DNA from: an uncultured Candidatus Saccharibacteria bacterium
Lineage (GTDB): Bacteria; Patescibacteriota; Saccharimonadia; Saccharimonadales; UBA10212
Length of the DNA: 64,000 bases
Assembly: GCA_964514575.1 (NCBI GenBank)
Contig: CAZETJ010000001.1
Span: 56,014 to 120,013 of the forward strand
Reading direction: 5' to 3'
Numbering within the stretch: position 1 is the first letter of the stretch; every line of letters starts with the position of its first letter. Both the position numbers and the translations under genes were made by a program. The notes beneath the pieces are model-generated. The model worked only from the letters and a program-made list of their open reading frames with translations, did not search any database and was not told the DNA's origin. Positions 1 to 64,000 of the stretch are shown piece after piece.

Positions 1-270
1 GAAAAAAAGCGCCTCAGCCAGTTCCCGGTTGGACAGGGCCTATTTTTCGCTGGCCAAAACCACGTACATATCCAGGTTATCGCCAGCCCGACCGAGACTG
101 ATTTGATAATATCTACCCCTGGTCTGACACCTGTCGAGGGCGAAGCACCAACTGCGGCTGTAGCCTCTCCTGAGATTGAGTCGCCACCACTGGCACAATC
201 GAATATCGAAGCTAGCGGTTCAACTGCCGCCAGTTTGCCACCAAGTATTCAAACTGTTAGCGGAGCATAG
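1..270 (+). CDS. 3' end of an upstream ORF (partial, start outside window); C-terminal Ala/Pro/Ser-rich tail
   Basis: Frame 1 is open from base 1 to TAG at 268-270 (…QSNIEASGSTAASLPPSIQTVSGA*). The next ORF starts 11 nt downstream on the same strand, suggesting operon continuity. Confidence 0.4.
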   Translation, partial: EKKRLSQFPVGQGLFFAGQNHVHIQVIASPTETDLIISTPGLTPVEGEAPTAAVASPEIESPPLAQSNIEASGSTAASLPPSIQTVSGA

Positions 271-281
271 ATTAGCCAGTT

Positions 282-3116
282 ATGGCTAACACAGTTTACG
301 ACCCGGAAACAGAAAAAGACCGCCCGGTTGGCAGCGGAGGTTCGACCGATTTTTTGCGCCGGCGTGAAAGCTTGCATAATCCTGACGCCAGCGATAATCA
401 ACCAGCCGGAAAGGCTGGTGGCCCGCGAGCCGGTAGCGAAAAGGCGCCTGACTATCGTCCTCAATACGCACCTCGTTCCCGTGGAGAGGGGGATGGTGAC
501 GAAAAAGTTTATCGCACTGCTGGCAACGAACCTTCAGATACGCTGGGCGAACCGCTATCAGGCGAAGGCAAAAAATCATCGGCAAAAAAAACTGTTCCCG
601 ACAGAGGTGAGCTGGCACAAAAAGAAGAAGCTGCTACCGGCCAGGAGGCGCAAGCATCCACTGGAGTGGTTCAGCATGAAAACCAAGTTGGCCGCGGTTG
701 GACAGGCAAGGGCGGATCAAAAGCTAACCCTCGCTGGTACGCTCGACATAAACGAAAGTTGATTTGGGGTGGCGTTAGCGCCACTTTGGCCGGACTATCA
801 GTCGCGCTTTTCTTCGCCCTACTTCCTTTAAAAATTCTAAACGTTGTTAACAACCTGCAGAACCGCTTTTTTGCTACCGGGCAGAATGCTGTCCAGACTG
901 AAACGGATAATCTATTCAGGGGCTACGTCATTAAGCATGTCCTGCCGAGTTACAAAACTTGTGGGACAACCATCAGCAAAAACTGCAGTATTAACGTTGT
1001 CGGTACCGATCCCGTTAGTAAGCTCTACCGCAGCTGGTCAACCGGCCGCCTGGAAAACAAATTGGCCCAAAATTATGGTATCGAGTTCCAGCACCGAGCT
1101 GACGGGTGGTATTTAAAGACGCCTAGCACCAGTGGGGTCGGCCTGGCAATCGGTGAAAACGGCGCCGAGCTAGATAGTGCCTTCAAGAAGGTTGGAATCT
1201 CCGAGATTCGCGGGGCAATCAGCCAAGAGACCAGATGGTACCAGGTTTATTTCAGATTCAAAGTCGGAAGCTTGCTTCAAGAAAAGTACGGCATCAGGCG
1301 TTGCTTGATTTTCTGTTCCGTGACGGACCCGCTCACCAACAAAGTGGCCGATCAAAAAATAGCGGCAAAACTGTTTTTGACACAGCGGGTCATCACACCG
1401 CGCAACCAAACGCTAGGCATAGCCTTTGAATGTTTGCTTAACGGTTGCATCGCAGACACTGCCCAGCCGACCACTGACGCAACGCCGGGACTCACAGGGG
1501 CTGAAGCCGGAGCTCCAGAAAATGCTGAAACCGACGCGGCCATCCGTAGAGGTCTCACCAGTTTTGCAGCCAGGTACGGCGTGACTGACAGCGGCTCAGT
1601 TGATGCGCTGGTTCAGACCTACAAAGATATCTCGGACAAAGGTTTTCAGAAATACCTCGTTACCAAAGGACTGGCCCCGTTCATCGGCGAAACTACCGCC
1701 GATGGCTTCACTAAACTGGTACCGATAGCCGGCTGGATAGACCTGACGGCTAGATTGGTTCAGGCGGGTGGCGAAGCCAGCCAAAACCTTAGAAAATTGG
1801 CTTATGTCACTAACGCCACGGCTGCGGTTGATCTATTTTCTATGTATCGGACTTATGCTGATGAGATAAAAAGTGGCCACGCCAACGCTACCGAAGTTGG
1901 CTCGCTAGTTGATTCACTGGGCTCGGGTAACCAGGGATCCTCCACTGATCCAGAAGTCGGCGGCACAGCCAGTGCTGAGCAAGCGCCGCTCTATGATTAT
2001 CTTATCAATGGCAATACCAACGCCAGCGCTTCCTCTGCCACAGCTTCTAAGGGCTCCTTGCTCAGCGACTTGCTGGGATCACAAGTCTTGGCCGCTTCCG
2101 GCGCTACAACCGCAACACCAAGCTATCTATGCAATAACGGCAAGGGCGTGCCTGCCGGTCAGTTGGTCTGCAACGAAGAAATTCTCGGTCAGGGCAACCA
2201 TTACGCCGATACCATAAAAAACATTCCTGGGTATGATTTTCTACAAAAAATATCCGGCTTATGGATGGCGTCTGGCGGACAGGTATTCAGCATTATTAAC
2301 AGTATCTTGGGCAGTGTATTCCAGAAAGTCGTCGCTGGCCTAGACGCCACCTGTGGCCTGCCGCTTTTCAGCCAAGTAAGTCTCTACTGTCAAGCAAAGA
2401 CTCTGGCAAGCGGGGCAGCCTCAACACTGGTCAATGCCGTTACCCAATGGCTTATCCCGAACCCCTTCAGTACTAATATGAGCGGCGCTCGCACATTTGA
2501 TATGATGGCAGCCGGCGCTGATGTGGCTGGGAATGACTCTGCCCATACTACGCTTGGTGGCCAAGCGCTAACACCTGCACAATCGGCCACAATCACTAAC
2601 CAGCAGTTAGCCGACAATCAACAACAATATGCCCAGCAGTCGGTTTTTGCCCGCCTGTTTAGTACCTCGAATCCTTACTCTTTGACCACGAAATTGGCTA
2701 TGGCCCTGCCGATGAACTCATTACCGTCAATTCGTTCGGGCATTGCTAGCTTCCTTGGCAATCCATTCGCTGTCATTGGCCATAGTTTCAGTACATTATT
2801 CTCCGGGCACGCCTATGCGGCCGCCACTGTTCAGGCCGATCCATTTGGCGTTACGCAATATGGTTACCCGGCCGGCACGATTCCAAGTGATCCTCAAACC
2901 TACTGGAATGATAATTGCAGCGACGACGCCTCTCACGCCTACCAGAACGACGCCGCCAATAACAGCTGGAACAGCACGGCGTCCACGACTTTGGATTCTA
3001 ACCACATGCCAATGAACAATTCGACAAACCCCTGCCTGCTGATAATGGCGACCGTTGGTAGCGACGGCGCGACATACAGTTCTGACGTATTAACTGCGGA
3101 CGATCAAGCCAATTAG
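282..3116 (+). CDS. hypothetical large single-pass membrane protein (944 aa): disordered charged N-terminal ~160 aa, one TM helix, ~750-aa Ser/Thr/Ala/Gly-rich extracytoplasmic domain
   Basis: Long ORF in the track; the hydrophobic segment LIWGGVSATLAGLSVALFFALLPLKIL follows a basic patch (RHKRK, inside-positive). I recognise no catalytic motif. Confidence 0.6.
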   Translation: MANTVYDPETEKDRPVGSGGSTDFLRRRESLHNPDASDNQPAGKAGGPRAGSEKAPDYRPQYAPRSRGEGDGDEKVYRTAGNEPSDTLGEPLSGEGKKSSAKKTVPDRGELAQKEEAATGQEAQASTGVVQHENQVGRGWTGKGGSKANPRWYARHKRKLIWGGVSATLAGLSVALFFALLPLKILNVVNNLQNRFFATGQNAVQTETDNLFRGYVIKHVLPSYKTCGTTISKNCSINVVGTDPVSKLYRSWSTGRLENKLAQNYGIEFQHRADGWYLKTPSTSGVGLAIGENGAELDSAFKKVGISEIRGAISQETRWYQVYFRFKVGSLLQEKYGIRRCLIFCSVTDPLTNKVADQKIAAKLFLTQRVITPRNQTLGIAFECLLNGCIADTAQPTTDATPGLTGAEAGAPENAETDAAIRRGLTSFAARYGVTDSGSVDALVQTYKDISDKGFQKYLVTKGLAPFIGETTADGFTKLVPIAGWIDLTARLVQAGGEASQNLRKLAYVTNATAAVDLFSMYRTYADEIKSGHANATEVGSLVDSLGSGNQGSSTDPEVGGTASAEQAPLYDYLINGNTNASASSATASKGSLLSDLLGSQVLAASGATTATPSYLCNNGKGVPAGQLVCNEEILGQGNHYADTIKNIPGYDFLQKISGLWMASGGQVFSIINSILGSVFQKVVAGLDATCGLPLFSQVSLYCQAKTLASGAASTLVNAVTQWLIPNPFSTNMSGARTFDMMAAGADVAGNDSAHTTLGGQALTPAQSATITNQQLADNQQQYAQQSVFARLFSTSNPYSLTTKLAMALPMNSLPSIRSGIASFLGNPFAVIGHSFSTLFSGHAYAAATVQADPFGVTQYGYPAGTIPSDPQTYWNDNCSDDASHAYQNDAANNSWNSTASTTLDSNHMPMNNSTNPCLLIMATVGSDGATYSSDVLTADDQAN

Positions 3117-3118
3117 CT

Positions 3119-4255
3119 ATGCAGATATCGAAACGGTTTTCTTTGCAAAGAATCGCCTGGGCGGCACTGGCCGTAGTACTTTTGCTTTCGAGCCTTGGTG
3201 GAAGCACCGTTTCGGCCCTGACCCAGGACGATATAAATAGTATTTATAACGATACTGTCTGGTATAAGGCCGGAGGCGGTGCAGCATGCGGGTCGGGCAC
3301 TTTGGTCGGAAGCGATAATGCCCAAAAAGTTTGGAACTACCTAAAAGGACAGAGCTTAAGCGACGCTCAGGCAGCCGGCGTAATGGGCAATATGCAACAG
3401 GAGTCCTCGTTCGACCCAGAGAGAATTGAGAGCGGTGGCAATAGTACCAACCCGGCGGACGCTGGGGGCGGGGGCTGGGGTTTAGTCCAATGGACACCAG
3501 GCTCCAAGGTTCTCGATATTGCCCAAAGTCTTAATATTACCGACCCAATCTATCAGCTCTCGACACAGCTAGAAATAGTTTGGGGCGAGATGATTGGCAC
3601 TAGCCCAGTGGGTGTTGTCAATATGCTCAATGGACTGAAGCAAATCAGCGACGCTGCCCAGGCGGCAACCTACTTTAATGCAAATTTTGAAAGCGGTACT
3701 GATCCGAGTGGGGTCAGGGAGACCTATGCCGTGGCGCTGCTAGCTCAATATGGAGGGACTGGCGCCGGTGGTGGCTGTGGTAATTCAATTAGCCCAAATT
3801 GCCAAGCCGCTAGCGGCACGGCTAGGATTCTCTGCGACGCCGAACAGTACGACACGGTTAGTTATAGCGAGGGCGGCGGCCACCAGGGCGGAGCTGCCTG
3901 GCATACCGACTGTCCAAGTATTGGGCCAGGCTGTGTCTTGGATTGCAGCGGTCTTGTGAACGTTGCAATTTATGATGTGTATGGAACAAATATTAATGAG
4001 ACAACGTATACCGAGGCAAGCGACACGCAGTATTGGCATCATATCTCGTTCGGCGAATTACAGCCCGGAGACTTACTAGAGCCGGGGCAATATAACGGCG
4101 GCCATGTAGAAATAGTCGATCATGTTAACGGACACACTATTTACACCTTTGGCGCTCATACTGCCAATGCCCCTCAGCCAGACCAGGTCGGACCGACAAA
4201 TTATCAATCTAATTCTAATGACGTCTACCTGCGTTACGCGGGACCAGGCGCATGA
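3119..4255 (+). CDS. secreted bifunctional peptidoglycan hydrolase: N-terminal lysozyme-like ('phage tail lysozyme'/CwlT-muramidase-like) domain + C-terminal NlpC/P60 cysteine peptidase domain
   Basis: Signal peptide (MQISKRFSLQRIAWAALAVVLLLSSLGGSTVSA). The motif GNMQQESSFDPERIESGG…GWGLVQWT is typical of the lysozyme-like domain of CwlT/tail-associated lysins. The C-terminus has the NlpC/P60-like catalytic Cys context DCSGLV and a downstream His (GGHVEIV). It starts 2 nt after the previous ORF. Confidence 0.7.
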   Translation: MQISKRFSLQRIAWAALAVVLLLSSLGGSTVSALTQDDINSIYNDTVWYKAGGGAACGSGTLVGSDNAQKVWNYLKGQSLSDAQAAGVMGNMQQESSFDPERIESGGNSTNPADAGGGGWGLVQWTPGSKVLDIAQSLNITDPIYQLSTQLEIVWGEMIGTSPVGVVNMLNGLKQISDAAQAATYFNANFESGTDPSGVRETYAVALLAQYGGTGAGGGCGNSISPNCQAASGTARILCDAEQYDTVSYSEGGGHQGGAAWHTDCPSIGPGCVLDCSGLVNVAIYDVYGTNINETTYTEASDTQYWHHISFGELQPGDLLEPGQYNGGHVEIVDHVNGHTIYTFGAHTANAPQPDQVGPTNYQSNSNDVYLRYAGPGA

Positions 4256-4285
4256 ATAACTTAATTTATGCTAAGGTCATAAAAG

Positions 4286-4714
4286 ATGCGGCTTAATAAA
4301 TACATATACTCTCTAGGTCTTCTGTTTTTCGTCGTAGTTGGCGGCCTGGTGGCACAGTACTTGATACTCGGTGGCGCCAGGGAAGTTAAACTATCATCTT
4401 CTGCACCGCTTACTGGCAGCGTTGCCCAAAGCCTGTATTCCGGTAATGGACGAACCAAATTATTAACTCCTGGCAAAGATTTTAATCTTAAAAACACCCA
4501 CTACTTTGATAATAATACCTGGGTAGTGACTACAGTTACGCCGACTAAACAACAGTTTAACCAAGCGGTTGTCGTTCTAGAGAAAAAAGATTCGGCCTAC
4601 CAGGCTGTGCTGGGCCCGGGCAGCGCCTTCTCAAGTAGCGTTCTTATAAGTCTACCGACCGATGTCGCCAATTATCTTAGTAATCTGGGAGTGACTTATG
4701 GACTCGGGCAATAG
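4286..4714 (+). CDS. hypothetical membrane-anchored protein (N-terminal TM/signal anchor)
   Basis: ORF with N-terminal hydrophobic helix LGLLFFVVVGGLVAQYLIL; no recognisable domain. Confidence 0.5.
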   Translation: MRLNKYIYSLGLLFFVVVGGLVAQYLILGGAREVKLSSSAPLTGSVAQSLYSGNGRTKLLTPGKDFNLKNTHYFDNNTWVVTTVTPTKQQFNQAVVVLEKKDSAYQAVLGPGSAFSSSVLISLPTDVANYLSNLGVTYGLGQ

Positions 4715-5348
4715 ACAAAAACTTAGTCTCGCCCTCTATGGGTTGTGCCTCCTAGCTCTGGCGGGGATGGTCTATTTGGTGTTTCAGGCCGTCAACACCG
4801 CCAGCGCCACTGGTATCCTGAAAGTCAGCTCCCCGGATAAAAAATCCTCGCTTAGCGTTAGCCGCACTGACTCGGTAGCCAAGTTCATCGGTGTGGGTGG
4901 CGCTAAAGTACGCCTGAGCCCCGGAAGCTATTTGGTGGGCGCCAGCAATAACGGTCGCCAGGTCTATGAAACCGTCGTTATTAAAAAGCAGGCAACCGCT
5001 AATTTAAGCCTGGATCCTTCCAAGGCAGTTGTTTTCCCAACGGTTGAGGCCGTGGATTTCACCGGTTTTGACTCCCTGATCAACAGCGGTCTCACCTCAG
5101 TCCAGATAAGTATCCTAAAAAGTGCTTTTTTCCGTTATAAGCCAACGGAGAAAACAGTCGCAATCGACGCCTCCAGTGTCGTGCCAGGACCCCATAACCC
5201 AGATACTGACATTGGTTTTAGCCTACAGTTCAACTTATCTCTTGACTCCAGGGCTCTCAAGGCAGTAGTTAGCTATTCTGAGCTTACCAGCGCACGTCTC
5301 CAGCTGTTTGATCAGCAGGGCAGCGCACTTTTTGACTCTAGTAAATAG
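4698..5348 (+). CDS. hypothetical membrane-anchored protein
   Basis: ORF overlapping the previous one by 17 nt; N-terminal TM LSLALYGLCLLALAGMVYLVF; no recognisable domain. Confidence 0.5.
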   Translation: MDSGNRQKLSLALYGLCLLALAGMVYLVFQAVNTASATGILKVSSPDKKSSLSVSRTDSVAKFIGVGGAKVRLSPGSYLVGASNNGRQVYETVVIKKQATANLSLDPSKAVVFPTVEAVDFTGFDSLINSGLTSVQISILKSAFFRYKPTEKTVAIDASSVVPGPHNPDTDIGFSLQFNLSLDSRALKAVVSYSELTSARLQLFDQQGSALFDSSK

Positions 5349-5351
5349 AGC

Positions 5352-6131
5352 TTGCGGTTGCAATTTTTAAGCAAATATGCTATATATAGAGGCGTGAGTA
5401 ATCCAAACAAAAACATCGACCGTCGACAAAAAATAGTACAGCGTGTGGCGCCATGGATGGCTGGCCTCTCTTTAGCTGGCGCTGTGGCCGCAGAAGCCTC
5501 TACCGCCCAGGCGGCTCAAACTAAGACCGAGGTACAGACAGCGGTCAATTATGAGAGTCCCAAGGGGTACCTTAATGAAATTAACAGTCGCTTGTTAGAG
5601 ATAAAATCAGAGCTAATTAAAGCACCCGGTGTAAAGTCTGGCAACACAGGGATGATTACGGGTGATCCCAAGACGCATAAGCTTATCTCAGGAACTTATT
5701 ATATGCTCGAGCGGCCAAGTGGGAAAAATCATAATCATACAGACTTTATAAATATGGTTTTTATAAAAGGTCAGGAGCTGCCTTTTGTGGCTAGTGGGGG
5801 GGTAGATTATTCGGCAAACACTAAAACTGGGCAGCAGTCGGGCGTAGAGTTTTATATGCTGCACGAAGATGTCATCCAGACTGGTGTGGATGGTGGTTTC
5901 AGTAACACCAAATATAAGGACGTTGTAGATTACGACGTGGCCAAGCTCAACATTTCCGTTAATAATCTGAGAAATGCTAAAAGCTATCGCGTAGGCATAC
6001 GCCCGCCTCTAGGCAAACTTCCAAGCGATGACGCTAAAGCTATGTTTGATTATAAGTATCATCCGACCCAGGTCATGGATGCCTACAACCAGTTCTTTGA
6101 GTTGGCTGCCAGTTTCGGTCTAAAGTCCTAG
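5352..6131 (+). CDS. hypothetical secreted protein
   Basis: ORF; likely signal peptide around WMAGLSLAGAVAAEASTAQA; no recognisable domain. Confidence 0.5.
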   Translation: MRLQFLSKYAIYRGVSNPNKNIDRRQKIVQRVAPWMAGLSLAGAVAAEASTAQAAQTKTEVQTAVNYESPKGYLNEINSRLLEIKSELIKAPGVKSGNTGMITGDPKTHKLISGTYYMLERPSGKNHNHTDFINMVFIKGQELPFVASGGVDYSANTKTGQQSGVEFYMLHEDVIQTGVDGGFSNTKYKDVVDYDVAKLNISVNNLRNAKSYRVGIRPPLGKLPSDDAKAMFDYKYHPTQVMDAYNQFFELAASFGLKS

Positions 6132-6132
6132 T

Positions 6133-7188
6133 TTATTTAAGCGCGATTAACTTGTGCCCGCGGTCGAAGTATTCGATGACAGCGTCAGCGTCAGTAGTCG
6201 TTAAAATGGCTTGGCGTCCGGTTAAAAGTTCAACCAGCGCCTGGCGGCGCTTGCCGTCCAGTTCGGAGAAAACATCGTCCAATAGAAGTATTGGGGCTTG
6301 TCCGCGGCTTTTTTCTACCAGCTCGGCCTCGATTTTTTTGAGCGCTAAGATTAATGATCGGGTCTCTCCTCGCGAAGCAGTTATACCGGCGGGGTAGGTA
6401 TTGAGCGAAAATATAAAGTCCTCGCGGTGTGGTCCATGTCCGGTAAAACCCCTAGCTAAATCCGACTGGAGGCTTTTGCCTAATTTAGCGACAAGCCGGC
6501 TGGCGTAGTGGTTGATTGGAAACTCAGCGTCGTATCTAAGGCTCAGTTTGGAGCGCCGGCCAGCAATTTTGTTGTAAGTCCGAGCTAGACTGGTATTAAT
6601 CTGGGTGGCGAGATCCGTGCGCACGGTAGCTAGTTGGGCGCCTAGATCGCCCAGCCGCACATCCCAGGCAAAAAGCTGGCGGCCGGCAAATCTTTCGCCG
6701 CGTTTTAATAGGGCGTTGCGTTGGGTCAGAGTCCGACGATAGGCTGCAGATAAGCTTTTAAATTGCGGGTTGGTGCGCTCTAAGATATCGTCAGCCCAGT
6801 CGCGGCGGTCGGAGGGACTGCCGGCGATAATGGCCGTTTGGTTGGGTTCGAAAAAGACAATTGGAATACTGCGCTCGTAGTTAAGCCTTTTTAGGTTCGT
6901 AGCGTTTATAGAAAAAGTTTTATCTACCGAGTCGCCTATGGGCTCTAGTTTGACGCTTCTTTCTGAGCCTTCAAAAACACCATCTAATCGTGCCCAGGCT
7001 TTGCGGTGCTTGATTAGCTCGGCATCGCTAGCTTTATATGAACGGCCGCGTGACAAAACCATTACTGCTTCTAGCAGGTTGGTTTTGCCGCTGGCATTGG
7101 GACCGACCACAATATTGACGCTTGGCTCAAATTCGAACGACGCGTCAGAGTAACTGCGAAAGTTTTGCAAACGGATAGATCTGATCAT
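6133..7188 (-). CDS. recF: DNA replication and repair protein RecF
   Basis: N-terminal MIRSIRLQNFRSY… and Walker A GPNASGKTNLLEA; C-terminal SMC/RecF-type signature region; canonical position downstream of dnaN. Confidence 0.9.
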   Translation of the reverse strand: MIRSIRLQNFRSYSDASFEFEPSVNIVVGPNASGKTNLLEAVMVLSRGRSYKASDAELIKHRKAWARLDGVFEGSERSVKLEPIGDSVDKTFSINATNLKRLNYERSIPIVFFEPNQTAIIAGSPSDRRDWADDILERTNPQFKSLSAAYRRTLTQRNALLKRGERFAGRQLFAWDVRLGDLGAQLATVRTDLATQINTSLARTYNKIAGRRSKLSLRYDAEFPINHYASRLVAKLGKSLQSDLARGFTGHGPHREDFIFSLNTYPAGITASRGETRSLILALKKIEAELVEKSRGQAPILLLDDVFSELDGKRRQALVELLTGRQAILTTTDADAVIEYFDRGHKLIALK

Positions 7189-7309
7189 TCTTAGTTAAAG
7201 GGTACATTCTATGGCTGTTTGGTTCTAGTCTTATCTGGAAGATAGCCCGAGCGTCGGATTCATTCCGCGCCCGGCGCGATAAGAAACCCTGATGGGGTTT
7301 CTTATTTTG

Positions 7310-8398
7310 CTAGCTGCGCAGCGGCATTATCAAGTGTAGATAATCGGGCTCTGATTTGCTCCTAAGTACACAGGGTTCTAGTTTGCCGTTGAAGCAAAAT
7401 TCTATTTGGTCGCCAGAAAAAGCGTTGAGGGCTTCAATCAGATATCTGGAGTTGAGAGTTACTTCGCCGTCACTGCTGACTTGGGCTTCAGCGGCCGCGG
7501 TGTTTTCTCCCAGCTGGCTGGCGACGGCGTTGATGCTAACTCGGGCGTCTTCTTTGGAGGCTTTAATAGTGATACTACCGGCGCTTTCGCGGGCAAACAA
7601 GCTGGAAACTTTGGCGATGTTGGCCAGGTCTGCTCGAGCCATTTTGGCTGTGGTCGCGAATTTGGAAGGTATTAATTTGCGGTAGTCGGGGTAGGTGCCT
7701 TCGATTAAGCGGGCAACTAGGTTGACGTCGCCAGCATGGAAAGATACCTGCTGGTCGTCATGGCTAACAATTACCTCTTCTTCGTCGCTGATGATCCTTA
7801 GAAGATCGGCGGCAGCGCTGGCCGGTAGCAGAAAATCTATTGGCTGGCTGTTTTTGATAAGTTTGGCCTCGGCTAAGCGGTAGCTATCGGTTGCGGCTAT
7901 TGCCACCCCTGTATCGTCGCCGTGAAAATTTACACCTGTTAAAACCGGTCGAGAGTCATCTGGGCTAGCGGCAAAAACTACTTTAGAAAGTGCTTTTTTG
8001 AAGTCAACTGCTGGAATTTTCCAAGTTGCGGCTTGGCTGATAGCTGGCATAACCGGAAAGTCCTCGGCTGGGATTCCATTAATTACCGATTGATATTGGT
8101 CGGTGGTTATTTTTAGATGGTTTTCTTCTAGCTCTAGGTTTATTACGCCTTCGGGAAGACTGCTAATAAAGTCTTGCATGAGTTTGGCGGGGACGGTGAT
8201 AGCGCCTTCGGCGGTGATTTTGGAACCAACAAAGTGGGTTATGGCGATGTCTAGGTTAGTGGCTGCAATGCTGAGGCGGTTATTTTCGGTTTTAAGGAGT
8301 ACGTTGGCAAGCACAGGGAGTGTGCCGCGGTTACTGGCGATACGAGCAACGGTATTTAGGGACCGAGCTAAATTGTTTTGGGCAACTTGTAGTTTCAT
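7310..8398 (-). CDS. dnaN: DNA polymerase III beta sliding clamp
   Basis: MKLQVAQNNLARSLNTVARIA… is a typical DnaN N-terminus; ~360 aa; located between dnaA and recF. Confidence 0.9.
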   Translation of the reverse strand: MKLQVAQNNLARSLNTVARIASNRGTLPVLANVLLKTENNRLSIAATNLDIAITHFVGSKITAEGAITVPAKLMQDFISSLPEGVINLELEENHLKITTDQYQSVINGIPAEDFPVMPAISQAATWKIPAVDFKKALSKVVFAASPDDSRPVLTGVNFHGDDTGVAIAATDSYRLAEAKLIKNSQPIDFLLPASAAADLLRIISDEEEVIVSHDDQQVSFHAGDVNLVARLIEGTYPDYRKLIPSKFATTAKMARADLANIAKVSSLFARESAGSITIKASKEDARVSINAVASQLGENTAAAEAQVSSDGEVTLNSRYLIEALNAFSGDQIEFCFNGKLEPCVLRSKSEPDYLHLIMPLRS

Positions 8399-8662
8399 GA
8401 TTATTATTAAAATCCTTTTAATAGAACCTTAGACTTAGTAGGTGATGTGGAAAAAGAGTATTTCAGGCCACCCAAACAGAGGCAGAAGAACCTAGTAAAA
8501 ACTGTGTATATGGTTAGTGCATAAGCCTTGATGGTTGAGTAAAAACTGTGCAGTAAAAAGGGCCCGGTAAAAAATTTTACCGCTAGGTTGTGGTATGTGG
8601 TCATAACTAGTTGGTTTTGTAACCTTGTTTTACCCAACTTCTGCACGTAGTTCTTCACAGCC

Positions 8663-10042
8663 TTAAGCATAGATTTTTTCCTTTAGCTCATTAATTTGTT
8701 CGCGAATAGGGCTGTCATAACTAGACTCTTTATTAATTTTCTCAATTGAGTGTATAGCAGTGGTGTGGTCTTTACGGCCTAGTTCGTGAGCAATTTTGGG
8801 GAAGGATAAATGAAGCTCGTTGCGCAGCATATACATGGCTATTTGACGAGGAACAACAATGTCTTTATCGCGCTTAGGGCCGAGTATATCCTCCATGGAA
8901 ATATGGAAATATTTAGCGGTGCGTTCGATAATTTGGCGAGGGCTGATGTGCTTTGGCCGGTTAGCCTGAGCCTCAAAAATCGACTCCACCACATCCATAG
9001 TTGGATTGACGCCCCGCATTTCACAAAAGGCAATCACTTGGTTTAGGGCGCCTTCTAGTTCACGGATGTTGTTTTGAACGCGGCCGGCCAAAAACTCAAC
9101 CACGTCCCCGGGCAGCTCGATTGACTGCGAACCAGCCTTACTGTGCAAAATTGCGCAGCGGGTTTCAAAATCCGGCGACTGCATATCAATACTCATTCCC
9201 CAAGCAAAGCGGGATCGGAGCCGCTCTTCCAGGGTTGGTATGTCTTTAGGTTGTTTATCGGAACTCATAATAATTTGTTTGTTGGCCTGGTGTAGGGCGT
9301 TGAAAGTGTGAAAAAACTCTTCCTGGACCCGCTCTTTGCCAGCCAAAAACTGGACATCATCAACAATCAATACGTCAGCGCTGCGGTAAAAGTCAGCAAA
9401 ATCCGAAGTGTTCTTCTTAAACCTGATAGCGTCGACGAACTCCTGGACAAACTGCTCAGTTGAGGCATAAACGATTCGTGAACCCGGCCTGGCCGCTAAA
9501 ACGGCATTGCCCACTGCCTGGATTAGATGGGTCTTACCAATCCCAACACCACCATAAATAAATAAAGGGTTATATTTAGTGCCGGGTTTAGAGACGATCG
9601 CCTGGCAGGCAGCGTAAGCTAATTCGTTACTGGCGCCGACCACAAAATTTTCGAATGTATAACGCTCGTTTAACCCCTGCCGGTAAGAATGGCTAACATT
9701 GGCCGCGCCCTTAGCTCGCGGCTTATCTATCGTAGTGGCAACCACCCCTGAATTACTGAATATTGAGGAGTCGTCCAGTCGCTGACTAGGGGCTACGCCG
9801 GTGTGAATCTTATATTCTATCTGCTCCGCAGTTACCCCGTTTTTAGCCAAAACGCCCGACACGAGGTCATTAAACTTACGTTCCAACTGGTTTTTTACAA
9901 AAACATTAGGTACCCCGACTATCACCACACCGTCTTTCTGGCGTAATAACTGGGTATTTTTAAACCAGGTTACGAAATTGCCATGCGAGACAGATAGCTC
10001 AATTTCGCCCAGTACGGCCTGCCACAGTGCGCCGTCAGCCAC
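8663..10042 (-). CDS. dnaA: chromosomal replication initiator protein DnaA
   Basis: AAA+ Walker A (GGVGIGKTHL), sensor motifs and a C-terminal DnaA-box binding domain (…HTTAIHS…); ~459 aa. Confidence 0.95.
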   Translation of the reverse strand: MADGALWQAVLGEIELSVSHGNFVTWFKNTQLLRQKDGVVIVGVPNVFVKNQLERKFNDLVSGVLAKNGVTAEQIEYKIHTGVAPSQRLDDSSIFSNSGVVATTIDKPRAKGAANVSHSYRQGLNERYTFENFVVGASNELAYAACQAIVSKPGTKYNPLFIYGGVGIGKTHLIQAVGNAVLAARPGSRIVYASTEQFVQEFVDAIRFKKNTSDFADFYRSADVLIVDDVQFLAGKERVQEEFFHTFNALHQANKQIIMSSDKQPKDIPTLEERLRSRFAWGMSIDMQSPDFETRCAILHSKAGSQSIELPGDVVEFLAGRVQNNIRELEGALNQVIAFCEMRGVNPTMDVVESIFEAQANRPKHISPRQIIERTAKYFHISMEDILGPKRDKDIVVPRQIAMYMLRNELHLSFPKIAHELGRKDHTTAIHSIEKINKESSYDSPIREQINELKEKIYA

Positions 10043-10320
10043 TTCGGTTTTGCCCTCTTTTTTTCATCCGTTTTTCAACTAACCTAAGTCTTAATATAGC
10101 TAACCAGCGGGGGTTTTTCCACAGCCTTTCGAAAAAACACATCAGTAAATATTTCCGTATTGTCGACCCCGGAGGTTTGTACACATGCCAAATTTACACC
10201 GAACAATATGTGTATAACAGTTGGGTAAGAGTGGAAAAACTGCTAAGATTTGTGGGTTAACATTGTCAAATTCACTGCCGGGCTTGTTTAGTTAAGCCCA
10301 ACTTGCTATGAAAGGCCAAA
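10043..10320. promoter_or_regulatory. putative oriC / divergent promoter region between dnaA and rpmH, with degenerate DnaA-box-like 9-mers and AT-rich stretches
   Basis: The intergenic region is flanked by divergently transcribed dnaA and rpmH. It contains TGTGTATAA (10209-10217, 1 mismatch to TGTGGATAA), TGTGGGTTA (~10251) and TTTCCACAG (~10116), plus AT-rich runs (tttttttcatccgtttttcaac, cttaatatagc). Confidence 0.5.
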
Positions 10321-10458
10321 ATGCCCAAGCGAACCTACCAACCAAAGAAGAAACAACGCTCCCGTGAGCACGGCTTTATGAAGCGTATGGCCACCAAGGC
10401 TGGTCGTAACGTCCTTAAGAACCGCCGAGCCAAAGGCCGAACTCGTCTGTCACACTAA
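10321..10458 (+). CDS. rpmH: 50S ribosomal protein L34
   Basis: Translates to [45 protein letters not shown] (45 aa), the canonical L34 sequence. It is absent from the ORF track only because it is shorter than 60 aa. Confidence 0.9.
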
Positions 10459-10505
10459 ATAGCTGACAACTAGACAGGGCTGTAAGCGCCTGCCAAACTG
10501 TTGGT

Positions 10506-10850
10506 ATGATCTCTTCACTCCACCGTTTTAGGGGTTACGGTAGCTTGCGCCATGTTTACACGCGGGGTGAGACGGTTCGCGGGCCACTTTTTGCCGTAAA
10601 AGTCTTAGCCAACCCTCGGCGCGATGCTTTCCGAGTAGCCATCGTTGTTAGTCGAAAGGTTCATAAATCAGCCGTAATTCGCAACCGCATACGCCGACGC
10701 CTATACGAGGACTTGCGGCAACTGGCACCAAACTTTAAAGCCCCGCACGACATTGTTGTCACCGTTTTTCATGAAACTGTCGCCACTACTCCTGCAAAGG
10801 AGTTGTCCCGCCAACTCAGGAGCCAGCTAAAGAAAGCCGGCGTTCTCTAA
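10506..10850 (+). CDS. rnpA: ribonuclease P protein component
   Basis: Small basic protein (LHRFRG…R…F.V…) directly downstream of rpmH; conserved rpmH-rnpA synteny. Confidence 0.85.
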   Translation: MISSLHRFRGYGSLRHVYTRGETVRGPLFAVKVLANPRRDAFRVAIVVSRKVHKSAVIRNRIRRRLYEDLRQLAPNFKAPHDIVVTVFHETVATTPAKELSRQLRSQLKKAGVL

Positions 10851-10925
10851 CCTTGGTCGCTGCCTACCGAGCCTCACCCCAGACTTCGTGGTATTATAAA
10901 GTCCGAAGAGGGCTCGAACTAACCG

Positions 10926-11843
10926 ATGATTGCTAATATTTTCACGACTATTATCGTCCAGCCAATTTTTAACCTGCTGGTGCTGATCTATTCGATTTTA
11001 CCTGGCCATAATTTCGGCTTGGCCATTATTCTATTCACCATTTTGGTGCGCCTGCTGATGTGGCCGCTGGTTAAAAAACAGCTTCATCATGCCCGAGCGA
11101 TGCGCGAGCTTGCACCGGAGCTTAAAAAGATCAAAAAGGCGGCTGGCGGCGATCGCCAAAAAGAATCACAGTTGACCATGGAACTTTACAAAGAAAAAGA
11201 GATTAACCCCTTTGCCAGCATTGGCATCCTATTAGTCCAGGTTCCAATTCTAATCGGTCTTTATGCCAGTCTTCGACGAATCATTAACGACCCGCACCAA
11301 ATCATTACTTTCTCTTATTCCTTTTTGCACCACTTGCCATGGTTGCAAACACTAACACAGGACATCCATCGTTTTGATGATTCGCTGTTTGGGTTGGTCA
11401 ACCTGACGCGTACAGCTGTCGAGACCAGCGGAATTTACTGGCCGGCACTAGCCATTGTGATAGCTAGCGCAGCTGCCCAATATTTTCAGACTAAGCAACT
11501 AATGCCGCAAAATCCACAAGCCCGCTCGTTGCGTTCAATCTTGAGCCAGGCTGGACAGGGTAAACAGGCCGACCAAGCTGAAGTCAACGCCGCCGTTGGT
11601 AAAAGTACCCAATACCTAATCCCATTTATGGTGTTAATTATCTCCATTCGCTTGGCCGTGGCCCTGCCGCTGTACTGGTTGGCTAGCAGCTTAGTGGCCT
11701 ATATACAGCAATCCCGAGTGCTTAAGCACGACGCCGCACTAGCTGATGCCTCTATCGGAGCACAACCCGCAAAACTTATAGATAGTCCTGAGCCGGCCGC
11801 TAAGCTACGCAAAAAACCAGCCCGCAGGAGACGCCGTAAATGA
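10926..11843 (+). CDS. yidC: membrane protein insertase YidC (short, monoderm-type)
   Basis: Multi-TM protein with the conserved YidC/Oxa1 core (FTILVRLLMWPLVKKQ) and a basic C-terminal tail (KKPARRRRRK); conserved rnpA-yidC-jag synteny. Confidence 0.85.
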   Translation: MIANIFTTIIVQPIFNLLVLIYSILPGHNFGLAIILFTILVRLLMWPLVKKQLHHARAMRELAPELKKIKKAAGGDRQKESQLTMELYKEKEINPFASIGILLVQVPILIGLYASLRRIINDPHQIITFSYSFLHHLPWLQTLTQDIHRFDDSLFGLVNLTRTAVETSGIYWPALAIVIASAAAQYFQTKQLMPQNPQARSLRSILSQAGQGKQADQAEVNAAVGKSTQYLIPFMVLIISIRLAVALPLYWLASSLVAYIQQSRVLKHDAALADASIGAQPAKLIDSPEPAAKLRKKPARRRRRK

Positions 11844-12319
11844 AAGACGATATCGAAGAGGCGATCTTATATGCTAAAAAATATATCGAGGATTTACTCA
11901 GCTTCTTCGGTCTGAATGCTGACGTTCACGCTACTACCGAAGACAGCGAGGTAATTGAGCTTGACGTACCATCAACCCATCTCAACGGCTTTTTAATAGG
12001 CAACCGCGGGGAGACCATGCGGGCATTGCAGCAAACGATTGGCTTCGCTCTCAGGAACCAAGGCTACAGCCATAGCCGGGTTAATGTGGACGTCGCTGGC
12101 TACAAACAGCAGCGCGCCCAGCGCCTGGTTAAAGAAGCTGAAGGCTGGTTTAGGGAAGTTCAAAAAAGCGGCCAGCCGAAAGAATTGTCGCCCATGAACG
12201 CCGCCGACCGCCGAACCATTCATAAAGCTGCCGTTGATTACGGTCTATCGAGTGAGTCGGCTGGTTTCGGGCGTGATCGGCACATTGTCTTAAAACCAGA
12301 AGAATCAAACGAAGCTTAA
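11840..12319 (+). CDS. jag: Jag/KhpB-like RNA-binding protein (KH + R3H domains)
   Basis: 4-nt overlap with yidC; KH-like GNRGETMRALQ and a C-terminal R3H-type region (ADRRTIHKAAVDYGLSSES.G); classic gene order. Confidence 0.75.
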   Translation: MKDDIEEAILYAKKYIEDLLSFFGLNADVHATTEDSEVIELDVPSTHLNGFLIGNRGETMRALQQTIGFALRNQGYSHSRVNVDVAGYKQQRAQRLVKEAEGWFREVQKSGQPKELSPMNAADRRTIHKAAVDYGLSSESAGFGRDRHIVLKPEESNEA

Positions 12320-13407
12320 CCGCCCAGAACCTGCTTATAAACTGCTAGGGTCTGCTCAGCCATGCGCCGCCAAGAGTACTTAGCAGCTTGGGTGCGGCCC
12401 TTTTTAATAAGCTGGTCTCGTAGGTCGCTAGACTCCAAAACATCGTTTATTTTGGCAGCTATATCGTGGGGGTCTTGCGGATCAAAGTAGTGGGCAGCCG
12501 AGCCATAAATTTCCGGCAAACAAGTAGCATTACTGGAAACAACCGGAGCGCCGTGGGCCATAGCCTCTAGCCCCGGCAGGCCGAAACCTTCGGATAGAGA
12601 AGGGAAAATATAGGCAGACGTCTGTTCGTAAAGCCAGCGTAACTGGCCTTCGGTGACAAAATCCGTAAAAACAACATTTGCGATACCGCCGTCACGGACT
12701 CTTTTTTCTATTTGCTCATAAAGCACATCTTTTTTGCCGGCTAATACTAACTGTAGGCTAGGCCAGTCCTTTTGTAACAACTGAAAGGCTTCTATTAGTC
12801 GCCAAAGGTTTTTGTGGGGCAGAGGCCGACCAACATACATAATGAATTTGCCAGCAACGACACCTTTAACGTACTTGGCAGGATCAGTTATTTGATCGGC
12901 GGCCAGATAGGTAACATGAATTTTTGATGGGTTAATGTGGGTGTAGTTGGCAATGTCCTGTTTTACGAACTTGGAGATCGTAAAAATAGCCTTAGATTTT
13001 CTAACTACCCATTGAACCACGCCGCGATAGACCCACTGTTTAAACTTAAACACCAAATAGTTTTTGGCAGGGTTGGTAAAACGGGCGGTGGTCAAATCAT
13101 GAATAGTGGTGACGGTTCTACCGAAGTAAAAAACTGGTTGGTGGGTCATTGTAAAGTGCACCAGATCCGGCTTAAACGAGTAGAGCTGAGAAGCCAGCTT
13201 GGTCTGCTCGCTCAGCGAGAACTCTTTGAAGTTCGATTCTCGAACCGCAAAGTCCGGCGTAGCTCGTTTAAAAAAGGCTACACGATGTGGTTTGGTATGG
13301 ATGACAATCTCGAATTCCGGTTTAAGTTCGTGCAGATTCTCAATCAGTTTATCGATATGACGGCCAGTGCTGGTACCGGATTCACGAGCCTCAATAACGA
13401 CTTTCAT
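12316..13407 (-). CDS. glycosyltransferase family 1 (GT4-like)
   Basis: C-terminal GT-B motif EGFGLPGLEAMAHGAPVVSS. Confidence 0.8.
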   Translation of the reverse strand: MKVVIEARESGTSTGRHIDKLIENLHELKPEFEIVIHTKPHRVAFFKRATPDFAVRESNFKEFSLSEQTKLASQLYSFKPDLVHFTMTHQPVFYFGRTVTTIHDLTTARFTNPAKNYLVFKFKQWVYRGVVQWVVRKSKAIFTISKFVKQDIANYTHINPSKIHVTYLAADQITDPAKYVKGVVAGKFIMYVGRPLPHKNLWRLIEAFQLLQKDWPSLQLVLAGKKDVLYEQIEKRVRDGGIANVVFTDFVTEGQLRWLYEQTSAYIFPSLSEGFGLPGLEAMAHGAPVVSSNATCLPEIYGSAAHYFDPQDPHDIAAKINDVLESSDLRDQLIKKGRTQAAKYSWRRMAEQTLAVYKQVLGG

Positions 13408-14783
13408 TTTAAAGCGCTTTGACGGGATTTATTGTCAGCAAAACTAGCTGTTAAGAGTAGCCCAACTACGATCCAAAGCCGGGTTAGCAATATAGAATGG
13501 AAGAAATTGCTCTGGACCAGCATACCAATCATTACCAGCGTCATAGCCGCCGCTTCTCCTTTCCAAGAGTTCTTAAATAAGCGGTACATAATCACAAGGA
13601 CTGCGATAACTAGCGGCGCAAAGGCCACAACTCCCAACAGGCCCAAGTCGACGAGCAAACCCAAAAAATCATTGTTGAAGGGCTGCAGTGAATCGGGATT
13701 AGCACCGTGGTTATATTTATCGAGATTTAATCTGATCCTGCTGTTGTAGCCGCCGACGCCCTGTAAAGGTTTTTCTTTAAAATAAGTAAAAGCCTTTGGC
13801 CAGAGCTTATAGCGGGTTTGGGCAGAGGCATCGAGCACATTTACGCCGTGGCCCGTAAATATTTCGACATTGCCTATACCGGAGCCAGAACCATTGATGG
13901 AGTGTTTAGGGATGGCTTTCGAAAGCGCCCCAGCAAAGCCGATTAAAACAAGTGTAGTGATGAGTCCAATCGTCCACCACCTTGCCATAAAAATCCAAAA
14001 ATCCTTGAGTTTATGGCGATTTCTCATACCCCAAATTAAAATAAGCCAACCCAGGGCAACGGCAATAATGGCGCCGCGTGCTATTAGAAGAAAGACTAAC
14101 GTTGTTAAAGAGCCAAATAGTAAAAGATGGGGTCGACTGCGGCGGAGCTTATTATCCCTCAAAAAATCAAATGTTAACAACCAAATCGGTATTAAAAGGT
14201 AATTCGCGAAGTAGAGGGGTTCAAGCGAAGTTGACTGTACCCGAGGGAAAACATAAGTTGAATATTGTGAAGTACAGCAATGTTGCAGGTCGGTCACTTT
14301 TGTTGAGATTCCAAATACATCGAAAAAGAACTGAAAGAAAGCATAGGCTACGACTATTGCGCTAACAACGTAAATTGTTTTCTTTACCAATAACCACAAT
14401 TGCTGAGGTCGTTCAGAAACTAGAACGAAGAAGCAAAACGCTCGTAGCGTCACTGACAGTAAGTCTTTCGTGGCCCCTAAGGTAAAAGATCGGTCTATCG
14501 CGTAGGTAGAACTAAGGGCATAAGCAGCAACCGGGAGAGCTAAAATAGTACCAAAAAAGAAGTACCGCCTAAGATCCCCAAAGCGACCAACTGACCAAAC
14601 GTTTAACAAACGCCCGCTTACAGCGATCAGTAGTAAAACCAAGGATATAAAACCTAGACTGAGCGGAACGTGATGTATGTATGGGAATCGGTCAATTGGC
14701 AAGAGCGCCAAAGTAATAACAACGCCCAGAAACTCCGAGTAATTAACAAGCCTGCGCCAGTACATTTTTGGGCTCTGCACCAT
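13404..14783 (-). CDS. O-antigen ligase/polymerase-like (Wzy_C domain) polytopic membrane protein
   Basis: ~12 predicted TM helices with a large periplasmic/external loop, as in WaaL/Wzy/PglL-type proteins; 4-nt overlap with the adjacent GT. Confidence 0.55.
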   Translation of the reverse strand: MVQSPKMYWRRLVNYSEFLGVVITLALLPIDRFPYIHHVPLSLGFISLVLLLIAVSGRLLNVWSVGRFGDLRRYFFFGTILALPVAAYALSSTYAIDRSFTLGATKDLLSVTLRAFCFFVLVSERPQQLWLLVKKTIYVVSAIVVAYAFFQFFFDVFGISTKVTDLQHCCTSQYSTYVFPRVQSTSLEPLYFANYLLIPIWLLTFDFLRDNKLRRSRPHLLLFGSLTTLVFLLIARGAIIAVALGWLILIWGMRNRHKLKDFWIFMARWWTIGLITTLVLIGFAGALSKAIPKHSINGSGSGIGNVEIFTGHGVNVLDASAQTRYKLWPKAFTYFKEKPLQGVGGYNSRIRLNLDKYNHGANPDSLQPFNNDFLGLLVDLGLLGVVAFAPLVIAVLVIMYRLFKNSWKGEAAAMTLVMIGMLVQSNFFHSILLTRLWIVVGLLLTASFADNKSRQSALK

Positions 14784-14852
14784 ATCATCTTAACATAGCT
14801 AACCCCTTATAAGTTATACTAGTGGAGTAAATAACCGGGGGAATATATATCC

Positions 14853-15884
14853 ATGCCCAAACAGCCAAGACGAGCACTAATTACCGGAATCACTGGGCAG
14901 GACGGTAGTTACCTGACCGAGCTGCTATTGAATAAAGGTTATGAAGTTTACGGCATTGTTAGACGATCGAGCTCTCTCAACACAGACCGCATTGACCATA
15001 TCTACCAGGATCCGCACGAAAAAAAGACCCGCCTTCAGCTCATATTCGGCGACCTAACCGACACTAGCACCGTTTATAATATTTTGACCCAAGTACAGCC
15101 AGATGAAGTTTACAATTTGGGCGCCCAGAGCCATGTGCGAGTGTCTTTTGAGCTGCCCGAATATACCGGCGATAGCGTTGGTCTGGGCGCAGTAAGGCTC
15201 TTGGAAGCTATACATCGCCTAGGCCTAAAAACCAAATATTATCAAGCTGGTTCCAGTGAGATGTTTGGCAAGGTTAGAGAAATTCCCCAAAATGAAAACA
15301 CGCCATTCTACCCGCGCTCTCCGTACTCTGTAGCTAAAGTTTATGCTCACTGGATCACCGTCAATTACCGCGAAAGCTACGACATGTTCGCCTGCAACGG
15401 AATTCTTTTTAACCACGAAAGTCCGCGCCGGGGCGAAACATTTGTAACCCGGAAAGTAACTCGAGCAATTGCTCGAATTTTGGCCGGGCTCCAAGACGAA
15501 ATCTATATGGGTAATCTAGATTCTAAGCGCGACTGGGGGTACGCCAAAGAGTACGTCGAAGCCATGTGGCTAATGCTCCAGCAGGAAAAACCTGACGATT
15601 ATGTTATCGCTACCGGCGAAACTCACTCAGTACGTGAATTTGTTGAAGAGGCCTTCAAGTTGGTCGGTTTAGATTGGAAAAAATACGTCAAGTTCGATAA
15701 GCGTTATTTGCGGCCGGCGGAAGTCGATGTGCTTATCGGAGACGCCAGCAAGGCCAAGAAAAAACTCGGTTGGAAACCAAAAACCACTTTTTCCGAACTG
15801 GTCAAAATTATGGTCGACGCCGATATTGCCGAGCTTGAAGACCAGCTTCAAGGAAAGGTAAAGCTTCGTCGAGAAGTGATATAG
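14853..15884 (+). CDS. gmd: GDP-mannose 4,6-dehydratase
   Basis: N-terminus [33 protein letters not shown] and a YxxxK catalytic region ([11 protein letters not shown]) are highly characteristic of Gmd; 343 aa. Confidence 0.9.
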
Positions 15885-15889
15885 GTTGC

Positions 15890-17035
15890 TTAGGCAAGCT
15901 TTTCGAGCACAGCTATTAATTGTTCAGCTGATTTTTCCCAGCTGAATTTTCGGGCTTGGGTTAAGCCCTTGGCTCGTAAACTGGCAGCCAGTTTTTGGTC
16001 AGTTAAGACAGCCGCTATCTGCCTGCTCAAGTCGTCAGTGGCATCGGCCTTAATTTTAATAGCAGCGTCGCCGACGACCTCAGGCAAAGACGAATTATCG
16101 CTAGTTATGAGCGGTACGCCACAAGCCATAGCCTCCAGCGGGGGGATGCCAAAGCCCTCATAAAAAGACGGGAAGACAAATAAGCTGGCGCCGGAATAGA
16201 GAACTGGGAGATCCTCGTCGGTGACATAGCCAGGTAAAATAATTCGCTCCTGATTTGCCTGCAGTTGAGCAATCTTTTGACCGATAGACTCATCGTTCCA
16301 GCCCTTCCCACCAGCTAAGACTAAAGCATAGTCGCTTTTTAACTCAGGCTTAAGCTCAGCGTAGGCTTCGAGTATGCCGACGATATTTTTACGTGGTTCC
16401 AGCGTGCCAACAAATAAAATATATTTTGTCGGCAAATCAAATTTTTTACGCAACCGATTAACTTCGTTGGCAGGTCTCGGGTAATAATGCTTGTGATCGA
16501 CCGCATTTGGAACAACCGAAATTTTACTGGCACTAATCTCAAAGTTTTTTAATATGTCTTTCTTGGTAAAGTCCGAAACAGCAATAACATGCCGGGATTC
16601 GATAATCGATTTGGGCACAAATCGCCTAAGATATAGCAGATTTTTGCGTTGGACGTAATCTGGGAAATGGATGTATGACAAGTCGTGGATGGCAACTATA
16701 CCAGCTGTTTTTTTGCGCAAGTTAAACATCACAAAGTTAAAAAATAAAAAGGCATCATAATTTCGTAGGGCTACCAAGTCATAAGGTAGAAACCGGCCCA
16801 GACGTTTGAAGACCTGGAAGTAAACTGCTGGGGGAAACCAGCGGACTATCCGATAGGTCAGATGCGAAGAAGGCGGGATCGGTGGAGTGAATCTTCTGAA
16901 AGGCAAGTAGTGTCTAACAACTTCAAATTTAATTGGTGAGTCTATTTTCGAGACCGCCTCGGTCAACTTATAAGCATACTGGCCGACACCGGTGCGGGGC
17001 TTAAACAACAAACTACTTTCAATGCCGACCTTCAT
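15890..17035 (-). CDS. glycosyltransferase family 1
   Basis: GT-B C-terminal domain (…EGFGIPPLEAMACGVPLITS…). Confidence 0.75.
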   Translation of the reverse strand: MKVGIESSLLFKPRTGVGQYAYKLTEAVSKIDSPIKFEVVRHYLPFRRFTPPIPPSSHLTYRIVRWFPPAVYFQVFKRLGRFLPYDLVALRNYDAFLFFNFVMFNLRKKTAGIVAIHDLSYIHFPDYVQRKNLLYLRRFVPKSIIESRHVIAVSDFTKKDILKNFEISASKISVVPNAVDHKHYYPRPANEVNRLRKKFDLPTKYILFVGTLEPRKNIVGILEAYAELKPELKSDYALVLAGGKGWNDESIGQKIAQLQANQERIILPGYVTDEDLPVLYSGASLFVFPSFYEGFGIPPLEAMACGVPLITSDNSSLPEVVGDAAIKIKADATDDLSRQIAAVLTDQKLAASLRAKGLTQARKFSWEKSAEQLIAVLEKLA

Positions 17036-18111
17036 GGCAGATCTTTCTGTTGAACAAGGTCATGATAGACCGCCAGCGTCTGTTGAACAGTGTTATTAAT
17101 TGAAAAATCCTTTTCTATTCTCTTGCGTGCTTTTTCGCGCATATGTTCATATCGAGAAGTGTCTCTAGCTAAAGAAGAAATTTCTGTCAGGAATTTTTTG
17201 GCGTCAAACTGCGTGATAAGTATCCCCGTGCCGTCTGTCAGCAGCTCATTAGGGCCACTGACCGCAGTCGATATAACAGGCACGCCACAAGCCATGGCTT
17301 CGAGGGCTACAAACGGGAGTCCCTCGTAGAATGAAGTCATACAAAGGACCGAAGCTTGACGATAAATTTTCGCCATGGCTTGTGGTTTTTGCGAGCCGAG
17401 TAAGGCCAGGTTTGGCGAGCGTTTTTTGTTTATCTCGCCCAAGCGATTACCGTCACCAACCATACGAAATCGCAGAGGCGAGCCTTGCTTGTAAGCCAAT
17501 TGGGCTATTTGTAGAAATAGATCGGGATTTTTTTGAGCCTTTTCGACCCGACCTATCCATGTAACGTATTGACCCGGCTGCCCATTGTATTTAAAACTTG
17601 CCGGGTCCACTCCATTATGAATGACGATACATTTTGTAGAATTGACGCCGCGTTTAACCAATTGCTTTTTGGCTTCACCACTGACGCAGATTATTTTATC
17701 TAGACTATTCAAAACTCTGGCGACATAGGTGTCATAGTCTCGCGAGATTATGAAATCGACGTGCAGAGTCAGCATCAGAGGACGCTTACGAATCGCTTCT
17801 ATTAAAGCTCCGTCGAACCACTGGATGTTAATGGCATCATAGCGATCGAAGTTATAGAAACAGCCAATAAGCAGCCGATAGTATAGGCGTTTCAGCCGGT
17901 GTGTTCGTCGGAGTAACCTATCAAAAAACGTAGGAAAAAGCGGCAACCACAAGGTTTCAACTCTATCTCCAATGAAATTCTTTATAAAACGAGGACCCAG
18001 AATTGTAACAACATAGTCTGACCGTAGCTCGTCAACGATTTTTCTAAGATAAGCTTCACCACCACCAAAATTTTTGGCAGACGAAATTATTAGAAGTCTT
18101 GGCCTAGTCAT
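17032..18111 (-). CDS. glycosyltransferase family 1
   Basis: GT-B motif YEGLPFVALEAMACGVPVIST; 4-nt overlap with neighbours. Confidence 0.75.
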   Translation of the reverse strand: MTRPRLLIISSAKNFGGGEAYLRKIVDELRSDYVVTILGPRFIKNFIGDRVETLWLPLFPTFFDRLLRRTHRLKRLYYRLLIGCFYNFDRYDAINIQWFDGALIEAIRKRPLMLTLHVDFIISRDYDTYVARVLNSLDKIICVSGEAKKQLVKRGVNSTKCIVIHNGVDPASFKYNGQPGQYVTWIGRVEKAQKNPDLFLQIAQLAYKQGSPLRFRMVGDGNRLGEINKKRSPNLALLGSQKPQAMAKIYRQASVLCMTSFYEGLPFVALEAMACGVPVISTAVSGPNELLTDGTGILITQFDAKKFLTEISSLARDTSRYEHMREKARKRIEKDFSINNTVQQTLAVYHDLVQQKDLP

Positions 18112-19075
18112 ACTTACCTGTCTCTCTAGCTCGGTATTGCTTAGAAAAGCGGTACCTTAAAAACCTAAGCACAGGATTACCCAACAGCAGGCGTAGGTAG
18201 ACAAAGAGTCTATGCCGATTGGGGGTCAGCCAGGCCAGAGGGTTATAACTCAGCATTCTAATAAACGCCTGACGAGCCGACTGCCTGTCGTTGCCATCCA
18301 GATATAATGAACAGGCCTGCCCGAGGCAAGCAGAGGCTAGTCTGGCACGGTTGAGCGGCCCGAGCTCAAATTCATCAATCATAATCGGTAATGCGTAATC
18401 GAGTCCACGGGCTTTTTCTAAGAACTTAGGTCGGGAGCTGGCAGCGCCAACTCGATAAGCCGCTAAGAACTCAGGAACGTAATCAATCGTGTAAGACCGA
18501 GCAACTCTTAACCATAGCTCCCAATCTTCTGCCATAGCAAAATCTTCACGGAATGCACCAATTTCCTCAAAGACTTCTCGACGCAGCATGACAATACTGG
18601 CGCTGCCTGAAATGTTGTTACCGCTAAGCAAATATTTAAATAAATCACCCCGTTTCTTGTCGGCTATTTTTGAGGTGATTCTACCAGTTTCGTCAATAAC
18701 TTTGCACAAACCGTAGACCATGCCTAACTGCTTATCCTCGGTAAGCAGAGCTAGTTGTTTTTGCAGTTTGGCAGGATACCAAATATCATCGGAGTCTAGA
18801 AAAGCTACATAGGGCGACTTCGACCTTTTAAGCCCATAATTGCGAGCTGCCGAACGACCCTTCTTAGGATTTTTGATATAAGTCACTCTATGGTCGGCTA
18901 TACCTTTAACATACTCGGCTGTAGCGCCATTATCAGTTGATCCATCGTCTACCACATAGAGCAACCAGTTGTGGTGGGTCTGTTTTATAACACTTTCTAT
19001 CGCTTCTTTTAAATAGGGCATGCTGTTATACGTTGGGATAATGACGTCGACCGGAAAATCTGAGCTTGTCGTCAT
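18104..19075 (-). CDS. glycosyltransferase family 2
   Basis: N-terminal GT-A signature VDVIIPTYNSMPYLKEAIESV…VVDDGSTD and a DxD (DSDD) motif. Confidence 0.8.
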   Translation of the reverse strand: MTTSSDFPVDVIIPTYNSMPYLKEAIESVIKQTHHNWLLYVVDDGSTDNGATAEYVKGIADHRVTYIKNPKKGRSAARNYGLKRSKSPYVAFLDSDDIWYPAKLQKQLALLTEDKQLGMVYGLCKVIDETGRITSKIADKKRGDLFKYLLSGNNISGSASIVMLRREVFEEIGAFREDFAMAEDWELWLRVARSYTIDYVPEFLAAYRVGAASSRPKFLEKARGLDYALPIMIDEFELGPLNRARLASACLGQACSLYLDGNDRQSARQAFIRMLSYNPLAWLTPNRHRLFVYLRLLLGNPVLRFLRYRFSKQYRARETGKYD

Positions 19076-19980
19076 GGTCGGGGCTCCTGTTTATTCCTAC
19101 CAGGCGCTATATTTTTGTGTAGCTTATGACGAAACTCATCGTAGCGACGGTCTTTTAGTAGCAGGTAGCCTCGCCCTAAGCGATTAAGATTTGCCAACAG
19201 GTGCGGATACCTCGCAAGATAATGGTTTTTAAAGAGAGGCGATGCAAATCTGCCACCGTGGGAGCGGCTAATTTGGCTGACTTCCTTCCAGAATTTTTTC
19301 TCGAGCAAGACTGTTTTAGAGGCGGGATGGAATCGGAATTTTGACCACACTCCATCAGCCCTAATGCCGCCATATCTTTTACCAATCCTGATCCATAAAT
19401 CATAATCCATGGCGTAGTGGTATTTTGGATTGAGCAAGCCTACTGCAAATAGGGCCTCTCGTCTCATAAAAGTAGAGGGCTGAGGCACAAAATTTCCCTC
19501 ACGAATCTGTCTCCTGACATCGAAAGGTTCTGGTACTTGAAGCCTGACCAGCCTACCTTTTTCATCAACTTCTTCCATACTGGCGTAAACTAAGCCAATC
19601 TTGGGGTGAGCTCTGAAAACTTTCAATGCTTCCGCAAAAGCTCCTGGCATATAAACATCATCAGAGTTTATCCAAGCGACATATTCGCCAATTGCTTTGC
19701 GGAAACCCTGGTTTATAGCGTCGGATTGTCCGCCATCAGGGTGGCTCCACCAACTCAAATCAACCCCGCTATTTTTTAGGGGATACTTCTTGTCCCTGAT
19801 CAGCTGATCGTACTTTTTGATAATCTCTACGCTGTTGTCAGTAGAATCGCCGTCAGCCACAATGTATTGAATTGAAAAATCCCCAGCCTGATCGAGCACG
19901 CCCTTAATAGTTTCCTCCAAAAAGGCTGCCTGATTAAATGAAGGCGTGACGATTGAAAAAGTCGCGGTAGGCTTAGCCAT
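19072..19980 (-). CDS. glycosyltransferase family 2
   Basis: FSIVTPSFNQAAFLEETI…ADGDSTD…NSDD are GT2 hallmarks. Confidence 0.8.
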   Translation of the reverse strand: MAKPTATFSIVTPSFNQAAFLEETIKGVLDQAGDFSIQYIVADGDSTDNSVEIIKKYDQLIRDKKYPLKNSGVDLSWWSHPDGGQSDAINQGFRKAIGEYVAWINSDDVYMPGAFAEALKVFRAHPKIGLVYASMEEVDEKGRLVRLQVPEPFDVRRQIREGNFVPQPSTFMRREALFAVGLLNPKYHYAMDYDLWIRIGKRYGGIRADGVWSKFRFHPASKTVLLEKKFWKEVSQISRSHGGRFASPLFKNHYLARYPHLLANLNRLGRGYLLLKDRRYDEFRHKLHKNIAPGRNKQEPRP

Positions 19981-20776
19981 TAGCTCCTCTTTTTAACTGT
20001 TCCTTTTTTAGTCTAACCATTGCGGAGGTATTGTACCAAGCCCAAAAAAGGCTTAAGGAAAAACCGAGGAGCTTGTCACGGTAGCCTTTCTTTGTAAAAA
20101 AACTTTCCCGAAAACTTCGCCATGGCGAGCTGAGAATGCCGCGATAACTGGATCGTTCGCCACGTTCGTAACGAGCCTTGCCTTCCTCTCTTAAGTAGCG
20201 ACGATGCTTGGAAACAAACTCTCTGTAATTGCTCATCCAAAAATGATGAACCAGACCTCTTTTGTGGGGCCAAGCCTGCAGCGCGTAGCCGTCTTTGAGG
20301 AATGCCGCTGTGTTGACTAACGGGCGGAAGAAAGCCCGTTTGCGATTGACCAAAAAGCGATGATGGCTGACGCCGCCCCAAATAGTGCCTTTAAGAGCAT
20401 GCGATTTAAAGTAATATTGCATCGGTACTCTAATAATGCCGACTGTTTCAGGAATGGTTCCAAATTTCTCGAGGACTTCATTTTTAAGCTCGACATCTAT
20501 GACTTCGTCCGGGTCTGTCAGTAATACCCAGTCATGCTTGAGCTTCGATAGCTCTGTGGCATAGATTATTTCAGCGTGCGGAACGCGCCTATGCCGCCTA
20601 ACAATCGCGCCCGCTTCTCTTGCTACAGTGACTGAATCATCTGATGAGCCAAGATCATAAACTACGATTTCGTCGCAGAACTGGATAGAGGACAGACAGC
20701 GAGCAAGAAGTTCTCCTTCATTCAGGCAGACAATCAATGCGGAAATCGGTAATTTGAAATCTTTTGTCATCACCAA
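19973..20776 (-). CDS. glycosyltransferase family 2-like
   Basis: ISALIVCLNEGELLARCLSS…DLGSSDDS…TDPDEV (GT-A N-terminal pattern). Confidence 0.7.
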   Translation of the reverse strand: MVMTKDFKLPISALIVCLNEGELLARCLSSIQFCDEIVVYDLGSSDDSVTVAREAGAIVRRHRRVPHAEIIYATELSKLKHDWVLLTDPDEVIDVELKNEVLEKFGTIPETVGIIRVPMQYYFKSHALKGTIWGGVSHHRFLVNRKRAFFRPLVNTAAFLKDGYALQAWPHKRGLVHHFWMSNYREFVSKHRRYLREEGKARYERGERSSYRGILSSPWRSFRESFFTKKGYRDKLLGFSLSLFWAWYNTSAMVRLKKEQLKRGANG

Positions 20777-21657
20777 AAACGTCCTCCTACAAACTTAAGC
20801 ACCAACCAGCGTACTGGAGAGGTTTTGGCATATCGAAGTGTTCGTATGTAGGGCAGCTTGCTCTGTCGTCGGTGATGCCAAACGACCTGCTTTGGGTGAT
20901 CGTGCGGAGTTTTATAGCCGGCGAATTTTTCCAGCTGTTGCAATACCAGAGGATTTTGATACTTATAGACTAAGACGCTAAGCACGGTTTGATCATGCCT
21001 AAAAAGTCGGCAATTCCTTAGCGGAGGATTATCCATATAATGTATCCCTGCGTTGCGGCTCATTTCTGATTTGGACCAGCCCAGGTTGTCACCCTCTTTA
21101 ACGGCTTCATAAACCTTGTCTATAATAGATGAATAGAATTTGCTGTGCTTGTTAAAGCCTATAATGCCTGCCGCAATCACAGGCTCATTAGCAAATTTTT
21201 TGTCTAGTTTATATTTCTCAAAAAAATCGTCAGGCGTTATATCTCTAACCAAATGGGGATGGTTTTTATCAGACTGACTGACCAGAGCGTATCCGTACTT
21301 ATCCATCAAACTGACAAATGGCTGCAGGCTTCTCAAGACTTCGACTCCGGCATCCAAATATAGAAAATTATCACCAGGAGTGTATTTCCAAATCCAGACC
21401 TTCCAGCTCCAGCACTGCTTCCAGTACTTGGTAAAAGCCGGCACGGAGCTTACCGTAACATTGGGCAGACCTTTAAGTATCCAGTGCTGTAATGGCCTCA
21501 GGCCTAGATCATAAATATATAGCTGGTACTTAATGCCGGCACTAGACTCAAGACTCCCCGCCAGATTAAGAACGCTCTTAAAATATTTGGCATCACAGGC
21601 GGTAGCTATAGCAAGGTCTTGATGTGGAATTTTTCCAAAATGTTTCGTGGCTGCCAT
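20770..21657 (-). CDS. hypothetical protein, possible GT-A-fold nucleotide-sugar transferase
   Basis: ORF within the glycan locus; an LYLDAGVEV segment resembles DxD-containing GT-A folds; otherwise unrecognised. Confidence 0.4.
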   Translation of the reverse strand: MAATKHFGKIPHQDLAIATACDAKYFKSVLNLAGSLESSAGIKYQLYIYDLGLRPLQHWILKGLPNVTVSSVPAFTKYWKQCWSWKVWIWKYTPGDNFLYLDAGVEVLRSLQPFVSLMDKYGYALVSQSDKNHPHLVRDITPDDFFEKYKLDKKFANEPVIAAGIIGFNKHSKFYSSIIDKVYEAVKEGDNLGWSKSEMSRNAGIHYMDNPPLRNCRLFRHDQTVLSVLVYKYQNPLVLQQLEKFAGYKTPHDHPKQVVWHHRRQSKLPYIRTLRYAKTSPVRWLVLKFVGGRFW

Positions 21658-21666
21658 CTTTGTCTT

Positions 21667-22647
21667 TTACCAACGCGTCAGAAACTGATAATACGAGTCT
21701 GTGTCTTTAAGCCACCGTTGATAACCGGCTTTGCTCTCGTCGTGTGCCTGTCGACCTAGCTTATGCCAGTCCAGTTTCGCGATGTCTGCCCAAGGCTGGA
21801 GATCAGACAATAGGTGAGCGTGAGATTGGCCGAAGAAGATTTTACGTGTCCGATTTCGAGCTCTACTAGCTAGTCGGCGGCTGTAAACGTTATCACACAA
21901 ATAGCCTGTTCGATTATGTTTAATATACTCATTCATTGTTGGGGCATTGTAAGCTATTACGGCCGCACCGCGTGCCATCGCCTCAATAAAAGTCATACCC
22001 ACCCCTTCCACTGATCGAGGAGCGAAGTAAATGTTTGATTCTTGAACCACTTCAAGATATTTTTGTTGATCCATCTCATGGACTGTCTCAACCATGGAGG
22101 GGCCGAGTTTATTGCCAAGTTCGTAATACATTTTTTGTGGGACTCCGGGATCAAGATCAGACCGAAAGATTAGCTTATCTGCTCCAGTTGCTATGCATAG
22201 CTTTCGCAAAAAATCTGGACCGATTAGACCCGTACGATTCCAGTAGTAGATCACCCTTTTATCCCAGGTCGCGGGTTTGAATCTTTCCGAATCTTTGAAA
22301 TAAGTAAGATGAATTGACGGCAATCCAGCCTGCCTAACCTGTTTATATAAGGCCGTGGAAAAGCAGACGACTCGTAAATGTTTGGGCAGGGCTTGCCACC
22401 AAGCCTGGCTATTCCCATGAACATTATCCCACATAGGGATCCACACGACTTTGGAGGTAGGGTCGCTTAATAAAACATCAGGTGGTGCTACTTGGCAAAA
22501 AAGCTGAGGCGTACCGGGATCGGGCTGCCATTTTTTTATGTCAACAAGCTCAACTTCCAATTTTTGTTTCAAGGAATCGACCACTAAATCATGGAACGCG
22601 CCACTCCTTGATAAGTGCCAGTCCATGCAATATGCGTTGAGTTTCAT
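21667..22647 (-). CDS. glycosyltransferase, GT-B (GT1-like) C-terminal domain
   Basis: EGVGMTFIEAMARGAAVIAYN motif. Confidence 0.6.
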   Translation of the reverse strand: MKLNAYCMDWHLSRSGAFHDLVVDSLKQKLEVELVDIKKWQPDPGTPQLFCQVAPPDVLLSDPTSKVVWIPMWDNVHGNSQAWWQALPKHLRVVCFSTALYKQVRQAGLPSIHLTYFKDSERFKPATWDKRVIYYWNRTGLIGPDFLRKLCIATGADKLIFRSDLDPGVPQKMYYELGNKLGPSMVETVHEMDQQKYLEVVQESNIYFAPRSVEGVGMTFIEAMARGAAVIAYNAPTMNEYIKHNRTGYLCDNVYSRRLASRARNRTRKIFFGQSHAHLLSDLQPWADIAKLDWHKLGRQAHDESKAGYQRWLKDTDSYYQFLTRW

Positions 22648-23819
22648 TTTGCTTTGTCCCTAGGAGTATTCATTATCTCAGAAAAGTAGGTCCTAAGCCT
22701 GTTCAAAAAAAGATCAGGAGAATGTCTCTTGAGGGCCGTAGCCCGTGCCTTTTTTGAACGCATTTTAAGCTCAGACTCCTTCAAGTTAGCAGCTTGCTTC
22801 ACGACTCGGCGAATCCTGGTAATACTAACCGGCTCGACTAAAAAACCAAAACCAGCAATATCTATGTGGGCGTCACGACTAACTACCGGTATCAAGCCTT
22901 CGTTCATGCACTCCAGCATCGAGCCGGGCTGGCCCTCGCTACACGATGGTAAAATGGCAAAGCCGCATTTATCCATCGCGTTATAAAACGCCGGAGATCT
23001 GAAAGCCCCAGGCCCGATCCAATGGATATTAGGAGCCGCCAGAGCTTCTTTATAAAATTCGAGCACACTCGGTTCGATATAAGCCATAATGTAAAGCTGT
23101 TGAGAGAGTCCCAGGAAAGCTTCGATCGTTAAGTCCAAACCTTTGTGTATTCCGCCGCCGCCTGCAAAAAACAAAAAATTATCCCTAGTTTTTAAAAAGT
23201 CCTTATGAACACTATCTGGGCGCGAATCTGGGTAGCAGGCTAGATTCAAATTGTAGACTCTAGGAAAATTACGGTAGGTTTTTCGCACATCTTTGTTGCC
23301 GAGGGCAATAATAGCCTCGGCATCTCGGTTTACCTGCTCCTCAGGGTGCGTGATGAGCCTATCATACGGAAGTTGTACGCCATGTCTTTTGGCGAAGGCT
23401 CGGAAACGGGCGCGTTCTTGGGAGTTATGATATCGCCAATAGCTGCCAGAGGAGAAATAGACAATTGCACCGCTCGACTTGACCAGGGGGGCAAGCTGCC
23501 CATAGTTAATGCCTCCGTGCTGGACCAAAAGATCATACGGTTTATCTGCCGAGAAGTTTTTATCATCCCAACTGACAATATCTACTATGTACCCGGCTTC
23601 ATTAAGGGCTCTTGGCAACGTTCTAGCAATGCCACGGTTACTAAACTCATTTTCAGCTCCGCCCGCCAAATCATCTCTGACCGGGTCGGGGAGATAGGAT
23701 AAAAGGGCTCTGCCGAGTGGCTGTTTTAGGTATCGATTGTAATTAAGTAGAGGTTGGCCTGTGGCGACTGGCGGCCTTCTTGTTCTTGGCAGCAATTTGA
23801 GTAGACTATTCTTAAACAT
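22644..23819 (-). CDS. glycosyltransferase, GT-B (GT1-like)
   Basis: SCSEGQPGSMLECMNEGLIPVVS motif; 4-nt overlap upstream. Confidence 0.6.
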   Translation of the reverse strand: MFKNSLLKLLPRTRRPPVATGQPLLNYNRYLKQPLGRALLSYLPDPVRDDLAGGAENEFSNRGIARTLPRALNEAGYIVDIVSWDDKNFSADKPYDLLVQHGGINYGQLAPLVKSSGAIVYFSSGSYWRYHNSQERARFRAFAKRHGVQLPYDRLITHPEEQVNRDAEAIIALGNKDVRKTYRNFPRVYNLNLACYPDSRPDSVHKDFLKTRDNFLFFAGGGGIHKGLDLTIEAFLGLSQQLYIMAYIEPSVLEFYKEALAAPNIHWIGPGAFRSPAFYNAMDKCGFAILPSCSEGQPGSMLECMNEGLIPVVSRDAHIDIAGFGFLVEPVSITRIRRVVKQAANLKESELKMRSKKARATALKRHSPDLFLNRLRTYFSEIMNTPRDKAK

Positions 23820-23828
23820 CGTTTTGAA

Positions 23829-24578
23829 CTAATTTTTTCTAGCAATCAGCAAATACGTACCATAGTGAGCACTCGGGTTACGACCAGCTTTGCGCGGTAG
23901 CACCTTTTTATATAGAGGCTTGTAATTCTTCAAATATTTTTCCAGATCGTCTTCGTTAACTTTAATGGGGTGCCCAATATCCTTCCAGGAATCCGGAGCT
24001 TTTTTGTAGTCTTCCTGGTTTGACAAATCCTGGCCGAGTACTAAGATGCCCCCTTTTTTTAGGACTCTGTCCATTTGGGCCATACACCTTCCGAGGTCGA
24101 ATACGTGATCAAGGACATTCACACACACGGTCAAGTCCACCAATCCTTGCTGGTAGGGCAGCTCCTCCAGGGGCGCTGAGCTTATGTGGATTCGGTAAGA
24201 CTTGTCTTTGAAAAGTGATTGCAAAAAGATTGGCTGAACGATCGGAGCCGATCGGCGAAGTACCCTAGACAGGCGCGATGAGGGCGGTACACCGGGCATG
24301 AAATCCAAATAGGACTGTATAAGGGGATCTTCCAAGTAGATTTCCTTAGCGGTAATGTGTGGCAGGATTAGCCTCAGGTTAGTATGTGGACCGCAGCCAA
24401 CCTCAAGCACCTTGGGGAACTTTTTACCTTGCAGAACCTTGTAGCCTTCAAACCTGTCTTTCCACCACCTGTTCCAGTCATCATGGGCGCCCATAATACT
24501 GTAGATTGCTTCTACCTCAAATGCCTGGGCTTTTCGCCAGCGTTCGGTAGAAACTTTTGTGACGGTGACTTTTTTCAC
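23829..24578 (-). CDS. class I SAM-dependent methyltransferase
   Basis: Motif I-like VLEVGCGPHTN and motif II (VCVNVLDHV). Confidence 0.65.
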   Translation of the reverse strand: MKKVTVTKVSTERWRKAQAFEVEAIYSIMGAHDDWNRWWKDRFEGYKVLQGKKFPKVLEVGCGPHTNLRLILPHITAKEIYLEDPLIQSYLDFMPGVPPSSRLSRVLRRSAPIVQPIFLQSLFKDKSYRIHISSAPLEELPYQQGLVDLTVCVNVLDHVFDLGRCMAQMDRVLKKGGILVLGQDLSNQEDYKKAPDSWKDIGHPIKVNEDDLEKYLKNYKPLYKKVLPRKAGRNPSAHYGTYLLIARKN

Positions 24579-26230
24579 TACTTGGCTTCTTCTTTCTGAC
24601 CCAACAAGATTACAGGCGTCAGTGATTGAGTATCCGGACCATCGGTTAAGCTTACCCTATACGGTCCATCAGGGGGACCGTTTATGTAATAGAACTTGAA
24701 CGAAAAGTTGTTCTTTTTGAGAATTGTCTTCAGTTCATCTGGGGACCACTCTCTTAAGTGCCAATAGTTTTTTGGCGTGCCATCGGCGTTGGTGTTGGCG
24801 GTGCGGCGATTGGGAGTATTAATGACGATAGCCTTTTTGGCGACTCGAGCTAGTTCGCGGAGGAATTCGTCGTATCGTTCAACATGCTCAAGTACATCTA
24901 TGCTGACTATTACGTCAAACTCATTGTCTTTAAAGGGCAGGTGATAACCATCGTAATGGAATAACTTTTTCAGCCTCGGGTTACGGCCTAAAAGGAAGTC
25001 CTCGCAGTACCTAACAGACTTCTCATCAACATCAACTCCGGCGACTTCTTTGGCCTTAATAGACATGATCGTCAGCCCATAACCCAGCCCCATGCCCACA
25101 TCCAAAACCTTATCACCTTCCGATACATATCCGTTCAAGGCTAGGTAGTATGCTTCGCGTTGCACGGGTACTTCCATCGGCGAAATTAGGGTCGAGTATT
25201 CTTTTGGGTCGGGATTAGACACTGGTTGCTCCTTGCTACTTAATTTACGCTTCGCTCTTCTAAGAATTCTTACTGCTCTTCGCAGGGTTCCTATCTTTCT
25301 CAAGGAGTCCTTGCCTTTTTGAAGAGTTGCACTTGGAGTGGACGGGGGAGGCGGTGCCTGTGCGATTTTTTCGAAAAAACTCCGAAAACCGCCCAGCACT
25401 TTATCATTCGTGGCCACATTCTCGGGGAGTTTCAGGCTATTAGCAAACTTTCTATCAGCTTCCCAGGAAAGGCTCCAGGGCGGAGGCTCGGAGCCGGCAT
25501 GGGTGCCGTCGGTGAATCCACCATTTTCGACCATATTTTTTTTAGGCCACACGAAGTATTGCTTGTTGAGTAGGACATTTAGAGCACAGTATACATCCCA
25601 GCCACCATGTAGCTTTCCGCTCTTTAGTTCTTCGACCATACCTTTCATATCCAATCCAGCCGATGTAACGTCCGGCTCCACTGATTTAAGCCTCCTCTTT
25701 AAATTATCAGTATCAAAATCTATCTTTTTCCAAACTGCTTTCCAAGTACCCCAACCCCATGAAGAAAAACGGGGTGCAAAAAAGACATCATGGGGATAGC
25801 CTTTGAAAGCCTCCTGGGGGAAAGGATAGCGTAAGCCAGTTACTCCCGCGATCGATGCATTACCCCCAAAGTGGCTCAAGCATTTGACCATGTAACTATA
25901 AAAGCCAGGAGCTACTTGAACATCGTCTTCAACCACTACTACTTTATCGTAGCTTTTGAATATGTGGTCAACCCCCTTACGGATAGATCTATCAAGACCA
26001 ATATTTTCCTTTTGCTCGACTAAACTAACCTTGGCCCAATCAATCTCCTCAATCATTTCCCGAACACGCTGAACCTTTACAACATCCCCAGCATCGTTAG
26101 CCTTTGGGCCGTCCGAAAAGACATACAAAAGTTCCACGCCACTATCTTTTAAGCAGTCGATAGTGCGCCTTAAAATTTTGTCACGGTTGTACACAAAAAG
26201 AGCGACCGGTACCCTCGTAGTAGGTTTCAT
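24578..26230 (-). CDS. bifunctional GT-A-like glycosyltransferase (N-terminal) / class I SAM-dependent methyltransferase (C-terminal) fusion
   Basis: N-terminal GT-A-like region (VALFVYNRDKILRRTIDCL…VVVEDDVQ). A Pro/Lys-rich linker (APPPPSTPS…RRAKRK) follows, then the MTase motifs VLDVGMGLGYGL…DVDEKSV…FDVIVSIDVLEHV. Confidence 0.65.
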   Translation of the reverse strand: MKPTTRVPVALFVYNRDKILRRTIDCLKDSGVELLYVFSDGPKANDAGDVVKVQRVREMIEEIDWAKVSLVEQKENIGLDRSIRKGVDHIFKSYDKVVVVEDDVQVAPGFYSYMVKCLSHFGGNASIAGVTGLRYPFPQEAFKGYPHDVFFAPRFSSWGWGTWKAVWKKIDFDTDNLKRRLKSVEPDVTSAGLDMKGMVEELKSGKLHGGWDVYCALNVLLNKQYFVWPKKNMVENGGFTDGTHAGSEPPPWSLSWEADRKFANSLKLPENVATNDKVLGGFRSFFEKIAQAPPPPSTPSATLQKGKDSLRKIGTLRRAVRILRRAKRKLSSKEQPVSNPDPKEYSTLISPMEVPVQREAYYLALNGYVSEGDKVLDVGMGLGYGLTIMSIKAKEVAGVDVDEKSVRYCEDFLLGRNPRLKKLFHYDGYHLPFKDNEFDVIVSIDVLEHVERYDEFLRELARVAKKAIVINTPNRRTANTNADGTPKNYWHLREWSPDELKTILKKNNFSFKFYYINGPPDGPYRVSLTDGPDTQSLTPVILLGQKEEAK

Positions 26231-27051
26231 AATTCTTCCAACTTACGTCTTGATGAGTAAAAATTTTGGTAATCGTCTGACGAGTCAGTAACCGGACCGG
26301 TAAATTTATTAGCACCGCTATTGTAGCGATAAGAATTGTAACCGAAGGATTTCAAGAGATCGAAGGAGTCGCGCACAGTTCCGCCGCTGCCTTTCAAGGG
26401 TATGCCGGATACCTCGAACGACAGGACATCTACCGCTCCCTTTTGCAAAAGGTCTGCTGTCCCTTGCAGAACATCTTTTTCAAAACCTTCCACATCAATC
26501 TTCAGAAAATTAATTTTGCCGATTTGGCGCTCCTTGCAAAACTTATCCAGAGAAATTGTCTTAACCTTCTCCGTGTTAATTGGTTTGACTTCTCCGAACT
26601 GTGGATGACCGAAGGAATTCCAGGCAGAATACTTCGGCTCGAAGACATTCATAGTTAAAGATCCGGGTTTGCTTGAAAGAGCCATTTGATTGGCGCTAAC
26701 ATTCTGGCAGTGGTTAAGCCCCAGGTTTTCGAGTAATCTGCAAAAAGTTTCCTGTACCGGCTCAAACGCATATACGCTTCCTTCAGAGCCGACTTGACGG
26801 CTTAAAAGAGCGCTAAAAATTCCAACATTGGCTCCTACGTCAAAAGTAGTGTCGCCTCGCTTCACTAGCTTCTGGATAGCCAAAAACTCCGGTTTGTAAA
26901 AGTCTCTCGAAATGATGTCCTTGAGCTCCTCGGCTTCCCACGGGTAGTAAACTGCACGTAAGCCCCAGGAATCAGTTACTACTATAGGTTCATCGCAATA
27001 TTTTTTATTTGAGCCCAAATGTCGTGATTGTCGAGGCAGCTTAATTTTCAT
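26227..27051 (-). CDS. FkbM-family methyltransferase
   Basis: TFDVGANVGIFSALLSRQVG… matches the Methyltransf_21/FkbM signature; 4-nt overlap. Confidence 0.75.
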   Translation of the reverse strand: MKIKLPRQSRHLGSNKKYCDEPIVVTDSWGLRAVYYPWEAEELKDIISRDFYKPEFLAIQKLVKRGDTTFDVGANVGIFSALLSRQVGSEGSVYAFEPVQETFCRLLENLGLNHCQNVSANQMALSSKPGSLTMNVFEPKYSAWNSFGHPQFGEVKPINTEKVKTISLDKFCKERQIGKINFLKIDVEGFEKDVLQGTADLLQKGAVDVLSFEVSGIPLKGSGGTVRDSFDLLKSFGYNSYRYNSGANKFTGPVTDSSDDYQNFYSSRRKLEEL

Positions 27052-27054
27052 AGA

Positions 27055-28290
27055 CTAAGCTTTGTCCTGTTGGTAGGTAAAGTCAAAATGAGCTATTGCT
27101 GAGGTAGGCGGCTGCTTCTTCGTACTGTAGAACTCCCGATTGTCAATTTCTAGAAGTGCTCCGCCTTCTACAAGATCAAATATTTCAGAATTTTGTTCGT
27201 CACTAGCCAGAAATAGATCCAGGTAGTATTCTCCGCTTGCTAAATTAACACCCTCAACGTTCAAATAGAGATCGCCTTTTTTTTCGGCTAAATTAATTTG
27301 TTGGTCCAGAACAGTATTCGTAAGATTGGCCAGAGTATCTCCCTTTTGGTCCTTAATCGCGACAGACACCTTAATGTTATCAATGCTTTTACGCGACTTA
27401 TTTAGGTACGACAACTTTAGTTTCAGTGTCCTTTTGGGGGAGAGGAGCGTTTGGCAATTAGTAAAAATCACTTTTCCGCTGCCCTGACGATCCTGTCTTT
27501 TCTCAAGTGATTGTTCGGCCGAGGCCGCGGTACTTGCGGCATACTTGCGGGCTACCTCAGAAACCGGGCCATCCGCCCTAATCGATCCTTCGTTCAACAA
27601 GATCGCCCGACTGCACAGGTTTTGTATGGCTGATATGTTATGGCTTACAAACAAGACCGTTCGTCCCTCTCTGGCCACAGAGCTCATCTTACTTAAACTC
27701 TTTTTTTGAAACGCGGCATCACCTACAGCTAAAACTTCATCAATAATTAGAATCTCTGGTTCTAAATGAGCCGCTACGGCAAAAGCTAATCGCACATACA
27801 TCCCAGACGAGTAATACTTAACAGGCGTGTCTAAGAACTTTTCAACTTCGGAGAAAGCAACAATCTCATCGAACTTAGACTGGATCTCGCGCTTCTTCAT
27901 GCCCAGGATAGCACCGTTCAGAAGGATATTTTCGCGACCAGTTAATTCGGGGTGGAAACCCGTGCCTACCTCAAGCAGGCTAGCAACTTTTCCACGGATG
28001 ATAACTTCTCCATCGGTCGGCTCGACAATCCGCGAGAGGATCTTTAGCAGGGTAGATTTACCAGAGCCATTCTTACCTATAATTCCCACCACCTCACCTT
28101 TGCTAACATTAAAACTGACATCTTTTAGTGCCCAAAACTCTTCTTTCTCTTGTGTCCTCCCGGTCACCAGACTCGAGGGTTTTTTTAGAAGAGCACCGAG
28201 GTCTTCCCGGAGAGTGCGATAATTGGTCTTTTGCAGATGGCTAATCCGATACTTCTTGGATAGGTTCTTAACTTCAATAGTCGGTTTCAT
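27055..28290 (-). CDS. wzt: polysaccharide ABC exporter ATP-binding protein (Wzt/TagH-like) with C-terminal carbohydrate-binding extension
   Basis: Walker A GIIGKNGSGKSTLLKIL, ABC signature YSSGMYVRLAFAVA and Walker B ILIIDEVLAVGD; a ~150-aa C-terminal extension as in chain-terminus-recognising Wzt proteins. Confidence 0.85.
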   Translation of the reverse strand: MKPTIEVKNLSKKYRISHLQKTNYRTLREDLGALLKKPSSLVTGRTQEKEEFWALKDVSFNVSKGEVVGIIGKNGSGKSTLLKILSRIVEPTDGEVIIRGKVASLLEVGTGFHPELTGRENILLNGAILGMKKREIQSKFDEIVAFSEVEKFLDTPVKYYSSGMYVRLAFAVAAHLEPEILIIDEVLAVGDAAFQKKSLSKMSSVAREGRTVLFVSHNISAIQNLCSRAILLNEGSIRADGPVSEVARKYAASTAASAEQSLEKRQDRQGSGKVIFTNCQTLLSPKRTLKLKLSYLNKSRKSIDNIKVSVAIKDQKGDTLANLTNTVLDQQINLAEKKGDLYLNVEGVNLASGEYYLDLFLASDEQNSEIFDLVEGGALLEIDNREFYSTKKQPPTSAIAHFDFTYQQDKA

Positions 28291-28338
28291 TGTCGTTCTA
28301 GAATCCTGGGTAAAAATTTAAGCCAAACACGGGGAATT

Positions 28339-29199
28339 CTACTTGAGTTCATACTTGCCCCTATACTCTCTAAATAGATGATCGATAGACTTGCGAGCTT
28401 CAACTGGACTCAACTCTAGAAGAAAATCAACGTTCTTATTCCACGGAAATTTTATTTCTCGATCCTTTTTGCCGGCATAGCCTTTCTGGAAAGCTGCCTC
28501 CGGTGTAAGCGATCCAAACGGATTAAGCTCAGAGGGAATCAAGAATGCATTATTGTAGTGAAGTTCAACAAGGTCATATTTGTAACGGCTTGCAAGCGTG
28601 TGCAATTGGCAGATACTTTGCCCGTAAAAGTGATCGCCTGACCACCAGTGACCAGGGATCCACTTCACTGTAAACTTTAAGGGCGGTGGGATTTTTTCGT
28701 TTATTTCGGCGCAGATTAAAGCCGGTCGAAACTCACTTAGAATTTTTGCCAAGACGAAGTAATCGTAGCTATCAATATCAAGGCTTAAAAACCCAAATTT
28801 CTTTGGAGTCCCGTGAGCCTTCAGCAGGGGAATAACATTCTCGGGTGTTATTTTGTTGCGAGATAGACGGGCGCCAGAGAATAACGCATATGACGTCGCT
28901 AACTTTGCAAACTTTTCACCGTCGAATTCAGCGGCTAGCCCTTCCCAACCTTTTTCAAACAGCGCTCTCGTATTCGACGCGCTGGTACCATCACTGGCCG
29001 CTATATCCACACAAAACTTTTGATGAGCGATCTTCCTAAGATATTTTTGGGCCACTTTATCTTCGTCAAGACCAGAATAGCTCTGAGCTCCGGGCAGAGA
29101 TTCTTGGCTGGCAGCCTTCGATCCTGAAGAGCCAAATGTCAGCCGAGAGATTTTCCCCTTACTTTTTTTGACAAATCTGGTCTTGAGTTGATGTCTCAT
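28339..29199 (-). CDS. hypothetical protein, possibly FkbM-like methyltransferase
   Basis: Weak VDIAASDGTS motif resembling the FkbM VDxGAN region; located between wzt and wzm. Confidence 0.35.
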   Translation of the reverse strand: MRHQLKTRFVKKSKGKISRLTFGSSGSKAASQESLPGAQSYSGLDEDKVAQKYLRKIAHQKFCVDIAASDGTSASNTRALFEKGWEGLAAEFDGEKFAKLATSYALFSGARLSRNKITPENVIPLLKAHGTPKKFGFLSLDIDSYDYFVLAKILSEFRPALICAEINEKIPPPLKFTVKWIPGHWWSGDHFYGQSICQLHTLASRYKYDLVELHYNNAFLIPSELNPFGSLTPEAAFQKGYAGKKDREIKFPWNKNVDFLLELSPVEARKSIDHLFREYRGKYELK

Positions 29200-29210
29200 A
29201 AGTTTCCTTT

Positions 29211-30041
29211 TTATATGATGTCCGCAAACTGTCTTTCGGTGCGCTTAAAATATGTAATGCCGATTACCAAAATGACAGATGCGGACAAAGTCGAAATACC
29301 CAACTGAGCCCAGTTGATTATGCCTTGGTGTAGAAGGCCTGCGCGCATTGTATTAATCACGCTCGATACCGGATTCAAGCTGAGCAGCCACTGGTATTTA
29401 TGTGCTATGAGACTCACGGGATAAATCACTGGTGTTAAAAAGAGACCGATTTGAATGATGAAGGGCACAATCGAGCGAACATCTCTGTATTTAACATTTA
29501 AAGATCCAAAAAGTATGCCAGCTCCCAGGGCGGTAATAAGGCAAAGTAGTAACATCGGGATAACCAACAAAAGACCCTCTAGTCCGGGAGCTATGTGGTA
29601 GTAGAAGGCTATGCCAGCATAAACAATCGAGGCAAAGAAAAAGTCCACCAAGCCAAGCAATGTCGCCGACATCGGAATAATAATTCGGGGGAAGTAAATT
29701 TTGGTTATAACGCCTTGATTGCCTACAAGGCTATTGCTAATCTGGCCGAAGGCCGAAGCAAAGTAGTTCCAAAAGAGTAGCCCGGTGTAAGAAAAAATAG
29801 CATAGGGCACTGCGCCGGACTTTATGCCCGCTACATGGTTAAAGAATAGGGTGAATATCACCATCGTAGTGAAGGGCTGAATTATAGCCCAGGAAGCACC
29901 TAGTAGAGTTTGTTTATATCGTACCTTTACGTCGCGCCAGGTGAAGTAATAAAAAAGTTCGCGATAATTCCATAACTCTCTCCAGTTTATACGCGCCCTT
30001 TTTTTAGGTTGAATTAGTATTTCCATAAAAACGGGTCCCAA
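29211..30041 (-). CDS. wzm: polysaccharide ABC exporter permease (ABC-2 type, Wzm-like)
   Basis: N-terminus ELWNYRELFYYFTWRDVKVRYKQTLLGASWAIIQP is typical of Wzm/TagG; 6 TM helices. Confidence 0.8.
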   Translation of the reverse strand: MGPVFMEILIQPKKRARINWRELWNYRELFYYFTWRDVKVRYKQTLLGASWAIIQPFTTMVIFTLFFNHVAGIKSGAVPYAIFSYTGLLFWNYFASAFGQISNSLVGNQGVITKIYFPRIIIPMSATLLGLVDFFFASIVYAGIAFYYHIAPGLEGLLLVIPMLLLCLITALGAGILFGSLNVKYRDVRSIVPFIIQIGLFLTPVIYPVSLIAHKYQWLLSLNPVSSVINTMRAGLLHQGIINWAQLGISTLSASVILVIGITYFKRTERQFADII

Positions 30042-30116
30042 GCATCTACACCCGGGCCCCCATGAGTATAACAGATGGAAAGGGGCTTTGCGAGGTGTGC
30101 CGGGGTACTATAATAT

Positions 30117-31091
30117 ATGAAAATGCATAAAAAACGTTTGACCGTTGCTGTGGCCTATCGAGGTATCCCGCATGCGCGTGGTTGGGCTACAGGGGACAAT
30201 TTAGTTAGAGCTTTCAAGAAACTCGGCCATGATGTTTACCCTTACGGCAACTACTATGGAACCGTCGAGCGTCTGGATAGTCGCCTATTGCCCAAGGATC
30301 TAGACGTTCTAGTTTACTGCGAATGCAACGATCTAGAGCCTCAATATCTGGAGCTAAAGAAACAGAGGGCAAAGGCCAGAGTTTACTGGGATTTTGATGT
30401 GGACAACGGACGACAAAAAAATGCGGGCGAACTTATACGCAGTATTGGCTTCGACGTGATCTGTCACGCAAACAGGCTTTACGACAGCCACTTCAAGAAA
30501 CTCGCGCGAAAAGCGGTTTTTTTGCCGTATGCCTTTGATGAAGAGCACTTCCATAATCTGCGAATAAAACGATCAATCGATGTGGCAATCATCGGGACCC
30601 CGTACGATAAACGGCTTGAGTATGTGGCTAAGCTTAAAAAGCTTGGTGCGAACGTAGAATTTATACAGGGGAGGTATAAAGAAGATTTCGTAAAGACTAT
30701 CAATAGTTTAAAAATTCATTTAAACCTAAATATCTTTGGCCCGGGCGGTAACGGCCTTTTAGTCGGGAGAGTGTGGGAGACTATAGGCTGCGGCACATTC
30801 TTACTTACGCAACGCAAGGATTTTATTGAAGACTTTTTCAAAGATGGGGAGCACTTGGTGCTTTTCGAAACACCCGAAGACTGTGCCGAGAAGATAAAGT
30901 ATTATCTGGCGCATGAAAAGGAAAGAGAAAAAATCGCCAAAGCCGGATACGAATACGGCCTAACCCACCACACTTACGTAGCGCGGGCTCAGACCATTTT
31001 GGATGAATCGAAGAAGCTACTTGAAAATCCAGCGTGGGCTCCGTCACAAAACTGGCGTACAAAGACGGCAGGTTTATTCAAGAAAAGATAG
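30117..31091 (+). CDS. CgeB-like/GT-B-related putative glycosyltransferase
   Basis: ORF divergent from wzm; resembles the CgeB/DUF3880 family of glycan-locus proteins (weak recognition). Confidence 0.45.
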   Translation: MKMHKKRLTVAVAYRGIPHARGWATGDNLVRAFKKLGHDVYPYGNYYGTVERLDSRLLPKDLDVLVYCECNDLEPQYLELKKQRAKARVYWDFDVDNGRQKNAGELIRSIGFDVICHANRLYDSHFKKLARKAVFLPYAFDEEHFHNLRIKRSIDVAIIGTPYDKRLEYVAKLKKLGANVEFIQGRYKEDFVKTINSLKIHLNLNIFGPGGNGLLVGRVWETIGCGTFLLTQRKDFIEDFFKDGEHLVLFETPEDCAEKIKYYLAHEKEREKIAKAGYEYGLTHHTYVARAQTILDESKKLLENPAWAPSQNWRTKTAGLFKKR

Positions 31092-31111
31092 TACGATATC
31101 GCTAGACTAAC

Positions 31112-33190
31112 CTAAAGTTGACCGTTGGTATTAGAGGCCCAGGTCGGATGATTGCCGCTGTCATAAATAACTAAATTGCCGTCAGTTTGTATCACTAAAG
31201 TAGAGATTCCTTTGCCCGCTGTGTTGGATGCCCAATATGGTCTGTTCTGGGCATCATAAAGGACTAAATTGCCATCGCTTTGCATGGAAGCTCTTGTCAC
31301 CGGTCTACCATCCGTTCGGCTGGACCATAGTGGACGGTTTATTGAGTAAAGCACCAAATTACCATCACTCTGCATGATCAATTTGAAACGTCCATCTGTC
31401 GAAACTAAGAACTGGCCAGAATTCAAACTTTGATTTGTTCCCAGCGTAGTGCTTGTGCCTGAAGTATCAAAATTAACTGTCGTAAAGTAATTGAGCCCGA
31501 GATTATTCATCCACGTGATGCCATCAACCACCGGCGTAAAATATTCTCTGAAAGTGCCCGTCTGACTGGGCTTATACCAAAACTCAAAAGTAGCTGTACC
31601 ACCAGGCGCTACGGAAGCTTCATCCATCGTTGCTGCCCGGTTGCAGCTCACCCACGTTGGACTATCGGACATATCACAAAAACTGCTGGTACGGTCTTGA
31701 GGGTTAGAGACGCCTAGGCGCGTGGGATTTGCCCCGCTATTAAGCCAGGTTATGTTGCCTGTATTTTTGGCCTTAACTACGAGATAGACTTTATTGCCGA
31801 GTGTCAGAGCAGAGGAATCAGCCCAAACGCTCTTACTAGCGTCCGTAAAGGATGCTTGGCTGACAATGGACCATGTATAAATCGACTGGACTACAGTGTG
31901 AAAATAAAGACCTGGGTCATTCATCCAGCTCAGGCCATCAGTGACGAGGCTAAAATGCTCGTTAAAAGTGCCGCCCGCATTTGGCGCCTTATACCAAAAC
32001 TCAAAAGTAGCTGTACCACCAGGCGCTACGGAAGCTTCATCCATCGTTGCTGCCCGGTTGCAGCTCACCCACGTTGGACTATCGGACATATCACAAAAAC
32101 TGCTGGTACGGTCTTGAGGTGAAGTGGTGGCCAGGCGTACCGGGTTGGTGCTGTTAGACCAGGTAGTATCGCCTGTATTCCTGGCTGTGACAATAGCATA
32201 AACTTTCTGCCCAGGGGCTAGACTAGAAGAATCAGCCCAAGCCGTATGACTCGAGTCGGTATAAGTATTCTGGGATAAAACCGACCAACTATAAATATCG
32301 AACACGCTACCGAACCAAGACTGGAAAATATTATCGAAGCTCTGATTGCCAGAAAAATGAGGTGTGTAGCGATAGAGAGCTGCCGTTGCACCCGTATCTA
32401 TATGTATAGCTGTACTATCGATTGTCCAAGAGCCATCGTAAAAATTGGTGGGCCCACCCGAGCAAACGGCTCTGAAGCCTTGAGTCATCGGCCCGCTATA
32501 ACAAGTGCTGGGATCGTCCGAGTTATCCCAAACATTACCAGAATTAGGATAATTCGTAAGTTGTACGTCCCAGCTAGTGTTTCCCTCCGAGCGCTGCTCG
32601 CTGAATTTAAGGGACCAGCTCGCGACGATTACCTGTCTTGAAAAACCTACCATCGGCTGATGGCCTGACTGTGTCTGCACGCAAGTTCCACTTACGCTTG
32701 TTATGGGGCTACCGTTAATACTGTAAAGCTCGAAACCTGAGTAGTCGCTCAGCACGGTATTGTCTGGGCAGTTGTAGCCCATAGCTGCGGAATAACGCAG
32801 CGTACTACAACCTGAAGCGCCACTCACAAGAGATTCCTCTTTCTGAAGGGTGGACAATATGACCCGCGGATTAAGGCCATAGACGTGGGCGGTGTGTGCA
32901 ATAACCGTACCGGCGGACACATCGCCCCCAAATGAGAAAAGACCGCTTGAAGCAGAGTAGCCGGTAACGTCTGGCGCAGCAAAACCGTGAGCTGTACTGA
33001 TACAGCTGGTGCTACCAAAGTTGTTATTAAGCCATGTGTCAATATCCGAAGCGGACATAGAACTAGAGTTGTCAAAAATGCCATCATCCATGACATTGTT
33101 ATTGTTATAGGCTAGGGCGTTGCTCATCAACAGCACTAAGGCGCACATAAATACAAAAAGACCCAGGATAAGGCTGTATGCTTTTTTCAC
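31112..33190 (-). CDS. secreted multi-domain protein: signal peptide, tandem Ig-like (NBR1/CARDB-like) repeats, C-terminal tandem bulb-type (B-) lectin repeats
   Basis: Signal peptide MKKAYSLILGLFVFMCALVLLMSNALA. The ~139-aa module (…NPxRL…SPQDRTSSFCDMSDSPTWVSCNRAATMDEASVAPGGTATFEFWYK) occurs twice. The C-terminus has three QxDGNLVLY repeats (QSDGNLVLYSINRPLW…, MQSDGNLVLYDAQNRPYW…, IQTDGNLVIYDSGNHPTW), the bulb-lectin signature. Confidence 0.7.
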   Translation of the reverse strand: MKKAYSLILGLFVFMCALVLLMSNALAYNNNNVMDDGIFDNSSSMSASDIDTWLNNNFGSTSCISTAHGFAAPDVTGYSASSGLFSFGGDVSAGTVIAHTAHVYGLNPRVILSTLQKEESLVSGASGCSTLRYSAAMGYNCPDNTVLSDYSGFELYSINGSPITSVSGTCVQTQSGHQPMVGFSRQVIVASWSLKFSEQRSEGNTSWDVQLTNYPNSGNVWDNSDDPSTCYSGPMTQGFRAVCSGGPTNFYDGSWTIDSTAIHIDTGATAALYRYTPHFSGNQSFDNIFQSWFGSVFDIYSWSVLSQNTYTDSSHTAWADSSSLAPGQKVYAIVTARNTGDTTWSNSTNPVRLATTSPQDRTSSFCDMSDSPTWVSCNRAATMDEASVAPGGTATFEFWYKAPNAGGTFNEHFSLVTDGLSWMNDPGLYFHTVVQSIYTWSIVSQASFTDASKSVWADSSALTLGNKVYLVVKAKNTGNITWLNSGANPTRLGVSNPQDRTSSFCDMSDSPTWVSCNRAATMDEASVAPGGTATFEFWYKPSQTGTFREYFTPVVDGITWMNNLGLNYFTTVNFDTSGTSTTLGTNQSLNSGQFLVSTDGRFKLIMQSDGNLVLYSINRPLWSSRTDGRPVTRASMQSDGNLVLYDAQNRPYWASNTAGKGISTLVIQTDGNLVIYDSGNHPTWASNTNGQL
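31571..32119. repeat. two 132-nt perfectly identical direct repeats (31571-31702 and 31988-32119), period 417 nt, in-frame inside the lectin gene
   Basis: Base-by-base comparison: cttataccaaaactcaaaagtagctgtaccacc…ctgctggtacggtcttgagg is identical in both copies; flanking sequence diverges. Confidence 0.9.
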
Positions 33191-33729
33191 GGTACCACCA
33201 GCGGCTGAGAATCAGACGCAGTTTTAGTTTGGCTACTTAAACTGGCAAAGGCTGAAATTGTCCAAGAACCACTGCCGAAACCAGCTGTGTTTACATCCCA
33301 GTACCAGTACGTAGCGCCATTACTATCTGCAGTTTGGGTGTCAAGTTTCTTCACCTCGCTGCCTTTAGCGAATTGAATATAGCAGGTTGCCCCGGGAGAC
33401 GTATTACAGACAGAAGTCTCGTTTGTCGGCGTGCCATTGCCGGGATGATGGTTGCTAACAAAACCGCCACTGGGTGCTATCAGTGAACCGCTTGTCGGGA
33501 TTGCGGACGTTAACGATTTAGCCTCGCCGCTGGGTGCTAAGTTAGCCGAAGGGCTATTTTGTCCGCCAGCGCTGGAAGCCACTGTTTTTGTCGGCGACGT
33601 GCTGGGGATCGTTACCTGAACTTTGTGGTAACGCTCAAAATATAATAATCCGGCGAACAGAATCAGTATCATTGACACGGCATAGTATGTCTTATGGTTG
33701 AGTTTGTCTAAAATTGAGCGTCTAGGCAT
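33187..33729 (-). CDS. hypothetical secreted/membrane-anchored protein
   Basis: N-terminal TM (YYAVSMILILFAGLLYF); Ser/Thr/Pro-rich linker; 4-nt overlap with the lectin gene, so likely co-transcribed. Confidence 0.5.
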   Translation of the reverse strand: MPRRSILDKLNHKTYYAVSMILILFAGLLYFERYHKVQVTIPSTSPTKTVASSAGGQNSPSANLAPSGEAKSLTSAIPTSGSLIAPSGGFVSNHHPGNGTPTNETSVCNTSPGATCYIQFAKGSEVKKLDTQTADSNGATYWYWDVNTAGFGSGSWTISAFASLSSQTKTASDSQPLVVP

Positions 33730-33834
33730 ATTTGTATTTTATCGCGCACCAATTCAGCGCTTATGCAAGTAACTTAACTATAACACCTTAAAATAGCATA
33801 ATCAACGGAGTTCGGCGGTCGAGCCATAAAAGCT

Positions 33835-34605
33835 CTAAATTTTCTGCCAAATAGTAATGGAATGCACTTCATTGGCTAAGGCGATGCGCCTATCTATTTG
33901 AAGTTCCTTAGCTAACTTGGTTGGGCCGGGCCAACCTCGGTTATATTCTTTCACTGGCGTGCCTGGTACACGGCGGGAATCATGTATAAGAATAAGTCCG
34001 CCCTTTTTGACATGAGGCAGCCAATCCTCAAAGTCGTTTTTAACTGCTTTATAGTTATGGTCGCCATCGATAAAGATAAAATCGACCTCTTTCTTCCATT
34101 TTTTTACAGCCTCGTAGCTTGGTTTGACTATTAACGACCATCTTTCGAGCTTGTCCGACCTACCGACAGCCCTGAGCAATCTGGCGACGCTTTGTCTACA
34201 GCGTGCCTCGTTAGCGCTCCACGGACCCATGGAATCCTCGACAAACGGATCGATTGAAGTTAAGTTGGCAGTTTTCGGAATACTGGCTAGTAGGATAGAG
34301 GTCGAACCGCCGAAAGCCGCCCCGATTTCGACTAAGTTCTTGGCTTTTCGCCCGTAGCTATACAAAGCTGGGATCTCCTTGTTATCTAAAAAGACGATTG
34401 AGCCGGTTATTAGAGCTAACTCATCGTAAGTAATAGAAAACGCTGGCGGATTTTTAAAAGTTTGCAACAGCTTTCTCTTGGCTTTTTGGCGTTGCCTAGA
34501 GGTTTTGTAATTGTCTATAGCTCGGTGAACTTCAAAGTTAGTCTTTCGAACGGCTTTCTTCGGAGTCACTTTTTTAATTCGAGCAAGCCTATTTCCTTGT
34601 TCCAT
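33835..34605 (-). CDS. class I SAM-dependent methyltransferase (O-MTase/CmcI-like)
   Basis: VEIGAAFGGSTSIL…FIFIDGDHNY pattern typical of small SAM MTases (TylF/CmcI-like). Confidence 0.55.
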   Translation of the reverse strand: MEQGNRLARIKKVTPKKAVRKTNFEVHRAIDNYKTSRQRQKAKRKLLQTFKNPPAFSITYDELALITGSIVFLDNKEIPALYSYGRKAKNLVEIGAAFGGSTSILLASIPKTANLTSIDPFVEDSMGPWSANEARCRQSVARLLRAVGRSDKLERWSLIVKPSYEAVKKWKKEVDFIFIDGDHNYKAVKNDFEDWLPHVKKGGLILIHDSRRVPGTPVKEYNRGWPGPTKLAKELQIDRRIALANEVHSITIWQKI

Positions 34606-34736
34606 ATTGCTGTGTCAAATCCTCGTTTAACTTTACTATAAAATTCTAGGCCGGTGCATTAATCGGATGAAAGTAGTTTTTGCTATTATCTATAGCTATG
34701 GTGATTGTAATTTCTGGAACTGACTAGGAGCAATTC

Positions 34737-35222
34737 ATGAGTAAGGACTGGGGCGCGCCAATTGTCAGCTTTGAAGAATTTGCTGAACTTCGGCCAAAAT
34801 TAGGAAAAATTGTCGCAACTTCCGGCGGTTTTGATCCAATCCATCCTGGGCATATCAGTTGTATTATCGAAAGTAAGAAGTTTGGCGATACAGTAGTGGT
34901 TATTGTCAACGGCGATGCCTTTTTGACGGCCAAGAAAGGCCGCCCGTTTCAAAATCTTAAAACCCGTTGCCAGATAGTCAGTGGTATCAGAGGGGTAGAC
35001 TACGTTATACCTTTTGAGATAGCAGGCGACCAAACGGTCAACAGAGCCTTGGAGCTACTGAAGCCGGATAGTTTCACAAAAGGCGGCGACCGGGTGGACG
35101 AATCGAGCATCCCGGAGTGGGAGACATGCCAGAAGTACGACATAAAAATTATCAGCGGGGTTGGTGAGGATAAACTTTGGTCGAGCAGTCAATTTTTACA
35201 CGATTGGACCAACGGCCGGTGA
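34737..35222 (+). CDS. cytidylyl/adenylyltransferase-like nucleotidyltransferase (TagD / HldE-domain-II-like)
   Basis: SGGFDPIHPGHISCI matches the (H/T)xGH motif of the CTP_transf_like family; ~160 aa. Confidence 0.7.
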   Translation: MSKDWGAPIVSFEEFAELRPKLGKIVATSGGFDPIHPGHISCIIESKKFGDTVVVIVNGDAFLTAKKGRPFQNLKTRCQIVSGIRGVDYVIPFEIAGDQTVNRALELLKPDSFTKGGDRVDESSIPEWETCQKYDIKIISGVGEDKLWSSSQFLHDWTNGR

Positions 35223-35989
35223 AGCGTAGGGTCATCGCTTTCGACCTGGATGGTACGCTGGCGCCGAGCAAATCGCTTCTGCCTGATCGGATGAGCATTG
35301 TCCTAAGCGATTTGTTGGGAAAATACGAAGTTCTGGTGATGAGTGGGGGTAGGTTCGAACAATTTGAGAAGCAACTGCTAGCTAATCTTAAAATTGAACC
35401 CGAAAAACTTGCCAAACTACACTTAATGCCGACCTGTGGTACACGATATTATCGCTTTCGAAATAACGGCTGGCAAAAACAGTATGCCGAAGATTTATCG
35501 GGGACGGAAAAAGCTAAAATAGTCCAAGAATTGAATAAAGCGGTTGCTCATTTTGGGCTTTCTACGAAGAAAACCTATGGTCCGACGATAGAGGACCGGG
35601 AAAGTCAGATCAGCTGGTCGGCTCTCGGCCAGGATATAGTCGAAGTACTGGGTGAGGAGGGCATTAAATTAAAAGAAGCCTGGGACCCGGATATGTCTAA
35701 AAAGCTAACACTAGTTAATTATCTGACTCCTTTACTTCCTGAATTCGAGGTGCGCGCCGGCGGCAGTACTACCGTTGATATTACAAAAAAAGGTATCGAT
35801 AAAGCCTACGGGATGAAAAAGATGCTGGACATGCTAAAACTCTCTAAAGACGATGTGCTATTCATCGGCGACAGACTGGAAGAGGGTGGTAACGACTACC
35901 CGGTTAAAGCCATGGGCATTGATTGTATGCAGATATCGGACTGGCAGGAGACGGCTTTAGTCATCGAGGCTGTCCTTCGGACCTCATAA
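35177..35989 (+). CDS. HAD-IIB family hydrolase (sugar-phosphate phosphatase / phosphomannomutase-like)
   Basis: Motif I VIAFDLDGTLAP, a cap domain and motif IV GDRLEEGGNDYP; overlaps the upstream nucleotidyltransferase by 46 nt. Confidence 0.7.
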   Translation: MVEQSIFTRLDQRPVKRRVIAFDLDGTLAPSKSLLPDRMSIVLSDLLGKYEVLVMSGGRFEQFEKQLLANLKIEPEKLAKLHLMPTCGTRYYRFRNNGWQKQYAEDLSGTEKAKIVQELNKAVAHFGLSTKKTYGPTIEDRESQISWSALGQDIVEVLGEEGIKLKEAWDPDMSKKLTLVNYLTPLLPEFEVRAGGSTTVDITKKGIDKAYGMKKMLDMLKLSKDDVLFIGDRLEEGGNDYPVKAMGIDCMQISDWQETALVIEAVLRTS

Positions 35990-36279
35990 GCTAATAGCTG
36001 GATTGAACAAATAATTTATGTAGATTCTAAGGGGTAGATTTATTGGCTCCCGCGGATAGATGTTATCCCCTGAAAAAATGTTTGCGAGTAAGTTTCTATC
36101 TGAAGAATTACCTCTACGTGTGGACACCTTTGAACCAACAATTGACTCGATCTTATGAATAATCAACCCCTAGGAGTTGCTGAAGTTACCTAAAATGACT
36201 GGTCAGTAGCCAGCACGGGCTGACTCGACAACAGTGTGAAAGCCGATAAGTCCGGTGCTACCGATGACTAAAACCAACT

Positions 36280-37386
36280 TCATTTTGGTTCCAACTCCTC
36301 GATAAATTGCCTGAATGACGAACGAAAATTTTCTTTCGAGAACTGCTTAGCGAAATTTTGGATAGACCCATGATTAAAGTCAGCCGACTTGAAGTTTTTT
36401 ACGGCTTTTGCCAGGCTATCTACCGACTGCTCGGTGAAGAATAGGCCAGTTTGCGGTGTTATATAGTCTAGCGCACCACCAGCCTTATAGGCTATGACGG
36501 GCGTACCAGCAGCTAGGGCTTCGATCGCTACGATGCCAAAATCATCGACGCCAGGAAAAATAAAAGCTTGAGCCTGGGCAAACCGCTCGGGCAGCTCTTC
36601 GTCGCTGACATGTCGGAAGAAATTAACGGTGCGCCCGGCTAACTTTTTTAACCTTTTATGTTCAGGCCCTCGGCCAATAACGACTAGAGGTAGCTTCAGC
36701 GCATTAGCGGCTTTTACGGCCAGATCAGTGCGCTTATACGGTGTTTGTCGCCCAGCAGTCACAAAACCGAGCCGTTGGCGGGCTGGTTGGGCTTCGAATC
36801 GTTCGATATCGACTGGCGGGTGGATAACGATACTTTCACGGCCATAGTATTTCTCTACCTGGTTTTTGGTGTAGCTAGAATTTGAGATTATATAATCCGG
36901 TCTTTGGGCGGCTTGGCGATCCCAGCCTCGCAGCGGGCCCACCAAAAGTTTAAGCCCCAAACGAGCCAAGGGATCAAGCCGCCCAAAACCGGGCTGAGAC
37001 ATATATTGATCGTAGCGGCTCCAGTAGTAATGCGTTGGTGCGTGGCAATAATTGACGTGGATAGTATCATCGCCGGTTTTTATACCTTTCGCTTCAGCGC
37101 CCGAGCTGCTAATAACTAAATCGTAATCATCGAAGTTCAGGTGGGTGAACCACCAGATGCGCAGAATTGGTAAAAATTTGCGCAACGAGCCGAATGGCCA
37201 GTTTTGTAGCCAGCCGGTTACGACTTTGTTATCCAATTTTTGGCGCCAATAATCGGTGCAGTAAGAGGTAAATATGGGAGCGTCGGGGTAAAGCCTATGC
37301 AACTCCAGCACAACGCGCTCGGCTCCGCCGCCGACGAACCAATCATGAACAATCGCGACCTTTGGCATAGCGGTTTTCTCGGACAT
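36280..37386 (-). CDS. glycosyltransferase family 1 (GT4)
   Basis: FPGVDDFGIVAIEALAAGTPVIAY motif. Confidence 0.8.
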   Translation of the reverse strand: MSEKTAMPKVAIVHDWFVGGGAERVVLELHRLYPDAPIFTSYCTDYWRQKLDNKVVTGWLQNWPFGSLRKFLPILRIWWFTHLNFDDYDLVISSSGAEAKGIKTGDDTIHVNYCHAPTHYYWSRYDQYMSQPGFGRLDPLARLGLKLLVGPLRGWDRQAAQRPDYIISNSSYTKNQVEKYYGRESIVIHPPVDIERFEAQPARQRLGFVTAGRQTPYKRTDLAVKAANALKLPLVVIGRGPEHKRLKKLAGRTVNFFRHVSDEELPERFAQAQAFIFPGVDDFGIVAIEALAAGTPVIAYKAGGALDYITPQTGLFFTEQSVDSLAKAVKNFKSADFNHGSIQNFAKQFSKENFRSSFRQFIEELEPK

Positions 37387-37393
37387 AGACTGG

Positions 37394-38839
37394 TTAAACC
37401 GCTCCGCTACGCTTTAAAACAGCACGGACAGTTTTAATCAAAATAACTAAATCTAGCCAGATACTCCAATTCTGGACATAGTAAAGATCAAGTTTACGGC
37501 GCTCCTCAAAATCTATATCGCGCCGGCCAGAAACTTGGGCCAGGCCAGTAAGACCCGATTTGACACTTAAAATAGCGTGCCTTTTTGCGTAGATACCCAG
37601 TTCGGCGGGAATCAGTGCCCGTGGTCCGACCAAACTAATATCGCCGCGTACGACATTGAGAAGCTGAGGCAGTTCATCCAGGCTAGTACGTCTTAAAAAT
37701 CGGCCTAGCCGGCTGATACGCGGGTCATTTGGCAAGCGGTCGCCGCCTTGGCGGTATTGCTTAATCAGCTCAGGCCGGCCCATTTTAGTGAAGCCTTCTT
37801 CCGGGCTCATATCGGTATAGGCTCGCTTCATACTGCGGAATTTATAAATCCTAACTCTAGTATTAAAGCGGCTCAGTCGAATTTCTCGGTAAAAAACTGG
37901 CCCGCCGGGATCAGACAGTTTTTCGGCGACGGCGACCAACAGCATGAAAGGCAAGCCGACCAACAGCATTACGCCGCCGACTACAATGTCCATCATTCGC
38001 TTAACTATTCGACCCCAGCCGATCAAAGCGGTTTGGTGGACGGCGATGACCGGAACCGAACCCCGGAAAAGCTCGACGGCAATGTTGCCAACGAACAACT
38101 CGCTGTTACCAGGTACGAAACGATAAGCTACGTGCTTAGTCTGGGCGTACTCTAGAACTTCATTATTAAACTCGTTATCGGCGTAAAGCTCTGTTTGGAC
38201 GATGCCGTGGATATCACCAGAATTTAAGGCCTTGATGGCCTTATCAAAAGTTTTAAAAAATGGAATGTGAGGATAGCGTTTAGCGACCTCGCCATGTCCG
38301 CCAACCACGCCAACTATCCGATAGCCAGAGATGTGACGGTCGGCCAAAACATCCACCAACTGGCGGCCAACATGAGTGTTACCAACTAGCAATAAGTTGG
38401 TTATGCCAATGTCGTATCGGAACAAAACACTACGCACGTAGCGGGCAGTGTTGCGAAAAACTAGGAGTAAAACAAACCCTAGCAGAAAGCCATAAACGGG
38501 CACTAACTTAGAAGGAAAAACCACGCGATCCGAGACGTAAGCGTAGCTGGCCACGAACAGTAGACCCACGAAAGAGCCGATCAGCAGCCGTCCAGCTTCG
38601 ACAAAGCGCTTTTCGTGGATTGAACTGGTGTAAAGGCCCAGCAACCCAAAAATTAGCAACCAAAAAGGAGTCAAAATTAAAAAAATTCCCAAATAGGTAC
38701 TGGCCGCGATTGGATGAGCCACTGGCACGTTGCTAAGCGGACCGCGCAGGGCATAGGCACCGGCAAAAGCCGCCACCAACGCCAAAAAATCGCCCACCAT
38801 CAAAAGCAAGCCATAGATGAGCGAAGCGTTACTTTTCAT
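37394..38839 (-). CDS. undecaprenyl-phosphate sugar-1-phosphate transferase (WbaP/WcaJ-type initiating enzyme)
   Basis: N-terminal 4-5 TM helices plus the C-terminal 'bacterial sugar transferase' domain (DELPQLLNVVRGDISLVGPRA…KSGLTGLAQVSGRRD…). Confidence 0.85.
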   Translation of the reverse strand: MKSNASLIYGLLLMVGDFLALVAAFAGAYALRGPLSNVPVAHPIAASTYLGIFLILTPFWLLIFGLLGLYTSSIHEKRFVEAGRLLIGSFVGLLFVASYAYVSDRVVFPSKLVPVYGFLLGFVLLLVFRNTARYVRSVLFRYDIGITNLLLVGNTHVGRQLVDVLADRHISGYRIVGVVGGHGEVAKRYPHIPFFKTFDKAIKALNSGDIHGIVQTELYADNEFNNEVLEYAQTKHVAYRFVPGNSELFVGNIAVELFRGSVPVIAVHQTALIGWGRIVKRMMDIVVGGVMLLVGLPFMLLVAVAEKLSDPGGPVFYREIRLSRFNTRVRIYKFRSMKRAYTDMSPEEGFTKMGRPELIKQYRQGGDRLPNDPRISRLGRFLRRTSLDELPQLLNVVRGDISLVGPRALIPAELGIYAKRHAILSVKSGLTGLAQVSGRRDIDFEERRKLDLYYVQNWSIWLDLVILIKTVRAVLKRSGAV

Positions 38840-38859
38840 CTATACTAAGTGTAGCATTT

Positions 38860-40188
38860 ATGGACGCAGACAAAGGTGGTAGCCGGCTTGCAAGACAACT
38901 GTCGATCGTTGTCGCTTTAATTTTGATCTTACTGCCATTTGATGAACTTTTGACTGTCTGGACGGCCAGCAGATTTAATCATTTGGACCTTTTCCACATC
39001 TGGAAAGAAATTCTCATCACCATAATGGTTGCACCAACAGTTTGGCTGGCTTTACGGCACGGCCTGCTCAAAAAGACTTTTTTTAAGTCCTGGCTATTTT
39101 TATTAATTGCTGCTTATGGACTGTTGCATTTGATTTTAGGAATGTGGGCCTTTCACGACAGACAGGTCAACGAGACGGCTTTGATATACGGGCTAATAAT
39201 CAATCTGCGGTTTCTTGGGTTCTTCCTGGTTTGCTTAATGCTTTCAGCGCTGCATCCCTACCTACGACGACACTGGAAGTTTATATTGCTGGCTCCGGCC
39301 AGTGTAGCGGTCTTCTTCGGGCTGATTCAAAAACTTATTTTACCGACCGATTTTTTGAAGCACTTTGGCTACGGTCCAAAAACTATTCCGGCTTATCAAA
39401 CCGTTGACTCCAATCTAGACTATCGCCGCATTCAGTCCAGCTTACGCGGCGCCAATCCTTTCGGAGCTTATCTAACTTTTATTATCCCCGGTTTTATATT
39501 AAGTTTGGCTAAACGCCGTGGCTTGCAACTACTGGCCGTAGCCGGAGCTTTAGTTGTTTTGTTCTACACATATTCGCGCAGCGCCTGGGTAGGATTGGCT
39601 ATTAGCTTAGTGATCCTGGGCTGGTTGTCGCTTAAGAATTTAAGCGGTCGTTGGGCTATAGTCGCGGTGATTGTCTTGGCAGGCGGTTCAATTGGAATCT
39701 ATAGTCTTCGCTCAAATCAGGTAATCCAAGATGCATTGTTGCATACCAGTGTTAGCTCAACTTCACCGCAAAGCTCCAATGCTCTAAGAAGCATAGCTAT
39801 TAAAAATGGTATCCGCGACGTCGTGCATCAGCCCTTGGGCCGCGGACCGGGCACGGCTGGTCCGGCCAGCTTTCGTAGCAACCATCCGGCTCGCATAGCT
39901 GAGGATTATTATCTGCAGATCGGGCAGGAAGTCGGTATACTTGGGCTGGCCATCTTCTTAGCAATAAACATGCAGGTCGCCCTAAGTCTGTGGTCGCAGA
40001 GGCAGGATATATTGGCCCGGATCTTGCTGGCCGCCTTGGCGGGCATTTGTTTTATTAATTTAGTCTCACATGCTTGGACGGACGATACTCTCAGCCTGCT
40101 GTGGTGGGGGTTGGCTGGTGTCTCGCTTGGTCCTGTTATACTGCAGGGTAGGCAAGGTCGAAATGGAAGAATTCAAAAAAGCGCATAA
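38860..40188 (+). CDS. O-antigen ligase/polymerase-like (Wzy_C) polytopic membrane protein
   Basis: ~11-12 TM helices with a large loop; second Wzy_C-like protein of the locus. Confidence 0.55.
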   Translation: MDADKGGSRLARQLSIVVALILILLPFDELLTVWTASRFNHLDLFHIWKEILITIMVAPTVWLALRHGLLKKTFFKSWLFLLIAAYGLLHLILGMWAFHDRQVNETALIYGLIINLRFLGFFLVCLMLSALHPYLRRHWKFILLAPASVAVFFGLIQKLILPTDFLKHFGYGPKTIPAYQTVDSNLDYRRIQSSLRGANPFGAYLTFIIPGFILSLAKRRGLQLLAVAGALVVLFYTYSRSAWVGLAISLVILGWLSLKNLSGRWAIVAVIVLAGGSIGIYSLRSNQVIQDALLHTSVSSTSPQSSNALRSIAIKNGIRDVVHQPLGRGPGTAGPASFRSNHPARIAEDYYLQIGQEVGILGLAIFLAINMQVALSLWSQRQDILARILLAALAGICFINLVSHAWTDDTLSLLWWGLAGVSLGPVILQGRQGRNGRIQKSA

Positions 40189-40651
40189 ACGTCTTTGGCA
40201 GTTTGCTGAATATTTATTCACTGGCGGAATTTATTTCTGGGTCGGCTATATTCTGCTGGACGCATTTTATTACGGCCTGCACTGGAACCTATGGTGGTCG
40301 ACAATTGTTAGCAGCGTCATAGGCTGGGCGGTTAACTATCTCATGCAGCGTTACTGGGTTTTTGCCGGTAGCCAGTTAAAAGAGCACCAAACGCAAGTCA
40401 CTGGTCGATACGCTATCATCACTATCGCTGACTTTTTGCTTAACTACCTGATTTTGTTTGGACTGCGGAAAATCGGAATCACGCCAGCCATCGGCCAATT
40501 CTTTGGCGCGGCTTTTTTCACCGGCTGGAATTACGTTTGGTATCGCTACTGGGTATTTCCAGAGAAAGCTGACGTATTAAAACTTAAGCTAGCAGTCCAT
40601 CATTTATTAGCGCACCGGGCTCATGGACATGGTGCGTTCCGGGTAGGCTAG
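40163..40651 (+). CDS. GtrA-family polysaccharide-synthesis membrane protein
   Basis: 4-TM small protein (…YFWVGYILLDAFYY…QRYWVF…WNYVWYRYWVF) typical of GtrA. The track ORF begins at 40070, but the in-frame ATG at 40163 (MEEFKK) is the more plausible start. Confidence 0.6.
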   Translation: MEEFKKAHKRLWQFAEYLFTGGIYFWVGYILLDAFYYGLHWNLWWSTIVSSVIGWAVNYLMQRYWVFAGSQLKEHQTQVTGRYAIITIADFLLNYLILFGLRKIGITPAIGQFFGAAFFTGWNYVWYRYWVFPEKADVLKLKLAVHHLLAHRAHGHGAFRVG

Positions 40652-40654
40652 GTT

Positions 40655-41122
40655 ATGGCCGAGACAGTCCGCCCAACCAAAAAACAACGCGAACTGCTGA
40701 CGTTTATTGAGGAGTTTATTGCCGAGCACGGTTACAGTCCGAGCTACCGGGAGATTATGAAAGGCATGGACTATAACTCGGTAGCCACCGTCAGCCTGCA
40801 TATCAACAACCTGATCAAGCGCGGCCACCTGGCCAAACGCGATCACTCGGCTCGCTCGCTGGAGCCAGTAAAAGGCGTTAGTGATGAACCGGTGCGCGTT
40901 AAGCAGCTCAAGGCCAGTGAAGAAAAATGGCTGGTCGGCAAAGTCGAACTTTATTTTAAAGAAGCCGAAGAGGCAGTAGTTCTAGACGAGAAAGAACTTG
41001 ACCGACTCTATGTGTTGGTTGGCGCGCTAAAAGTACTTGGTTTAGACGGTGCCGCCCAAGCTTACATTCCACGCCTGACGGCGCTCAAAACGAAGGCCGC
41101 TGATCGTAGTTACACGGTCTAA
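40655..41122 (+). CDS. LexA-N-terminal-like winged-helix DNA-binding protein lacking an S24 peptidase domain
   Basis: [51 protein letters not shown] matches the LexA DNA-binding domain; the C-terminal ~80 aa are coiled/charged with no Ser-Lys dyad context. Confidence 0.55.
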
Positions 41123-42738
41123 GGCGAAACCGGCGCGTCAGCCTGGATGTCTTCGGTGGGTTTAGTCGCTAGATGGGATCCTTCGCGCAGAGGAGCTTCT
41201 CGTAAAAAGAGCGCCACTACGAAAGCGCCAATAGCAAACGGTATGCCAAGTAAAAACATGTCATGGAAGGCGTGAATGAAAGCCGAGAAAACTGTGTGTT
41301 GAGCCGAGCTCGACAGGCGGCTAATTTGCGCCGGACCATTTGTAACTATGCTGCTAGTCGATACGTGCTGGGCTGCGGCGGCCGGCAATGACTGGCTTAT
41401 GTAGTGAGTCAGTCTTGAAATTAGGATTGAGCCAAAGATTGCTCCACCTAGACTGCTGCCAATAGTTCGAAAGAAGGTGATGGCGCTCGTAGCCGTGCCA
41501 AGATGTTCGCGGTCTACTGAATTCTGAACTGCCAAAACCGATACCTGCATGAACGAACCTAGACCGAGGCCAATAATCAGCATCCAGGTTGACAGCGCCA
41601 GCAAGCTACTGCTGAGTGTGACGTGACTAAACAGCCACATCCCAATCGCAATCATTAATGTGCCAAAAATCGGGAAGGGCTTATAGCGGCCAGTTTTTGT
41701 TATGATCCTGCCGGACGTGATAGAGGCTATCATCATGCCGGCAATCAATGGTAGGGTGGCCAGGCCTGATTTAGTCGGCGAGTATCCACGGACAATTTGT
41801 TGGTATTGCGGAATATATAAGATGCTGGCGAACATTGCCACACCAGTTAATACAGAGAGAAGGACGGACACGCTAAAAATATCACTCCTAAAAAGATTCA
41901 TTGGAATCAGCGGCTCGCTAGCTCTGCGTTCCCACATAACAAAGGCCACAGTAGCAATGACTGAAGTAGCCAGCAAGCTTAGAATCTGCGAACTGCCCCA
42001 AGCATAAGTTATACCAGCCCACACCGAAACCAAAAGCAGGCTTACGACCGATAAGCTCATTAAGGCCGTGCCCATAAAATCTAACCGATGCTTGCGGCGA
42101 GTGACTGGCAGGTGAAGACGAGTGGCCACCGCCGCAAGTGCGATAACGCCAATCGGCAGGTTAACATAGAATATCCAGCGCCAGCCAGCCACGCCAAACA
42201 AGGAATTGGTATCAGCAAAGAATCCACCAAGCAGCGGCCCGGCCACACTAGCTAGTCCCCAGACAGCGCCAAAGTATCCCTGGTAGCGGCCTCTTTGCCG
42301 CGGCGGAATAATATCGCCTATGATTGCCAAAACTAACGCTATAAGCCCGCCGGCGCCTACGCCTTGAAGTGCCCGGAAGGCGACCAGCTGATCCATGTTG
42401 CGGGATAGCCCGCAGAGCACTGAGCCGATCAAGAAGATAACTATAGCTGTTTGGAAAATCTTTTTGCGGCCAAGCATATCGCCAATCTTGCCGTAAATCG
42501 GCGTAACGAGGGCGCTTGTCAATAAGTAGGATGTGGCAACCCAAGAATATTTATTAAGACCGTGGAGGTCGGTAGCGATTTTCGGCAACGCGGTGGCGAC
42601 AATGGTTTGGTCAAGCGCTGCTAACAACATGACCATCATCAAAGCGGTCAAGACCACCATGATCTCGCGGTGGCTGCGTTCGCCGTGAGGGTTGGCCGGC
42701 GCCGGAGCACCCATTCTATTTGTCAGTTTTTTTATCAC
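41119..42738 (-). CDS. MFS transporter, DHA2 (14-TM drug:H+ antiporter) family
   Basis: 14 predicted TM helices and an MFS motif A-like [10 protein letters not shown]; 539 aa. Confidence 0.85.
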
Positions 42739-42849
42739 GAAGAACGGAGCACCTTTCGCTTTTATTGGGCGGGCAGACGCAGCTTAATTATTAAACCCGC
42801 CAAGTTATCTTGGATATATTATAGCTTAAATTTCGCTCGGCGGGAAAAT

Positions 42850-43092
42850 TTAGTAGCCGCTAGTTGTACCGTTTGTACCGGTCTTGCGAATCCAGATGAA
42901 GTAGATGACACCGTAAACGATCACGGCCAGTACTACATAGATCAAAACCCATTGCCAGACTGGACGCTTACCATAGCCGCCTTTAGTGGGCTGCTTTGGT
43001 GCAGTCGGCACTGGCGGCCTATCTGTTGGGGCTGGAGCCTCGGCTTGTTTTGGCTCAGTGGCTGGCGGAGTTTGTGTAGCTTGTGGGGGCAT
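42850..43092 (-). CDS. small Pro-rich single-pass membrane protein
   Basis: Pro-rich N-terminus followed by a TM (WQWVLIYVVLAVIVYGVIYFIWI). Confidence 0.4.
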   Translation of the reverse strand: MPPQATQTPPATEPKQAEAPAPTDRPPVPTAPKQPTKGGYGKRPVWQWVLIYVVLAVIVYGVIYFIWIRKTGTNGTTSGY

Positions 43093-43141
43093 ATCAAAAC
43101 CTCTTTTAGTTACTATTCAATTGTATCACCGCTTATGCTTA

Positions 43142-43993
43142 TCAAGCGAAGCGAAGGATCATCAGAATGCCAAAAATAAACGAATACCAAGCAAACGGTT
43201 TAAGGGTCTTAGTTTGAAAGTAGCGAGTCAGCCAGCGTACTGAAAAATACGCGGCGATGCCAGCGGCGATGCTGCCAACCAAAATTTGTCCCCGGACACC
43301 ATTGCCTAAGGGGCCAAATAAATCCGGCAATTTCAAAATGCCAGCGCCCAATATAACTGGTGTGGCTAGCAGAAAAGCGAAATCGGCCGCGTCTTTATGC
43401 GATAAACCCCGGACTAGGCCAGCCACCATGGTCACGCCCGAGCGGCTGATGCCAGCTAGCAGAGCTAGAACCTGGGCAGTACCAATAATGCCGGCCTCTT
43501 TGTAGCTAAAGTTGGCCAGCTGTCGCCGAGCCTTACGCCCCTCAGCGGCTTTGCGGTAACGCTCGCCAGCAAACAAGATCAGTCCGTTAATGGTTAGGAA
43601 AATCGCTGCCGCCAAAGGTTTGGCAAAAAGTACCCGAAAAGCATGTTCCAACACCACGCCAGTTATGCCGGCCGGAATAGTAGCTACAACCAATAGCCAC
43701 GCCATTCGTTCCGTGGGGCTCTCCACTTTCCTAGTTTTTAACGACCTGAAGAAGCCCTTAATGATCCTTGTCCAGGTTGAGCGGTAGAAAATCAGCAATG
43801 CCGTGGCGGTGGCCACATGCAAGCCGACCAAGAAAGCTAAGAAATATGATTCGGGGGAGGACTGGGCTTTGACTAAATTATGCCAGCCAAAAAGTGCTGG
43901 TAATACAACCGAGTGGCCTAAGCTGGAAACCGGAAAAAGTTCGGTTATGCCCTGCAAAATGCCTAAGATTAGCGCCTGGAAGTAAGTGATCAC
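43142..43993 (-). CDS. uppP: undecaprenyl-diphosphatase
   Basis: N-terminus MITYFQALILGILQGITELFPVSSLGHSVV is the BacA/UppP signature. Confidence 0.9.
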   Translation of the reverse strand: MITYFQALILGILQGITELFPVSSLGHSVVLPALFGWHNLVKAQSSPESYFLAFLVGLHVATATALLIFYRSTWTRIIKGFFRSLKTRKVESPTERMAWLLVVATIPAGITGVVLEHAFRVLFAKPLAAAIFLTINGLILFAGERYRKAAEGRKARRQLANFSYKEAGIIGTAQVLALLAGISRSGVTMVAGLVRGLSHKDAADFAFLLATPVILGAGILKLPDLFGPLGNGVRGQILVGSIAAGIAAYFSVRWLTRYFQTKTLKPFAWYSFIFGILMILRFA

Positions 43994-44127
43994 TCATACA
44001 GTATATCAAGGCCTAACTCTATAGGCTGATCGTACCTCACGTCCACTGTGGTTTTTATTCAGCCGCGCTGTGACGGTCCATAAAACCTCCTAAGCCGCTA
44101 ATTCTCTCGCAATTTAAAATTAGATTG

Positions 44128-45222
44128 CTAGAAACCAGTTTCGATCGCGAGCCTGGCAGTGAAGGCCGCTAACTTTTTTTCTATAACACCACGGCGGGCA
44201 TCTTTTAAACCAAAGCTTTTACGCTCGATGTGCGGAATCTCCTTTAGCCCAAGCTTTTTGGCTACAGCTAAAGTAGTTCTATCCGGGGTGGAAGCGCTGG
44301 CAGTGATAGCGGTCAGGCCTTCGCTAGGGCCAAGTTGCTCGGCCTCCTCGACACTAGCCACAGAAACGACTTCGGTCGCCAGTGAGTCTTGAGCCACCAG
44401 GCGTTTGCCTAGCTCTACATAACCTCTACCGTTTTTAGATTTAAGGTCAGTTACGACCACTAGTCTATCCGGCTTAAGTTGAATTAGCTGTTTGACCCCA
44501 GCCTGTCTTAATCTGACTGCTTTGCAAACGTTGCCGGGGGCTACCCAACTAACTCGCGCCTCTGGTTGCTGGCTTTTGATATAGTCATACAATTGCTGGC
44601 GACAAGCCCTATAATCTTCATCGTTCAGCGTAGTCTGAGAAATTATACGGTAAAGTTGGTCATCACAAAGTAGATCGTTAATCTCGGAAGGCTTCTCGGT
44701 GAGTCTTACATAGGTCCGATCTATGGGCTCATGGATGAGCTGCCCGTCCCGGACCACGTAGTCTAGATGGCCAACCATACCCTGGACTTCATCGTGTAAT
44801 TTTTCTACCTCGCCAGGCTTGCCCTGACAGATATAAATGACTTTTTCGTTGTTTTCGCGAGCTTTCTCGACGCCGGCGTGTGTATAAAGGACCAGAGGGC
44901 AGGCGGCCTCAAAGACCAGTGAATCTTTGGCCTTCAAGGCGTAGACGACTTCTGGGCCGACGCCGTGCGCACTAGTTACCACCACACTGCCGGGCGGGAT
45001 TTCATCAACCCCATTTACAAATATGACTCCATTTTGCTCATGTTCACGAACTACGTCTTGGTTATGCACAACATCGTGATAGCCGTAAATATGTAGGATC
45101 CCACGGGCTAGAGCTTCGGTCGAGACTTCTCTTAGTAAATCGTCGGCGGCTACTACGCCCTCACAAAAACCAAAATCATCAGGGAAGACCACCTCTGTTT
45201 GAGGCCGAGCCATCTCGTGCAT
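44128..45222 (-). CDS. ispH: 4-hydroxy-3-methylbut-2-enyl diphosphate reductase (IspH/LytB) with C-terminal extension
   Basis: GFCEGV (Cys ligand), HDVVHNQDVV (…HN..VV motif) and SAHGV are IspH hallmarks; ~50 aa longer than typical. Confidence 0.8.
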   Translation of the reverse strand: MHEMARPQTEVVFPDDFGFCEGVVAADDLLREVSTEALARGILHIYGYHDVVHNQDVVREHEQNGVIFVNGVDEIPPGSVVVTSAHGVGPEVVYALKAKDSLVFEAACPLVLYTHAGVEKARENNEKVIYICQGKPGEVEKLHDEVQGMVGHLDYVVRDGQLIHEPIDRTYVRLTEKPSEINDLLCDDQLYRIISQTTLNDEDYRACRQQLYDYIKSQQPEARVSWVAPGNVCKAVRLRQAGVKQLIQLKPDRLVVVTDLKSKNGRGYVELGKRLVAQDSLATEVVSVASVEEAEQLGPSEGLTAITASASTPDRTTLAVAKKLGLKEIPHIERKSFGLKDARRGVIEKKLAAFTARLAIETGF

Positions 45223-45224
45223 AA

Positions 45225-45767
45225 CTATTTGGTCAACTCTTGAATTAAGACGTTGTCTTTTAACTTTTGCAGCTGGTCTTTAAACCAATAGGAATAAGTG
45301 TCAGGATTTTTGCCGATCAGGTCGTCTAATTCAGACCAATCTACCCAACGCAAAGTTTCCACTTCTAGCGGGTTAGGTTTAGGCTCCTGCAAAGCTCGGA
45401 CCACGTACACGGGGCAAATTTCATTCTCGATGATGCCGTTATAGGGCGGAGTTTTATAGCGATAATCAGGCAGAACCACCTTAAGGTCTTTGAATTCAGT
45501 AATCCCTAGTTCGTATTCGAGGCGCCGTTTGATAGCGTCCTGCGTAGATTCGCCGGGCGAAAGGTGGCCGCACAAACTGTTGGTCCAGACATCCGGCCAG
45601 ACTTTTTTAACGTGGGCTCGTTGTGTCAATAAAAACTGACCTTTCTCGTTAAAGACATAACAAGAGAAGGCCAAGTGAAGCGGTGTGTGGGAGGTATGGA
45701 TTTCTAGCTTGGGTGCGGTGCCAATTGGCGTGCCGCCATTATCTACTAGAACAACTTGTTCAGACAC
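45225..45767 (-). CDS. idi: isopentenyl-diphosphate delta-isomerase, type 1 (Nudix)
   Basis: HLAFSCYVFNEKGQFLLTQRA…WPDVWTNSLCGHLSPGES and a Nudix box E..A.RRL.EELG. Confidence 0.85.
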   Translation of the reverse strand: MSEQVVLVDNGGTPIGTAPKLEIHTSHTPLHLAFSCYVFNEKGQFLLTQRAHVKKVWPDVWTNSLCGHLSPGESTQDAIKRRLEYELGITEFKDLKVVLPDYRYKTPPYNGIIENEICPVYVVRALQEPKPNPLEVETLRWVDWSELDDLIGKNPDTYSYWFKDQLQKLKDNVLIQELTK

Positions 45768-45850
45768 TCACCTACTATAACATCGTTCTTCGTTGTTAGA
45801 TGATAGTGATAATTAGTTAAGCTGGTCGAGTATAATTGAGCTAACGACTT

Positions 45851-47269
45851 ATGGCATTGACTACTCATCCCGGGACAGTCGATCTAGTAGCTATCCGCCG
45901 GCAGATAGTCGGTTTGGATACGAAAGTTCCAACGCTTTCCGGCGCAACCAAGACTTATATAAATTTTGACAATGCTGCTAGTACACCGCCGTTTGCTAAA
46001 GTCTTAAAGGCCATTAATGACTTTGCGCCTTGGTACTCTTCGGTCCATCGCGGTAGCGGCTTTAAGAGCCAAATTGCCTCTGAGGCTTATGAGCAAGCAC
46101 GTGAAATAACTTTGGATTTTTTTGGCGCCAACCCGTGCCAGCACACCGCGATTTTCGTCAAAAATACCACCGAGGCTATAAACAAACTGTCCTACCGCCT
46201 AGAGCTATCCAAGGATGATGTTGTGCTGGTCGGTTTGATAGAGCACCACAGTAACGATTTGCCCTGGCGGCGCGCAGCGCACGTTGAGCATATCGGTATT
46301 GATGAACAAGGTCGCCTGGACGAAGCCGACCTCGGCCGCTTGTTTAAAAAATTTGGCCAGCGTGTAAAGTTGCTAGCCATCAGCGGCGCCTCCAACGTAA
46401 CTGGTACTTTGCCAAACATCTATAAGCTGGCCGCCAAAGCCCACGCCCACGGCGCTCAGATTCTGGTGGACTGCGCCCAGCTAGCGCCGCATCGGAAAAT
46501 TAACATGAAAAACTTGGAGGACCCAGAGCACCTCGACTTTATCGCTATCAGCGCTCACAAAATGTACTCGCCCTTTGGCACAGGTGCATTGATCGGCCGG
46601 CGGGATACTTTTGAGCGGGGAGCGCCGGAAGTTTGCGGCGGCGGTACTATCAATGTGGTAACTGAGGACGAGGTTGAATGGGCTGCGCCGCCAGATCGAG
46701 ACGAGGCGGGTTCGCCGAACGTGGTTGGCGCTGTGGCCTTTGGCAAAGCGCTGAAGCAGTTTTCCAAAATCGGCATGGATAAAGTCGCCAAACACGAAGC
46801 TGAGCTGACAACCTATGCGCTTAAGCGTCTGAGCGAAATTCCAGGGATAGTGATTTATGGTCAAACAAATCCAGCCCGAGCCGGCCAACGCCTGGGTGTT
46901 ATAACCTTCAATTTGAGTGAACTTCATCACGAGCTGGTAGCTGCCGTTTTAGGCACCGAATGGGGAATTGGCGTACGGTCTGGTTGTTTCTGCGCCCACC
47001 CGTATGTCACCAAACTACTGGGTTTAGATGCCAAGCAAACCAAACAATTCCGCTCAGCTGTACACACCGGCGATCGCCGCCATATCCCAGGCATGGTTCG
47101 GGTGAGTTTTGGCATATATAACACTAAATCTGAAGTCGACGTTTTGGTAGATGCCCTAGACCAAATTGCTGCCGGTGCTTATGAGGGTGAGTACGACCAA
47201 GACAAAACCACCGGTGAATTTAAAGCCCGCGGCTGGTATCCCCGGCTCGAAAACTACTTCAGCATATAG
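45851..47269 (+). CDS. class-V aminotransferase / cysteine desulfurase (SufS/CsdA-like)
   Basis: PLP-lysine context SAHKMYSPFGTGAL, SGASNVTGT, and a catalytic Cys context RSGCFCAHPY. Confidence 0.8.
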   Translation: MALTTHPGTVDLVAIRRQIVGLDTKVPTLSGATKTYINFDNAASTPPFAKVLKAINDFAPWYSSVHRGSGFKSQIASEAYEQAREITLDFFGANPCQHTAIFVKNTTEAINKLSYRLELSKDDVVLVGLIEHHSNDLPWRRAAHVEHIGIDEQGRLDEADLGRLFKKFGQRVKLLAISGASNVTGTLPNIYKLAAKAHAHGAQILVDCAQLAPHRKINMKNLEDPEHLDFIAISAHKMYSPFGTGALIGRRDTFERGAPEVCGGGTINVVTEDEVEWAAPPDRDEAGSPNVVGAVAFGKALKQFSKIGMDKVAKHEAELTTYALKRLSEIPGIVIYGQTNPARAGQRLGVITFNLSELHHELVAAVLGTEWGIGVRSGCFCAHPYVTKLLGLDAKQTKQFRSAVHTGDRRHIPGMVRVSFGIYNTKSEVDVLVDALDQIAAGAYEGEYDQDKTTGEFKARGWYPRLENYFSI

Positions 47270-47484
47270 ACTGTACGACCATAACCTCTGATCAGGGTTG
47301 CTCAAGGAACGTCGTATTTTACGGTGCTGCTGCCAGTCATCGATAATGTTTCCCAAGCTGTGCAACCTCGCACTCCTTTCTCGCTGACTTGATACTAGGC
47401 AAGCCAGCCGATAGTTTCTGTTAACAAATTGGCTTGCCAAAGCATTATAACCAGACTTTAATAACACTCATATTAAGTTGAACC

Positions 47485-47919
47485 ATGACATTAAGAAATA
47501 AAAAAATAAAGATTATTCTGACGGTCGTAGTTCCGATCGTTGCCATAGGTGCGGTTGATTACTTTGCTTGGTATAAGGCGCCAGCTGACTGTGGAACAAT
47601 CGAAACGCCCAGCGCAACAGCATACGACACCAATGTAAAAGTTTCACAAAGCGACTATAGTAAATTATCCACCTGTTTCACTAAGCGCTATTTTGGTCTT
47701 CGATCTACAAAAATAAGCATAGAAAACAAACAAAAAGACTCAGGCAATACTTACATATTTACTTATAAAGGAATGAAAATCAGCGGGGTTAGCGACTCAT
47801 TTAATCAATACGGAAGTGCAAAGTTTGGCTTTGGCTGTAGCTCAGCTGTAAAAACTCAAAGTAGCATGATCTTTACTTGTCAGAACGGCAATTTTAAGTA
47901 CGTCGTCAGCTCTATTTAG
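47485..47919 (+). CDS. hypothetical secreted/membrane-anchored protein
   Basis: N-terminal TM/signal (IKIILTVVVPIVAIGAV) and multiple Cys; no domain recognised. Confidence 0.45.
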   Translation: MTLRNKKIKIILTVVVPIVAIGAVDYFAWYKAPADCGTIETPSATAYDTNVKVSQSDYSKLSTCFTKRYFGLRSTKISIENKQKDSGNTYIFTYKGMKISGVSDSFNQYGSAKFGFGCSSAVKTQSSMIFTCQNGNFKYVVSSI

Positions 47920-47940
47920 CTTCCATAGGCTATTTGTAAC

Positions 47941-48516
47941 TTAGAAGGTTTTACAGATCGGCACGCCAGTCTGTTTGCTGATATCTTGAGCCGCAGTGGC
48001 GTTTATGATTTTGCTAGAGATACACAGAGGTTCACCAGTCCCGGCACCGTAAGCAAAACTGCGGCTACCGTCGCTAGCTATCTTAAAGGCCATTACTCTC
48101 ACGGGTATAGTCGTATCGTTGGCGCAAGCTACCAAGTAAGCTTGGTAATTGTCTACTGGTTTAGGTGTTAGCGAAGCCGAGACCAATTCACTATTGTCCT
48201 TGCTAGCACATTCTGGTCCGAAGTCCGAGCTCGTCGGTAGGGCGTAGAGCTTCTGGGCAGCTTCAAGCGCACTAATCTGAGAATTGGCACCCGTGAGACT
48301 TTGCTGACTGGTTTTAAGTTTCGAGTGCTGCCACGAATAAACACCGTAAATCAACCCAAAGGCAAGTATTAGGACCAAGACGACCATAGCCCAAGACCGG
48401 CGGCGGCCATTGTGTGGCCTAGGCACAGTTGCCTGCGGAGGATTAGGGGCAGGCGGGATATCAGGTGATAAGGGAGCAGGCGCTACATTTGTTGGAGGTT
48501 GAAAGTTTGGTTCCAT
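47941..48516 (-). CDS. hypothetical Pro-rich single-pass membrane protein
   Basis: Pro-rich N-terminus, TM (WAMVVLVLILAFGLIYGVY) and an extracytoplasmic Cys-containing domain. Confidence 0.45.
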   Translation of the reverse strand: MEPNFQPPTNVAPAPLSPDIPPAPNPPQATVPRPHNGRRRSWAMVVLVLILAFGLIYGVYSWQHSKLKTSQQSLTGANSQISALEAAQKLYALPTSSDFGPECASKDNSELVSASLTPKPVDNYQAYLVACANDTTIPVRVMAFKIASDGSRSFAYGAGTGEPLCISSKIINATAAQDISKQTGVPICKTF

Positions 48517-48618
48517 ACCAAAATTATAACAAACTACTTATGTTTATGGCTCCCCTAGACGAATGGTATCACTGATGTATGCAGTCGGCCCGGCAACAGG
48601 GTCGGCGCCAACCTTCTA

Positions 48619-48927
48619 TTATTTGGATCTAGATTGTTTATCTAGCACCCATTGCACAGACGGGCTGATTGGCTTGTCCTTGCGATGGATACAACCAATC
48701 CAACAGCATGGTCGGCGCATCCCTTCTTTGAGTTCCGAAATCACTCGCCTGACATGTTCATCCCGTGTTTTCTGTTGCTTGACTGTTATAGTCCAGCAGA
48801 TCCACTCGTTGCGTGCCAGTGGCGTGAGGTCTTCCCAACGCCCTAGAGCAGATTCGTCAGCTAGCAATGCTTTTCGTAAATCGGCTGGTAGTTTGTGCAC
48901 TACGCCTTCAGAAATTTTTGTGGCCAT
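48619..48927 (-). CDS. YdeI/OmpD-associated (OmdA, DUF1801-like) family protein
   Basis: PADLRKALLADESALGRWEDLTPLARNEWICWTITVKQQKTRDEHVRRVISELKEG fits the YdeI/OmdA family pattern. Confidence 0.55.
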   Translation of the reverse strand: MATKISEGVVHKLPADLRKALLADESALGRWEDLTPLARNEWICWTITVKQQKTRDEHVRRVISELKEGMRRPCCWIGCIHRKDKPISPSVQWVLDKQSRSK

Positions 48928-48951
48928 AGGTATATTTTATATCAGTGGGCT

Positions 48952-48990
48952 TGGCTCCCCGTAGTGATGGAAGTTAGAACTCTTATAGTC
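48952..48990. repeat. direct repeat R, copy 1 (tggctccccgtagtgatggaagttagaactcttatagtc)
   Basis: Near-identical to copy 2 at 49951-49990 (27/28 identical at the 5' end); lies immediately 3' of the MTase cassette gene on the minus strand. Confidence 0.8.
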
Positions 48991-48994
48991 CGTG

Positions 48995-49843
48995 CTAACT
49001 GACTTTTGTGGCTTTTATCATCGCCTGACAATACGGAAAAATATCTTGGTCAAATGCTATTCCACTTATTGCGTCACTGACGAAATAGTTTTCAAGTAAG
49101 GCCTTCAGGCCCGGCCTGACGTCGGGGGTTGGATGTGTAACGGACGTCGTAAGTAAGTCATTCCTCGCCATGGCATTCGTAATTTCTGGAATTGTAGCAA
49201 ACGGATACAGTTGTTTTCTTTCACCTTCCCAGGGCTCGTCTTCTACAAGATAATCAAATTTTGTGAGAAGTGTCGCTAATGTGCTTACATCGGTCACCGC
49301 ATAGCCTGGGTAGTCAAAAATAATATCTGGTTTACGAGCTGTGTATTCCGAAGCAAACTTTCTCAATAGCGCTTCGGCTCTTGCGGTATGTGAGCGTACC
49401 AAGACGGCAGAATTACCTTCTAACGGCATTGCACCATCAAACATTATTAACTGACCTCCGAGCCTCAAAACTCGAGAAACTTCATTTATTGCCTGATCAA
49501 ACTCCTCTAATCTTGTCCCTAACTCGTTGCTACTTGCGACTTCGTGGAAAACGTTAACTGCGCTTACGGCATCAAAACTTTGGTCTGGAAAAGGGATTTC
49601 TTTTACATCCCCATAGGTAAAGTTCAGAGATTTGGCAGATTCAACTCCTCTTAACACAAGCTCAGGGTTGATTTCTAAGGATACGATTTCTGCAGAGGGG
49701 TTCATTGCTTCTAACGCGCTCCCGACCCGTCCGTAGCCAGCTCCCAAGTCTAGGACTGCTGCACCAGCTTCAATACCTTGCAATGAAGCCTCTACAAATG
49801 AGCATAAAAGTTGACCAGCAATAATATTCCCAGTGTGAATCAT
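48995..49843 (-). CDS. class I SAM-dependent methyltransferase (small-molecule type)
   Basis: Motif I VLDLGAGYGRVGSAL and motif II/III (AVSAVNVFHEV…LRLGGQLIMFD); no DNA-MTase (D/N)PPY motif. Confidence 0.7.
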   Translation of the reverse strand: MIHTGNIIAGQLLCSFVEASLQGIEAGAAVLDLGAGYGRVGSALEAMNPSAEIVSLEINPELVLRGVESAKSLNFTYGDVKEIPFPDQSFDAVSAVNVFHEVASSNELGTRLEEFDQAINEVSRVLRLGGQLIMFDGAMPLEGNSAVLVRSHTARAEALLRKFASEYTARKPDIIFDYPGYAVTDVSTLATLLTKFDYLVEDEPWEGERKQLYPFATIPEITNAMARNDLLTTSVTHPTPDVRPGLKALLENYFVSDAISGIAFDQDIFPYCQAMIKATKVS

Positions 49844-49880
49844 TTAATTATTAAATAACAATGAATAAAATTAGTCAATA

Positions 49881-49895
49881 TGGCTCCGGAGGCCG
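49881..49895. repeat. 15-nt exact copy of the tRNA-Asn 3' end (tggctccggaggccg); candidate att-core duplicate
   Basis: Identical to 51313-51327; additional flanking similarity (tt[ag]gtcaata…tggctccggaggccg) at 49871 and 51301. Confidence 0.7.
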
Positions 49896-49950
49896 AGACA
49901 GCATACTGAAGACCAGTAAAAAAGCCGGACGTAAAGTCCGACTCTTTCAC

Positions 49951-49990
49951 TGGCTCCGCGTAGTGATGGAAGTTAGAAACTTATTGGTAC
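49951..49990. repeat. direct repeat R, copy 2 (tggctccgcgtagtgatggaagttagaaacttattggtac)
   Basis: See copy 1; contains the stop codon of the 432-aa ORF. Confidence 0.8.
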
Positions 49991-51271
49991 AACTAGATAC
50001 TTCTCCCAAATGGGGTCGCGGTGAGCGTAACTCTGCATATCAGAAAAGTATCTGGGGTCTTGAAAAGGATCACTTTGGTCTGTTACTTCCTTCCCCCGTA
50101 ATCTTTCTTTGGTCCCCCAAACACATATAACGTCTGTAATTGCTGATGGTTCTGGCCTTTCGTACTCATACGAACGTCTATCATGAATGCGGTACACACT
50201 TAGTTGCACGTCATACTTAGAGAGCAATTCATCAGCTCTAGAATAAACGGCGGGGCTATAAATCACTTTTTGCATGCCCATGCGCCCACCTCTAGCCGCA
50301 AAGGGGAAATCCGCCTTTTTTACTCTGGCCAACGTTTGCTTTACTACCCTTTGAGCAGCCCTTTCAACTTCTTTATCAACTGTTTCTATTTTTTTCGAAG
50401 CAGCCTCGAGATTTTGTGTGACTAGCCCGTCACGCGACTGCGTTTTGACTAGGGATTTAGGCTTGTCGCTATATCCAGAGAGAGCATCTTCTAATAAGAT
50501 CCGACAAACAGTTGCCTCATCTAAATTTGGCCTGCCTTGTATATCACCTTTTAGTTTGTCATGGCCCTCTCTACTCCTAGCAATAGTTATCAACCTACGT
50601 GCAAATGTAGAAGGACTAAAAATCCCCTTATCCCTAGTCACGCTAAAGACCTTATCCCAGCTAATACCATCCGCTGGAAACGCATATTCTTCATTTTCCT
50701 TTGCATTAACCTTAACCAGCGAGACGGATGATTGTTGAATATCACCGCTTTCTGACTCCAGGCTGACCATCCAAGTTTTTCCTGCTTTGCCTAATCCTGC
50801 ATGGGAGATAAACGGTCGCAGCCAATAGTAAGTAGTATGCCCCCATTCCGTGGTCGTGGAATGACCAATTAAATCTTTCGGATTTTCGACCATTTTTTGT
50901 TTTAGCTTTTCTGCCAATTCTTTACAAGTCTCATTTTGAGACTCAAGTATGGATAACTGCTGTTCATCTAATTCATCTGCGGGTTTGAGCCTATCATTTG
51001 CAAACCTCCAACCGGGAATTTCCTCTAACTCAACTCCTTGGTAATCATAATCACCCGTATCGACATGGTCTCCGGTCCCATACCCATGCAATGGTTCGAC
51101 CTTGGCAACAGTAAAAATGCCGTTTATAACATCGGTATGCGAAAAATCAGGGTACGTATCGTAGCCGGAATACAGGGGATCTTTAAACATAACCTTATCT
51201 CCCACTACGAATTCCGGCCCGTAAAAAAGGTGTTCTGAAGAAGGCAGATTTTCTCCAACTCGATCTATCAT
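49973..51271 (-). CDS. hypothetical 432-aa protein (possible P-loop GLGKAGKT), cassette gene next to tRNA-Asn
   Basis: Long ORF. A GxxxxGKT-type motif (HAGLGKAGKTW) and a possible hhhhDE-like segment (RILLED); no family recognised. Confidence 0.55.
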   Translation of the reverse strand: MIDRVGENLPSSEHLFYGPEFVVGDKVMFKDPLYSGYDTYPDFSHTDVINGIFTVAKVEPLHGYGTGDHVDTGDYDYQGVELEEIPGWRFANDRLKPADELDEQQLSILESQNETCKELAEKLKQKMVENPKDLIGHSTTTEWGHTTYYWLRPFISHAGLGKAGKTWMVSLESESGDIQQSSVSLVKVNAKENEEYAFPADGISWDKVFSVTRDKGIFSPSTFARRLITIARSREGHDKLKGDIQGRPNLDEATVCRILLEDALSGYSDKPKSLVKTQSRDGLVTQNLEAASKKIETVDKEVERAAQRVVKQTLARVKKADFPFAARGGRMGMQKVIYSPAVYSRADELLSKYDVQLSVYRIHDRRSYEYERPEPSAITDVICVWGTKERLRGKEVTDQSDPFQDPRYFSDMQSYAHRDPIWEKYLVVPISF

Positions 51272-51312
51272 GTGTTATATAATATAACTAAAGGAGCAAA
51301 TTGTCAATATCG

Positions 51313-51387
51313 TGGCTCCGGAGGCCGGACTCGAACCGGCAACAATCGCCTTAACAGGGCGGTGCTCTACCATTGAGCTACTCCGGA
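51313..51387 (-). tRNA. tRNA-Asn (anticodon GTT)
   Basis: The reverse complement is TCCGGAGTAGCTCAATGGTAGAGCACCGCCCTGTTAAGGCGATTGTTGCCGGTTCGAGTCCGGCCTCCGGAGCCA. Acceptor stem 7/7 paired; D-arm GCTC/GAGC; anticodon loop CTGTTAA; T-arm GCCGG-TTCGAGT-CCGGC; encoded CCA. Confidence 0.8.
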
Positions 51388-51427
51388 ATATCAGCTACAA
51401 AGATATCATACCTCCTTTGAGTTCTCT

Positions 51428-53809
51428 ATGGCGAATGGACTAAACTACCTCTTAAGAAGTAGAATAAACATAAGAATGAATGATGCCGGTGGGGACTTTG
51501 ATAAATATTTGCGCACGGCCAACTACTTGACTGCTGCTCAGATATTCTTACAAGACAACTTTCTATTGGAGCGTCCGTTAAAATTTGAGGATATCAAACC
51601 CCGACTGTTAGGACACTGGGGTTCGGGTCCCGGCGTTAATTTTGCCTACTCACATCTGAGTTATCTGGCGAAGAAACATGATCAAGAGATTTTGTTCATG
51701 CTTGGCCCCGGGCACGCCTTCCCATCATTGCAGGCAAACCTATTTTTAGAGGGCACTCTTGCCAAATATTATCCGGAAGCTAAGCCGACCTATGAGGGCA
51801 TCGGCTACATCTGCAAAAACTTCAGCTGGCCCTACGGCTTTCCTAGCCACAGCAACCCGGCCACGCCCGGTGTGATCTTAGAAGGCGGAGAACTAGGCTA
51901 CTCACTGAGCACGTCTTACGGTGCGGCGCTGGATAACCCGGGCTTGATCGTGGCTTGTTTGGTCGGTGACGGCGAAGCCGAAACCGGACCGACAGCCGGG
52001 GCTTGGCATCTGAATAAGCTGCTCAACCCGTCACGCGACGGCGTAGTTTTGCCAATCCTGCACCTCAACGGTTATAAAATTTCGGCGCCGACCATTTTTG
52101 GCCGAATGAGCGACGAAGAGCTAACAGCGCTATTTACCGGGTACGGCTATCAGCCGCGAATCGTTAGCGGCGATAACGTCCATGCCCAAATGCAGGAAGC
52201 TCTGGAATGGGCCCACGCCGAGATTCAACGCATCAGACAAATCACGCCGACCAGCTGGCAGCACCTGCCGATGATTATTATGCGGACACTCAAAGGCTGG
52301 ACTGGCGTACGCGAGCTTAACGGCCAAAAAATCGAGGGTAATTGCTTATCACATCAAGTAGTTCTAACAGAAGCCAAAACTGACGAAGGCCAACTCAAGC
52401 TGTTGGAGCAGTGGTTGGGCTCATATAAAATTAACGAGCTTTTTTCACGTACAGATGGCTTTGGTCAGTTCGTCGACCAGCTTATGCCTGAACCGGCTAA
52501 ACGTATGGGCGCCAATCCGCGAGCTCTAGGCGGACCGGCGGTGCATAAGCCGCTTAAATTACCAACCGCCGAACAGTTCGCGGAGGATTCCACCAAGCCT
52601 GGAACCATCGGTTCTTCCAGCATGCGCCGCGCCGGGCTGTATTTGAACGAAGTCATAAAGCTCAACGAGGCCGAGCATAACTTCCGGATTATGTCGCCGG
52701 ACGAGACCTATTCCAACAAGCTCGATGAAATTTTTAAATCAACCAAGCGAGCCTGGATGCTGCCGATCGAGCCGTGGGATAAAGACCTAGCGCCCGATGG
52801 CCGGGTTATGGAGATGCTATCTGAGCATAACCTGCAAGGCTTGGCTCAAGGCTACGTACTGACCGGACGCCACGCCGTGTTTGCCAGCTACGAAGCCTTC
52901 GTGCCGGTGGTCACCAGCATGATGGACCAGTACGCCAAGTTCTTAAAGCAATCGCTGGATGTGCCTTGGCGCGGCGAGATCAGCTCGTTAAACTATATTT
53001 TGACATCATCCGGTTGGCGCCAAGAGCATAACGGCTTTAGCCATCAAAATCCTGGCTTTATTGCTGATGCTTTGCGCCGGCAGGGCGACTTTGTGGATGT
53101 CTTTTTCCCGCCGGACGGCAACACGACTCTGGCGGTCCTTAACTATTGCTTGTCAGCAACCCGGCAAATAAATATTATCGTGGCCGGCAAAACGTTAGAG
53201 CCGCGCTGGTTGACGCCGGAGCTGGCAGGCAAGGCTCTGCAGTCGGGCATTATGACTTGGGATTTTGCCAGCGACGATAATCCTGATGTGGTGCTGACCG
53301 CCGCCGGCGATTATCTGACCAAAGAGGCCCTGGCGGCTATCGATTTAGCTAAGCAAGAATGGCCGGACATCCGCCTGCGCTTTGTTAATATTTTGTCACT
53401 AACTAACTGCGGCCTGGGTCGCGGCGGTATGTGTCTAACCCATGAAGGCTTTAACGATTACTTTACGCCGGACAAACCAGTAATCTGCAACTTCCATGGC
53501 TATCCGGAGACACTCAAAGCCATAGTCTTTGATTATATTGCCAGCAGCCCACAGCGGTTTTCGATTCATGGCTATATCGAAAACGGCTCGACGACCACGC
53601 CATTCGATATGCACGTCCGGAACGGCACTAGCCGCTATCACCTGCTGATCGAAGCCTTCCAGAAAGTCGCCGCTACCGGTCGCCTGCCTTATGAAGAGGC
53701 CGAGCATATCATCAAAAAATATCAGCAAAAAATCGAGGACAACACTAGCTACATTAAAGAGCACGGCGTCGATATGCCGGAGATTGAGGCATGGCAATGG
53801 ACTCGCTAG
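51428..53809 (+). CDS. xfp: xylulose-5-phosphate/fructose-6-phosphate phosphoketolase
   Basis: 793 aa; N-terminal YLRTANYLTAAQIFL…GHWGSGPG and a TPP-binding region GDGEAETGP are typical of XFP. Confidence 0.9.
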   Translation: MANGLNYLLRSRINIRMNDAGGDFDKYLRTANYLTAAQIFLQDNFLLERPLKFEDIKPRLLGHWGSGPGVNFAYSHLSYLAKKHDQEILFMLGPGHAFPSLQANLFLEGTLAKYYPEAKPTYEGIGYICKNFSWPYGFPSHSNPATPGVILEGGELGYSLSTSYGAALDNPGLIVACLVGDGEAETGPTAGAWHLNKLLNPSRDGVVLPILHLNGYKISAPTIFGRMSDEELTALFTGYGYQPRIVSGDNVHAQMQEALEWAHAEIQRIRQITPTSWQHLPMIIMRTLKGWTGVRELNGQKIEGNCLSHQVVLTEAKTDEGQLKLLEQWLGSYKINELFSRTDGFGQFVDQLMPEPAKRMGANPRALGGPAVHKPLKLPTAEQFAEDSTKPGTIGSSSMRRAGLYLNEVIKLNEAEHNFRIMSPDETYSNKLDEIFKSTKRAWMLPIEPWDKDLAPDGRVMEMLSEHNLQGLAQGYVLTGRHAVFASYEAFVPVVTSMMDQYAKFLKQSLDVPWRGEISSLNYILTSSGWRQEHNGFSHQNPGFIADALRRQGDFVDVFFPPDGNTTLAVLNYCLSATRQINIIVAGKTLEPRWLTPELAGKALQSGIMTWDFASDDNPDVVLTAAGDYLTKEALAAIDLAKQEWPDIRLRFVNILSLTNCGLGRGGMCLTHEGFNDYFTPDKPVICNFHGYPETLKAIVFDYIASSPQRFSIHGYIENGSTTTPFDMHVRNGTSRYHLLIEAFQKVAATGRLPYEEAEHIIKKYQQKIEDNTSYIKEHGVDMPEIEAWQWTR

Positions 53810-54975
53810 TCTTAGTTGCCAACCCGGGCAGCGCCAGCCGTAAATACGCCCTCTACAGGGAGGATGAGTGTCTACTAAGTTTGCACTTCGAGAAAGAGAA
53901 CAGCCGAATCATTTATAGCGGAAAGATTGCCGGAAAAGACCTGGAGCCAAGGCCGGCTGATATTTCTCATCTGACTTTTACTTCCAGTAAAATCCTCCAG
54001 TTATTGACTGAGCTGGAACTTGTAAAGTCTCCAGACGACATAGGAACAATCGCCTTTAGAGTTGTGGCGCCAGCTAAGTTTTTCCAACAAGACCGGCTCC
54101 TAAACGAAGAAGCGCTGGAGAAATTAACTAGGCTAGAGCACAATGCCTTGCTGCATATTAACGCTACTTTGCAGGAAATCTCTCAGCTGCGCCAGATCTT
54201 TCCAAAGGCTAAGCTAGTCGGAGTATCGGACAGCGCGTTTCAAGCGGATAAACCATTGGTTGCAAAAATCTACGGCTTGCCGCTAGAAATCCAGAAGGAG
54301 CTGGATATCGAACGCTTCGGCTATCACGGTCTATCGGTTGAATCTGCCGTTAACCAACTAAAGGCTGTCGGCAAACTGCCCAAGCGGTTGATAGTCTGCC
54401 ACCTCGGCAGCGGTTCTAGCGTGACGGCGGTTAAGGAGGGCAAGGCCATTGATTGCAGCATGGGTTACTCACCGCTCGAAGGATTAATTATGGCGACGCG
54501 AAGCGGCAACTTAGACGTCGCGGCCGCTCTTGGCATAAAGACGCATCTTGGCATGAATAACCGGCAATTTTTAGAATATCTGAATAGCCGGGCAGGACTA
54601 CTGGGCGTCAGTGGCAGCTCGGACGACATCAGAGAACTGTTAGCCGAAGAGCAAAAAAGTGAAACCGCCAAACTAGCCCTGGATCTTTATGTCTATAAAA
54701 TCCAACAGACAGTCGGGGCGATGGCGGCGACTCTCGGCGGCATTGACGGCTTAGTCTTCACGGCGACTGTTGGCGAACGCTCCGCCGAAATCCGTAAACG
54801 CGTTCTACACGGCTTATTATTCTTGGGCCTCAGCTTGGATCCGCACCTAAATCATCATTCCGTACAGCCTGGGGAAATAGTCCAAATCAGCCCGCCACAC
54901 CACCCAGCCAAAATTTATATTGTCCCAGCCAACGAATATTCGGTGATCGCTGCTCATGCCCAAAAGTTAACTTAA
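53791..54975 (+). CDS. ackA: acetate kinase
   Basis: N-terminus VLVANPGSASRKYALY, a FGYHGLS-type region and VCHLGSGSSV; overlaps xfp by 19 nt. Confidence 0.9.
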   Translation: MAMDSLVLVANPGSASRKYALYREDECLLSLHFEKENSRIIYSGKIAGKDLEPRPADISHLTFTSSKILQLLTELELVKSPDDIGTIAFRVVAPAKFFQQDRLLNEEALEKLTRLEHNALLHINATLQEISQLRQIFPKAKLVGVSDSAFQADKPLVAKIYGLPLEIQKELDIERFGYHGLSVESAVNQLKAVGKLPKRLIVCHLGSGSSVTAVKEGKAIDCSMGYSPLEGLIMATRSGNLDVAAALGIKTHLGMNNRQFLEYLNSRAGLLGVSGSSDDIRELLAEEQKSETAKLALDLYVYKIQQTVGAMAATLGGIDGLVFTATVGERSAEIRKRVLHGLLFLGLSLDPHLNHHSVQPGEIVQISPPHHPAKIYIVPANEYSVIAAHAQKLT

Positions 54976-55215
54976 AGCTAACTGGACTCACATGCAAAAA
55001 CCACATCAGCATTGGCTTGCTAGGGCGTGCTAACATAAAGGTATTAACAAACAAGTTTGCTGGAAGCAGGTGTGATTCCTGAACTGTGCCGCAACGGTGA
55101 TTTCCGCAAGGGATAAGTCCGATACAGCATAAGCAAGAATGCTTCCGAGCAAGAGGCCAGCTTACAAAAAGCTAAATTAACCCCTGTTTCTCGGAAGCAG
55201 GGGTTATCTTTTTGG
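54976..55215 (+). ncRNA. candidate structured RNA / 5' leader ending in an intrinsic-terminator-like hairpin
   Basis: ~240-nt non-coding stretch with long-range complementarity (gctggaagca…tgcttcc…ccagc) and a duplicated GGAAGCAGG 9-mer. It ends in the hairpin aaccccug-UUUCUCGGAAG-cagggguu followed by aucuuuuu (55179-55213). Confidence 0.3.
55179..55213 (+). terminator. Rho-independent terminator/attenuator-like stem-loop
   Basis: 8-bp GC-rich stem with an 11-nt loop, followed by a U-rich tract (atcttttt); sits directly in front of the annotated TTG start of the next ORF. Confidence 0.5.
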
Positions 55216-56573
55216 GAATATCATCCGACAATCTGTCGACCGAGCGTTTTGACAAACGCTACTACGAAAAGATTCGCCAAGCCGGTGCGCTAAGTCGCGA
55301 TATAGGCCGCGTGGCTCTAAGCGGTTCCCAGCTTGAAGAGTTGGCCGGTTACGAACGTCGGCAATATGACGAAATGGCGAGCGGGTTAGCGGAGGCCTTG
55401 CAGGGTAATGTCAGGACGCACTACACCTTCGATCTAGTTGACGGCAAATTAGTTGCCGAAGACAATCAGCCGATTGAGCAGCTTATGGAGCAGGGTATAA
55501 ACCGCGCTTATGGCCTGGCTAATCAGGACAATTTTTATAAACAGTTCGTACCGCAGCGTGCCGAACACGAACTCAACGAATTCCGTAAGCAGCAGGACAT
55601 GACTACGGGACGGACAGACTACAACACGATCATAACCTTTTCGCCTTATAGCGAAGAGTTCGACACTTCACCCGAGAGTCGCGCTAAACTGGTGGCTGCC
55701 GACCAAAAACCTTACTGGCAAAGAGCTATGGTGCGAGTGTCGCACTGGGATGGCCAAAAGCTCCATATCTATACCCGCTCGATCGACAATTCCGACGTCA
55801 GCTTACTAAAAGAAACAGCCGCGCAGACATTATTCTCCGAGCTCAAAGCTACCAATTCTACGGACATGCTCGGGGAACAAATCACGCGCAAGCTACCCGC
55901 CAAAATGTGCTCCTATTTAGCAGACGTAATTGTCGGGTCAGCCGATGAGATCTTAGCCGCTAGACATGGCGGCGAATGGCACCAAGGCCGTCCTGTCCAG
56001 GAAGCCGCCGATCTGCAAGCCTTCGTAGAGTCGCAAAGCGAAGTTGTTATGCAGCTGATCAACTCCGGGCGCCAGCTGGCTCTAGAGCATGGCGCTTTTG
56101 ATAGCTACAAACAGGCGTTCAACCAAAAAGTCTACGATTATGTCGCGTTGCTTGAAGCCAGGTTAAGTTATGCTATTCATTCGCCAATTGTCGATATTGA
56201 AGCAGCGTCCTCAGCGGCTGGGGAGCTAGCCCGGTCGGAGGGCAAGGTTTATGATATGTGCGGTTTGGTTCTTAAACCCGACAACCAGTCTCTTGTAGGC
56301 ACACAGACCGGCTTTGAGAGTTTGCTGCGCCTGCAAGGCAAAAAAATCCAATGCCCGGAATGCAGACACCAGGTCGTCGTGCAAAAATCTGAATTGGCTG
56401 CCGGAAAGCTAGCTTGCCCAGATTGTGGCTACGGTGTGGATGTTTGTACCGGGCAGCGTTTTAATAAAAAGCCAACCAAGCCAGCGGCCCAGCCAAAAAC
56501 ACCTGGCTTCGTAGAACTATTAACTCAAGCGCTGAGCGAGCACGCCCGGCAACCCAAATCCGCTAAGACTTAA
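55212..56573 (+). CDS. hypothetical protein with C-terminal CxxC…CxxC zinc-ribbon
   Basis: Long ORF (453 aa from the TTG at 55212; the true start is uncertain and probably downstream of the terminator). C-terminal CPECRHQ…CPDCGY zinc-ribbon. Confidence 0.5.
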   Translation: MGISSDNLSTERFDKRYYEKIRQAGALSRDIGRVALSGSQLEELAGYERRQYDEMASGLAEALQGNVRTHYTFDLVDGKLVAEDNQPIEQLMEQGINRAYGLANQDNFYKQFVPQRAEHELNEFRKQQDMTTGRTDYNTIITFSPYSEEFDTSPESRAKLVAADQKPYWQRAMVRVSHWDGQKLHIYTRSIDNSDVSLLKETAAQTLFSELKATNSTDMLGEQITRKLPAKMCSYLADVIVGSADEILAARHGGEWHQGRPVQEAADLQAFVESQSEVVMQLINSGRQLALEHGAFDSYKQAFNQKVYDYVALLEARLSYAIHSPIVDIEAASSAAGELARSEGKVYDMCGLVLKPDNQSLVGTQTGFESLLRLQGKKIQCPECRHQVVVQKSELAAGKLACPDCGYGVDVCTGQRFNKKPTKPAAQPKTPGFVELLTQALSEHARQPKSAKT

Positions 56574-58323
56574 CTTTGGCTAGCGAAGCCATGTTATGGA
56601 CAATGGTCCGCCCTAGCTTTTTATTATGTAGTTCGTTGAGCTTTTCCAAAGCGCCGTAGTGTTTTTCTAAATAGTCTAGGTGTTTGGCTCGTGCTTTAGT
56701 AAAGGCCGATTTGCTAAGTCCGGATTTGGCAATGAACTCGCTGACTTTCTCGCTGCCAATATAGTGAGGCAGGATCACATAAGTAGCGCCGGCCTCATAG
56801 AGCTTGGCCGCTTCGGTTGGGTCGTCGGCGTGCAGGATTATGATAGCTCCCGGGTTAGCTTGCCCCAGGTGCTTCAACAAAAATATATTTACGTCAAAAT
56901 CGGGAATAGTAGAAACTACCAACTTGGCTTTATTGACCCCTGCCTCCTCTAGAAGTTCGGCGTCGGTAGCGTCGCCGTACAGATAGTTCAGCTTGCGTCG
57001 TTCCAATATATCGATGACCTCAGGGTCATAGTCAATCACCACGTATTTTTTCTTGAGCTTGCGGAAAAGATTTATAAATTCGTGTCCACCGCGCTGGTAG
57101 CCGAACAGCACTAGTTCGTAATCCGGTTCCGGCAAAGGTTCGCGCGAAGCCTTTTTGCGCTCAAACATATCAAGTTGCTTGTCGAACAGTTTAAATAACT
57201 TATCGCTGAAAGTGATCATGTAGGTAGAAGCAGCGATACTAATTAGAGTTATAAAGACAATCACTGAAACCACTTGTGATGAAATCAAGCCTTTGCTCTG
57301 GCCCAAGATTATCAAGACGATAGAAAACTCACTGACTTGGGCCAGCGAAATAGCGGCTTTAAAGCTAGTGCGCTTGGTATAGCCCAAAATGCCCATAACA
57401 ATCATGGCGACCAGCGGTTTGATAATCACAGCAACGGCTACGCCGGCGATCAACAACCCGACCATAGAGTGCAGACTGGAGAAACTCAAGTTAGAACCAA
57501 GCGAGATAAAGAAGACTATCAAAAAGAAATCGCGCAGCGGCCGCAATCGGGCGCTGATTTCTTGAGCCGAGGGTAGGGAGGCCAAGCAAATACCGGCTAG
57601 CAGTGCGCCGATTTCGCTAGACAGGCCGATCTTAGAAAATAGCGCGGCGCTGCCTAGTCCCCAGGCGATTGCAAACAGAAACAAAAATTCCTGGCTGCCG
57701 GCAATCAAGTTATGCCAGCGTGGCAAAAACCTATCGCTGACCCAGTAAATCAATCCGCCGATAACCAGCGCCTTGAATGTCAAGCCAACTAACGAACCAA
57801 GGGCTAAGCTCTGATTGTGCCCAGCCGACGTCACCACCACTAGAGCGATGGCTATAATATCTTGGACTAAAGATACGCTGACGGCTATTTTGCCGTACAG
57901 CCGTCCCTGTTCCTTTTTATCGCTAAGCAGCTTTAGGATGATGATTGTGCTAGAAATGGCTAAGCTGGCGCCGAGGAAAATCGCACCGTTGCCGGACATT
58001 CCAAAGGTGCGGCCGACAATCCAGCCCAGCAACGTTATAAAGGCCACTTGGCTGACCCCGACCATGACGGCCGTTCGACCGACCTCTTTAATAATTCTTG
58101 GGTTTAACCCCAAGCCGATGATGAAAAGCAGTAGGGCGATACCGATATCAGAAAAAAGTGTCAGCGTCGAAGGCGACTTAGCCAAATGTAAAACGCTTGG
58201 GCCGACCAGAATACCAGTCAGAATATAACCAATCAGCAGTGGCTGCTTGATCAAGCGCATAACTAAAGCCACAAGAGCCGCGATGACGATGACTAAACTC
58301 AGGCCAGGGAAAATGTTGTCCAC
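56563..58323 (-). CDS. monovalent cation:proton antiporter-2 (Kef-type) with C-terminal RCK/TrkA-N domain
   Basis: 12-13 TM Na+/H+-exchanger-family core plus a Rossmann-like C-terminal TrkA-N domain (VVLFGYQRGGHEF…); 586 aa. Confidence 0.85.
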   Translation of the reverse strand: MDNIFPGLSLVIVIAALVALVMRLIKQPLLIGYILTGILVGPSVLHLAKSPSTLTLFSDIGIALLLFIIGLGLNPRIIKEVGRTAVMVGVSQVAFITLLGWIVGRTFGMSGNGAIFLGASLAISSTIIILKLLSDKKEQGRLYGKIAVSVSLVQDIIAIALVVVTSAGHNQSLALGSLVGLTFKALVIGGLIYWVSDRFLPRWHNLIAGSQEFLFLFAIAWGLGSAALFSKIGLSSEIGALLAGICLASLPSAQEISARLRPLRDFFLIVFFISLGSNLSFSSLHSMVGLLIAGVAVAVIIKPLVAMIVMGILGYTKRTSFKAAISLAQVSEFSIVLIILGQSKGLISSQVVSVIVFITLISIAASTYMITFSDKLFKLFDKQLDMFERKKASREPLPEPDYELVLFGYQRGGHEFINLFRKLKKKYVVIDYDPEVIDILERRKLNYLYGDATDAELLEEAGVNKAKLVVSTIPDFDVNIFLLKHLGQANPGAIIILHADDPTEAAKLYEAGATYVILPHYIGSEKVSEFIAKSGLSKSAFTKARAKHLDYLEKHYGALEKLNELHNKKLGRTIVHNMASLAKVKS

Positions 58324-58365
58324 GTTTAGCTACAGTATAGCTAAACGCTAGCGCTGATGTGAATC

Positions 58366-58599
58366 TTATGCGCCGTAAGGACCACCGCCGTAGCCGCGGC
58401 GTGATTGATGGTCGGAGCCAAAACCCTTATGTCCCAAGAGCTTTAAGATTGTAGAAAAACCCAAAATAGAAACTAGGCCAGTACCTAATATAGCCAAGAA
58501 CTCTTTGCGAGTAACTTCCTTTTCTTGGATTTTATTAAGCTGATTCATGTTGCTTCGGATTATAGCATAGTGCTTATGATTGTTGGACAGGGCGCACAA
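58366..58599 (-). CDS. small single-TM protein with N-terminal T-R-K-x-F-L motif
   Basis: Likely start at the internal MNQLNK…; TRKEFLAILGTGLVSILGFSTIL resembles a (variant) twin-arginine-like signal; Gly-rich C-terminus. Confidence 0.4.
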   Translation of the reverse strand: MCALSNNHKHYAIIRSNMNQLNKIQEKEVTRKEFLAILGTGLVSILGFSTILKLLGHKGFGSDHQSRRGYGGGPYGA

Positions 58600-59491
58600 T
58601 ATCCCAGGCCAGCGGCGTGGGCCTGAGCGTTATATCGGGCTTTAGAATTACATTTTCAGTTGTCGGCGGAATGACGGTTTCCTGAGCGGCGATAACTTCA
58701 ACCCGAGATTCGCCATGTCGTCGGTTTCGCAAGTAGACAGCCAGGACCGACAGTTGGTACATCACTAAAATCGGCAGAGCGAAAAAGAGCATATTTAGGA
58801 TATCGGTGGTTGGTGCCATAATCGCCGAGGCAATAAAAGCAAAAGCAATTACGTAGCGTTCAAACGACAAGAGCCGTCTAGGGCGGAGCGGCTTAATGCG
58901 GTTAATAAAAGAAATTATAAGCGGCAGCTGGAATAGCAGTACCGATCCTAGTAGATATACAGTGATAAAGGACATATATTCTTGGATGGTCAGAAGAGGT
59001 CTAATTTGGACGCTCGTAAATTGATGCGATAGAAAATGTAGCAGTAGCGGCAGGCCTAAATAGTAGCCAAAAGCACCGCCAGCTATTGCCAGTACGACGG
59101 AGTAAAAACTGTAGTGGAAGATCAATCTTTTTGTATGACTAGCCAGTAGAGGTTCAAGATAGCGGACAACTTGGTAGACAATTACTGGAATGCTAAGAGC
59201 TATGCCAAAGTAAAGGCATACCTGGAAAAGAAAGTTTAGGCCACCACCAGGCGTCGTGTAAATAAATTGCTGACCGTGTGACGGTTTGAGCAACCAGGCG
59301 ATGATTTGCTGCTGAATAAAATAACCAGCCAAAGTAAAGCTCGCTACGGAAACAGCAATGTAATATAAGCGCTTCCGCAACTCATGAACATGCTCTAAAA
59401 ACGGTCGTTTTAGATCAAGCTTTAGGTGCGGCTGGTGGCTGTTGGCTGGATTTGGGTTTGTCGCTCTCATTTTTGTTATTTTCATTAACAT
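58574..59491 (-). CDS. tatC: Sec-independent protein translocase subunit TatC
   Basis: HVHELRKRLYYIAVSV (TatC N-terminal signature), 6 TM helices. The annotated start overlaps tatA by 77 nt; the true start is probably an alternative codon near 59420-59470. Confidence 0.8.
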   Translation of the reverse strand: MLMKITKMRATNPNPANSHQPHLKLDLKRPFLEHVHELRKRLYYIAVSVASFTLAGYFIQQQIIAWLLKPSHGQQFIYTTPGGGLNFLFQVCLYFGIALSIPVIVYQVVRYLEPLLASHTKRLIFHYSFYSVVLAIAGGAFGYYLGLPLLLHFLSHQFTSVQIRPLLTIQEYMSFITVYLLGSVLLFQLPLIISFINRIKPLRPRRLLSFERYVIAFAFIASAIMAPTTDILNMLFFALPILVMYQLSVLAVYLRNRRHGESRVEVIAAQETVIPPTTENVILKPDITLRPTPLAWDIVRPVQQS

Positions 59492-59642
59492 CGCTACTCA
59501 TGCCCTTGCGCAATTCGTGCAACGATTGGCCGATACTTCGGCTTAACTCCGGCAATTTTTTACTGCCAAATAATAGCAGCAGTATCACTAGGACGATTAA
59601 TAGTTCAGGGGTACCGATATCTAGAAGACCAAATGTTGCCAT
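59415..59642 (-). CDS. tatA: Sec-independent protein translocase subunit TatA/E
   Basis: MATFGLLDIGTPELLIVLVILLLLFGSKKLPELSRSIGQSLHELRKG is the canonical TatA sequence. Confidence 0.85.
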   Translation of the reverse strand: MATFGLLDIGTPELLIVLVILLLLFGSKKLPELSRSIGQSLHELRKGMSSDVNENNKNESDKPKSSQQPPAAPKA

Positions 59643-59737
59643 AACTTTATTTGTCCTGCCTTGTTAACTATTTTTCCACCAAGACCTATAGATATATAAT
59701 ATTATCGTAAGCGGTATAAGGCAAGGGGATTAAGTAC

Positions 59738-59989
59738 GTGCAACAATGGTCAGTAGCTGATGTTTACGGTGGAGGCAATTACGGTGCCTGTCAATATTCT
59801 GGTCAGTGCGTAAGCGGTTCCTCTACTTTAAGCACCTCTGGCTTGAGCGGTAAAACGACTACGACCGCTTTGCAACCGGCTGCGGCTAGCTACCCGTGGC
59901 TCTGGGGGGCGATCATACTCATTGCTATCCTAGTTATAATGTTTATTCGCCGGCGGCTTCGCCGTAAACAACTTGACGCTCACTCTTAA
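59738..59989 (+). CDS. small Gly/Ser/Thr-rich protein with C-terminal TM helix and poly-basic tail
   Basis: GTG start; …ASYPWLWGAIILIAILVIMFIRRRLRRKQL C-terminal anchor-like segment; immediately upstream of the tail-fibre-like paralogs. Confidence 0.45.
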   Translation: MQQWSVADVYGGGNYGACQYSGQCVSGSSTLSTSGLSGKTTTTALQPAAASYPWLWGAIILIAILVIMFIRRRLRRKQLDAHS

Positions 59990-60006
59990 ATCAACCAAAT
60001 CTCTAG

Positions 60007-60012
60007 TATAAT
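60007..60012 (+). promoter_or_regulatory. -10-like TATAAT within a duplicated promoter/5'UTR module (copy 1)
   Basis: tcaaccaaatctctagTATAATaacctcaagcgctaaagagtgatgagggag…ATG. A near-identical module (ttaaccaaacttcttgTATAATagccttaagc…aaggagtggcgaggag…ATG) precedes the second paralog. Confidence 0.35.
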
Positions 60013-60060
60013 AACCTCAAGCGCTAAAGAGTGATGAGGGAGATTTTTTAAAGACAAACA

Positions 60061-62265
60061 ATGGCTAGACTACCAATACCTGGTTCTGACGACGGCACTT
60101 GGGGAGATATCCTCAATTCTTTCCTTGAAGTCGAACATAACTCTGACGGCACCCAAAAAACTCTTCCCGTTTCCAAAGGTGGGACTGGAGCCACTAGCGC
60201 CCCCACTGCCAGAACCAACCTAGGAGCTATAGCCAGAATCCAGGATGCGACGGATGTGAACCTAGCCGGCGCGGCCGACGGCGACCCGGTCGTGTTCGAC
60301 GCGGCATCGGGCGGGGCGAAGCACACATCCCCGTCTTTTATTAGTGCCTATCGGCTAACTAGCGACGGTACGACCGTAAAAGCGTACGACAAAACGGGTG
60401 CGCAGATTGCTTCTAACGTTGACGGTGGAGCCGTTCTTCAGACGATCTTTAGCGCTCTGCCTGCTGCAGGGGGCTTCATCGAATTCCGCAACGATGGGAA
60501 CATCTTCCCTTGGACTACCACGCCCCTTATTCCGAAGAACATCAGCAGCAAGTTGCTAATCCGTGGCAACGGGGCGACTGTTAGACTCTCCGCGACCGCT
60601 CCGACCTTCCTTGATGTTAACCGTACCGCTCCTGGTGACACGTTCCAGAACTTCGAAGTCTCCGATTTCATCATTGATCGCAACAACGTGAACCCGGCCC
60701 TCGGTGCTCCCGTCGTACTCGGCGCATCCACCTCGTTCCGGATCAACTGGAACCACATCATCATCCGCCGGATCAAGACAATCAACGTCCCAACGAACGC
60801 AGGTACCGGTGCGATCAACCGAAACGTAGAAATCATCAGCTACCATACGGATGCTGGCGAAGCGCAGACCAACGTTACCGACATCCTTATCGAGGACTGC
60901 GATTTCGGGGGCGGAAACTATGGCGTTTTTGTCGGCGGGTTGGTTGTAAATGGTCGCTCCTGTGAAGTGTTCGTGGATCGTGTCAAGGTGTATCGCATTA
61001 AACACGACACGCTCAGCCTCAACAACACGACGACGCTGCGCGGCGACGTGCATGTGCATATAGGTGGTTTCGGCTTTGGCGGGAGCTGTGTCATCCGCGA
61101 CTGCGAGGGCTACAACACGGGTGACACAGGCTACGAAGTTGATTCGATGATGTTTGCGATAGTAGATGGTTGTATCGCATCTGATTACTGGTCAAAAGGT
61201 TTTCTTCTTCGCAACTTCCGGGCTGTACAAGATGTCAATTCTCAGCTTTACGTCGTTCGTGGTTGCAAAGCAGCAATAGTAAATCTCGTTGGAAATGAAT
61301 GTCCACCGATTCAGTCGCAGAACGGTTTCTGTCTTCCAACGCTGAATACAGACACCCCGTTTGGGCACATCGTTATTTCAGACTGTGAGTGGCACACCAA
61401 GCAATCTCAATTGGGGGACGGCACCGGAAATATGCTTGGCTTGGCAATCCTGAGTCTTTGGCAGATTCAGAGCATCACTGTGCGCGATTTCACTATCGTC
61501 GCTGACGCTATTGCGGACACCTACGCTGGGGGAACGCTCAGGTTTGTTGCTGCAATATATCTTTTCCCCGCCACCGACAATGCGAAGATTCGGCTGGAAA
61601 ACATCCAAGTCATCACGGCAGGCACCGTGACTTCGCAACGTCGCTTGTTTTGGATTTGGGTCGGTTCAACCGGCAGCCATCCAGTTTCTCTTACTGCCGA
61701 CGGCCTATGGTTCTCGCCAAGCACAACTGGCGGCGGCAATGGACATCAGCGGATGATCAACCTAGGTTCCGGGTCGCCGGACATTGTGACCTTGCGAGGT
61801 GTTTTGCGGCGCGGGGGTATCATCAACTACGGTTCCGACGATACGCAGCCGGTCGGGGTCGGAATCGAGGGCCAAAACCTACTTGCCATTGATGGACAGC
61901 TAGTTTTAGAGGACTGCGATTTCCGTAAGTTTCCAAGCAGTGCGGCTGATATTCAGTTCGAGGCGACCGGTACGTCGAATGCGGCGTTCGTTAACGCCGT
62001 ACGTATAAAAGGCCACATCTACCCATATTCAACAATCGTTATTACTCCGAATGGCTCGCCATTTATCTGGCAGAACCTGCTTGGCTATCGGGCAAAGCTG
62101 CTGATCTTCGGCGGCACTGTTTCGGATATCCAGTGGTCGAACGACGGTAGCACATACCGAGACACGGGTTTCATAACTGGAGCGACTATCGACGTTGACC
62201 CGGGAGACTACGTACAGGTCGCCTACACCGGAGCGCCCACAATGCGCGCCTTCCAGGTGAAATAG
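60061..62265 (+). CDS. large phage-tail-fibre-like / beta-helix (pectate-lyase-fold-like) surface protein, paralog 1
   Basis: N-terminal LPVSKGGTGATSAPTARTNLGAI is the recurrent motif of phage tail-fibre/minor-tail proteins. The remainder is Gly/Asn/Thr/Val-rich with repetitive beta-strand periodicity (…NVEIISYHTDAG…CDFGGGNYGVFVGG…) suggestive of a right-handed beta-helix. No signal peptide. Confidence 0.65.
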   Translation: MARLPIPGSDDGTWGDILNSFLEVEHNSDGTQKTLPVSKGGTGATSAPTARTNLGAIARIQDATDVNLAGAADGDPVVFDAASGGAKHTSPSFISAYRLTSDGTTVKAYDKTGAQIASNVDGGAVLQTIFSALPAAGGFIEFRNDGNIFPWTTTPLIPKNISSKLLIRGNGATVRLSATAPTFLDVNRTAPGDTFQNFEVSDFIIDRNNVNPALGAPVVLGASTSFRINWNHIIIRRIKTINVPTNAGTGAINRNVEIISYHTDAGEAQTNVTDILIEDCDFGGGNYGVFVGGLVVNGRSCEVFVDRVKVYRIKHDTLSLNNTTTLRGDVHVHIGGFGFGGSCVIRDCEGYNTGDTGYEVDSMMFAIVDGCIASDYWSKGFLLRNFRAVQDVNSQLYVVRGCKAAIVNLVGNECPPIQSQNGFCLPTLNTDTPFGHIVISDCEWHTKQSQLGDGTGNMLGLAILSLWQIQSITVRDFTIVADAIADTYAGGTLRFVAAIYLFPATDNAKIRLENIQVITAGTVTSQRRLFWIWVGSTGSHPVSLTADGLWFSPSTTGGGNGHQRMINLGSGSPDIVTLRGVLRRGGIINYGSDDTQPVGVGIEGQNLLAIDGQLVLEDCDFRKFPSSAADIQFEATGTSNAAFVNAVRIKGHIYPYSTIVITPNGSPFIWQNLLGYRAKLLIFGGTVSDIQWSNDGSTYRDTGFITGATIDVDPGDYVQVAYTGAPTMRAFQVK

Positions 62266-62306
62266 CAATCTGCGAATCGAGCCTAAAACTTTAACCAAAC
62301 TTCTTG

Positions 62307-62312
62307 TATAAT
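62307..62312 (+). promoter_or_regulatory. -10-like TATAAT within the duplicated promoter/5'UTR module (copy 2)
   Basis: See copy 1 at 60007-60012. Confidence 0.35.
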
Positions 62313-62364
62313 AGCCTTAAGCTTTTAAGGAGTGGCGAGGAGCTTTTGATAAAGATAAACACAT

Positions 62365-64000
62365 ATGGCTAGACTACCAATACCTGGCTCTGACGATGGC
62401 ACCTGGGGTGATATATTAAACTCCTTCCTCGAAGTCTCTCACAATACTGACGGAACTCTAGATAGCAGTTCGCTGACTTTTCCGGGTGATGTCACGATTG
62501 CCTCCGACTCGGACGCATCTGGTGCCGGCGATATCATACTCAAAACCTCTACCACCGAACGACTGCGCTTCAATACAGCCGGGTCGATGCTGTGGAAGAA
62601 CCACGTTCTAGTCACGCGAACCTTTCAGTCACTGCCGCGCGCAGACATTCCAGTTGGCACGAATGTTTTTGAGATCGACGAGTATGGAAATGTCCTCTTT
62701 GGGCCCAACGACTTCCTTTTTACGCGTCAAGGCAACATCTTCCAACAGGGATCCATCCCCGACTTTATGTATCACCAAGAGACCAGGCGCATCTACACAC
62801 GCTCAGCCGCTTTTGTCGAGTTCGGCGATCCGCCGGATGTAATTATCGCTCGTGCTGGGCCTGACAATATATATCCGGGCGTTGCTGGCGGCCTAGCCGG
62901 TATCCCTAGCGGCACGACCTTAGGTGTGATTCGCTGGCAAGGCTCGTTCACTCCGCAGGGTGGTACGGTCGGCGTGACGCAAGGTGGTGCGTTCCATAAT
63001 GACAGCGCACAGATATACGCCAAGGCCACCGAGGACAACAAGTTCAACGGCGGCGTGTCTTATAGTCAGGGTGGTGAGCTGCATTTCGCAACAACCCCAA
63101 ATGGCACAGCCACGCCCGTCGACGCGCTGATCATCTCAAGCGACCAGACAGTGACCGCGAAGAAGGCTCTCACAGTCGCGGGTCTGACCGGTGCGACAGC
63201 GGCGTCGCGTTACGTCGGCGCGACGGCATCCGGCGCTCCAGCTACCGGTACGTTTGCGGCCGGCGATTTCGTTGTCGATCAGTCAGGCGCATTGTGGGTC
63301 TGCGTGAGTGGTGGTACACCCGGCACCTGGAAACAAATCGGGGGCACGTTCCCTGGCGGAGCGCCCGGACTCAAAAATGCCAAGTACGTTCCGATCTTTG
63401 GCTCGAACCTAGGCACTGGTGATCACGATCTCTACACTGTCCCGGTAGGTCGCCAGGCTCTCGTTGATCGTGTTCAGACGCTTTACAACATCGCAGGTTC
63501 CGGCGGCAGTATCGTCTACTTCCCTGAGATCAAGGTTAGCGGTACCTATTACCGTGTTGGAGCCAACGTGACCGCTGCCGATGGTGCCGCCGGGTCATCG
63601 AGCATGACAACCGCGATAGTGCTTGGCGCCGGGGAAACATTCGCCTGCAACACGGCAACGACCGCCGGCCTCAATGTTCGCGGCGGTGTATGGGAGTTCG
63701 ACGCAGACGATACGCGACTATTCACGGCTCGAAAACTAGGACTCGCTTCTGGCGACAATCTGCTCTACACCTGTCCTGCGGGCAAAACAGTTGCGTTCAT
63801 TCAAGGAGCTGAGTTTGTTACATCGATGAGTTCATCAGTACAAGTTTGCAATAACACAGGCGGGAGCCTCAATTATTACCTGAACGTTGTGCCCTCCGGT
63901 GGCAGTGTTGGCCCGACCAATCGGCTCGGCCCAGCCACGGCGGTAGCTGACAAAGCAAACACCGCTTTCAACGGCGCACAACCGTTATCGCCAGGCGATT
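62365..64000 (+). CDS. paralog 2 of the tail-fibre-like protein family (partial; runs off the window end)
   Basis: ATG at 62365; the frame stays open to 64000. The first 24 aa (MARLPIPGSDDGTWGDILNSFLEV) match paralog 1 at 23/24 positions; the rest is divergent and Gly/Thr/Ala-rich. Confidence 0.65.
   Translation, partial: MARLPIPGSDDGTWGDILNSFLEVSHNTDGTLDSSSLTFPGDVTIASDSDASGAGDIILKTSTTERLRFNTAGSMLWKNHVLVTRTFQSLPRADIPVGTNVFEIDEYGNVLFGPNDFLFTRQGNIFQQGSIPDFMYHQETRRIYTRSAAFVEFGDPPDVIIARAGPDNIYPGVAGGLAGIPSGTTLGVIRWQGSFTPQGGTVGVTQGGAFHNDSAQIYAKATEDNKFNGGVSYSQGGELHFATTPNGTATPVDALIISSDQTVTAKKALTVAGLTGATAASRYVGATASGAPATGTFAAGDFVVDQSGALWVCVSGGTPGTWKQIGGTFPGGAPGLKNAKYVPIFGSNLGTGDHDLYTVPVGRQALVDRVQTLYNIAGSGGSIVYFPEIKVSGTYYRVGANVTAADGAAGSSSMTTAIVLGAGETFACNTATTAGLNVRGGVWEFDADDTRLFTARKLGLASGDNLLYTCPAGKTVAFIQGAEFVTSMSSSVQVCNNTGGSLNYYLNVVPSGGSVGPTNRLGPATAVADKANTAFNGAQPLSPGD

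Follow-up and report, generated by a model that had tools for sequence, protein, structure and literature searches.

Our analyses identify two consecutive large genes, ORF1 and ORF2, as cassettes belonging to a hypervariable island on the chromosome of a soil member of the Saccharibacteria. Judged from their sequences and structure models, their products are best read as surface fibres for host glycans, and we infer that they take part in host attachment. The reading as a whole, on which we consider the evidence to be evenly poised, holds that the island is made of phage-derived receptor-binding cassettes, in which a short N-terminal segment (module A) would serve for docking, export would proceed by piggy-backing on the twin-arginine (Tat) system, and the fibres would be displayed at the cell surface.

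Apart from type IV pili and some adhesins, little is known of how the ultrasmall, epibiotic Patescibacteria (CPR) recognise their bacterial hosts and keep hold of them (PMC10633639, PMC9894109). The locus described here indicates that phage-type receptor-binding proteins make up a very large family in these genomes, unannotated and with over 6,000 clusters at 50% identity; module A provides a simple sequence tag that makes this family searchable.

Results

Gene order and flanking sequences

The features of the locus are collected in Table 1; the window is the whole 64-kb stretch of DNA that was analysed. A first-pass annotation of the window had called two large ORFs at these coordinates, preceded by a small tail-anchored protein, and all three calls hold, the last corresponding to an 83-aa ORF that ends in a hydrophobic helix and RRRLRRK. 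It had overlooked tatA, tatC and a small Tat-signal protein (sTat) immediately upstream, which recur together across many lineages.

Table 1. Features of the cassette locus (window coordinates).
Feature	Position (nt)	Strand	Residues	Description
sTat	58366..58548	(-)	60 aa	TRKEFL Tat-type signal, ~20-aa hydrophobic stretch, short polar linker, C-terminal GYGGGPYGA
tatC	58574..59491	(-)		Pfam PF00902, on the identical L001 gene
tatA	59415..59642	(-)		Pfam PF02416, on the identical L001 gene
Tail-anchored stalk	59738..59989	(+)	83 aa	N-terminal ADVYGGGNYGA, Ser/Thr-rich linker, C-terminal TM helix, RRRLRRK
-10 box and 5'UTR of ORF1	59998..60060	(+)		TATAAT at 60007-60012, ~48-nt 5'UTR, GGAG RBS
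ORF1	60061..62265	(+)	734 aa	Module A, module B, beta-helix body
ORF1 module A	60061-60153		1-31
ORF1 module B	60157-60228		33-56	Tail-fibre motif
ORF1 body	60343-62262		~95-734	Right-handed beta-helix (structure model)
Second -10 box and 5'UTR module, before ORF2	62298..62364	(+)		-10 box at 62307-62312
ORF2	62365..64000	(+)	570 aa	Last 25 codons past window end; full length from L001
ORF2 module A	62365-62457
ORF2 widely shared motif	63130-63354		256-330	Domain coverage
ORF2 C-terminal tip	63382 onward		from ~340	Beta-sandwich (model), preceded by a low-confidence shaft

The sequence past the window end was supplied by contig L001, which is 99.99% identical to the window. There, ORF2 ends 77 nt beyond the window. 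Next come a 125-aa ORF and, after it, Nramp, a DsbA-like gene, GIY-YIG, CBS and a class II aminoacyl-tRNA synthetase (Pfam tRNA-synt_2), so that the array, which had been expected to continue, gives way to housekeeping genes. The flanks as a whole (~10 kb upstream and 8 kb downstream) are of housekeeping character, their Pfam matches also including XFP, AckA, a Kef-type Na_H_Exchanger/TrkA_N transporter and TatAC. An exact-protein look-up of ORF1 and of P0001 gave no match, and related contigs were reached through cluster members P0074 and P0076. The 125-aa ORF ('PYKFIVQ') gave no family match and is rare, having been seen only in this lineage and on one phage contig; it is possibly a fibre chaperone.

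A duplicated 5' region and a modest compositional excess

ORF1 and ORF2 have in common a stretch of DNA running from about -62 (TCTCT[A/T]GTATAAT) across the 5'UTR to codon 31, with a mean column identity of 85% over ~200 nt; the direct repeat at 60061-60152 and 62365-62456 is 82% identical. In the encoded proteins, 29 of the first 31 residues are identical and the remainder is unrelated. The near-identical N-terminus and the complete divergence after it, both reported by the first-pass annotation, are therefore real, but the conserved segment measures 31 residues rather than 24. Neither the peptide nor the upstream module has a third copy in the 64-kb window. Across the 31 common codons, 13 differences are synonymous and 2 non-synonymous, which indicates that selection on the peptide keeps the identity, and not recent duplication or gene conversion.

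The duplicated promoter that had been proposed is upheld in part. The -10 box is common to both genes and conserved in relatives, as is to be seen in the alignment of the -10/5'UTR module from six paralogs of two genomes, one of which carries the module before four of its five paralogs; a 5'UTR of ~50 nt is likewise common to ORF1 and ORF2. However, no sigma-70 -35 element was called, so that the label 'promoter' depends on the -10 box and its conservation. The 5'UTR was also considered as an RNA element and rejected, having no Rfam match and forming only a weak small hairpin at its 5' end (z -1 to -2).

With 53.8% and 56.6% GC, ORF1 and ORF2 rank highest among 57 genes (mean 47.6%, sd 2.9), and their GC3 (0.60 and 0.585) exceeds the value of 0.494 (sd 0.049), in agreement with the GC-richer region noticed at first. 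This excess, of ~2-3 sd, is real but modest: stretches elsewhere in the window climb to 52-53% GC, and in codon-usage distance neither gene is an outlier. The GC3 excess is located in the variable bodies (0.60-0.61), module A reaching only 0.41-0.42.

Predicted structures of ORF1 and ORF2

The KGGTGATSAPTARTNLG motif of ORF1, which had suggested a phage tail fibre, is a genuine motif of this kind: PHROG tail-fibre families align to residues 11-105, and the motif also matches tail fibres of Klebsiella and Aeromonas phages. Together with the 'beta-helix-like repeats' it was nevertheless insufficient to identify the family, whose defining element is the 31-aa start. In the structure model, residues 95-734 are all-beta (mean pLDDT 80.7) and the N-terminal 94 residues are of low confidence. 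The predicted fold is a right-handed parallel beta-helix, and Foldseek matches in the PDB at E <= 0.001 number 32, every one a phage tailspike or a capsule depolymerase (E 1e-6 to 1e-3). Based on this model, ORF1 is probably a tailspike-type beta-helix acting as a glycan depolymerase or binder. The model of ORF2, whose BFVD matches are phage tail-fibre-like proteins, suggests a protein of that type with a beta-sandwich tip; both predictions are thus of the receptor-binding kind anticipated by the first-pass annotation.

Pfam and NCBIfam searches returned nothing for ORF1, ORF2, sTat or the small ORFs, and ORF1 reached no Pfam family at E <= 1, hence neither PF13229 (Beta_helix) nor PF12708 (Pect-lyase_RHGA_epim). 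As neither ORF matches a Pfam enzyme family, any catalytic activity stays putative. Both proteins start with MARLPIPGSDDG, which has a single Arg, no hydrophobic region and hence no N-terminal twin-arginine signal; their first 60 residues, as read from the sequence, contain no hydrophobic stretch, and both lack a signal peptide.

Module A defines an undescribed protein family

Module A (MARLPxPGSDDGTWGDILNxFLxVEHNxDGT, ~31 aa) lies at residue 1 of both ORF1 and ORF2. A profile search recovered 6,229 cluster representatives, in ~140 of the best 150 of which the module begins at residue 1, as it does in ~90 of 194 retrieved proteins. It is contained in neither Pfam nor NCBIfam, and a PDB sequence search found no chain carrying it (best hit tamavidin, E 1.1, non-significant); we conclude that it defines an undescribed protein family. 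Members of the family occur mainly in Saccharibacteria, and in phages as well. The members have no signal peptide, and the conserved N-terminus with a variable body, as first observed for the two paralogs, proves to be the architecture of a large modular family.

In a few proteins, module A occurs as internal tandem repeats, an arrangement also compatible with a structural repeat in place of a docking adaptor. A Rosetta-stone search for fusions of Tat signals with module A, among proteins with the module away from residue 1, yielded only such tandem repeats or mis-called starts.

Linkage to tatA, tatC and sTat

Both tatA and tatC lie within a few kb of family genes at 22 of 75 genome loci, where ~2% would be expected for a 1-Mb genome, and at 15 of these 22 the distance is at most 500 nt. 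Family genes often follow sTat directly, and at three loci (L053, L073 and L110) their ATG adjoins or overlaps the stop codon of sTat. TatC was also present in 4 of 23 non-redundant metagenome loci of at least 8 kb, and six more short metagenome contigs carry sTat 3-10 nt upstream of a family gene.

We collected 436 homologues of sTat, of 58-79 aa, and tatC neighbours sTat in every locus examined. Its composition is that of a Tat signal-anchor followed by a C-terminal Tyr-Gly motif, GYGxGxYG (the YG motif). An alignment of 12 homologues shows an invariant first Arg followed by either K or R; most have RK, a replacement of RR that usually lowers transport. Proteins with the layout of the 83-aa tail-anchored protein adjoin tatA in 10 of 23 tat loci. 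Among 1.53 million residues of six-frame ORFs, the YG motif occurred 49 times: 21 in sTat, 10 in tail-anchored or sortase-type stalks beside tatA, 15 in viruses and ~3-4 elsewhere. The 15 viral motifs adjoin module A genes and form a protein tip there, C-terminal in the phrog_376 tail protein encoded upstream or N-terminal in the product of the gene that follows. Module A genes were found on 38 IMG/VR contigs, one of them directly after a tape-measure gene; a repeat viral scan recovered nearly the same contigs, and so is no independent replicate, and added one new locus with a YG-start gene after the module A gene.

These sequence patterns lead us to propose, tentatively, that sTat is a Tat signal peptide acting in trans. 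Its phage-derived YG tip would plug into module A, carry the fibres through TatAC and tether them to the membrane, and a second class of sortase- or tail-anchored YG stalks would offer extra docking sites. In that case, the phage fibre-to-baseplate joint would have been rebuilt as a general means of surface display, with exchangeable cassettes for host recognition, in Saccharibacteria and other Patescibacteria. It is established that Tat can export signal-less proteins along with their partners (PMC4273604). The trimer of ORF1 would amount to ~240 kDa and, to our knowledge, no established Tat cargo is as large.

The Tat neighbourhood might instead be a historical accident or reflect co-regulation, with the island occupying a recombination hot spot next to tatAC, another route of export or release for the fibres (through vesicles, pilus machinery, lysis or a cryptic signal within module A) and a different surface partner for module A. 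We regard this account as possible, though somewhat doubtful. It agrees with the lack of tat genes near 53 of the 75 family loci and with the reverse test, in which family genes were adjacent at only 1 of 4 sTat loci. In viruses, the reverse test showed the triple YG motif to be common in virion proteins, mostly internally, and found module A at only 1 of 80 such loci. Being widespread among phage structural proteins, the motif is not specific to the module A family, its adjacency to tail modules could be incidental, and we have given the docking idea less weight as a result. The conserved N-terminal domain of the Bdellovibrio MAT fibres is, besides, likewise without a known partner (PMC10769870). 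An accident would nonetheless have to account for linkage across 19 TatC clusters (at 60% identity; median pairwise identity 40%) in at least five gene orders, for the start/stop overlaps with sTat, for replication of the linkage in metagenome contigs and for the finding that no neighbour family other than Tat recurs in more than five loci.

Diversity of the variable bodies

A Pfam census of 88 genomic members returned BppL_N (17/88), Beta_helix (PF13229, 15/88), pectate-lyase-like (PF12708, 8/88), DUF5907, collagen, GDSL, endosialidase N-terminal and Phage_depo_C domains. Bodies joined to module A also include GDSL/SGNH, rhamnosidase, trehalase and GDPD domains and CBMs. The enzymatic part of this repertoire, from pectate-lyase-like to carbohydrate-binding bodies, would also be expected of released polysaccharide-degrading or esterase enzymes that use phage-derived scaffolds for feeding on plant or microbial polymers instead of for attachment, and use of processed plant carbon has been reported for soil Saccharibacteria (PMC6031116). 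We consider such a role unlikely, given that collagen triple helices, BppL_N, DUF5907 fibre repeats or, as in ORF2, non-enzymatic beta-sandwich tips are present in many members, and that strain-level turnover of cassettes is typical of recognition proteins. Feeding and attachment are not mutually exclusive.

Cassette turnover and the origin of the bodies

Three related genomes carry 2, 3 or 5 different paralogs between the same flanks. Such differing sets between common flanks mark a variable cassette island and bear out the cassette exchange suggested by the first-pass annotation, the bodies being swapped between strains and module A and the -10/5'UTR module kept. Proteins most closely related to the ORF1 body are without module A and are encoded on phage-like contigs of 61-65% GC, which fits import of the bodies from high-GC phages and, with it, the horizontal acquisition that had been presumed.

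Import from phages raises the question of whether these are leftover or satellite fibre genes, belonging to a decaying prophage fragment or serving as spare fibres for a prophage or tailocin elsewhere in the genome. The phage-like fold and motifs of both proteins and their raised GC are compatible with this origin, as is one phage contig with the order small YG ORF, module A fibre and PYK-like small ORF found at this locus. However, no integrase, terminase, capsid, tape-measure or baseplate genes were found ~10 kb upstream or 8 kb downstream, both genes are intact and evolve under purifying selection, full-length genes of the ORF1 and ORF2 types recur in related genomes, and thousands of family members occupy chromosomal contexts in tiny genomes; a prophage remnant is accordingly a very unlikely explanation. 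The flanks gave no reverse-transcriptase Pfam match that would signal a DGR, a feature that the first-pass annotation had thought worth looking for alongside an integrase and phage structural genes, and contain no template/variable repeat pair, the only direct repeats at the locus being the common 5' end of ORF1 and ORF2 and one 20-nt motif. A polymorphic toxin cassette, in which trafficking would fall to a conserved N-terminal domain, toxicity to a variable C-terminal one and immunity to the 125-aa ORF, has a similar layout, conserved at the N-terminus, variable at the C-terminus and with small ORFs downstream, but is extremely improbable, since the bodies are beta-helices, beta-sandwiches and fibre repeats and not toxin folds, and the small ORF, rare and seen only in this lineage and on one phage contig, has no counterpart after ORF1.

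Discussion

Taken together, the observations of the first-pass annotation are confirmed and its interpretation is partly supported. Under the preferred reading, phage-derived fibres for host glycans, module A may be a docking adaptor, by analogy with the N-terminal anchor domains of phage fibres. More speculatively, module A could find its cellular partners in the YG tips carried by sTat and by the tail-anchored stalk protein encoded upstream of ORF1, and folded fibres devoid of a signal could cross by piggy-backing on sTat via TatAC. Once exported, the fibres would remain tethered to the envelope, where they might bind or cut surface polysaccharides of the epibiont's bacterial host, and turnover of cassettes would track the diversity of hosts.

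Strain-level cassette turnover could, in this way, explain host range. The recurrent coupling to tatAC and sTat represents a concrete candidate route by which trimeric fibres without a signal could be exported and anchored, and would give a purpose to Tat in Saccharibacteria, in which the system is uncommon and has few predicted substrates (PMC6031116). More generally, the Tat linkage suggests how host-dependent bacteria might display borrowed phage "grappling hooks" and, if the docking pair is real, it would amount to a compact modular display system of biotechnological interest.

Comparison with known systems

The arrangement resembles the modular receptor-binding proteins of siphophages (lactococcal BppL/RBP), in which a conserved N-terminal attachment module is joined to exchangeable C-terminal heads; those proteins dock on the virion baseplate, whereas the present locus has no baseplate genes. 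ORF1 also shares its beta-helix with the tailspike depolymerases, among them the HK620 tailspike (2x6x), Klebsiella phage K64-1 S2-4 (9k4a), phi29 gp12 (3suc) and LKA1 gp49 (4ru4), and with phage tailspikes the plan of an N-terminal adaptor followed by a variable body. It differs from them in that its TM-scores are only 0.35-0.42 at ~10% identity, its catalytic role is putative, and its gene is chromosomal without virion genes nearby.

Module A itself is found at residue 1, with 45-66% identity, in LuckySocke gp41 and BRock gp186 of Streptomyces phages with genomes of 112-116 kb. In LuckySocke gp41, it is followed by a PF12708 pectate-lyase-like beta-helix, as in many family members, but both phage genes lie in a tRNA-rich part of the genome and have no tat or sTat context.

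The proposed export route would parallel that of Tat hitchhikers (hydrogenase small and large subunits, DmsAB, PaoABC), in which folded, signal-less cargo travels on a partner with a twin-arginine signal whose hydrophobic segment can persist as a membrane anchor (PMC4273604). Known carriers are, however, folded subunits of redox enzymes, whereas the carrier envisaged here would be a signal-anchor with a tip of ~10 residues and its cargo a large trimeric fibre.

Finally, the MAT fibres of Bdellovibrio bacteriovorus have a Sec signal peptide and a beta-rich conserved N-domain of ~130 aa (Caulton et al. 2024, PMC10769870), neither of which is present in ORF1 or ORF2. Module A, in contrast, comprises ~31 aa at residue 1, is common to phage proteins and belongs to genes linked to tatAC and sTat. 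Yet the MAT fibres, too, are a family encoded in multiple copies on the chromosome of a bacterium living on other bacteria, and have trimeric shafts like those of phage tail fibres and tailspikes, an invariant N-terminus presumed to be an anchor and swappable C-terminal tips (PMC10769870); one of these tips, that of the Bd2133 fibre, is among the PDB matches to the model of ORF2.

Results

A conserved start on divergent phage-like proteins

The two consecutive genes near the window end, ORF1 and ORF2, can be aligned across about 200 nt (85% mean column identity) that span a TATAAT box, a purine-rich 5'UTR of about 50 nt and the first 31 codons, and the duplicated promoter-like module reported by the first-pass annotation is thus real. 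The near-identical N-terminus described there is longer than the 24 residues claimed, with 29 of 31 residues identical, and the remainder of the proteins is indeed unrelated. No third copy of the shared peptide or of the upstream module was found in the window. The 31 common codons show 13 synonymous and only two non-synonymous differences; therefore, the shared peptide is under purifying selection and does not reflect a recent duplication. Both genes (53.8% and 56.6% GC) are the richest in GC among 57 genes (mean 47.6%, sd 2.9), in line with the GC-richness that the annotation had noticed by eye, although the excess is modest and confined to the variable bodies (GC3 0.60-0.61 vs 0.41-0.42 in the shared start). 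A small hairpin at the 5' end of the conserved 5'UTR has a stem that varies by paralog type (CCUCA/UGAGG vs CCUUAA/UUAAGG), with weak folding z-scores and no match to its region in Rfam.

Table. Features in and next to the window
Feature	Position	Strand	Description
944-aa ORF and 378-aa protein	282-4255	+	ORF without Pfam match, then Phage_lysozyme2 + NlpC/P60 protein; also GC-richer (52.5%)
dnaA	8663-10042	-	Followed by an 880-nt gene-free stretch (region 8663-10925); GC skew turns near 9-10 kb
Glycan-synthesis cluster	about 13-30 kb		Adjoined by the 692-aa protein gene
692-aa protein	31112-33190	-	D-mannose-binding lectin domain, Ig-like domain, repeated PGSNDG
Sugar transferase	37394-38839		Near the 692-aa protein gene
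Phosphoketolase (XFP), acetate kinase, 453-aa ORF	51428-56573		453-aa ORF comes after the two enzyme genes and has weak zinc-ribbon matches only
sTat	58366-58548	-	60 aa, beside tatC; only a Tat-type signal-anchor (TRKEFL, hydrophobic stretch) and C-terminal GYGGGPYGA
TATAAT box	60007-60012		Before ORF1, within the aligned ~200 nt
Hairpin	60013-60045		5'UTR of ORF1
ORF1	60061-62265	+	734 aa
TATAAT box	62307-62312		Before ORF2, within the aligned ~200 nt
Hairpin	62313-62345		5'UTR of ORF2
ORF2	62365 to beyond window end	+	570 aa, full length from contig L001
125-aa ORF	64092-64469		L001 14032-14409, just beyond window end; two ~60-aa repeats (PYKFIVQAVVQ...LAAWA..FP)

Neither protein matched Pfam or NCBIfam, and PHROG tail-fibre families matched only residues 11-105 of ORF1. 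The predicted ORF1 model (pLDDT 80.7) is a long beta-helix starting at residue 95, for which all 32 PDB matches at E <= 0.001 were phage tailspikes or capsule depolymerases (TM-scores 0.35-0.42), including K64-1 S2-4, HK620, phi29 gp12 and LKA1 gp49. Its nearest relatives by sequence, at 48% and 44% identity, are without the shared start and lie on phage-like contigs of 61-65% GC. The ORF2 model, confident in the C-terminal beta-sandwich region only, had weak PDB matches and 138 matches at E <= 0.001 among predicted viral structures, the best being an uncharacterised Caudovirales protein (E 1e-19) and cyanophage tail-fibre-like proteins; residues 256-330 carry a motif common to 174 other retrieved proteins. 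Tailspike-like and tail-fibre-like models support the suggested co-option from phage, here of a phage-derived modular family.

Distribution of the shared start

Of 194 retrieved proteins, about 90 open at residue 1 with the shared start (module A; consensus MARLPxPGSDDGTWGDILNxFLxVEHNxDGT), and family members have no signal peptide. With clusters at 50% identity, a 40-position profile matched 6,229 representatives at E <= 1e-3 (3,580 at E <= 1e-10), and about 140 of the 150 best matches begin at the first residue. Among GTDB species genomes 233 matches were confirmed, the best 80 of which come nearly all from Saccharibacteria/Saccharimonadales MAGs, with a few other Patescibacteria and a few contigs binned to other phyla. 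The Pfam content of 88 genomic members corresponds by domain match to a phage receptor-binding-protein repertoire: DUF5907 (21), BppL_N (17), pectate-lyase-like (15), Beta_helix (8), collagen (6), and also GDSL, endosialidase N-terminal, Phage_depo_C and CBMs. Module A also precedes a PF12708 beta-helix in Streptomyces phage LuckySocke gp41 and heads genes on 38 IMG/VR contigs (37-69% GC), in one case after a tape-measure gene. Sequence searches found no solved structure containing it. A few proteins hold tandem N-terminal copies (three in P0331, two in P0370), and module A is therefore a self-contained unit of about 38 residues.

A hypervariable cassette island

The metagenome contig L001 matches window positions 50061-64000 at 99.99% identity and extends 8.2 kb further downstream. 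There, ORF2 is followed by the 125-aa ORF, Nramp, a DsbA-like gene, GIY-YIG, CBS and a class II aminoacyl-tRNA synthetase; therefore, the array, which had been expected to continue, stops in this strain. The upstream side holds genes for phosphoketolase, acetate kinase and a Kef-type transporter, together with a 60-aa ORF, tatC and tatA. The anticipated diversity-generating retroelement and prophage found no counterpart, as neither integrase, reverse transcriptase nor virion genes occur across the L001 flanks, nor DGR-type repeats around ORF1/ORF2. Cassette exchange, also proposed initially, is borne out by two related genomes, in which the same flanks enclose different content: five paralogs (775, 531, 570, 519 and 382 aa) plus three small ORFs in a Candidatus Saccharibacteria MAG (L004), four of the five paralogs preceded by the -10/5'UTR module, and three paralogs in L270 (two of 669 and 363 aa, plus an orthologue of ORF1 with 72% identity). 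The locus is a hypervariable cassette island.

The 125-aa ORF has no family match; relatives follow three of the five L004 paralogs, and one relative comes after the module-A fibre gene of a high-GC siphovirus-like contig (L020 11571-11804). Its product may be a fibre chaperone.

Association with tat genes and a Tyr-Gly motif

When neighbours were clustered across 75 genome loci, just three families recurred: TatC in 22 loci, a ~70-aa protein in 11 and TatA in 8 by ORF calling (22 by tblastn). The family next in frequency reached 5 of 75. A tat locus thus lies near module-A genes in 29% of loci, against about 2% expected for a single tat locus, 20-kb loci and a ~1-Mb genome. In 15 of 22 loci the nearest tat-locus gene (tatA, tatC, sTat or YG-stalk gene) is less than 500 nt away. 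The TatC sequences form 19 clusters at 60% identity (median pairwise identity 40%), and gene orders vary (tatA-tatC-sTat-fibre sharing a strand, fibre-tatA-tatC, fibre genes flanking on either side, or the divergent layout of the window).

The small neighbour, the Tat-signal protein sTat, belongs to an unannotated family of at least 436 homologues, all of 58-79 aa and next to tatA/tatC in every locus examined, comprising an n-region, [ST]-R-[KR]-[ED]-F-[LIM], a hydrophobic stretch of about 20 residues, a polar linker and a C-terminal G[YF][GS][SG][GS]xYG. Its stop codon abuts or overlaps the fibre-gene ATG in three loci (L053, L073, L110), and the gap from sTat to a downstream module-A gene is 3-10 nt on six further short metagenome contigs. 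TatC occurred in 4 of 23 non-redundant metagenome loci of at least 8 kb. The linkage of the module-A family to tatAC and sTat is strong; the reverse test gives weaker support: all four sTat loci examined (L121-L124) adjoin tatA-tatC, but just one is followed by module-A genes. Sortase genes lie a few kb from tatA-tatC-sTat in all four.

Scanning 1.53 million residues of six-frame ORFs for the relaxed motif [YF][GS][GSAN][GSN]x[YF]G gave 49 occurrences, 21 of them the C-terminal tip of sTat. Ten belong to a second family beside tatA. Its members start with a signal peptide or short leader, carry the motif at the mature N-terminus and continue through a Ser/Thr/Pro-rich linker to a membrane anchor at the C-terminus; the family includes the product of the window's small upstream 83-aa ORF, correctly described at first as tail-anchored. 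Some members carry L[PA]xTG-like motifs before the anchor (IADTG, LTNTG, LANTG; L057, L061, L072), which, together with nearby sortase genes, suggests that these YG stalks are attached to the cell wall. Fifteen lie on viral contigs adjoining a module-A gene, six at the very C-terminal end of the upstream gene, which in L038 and L011 encodes a phrog_376 tail protein, and five or six at the N-terminus of the downstream gene; one additional viral locus repeated this pattern. About three to four lie elsewhere. A triple form (YGxGxYGxGxYG), which is not known to have an assigned function, occurs often in the virion structural proteins of IMG/VR, phrog_3287 among them (at least 120 contigs), and mostly takes an internal position, near residue 110-130 or ~280 (L148-L227). 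Only 1 of 80 IMG/VR loci bearing it has module A, which counts against specificity of the motif for this family.

Other features of the window

The region of dnaA probably holds the replication origin. The 944-aa ORF and 378-aa protein may be paired cell-wall hydrolases that belong to a type IV secretion or conjugation-like system, and the 692-aa protein is a candidate for another surface glycan-binding protein.

Discussion

The finding of the first-pass annotation is confirmed and is of greater interest than its first description suggested, the Tat/sTat/YG-tip neighbourhood being the new element. ORF1 and ORF2 probably encode receptor-binding cassettes of phage type that are surface-located or extracellular and carry an N-terminal adaptor. 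How they might be displayed is a more tentative matter, for which the neighbourhood yields a specific testable model of export and anchoring of signal-less phage-type fibres. Module A would act as a docking adaptor with YG-tipped anchors as its cellular partners; the fibres would leave via Tat by piggy-backing on sTat, in the manner established for redox enzymes (PMC4273604), and once displayed would bind or cut host envelope glycans. We regard this Tat/YG docking mechanism as possible but less likely than not: most sTat proteins have RK, not RR, the fibres would make a very large cargo, the YG motif is also found outside the module-A family's setting, and the majority of module-A loci lack tat genes. 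Tat is rare in Saccharibacteria, with few predicted substrates (Starr et al., PMC6031116).

A full-text literature search returned no paper on tail-fibre-like families or Tat-linked fibres in Saccharibacteria. The nearest analogue of the module-A proteins are the mosaic adhesive trimer (MAT) fibres of Bdellovibrio bacteriovorus, which are likewise multi-copy and phage-like, with an invariant N-terminal region and swappable tips (PMC10769870). MAT fibres are trimeric and their anchoring partner is still unknown; unlike module-A proteins, they bear Sec signals and a 130-aa N-domain (PMC10769870).
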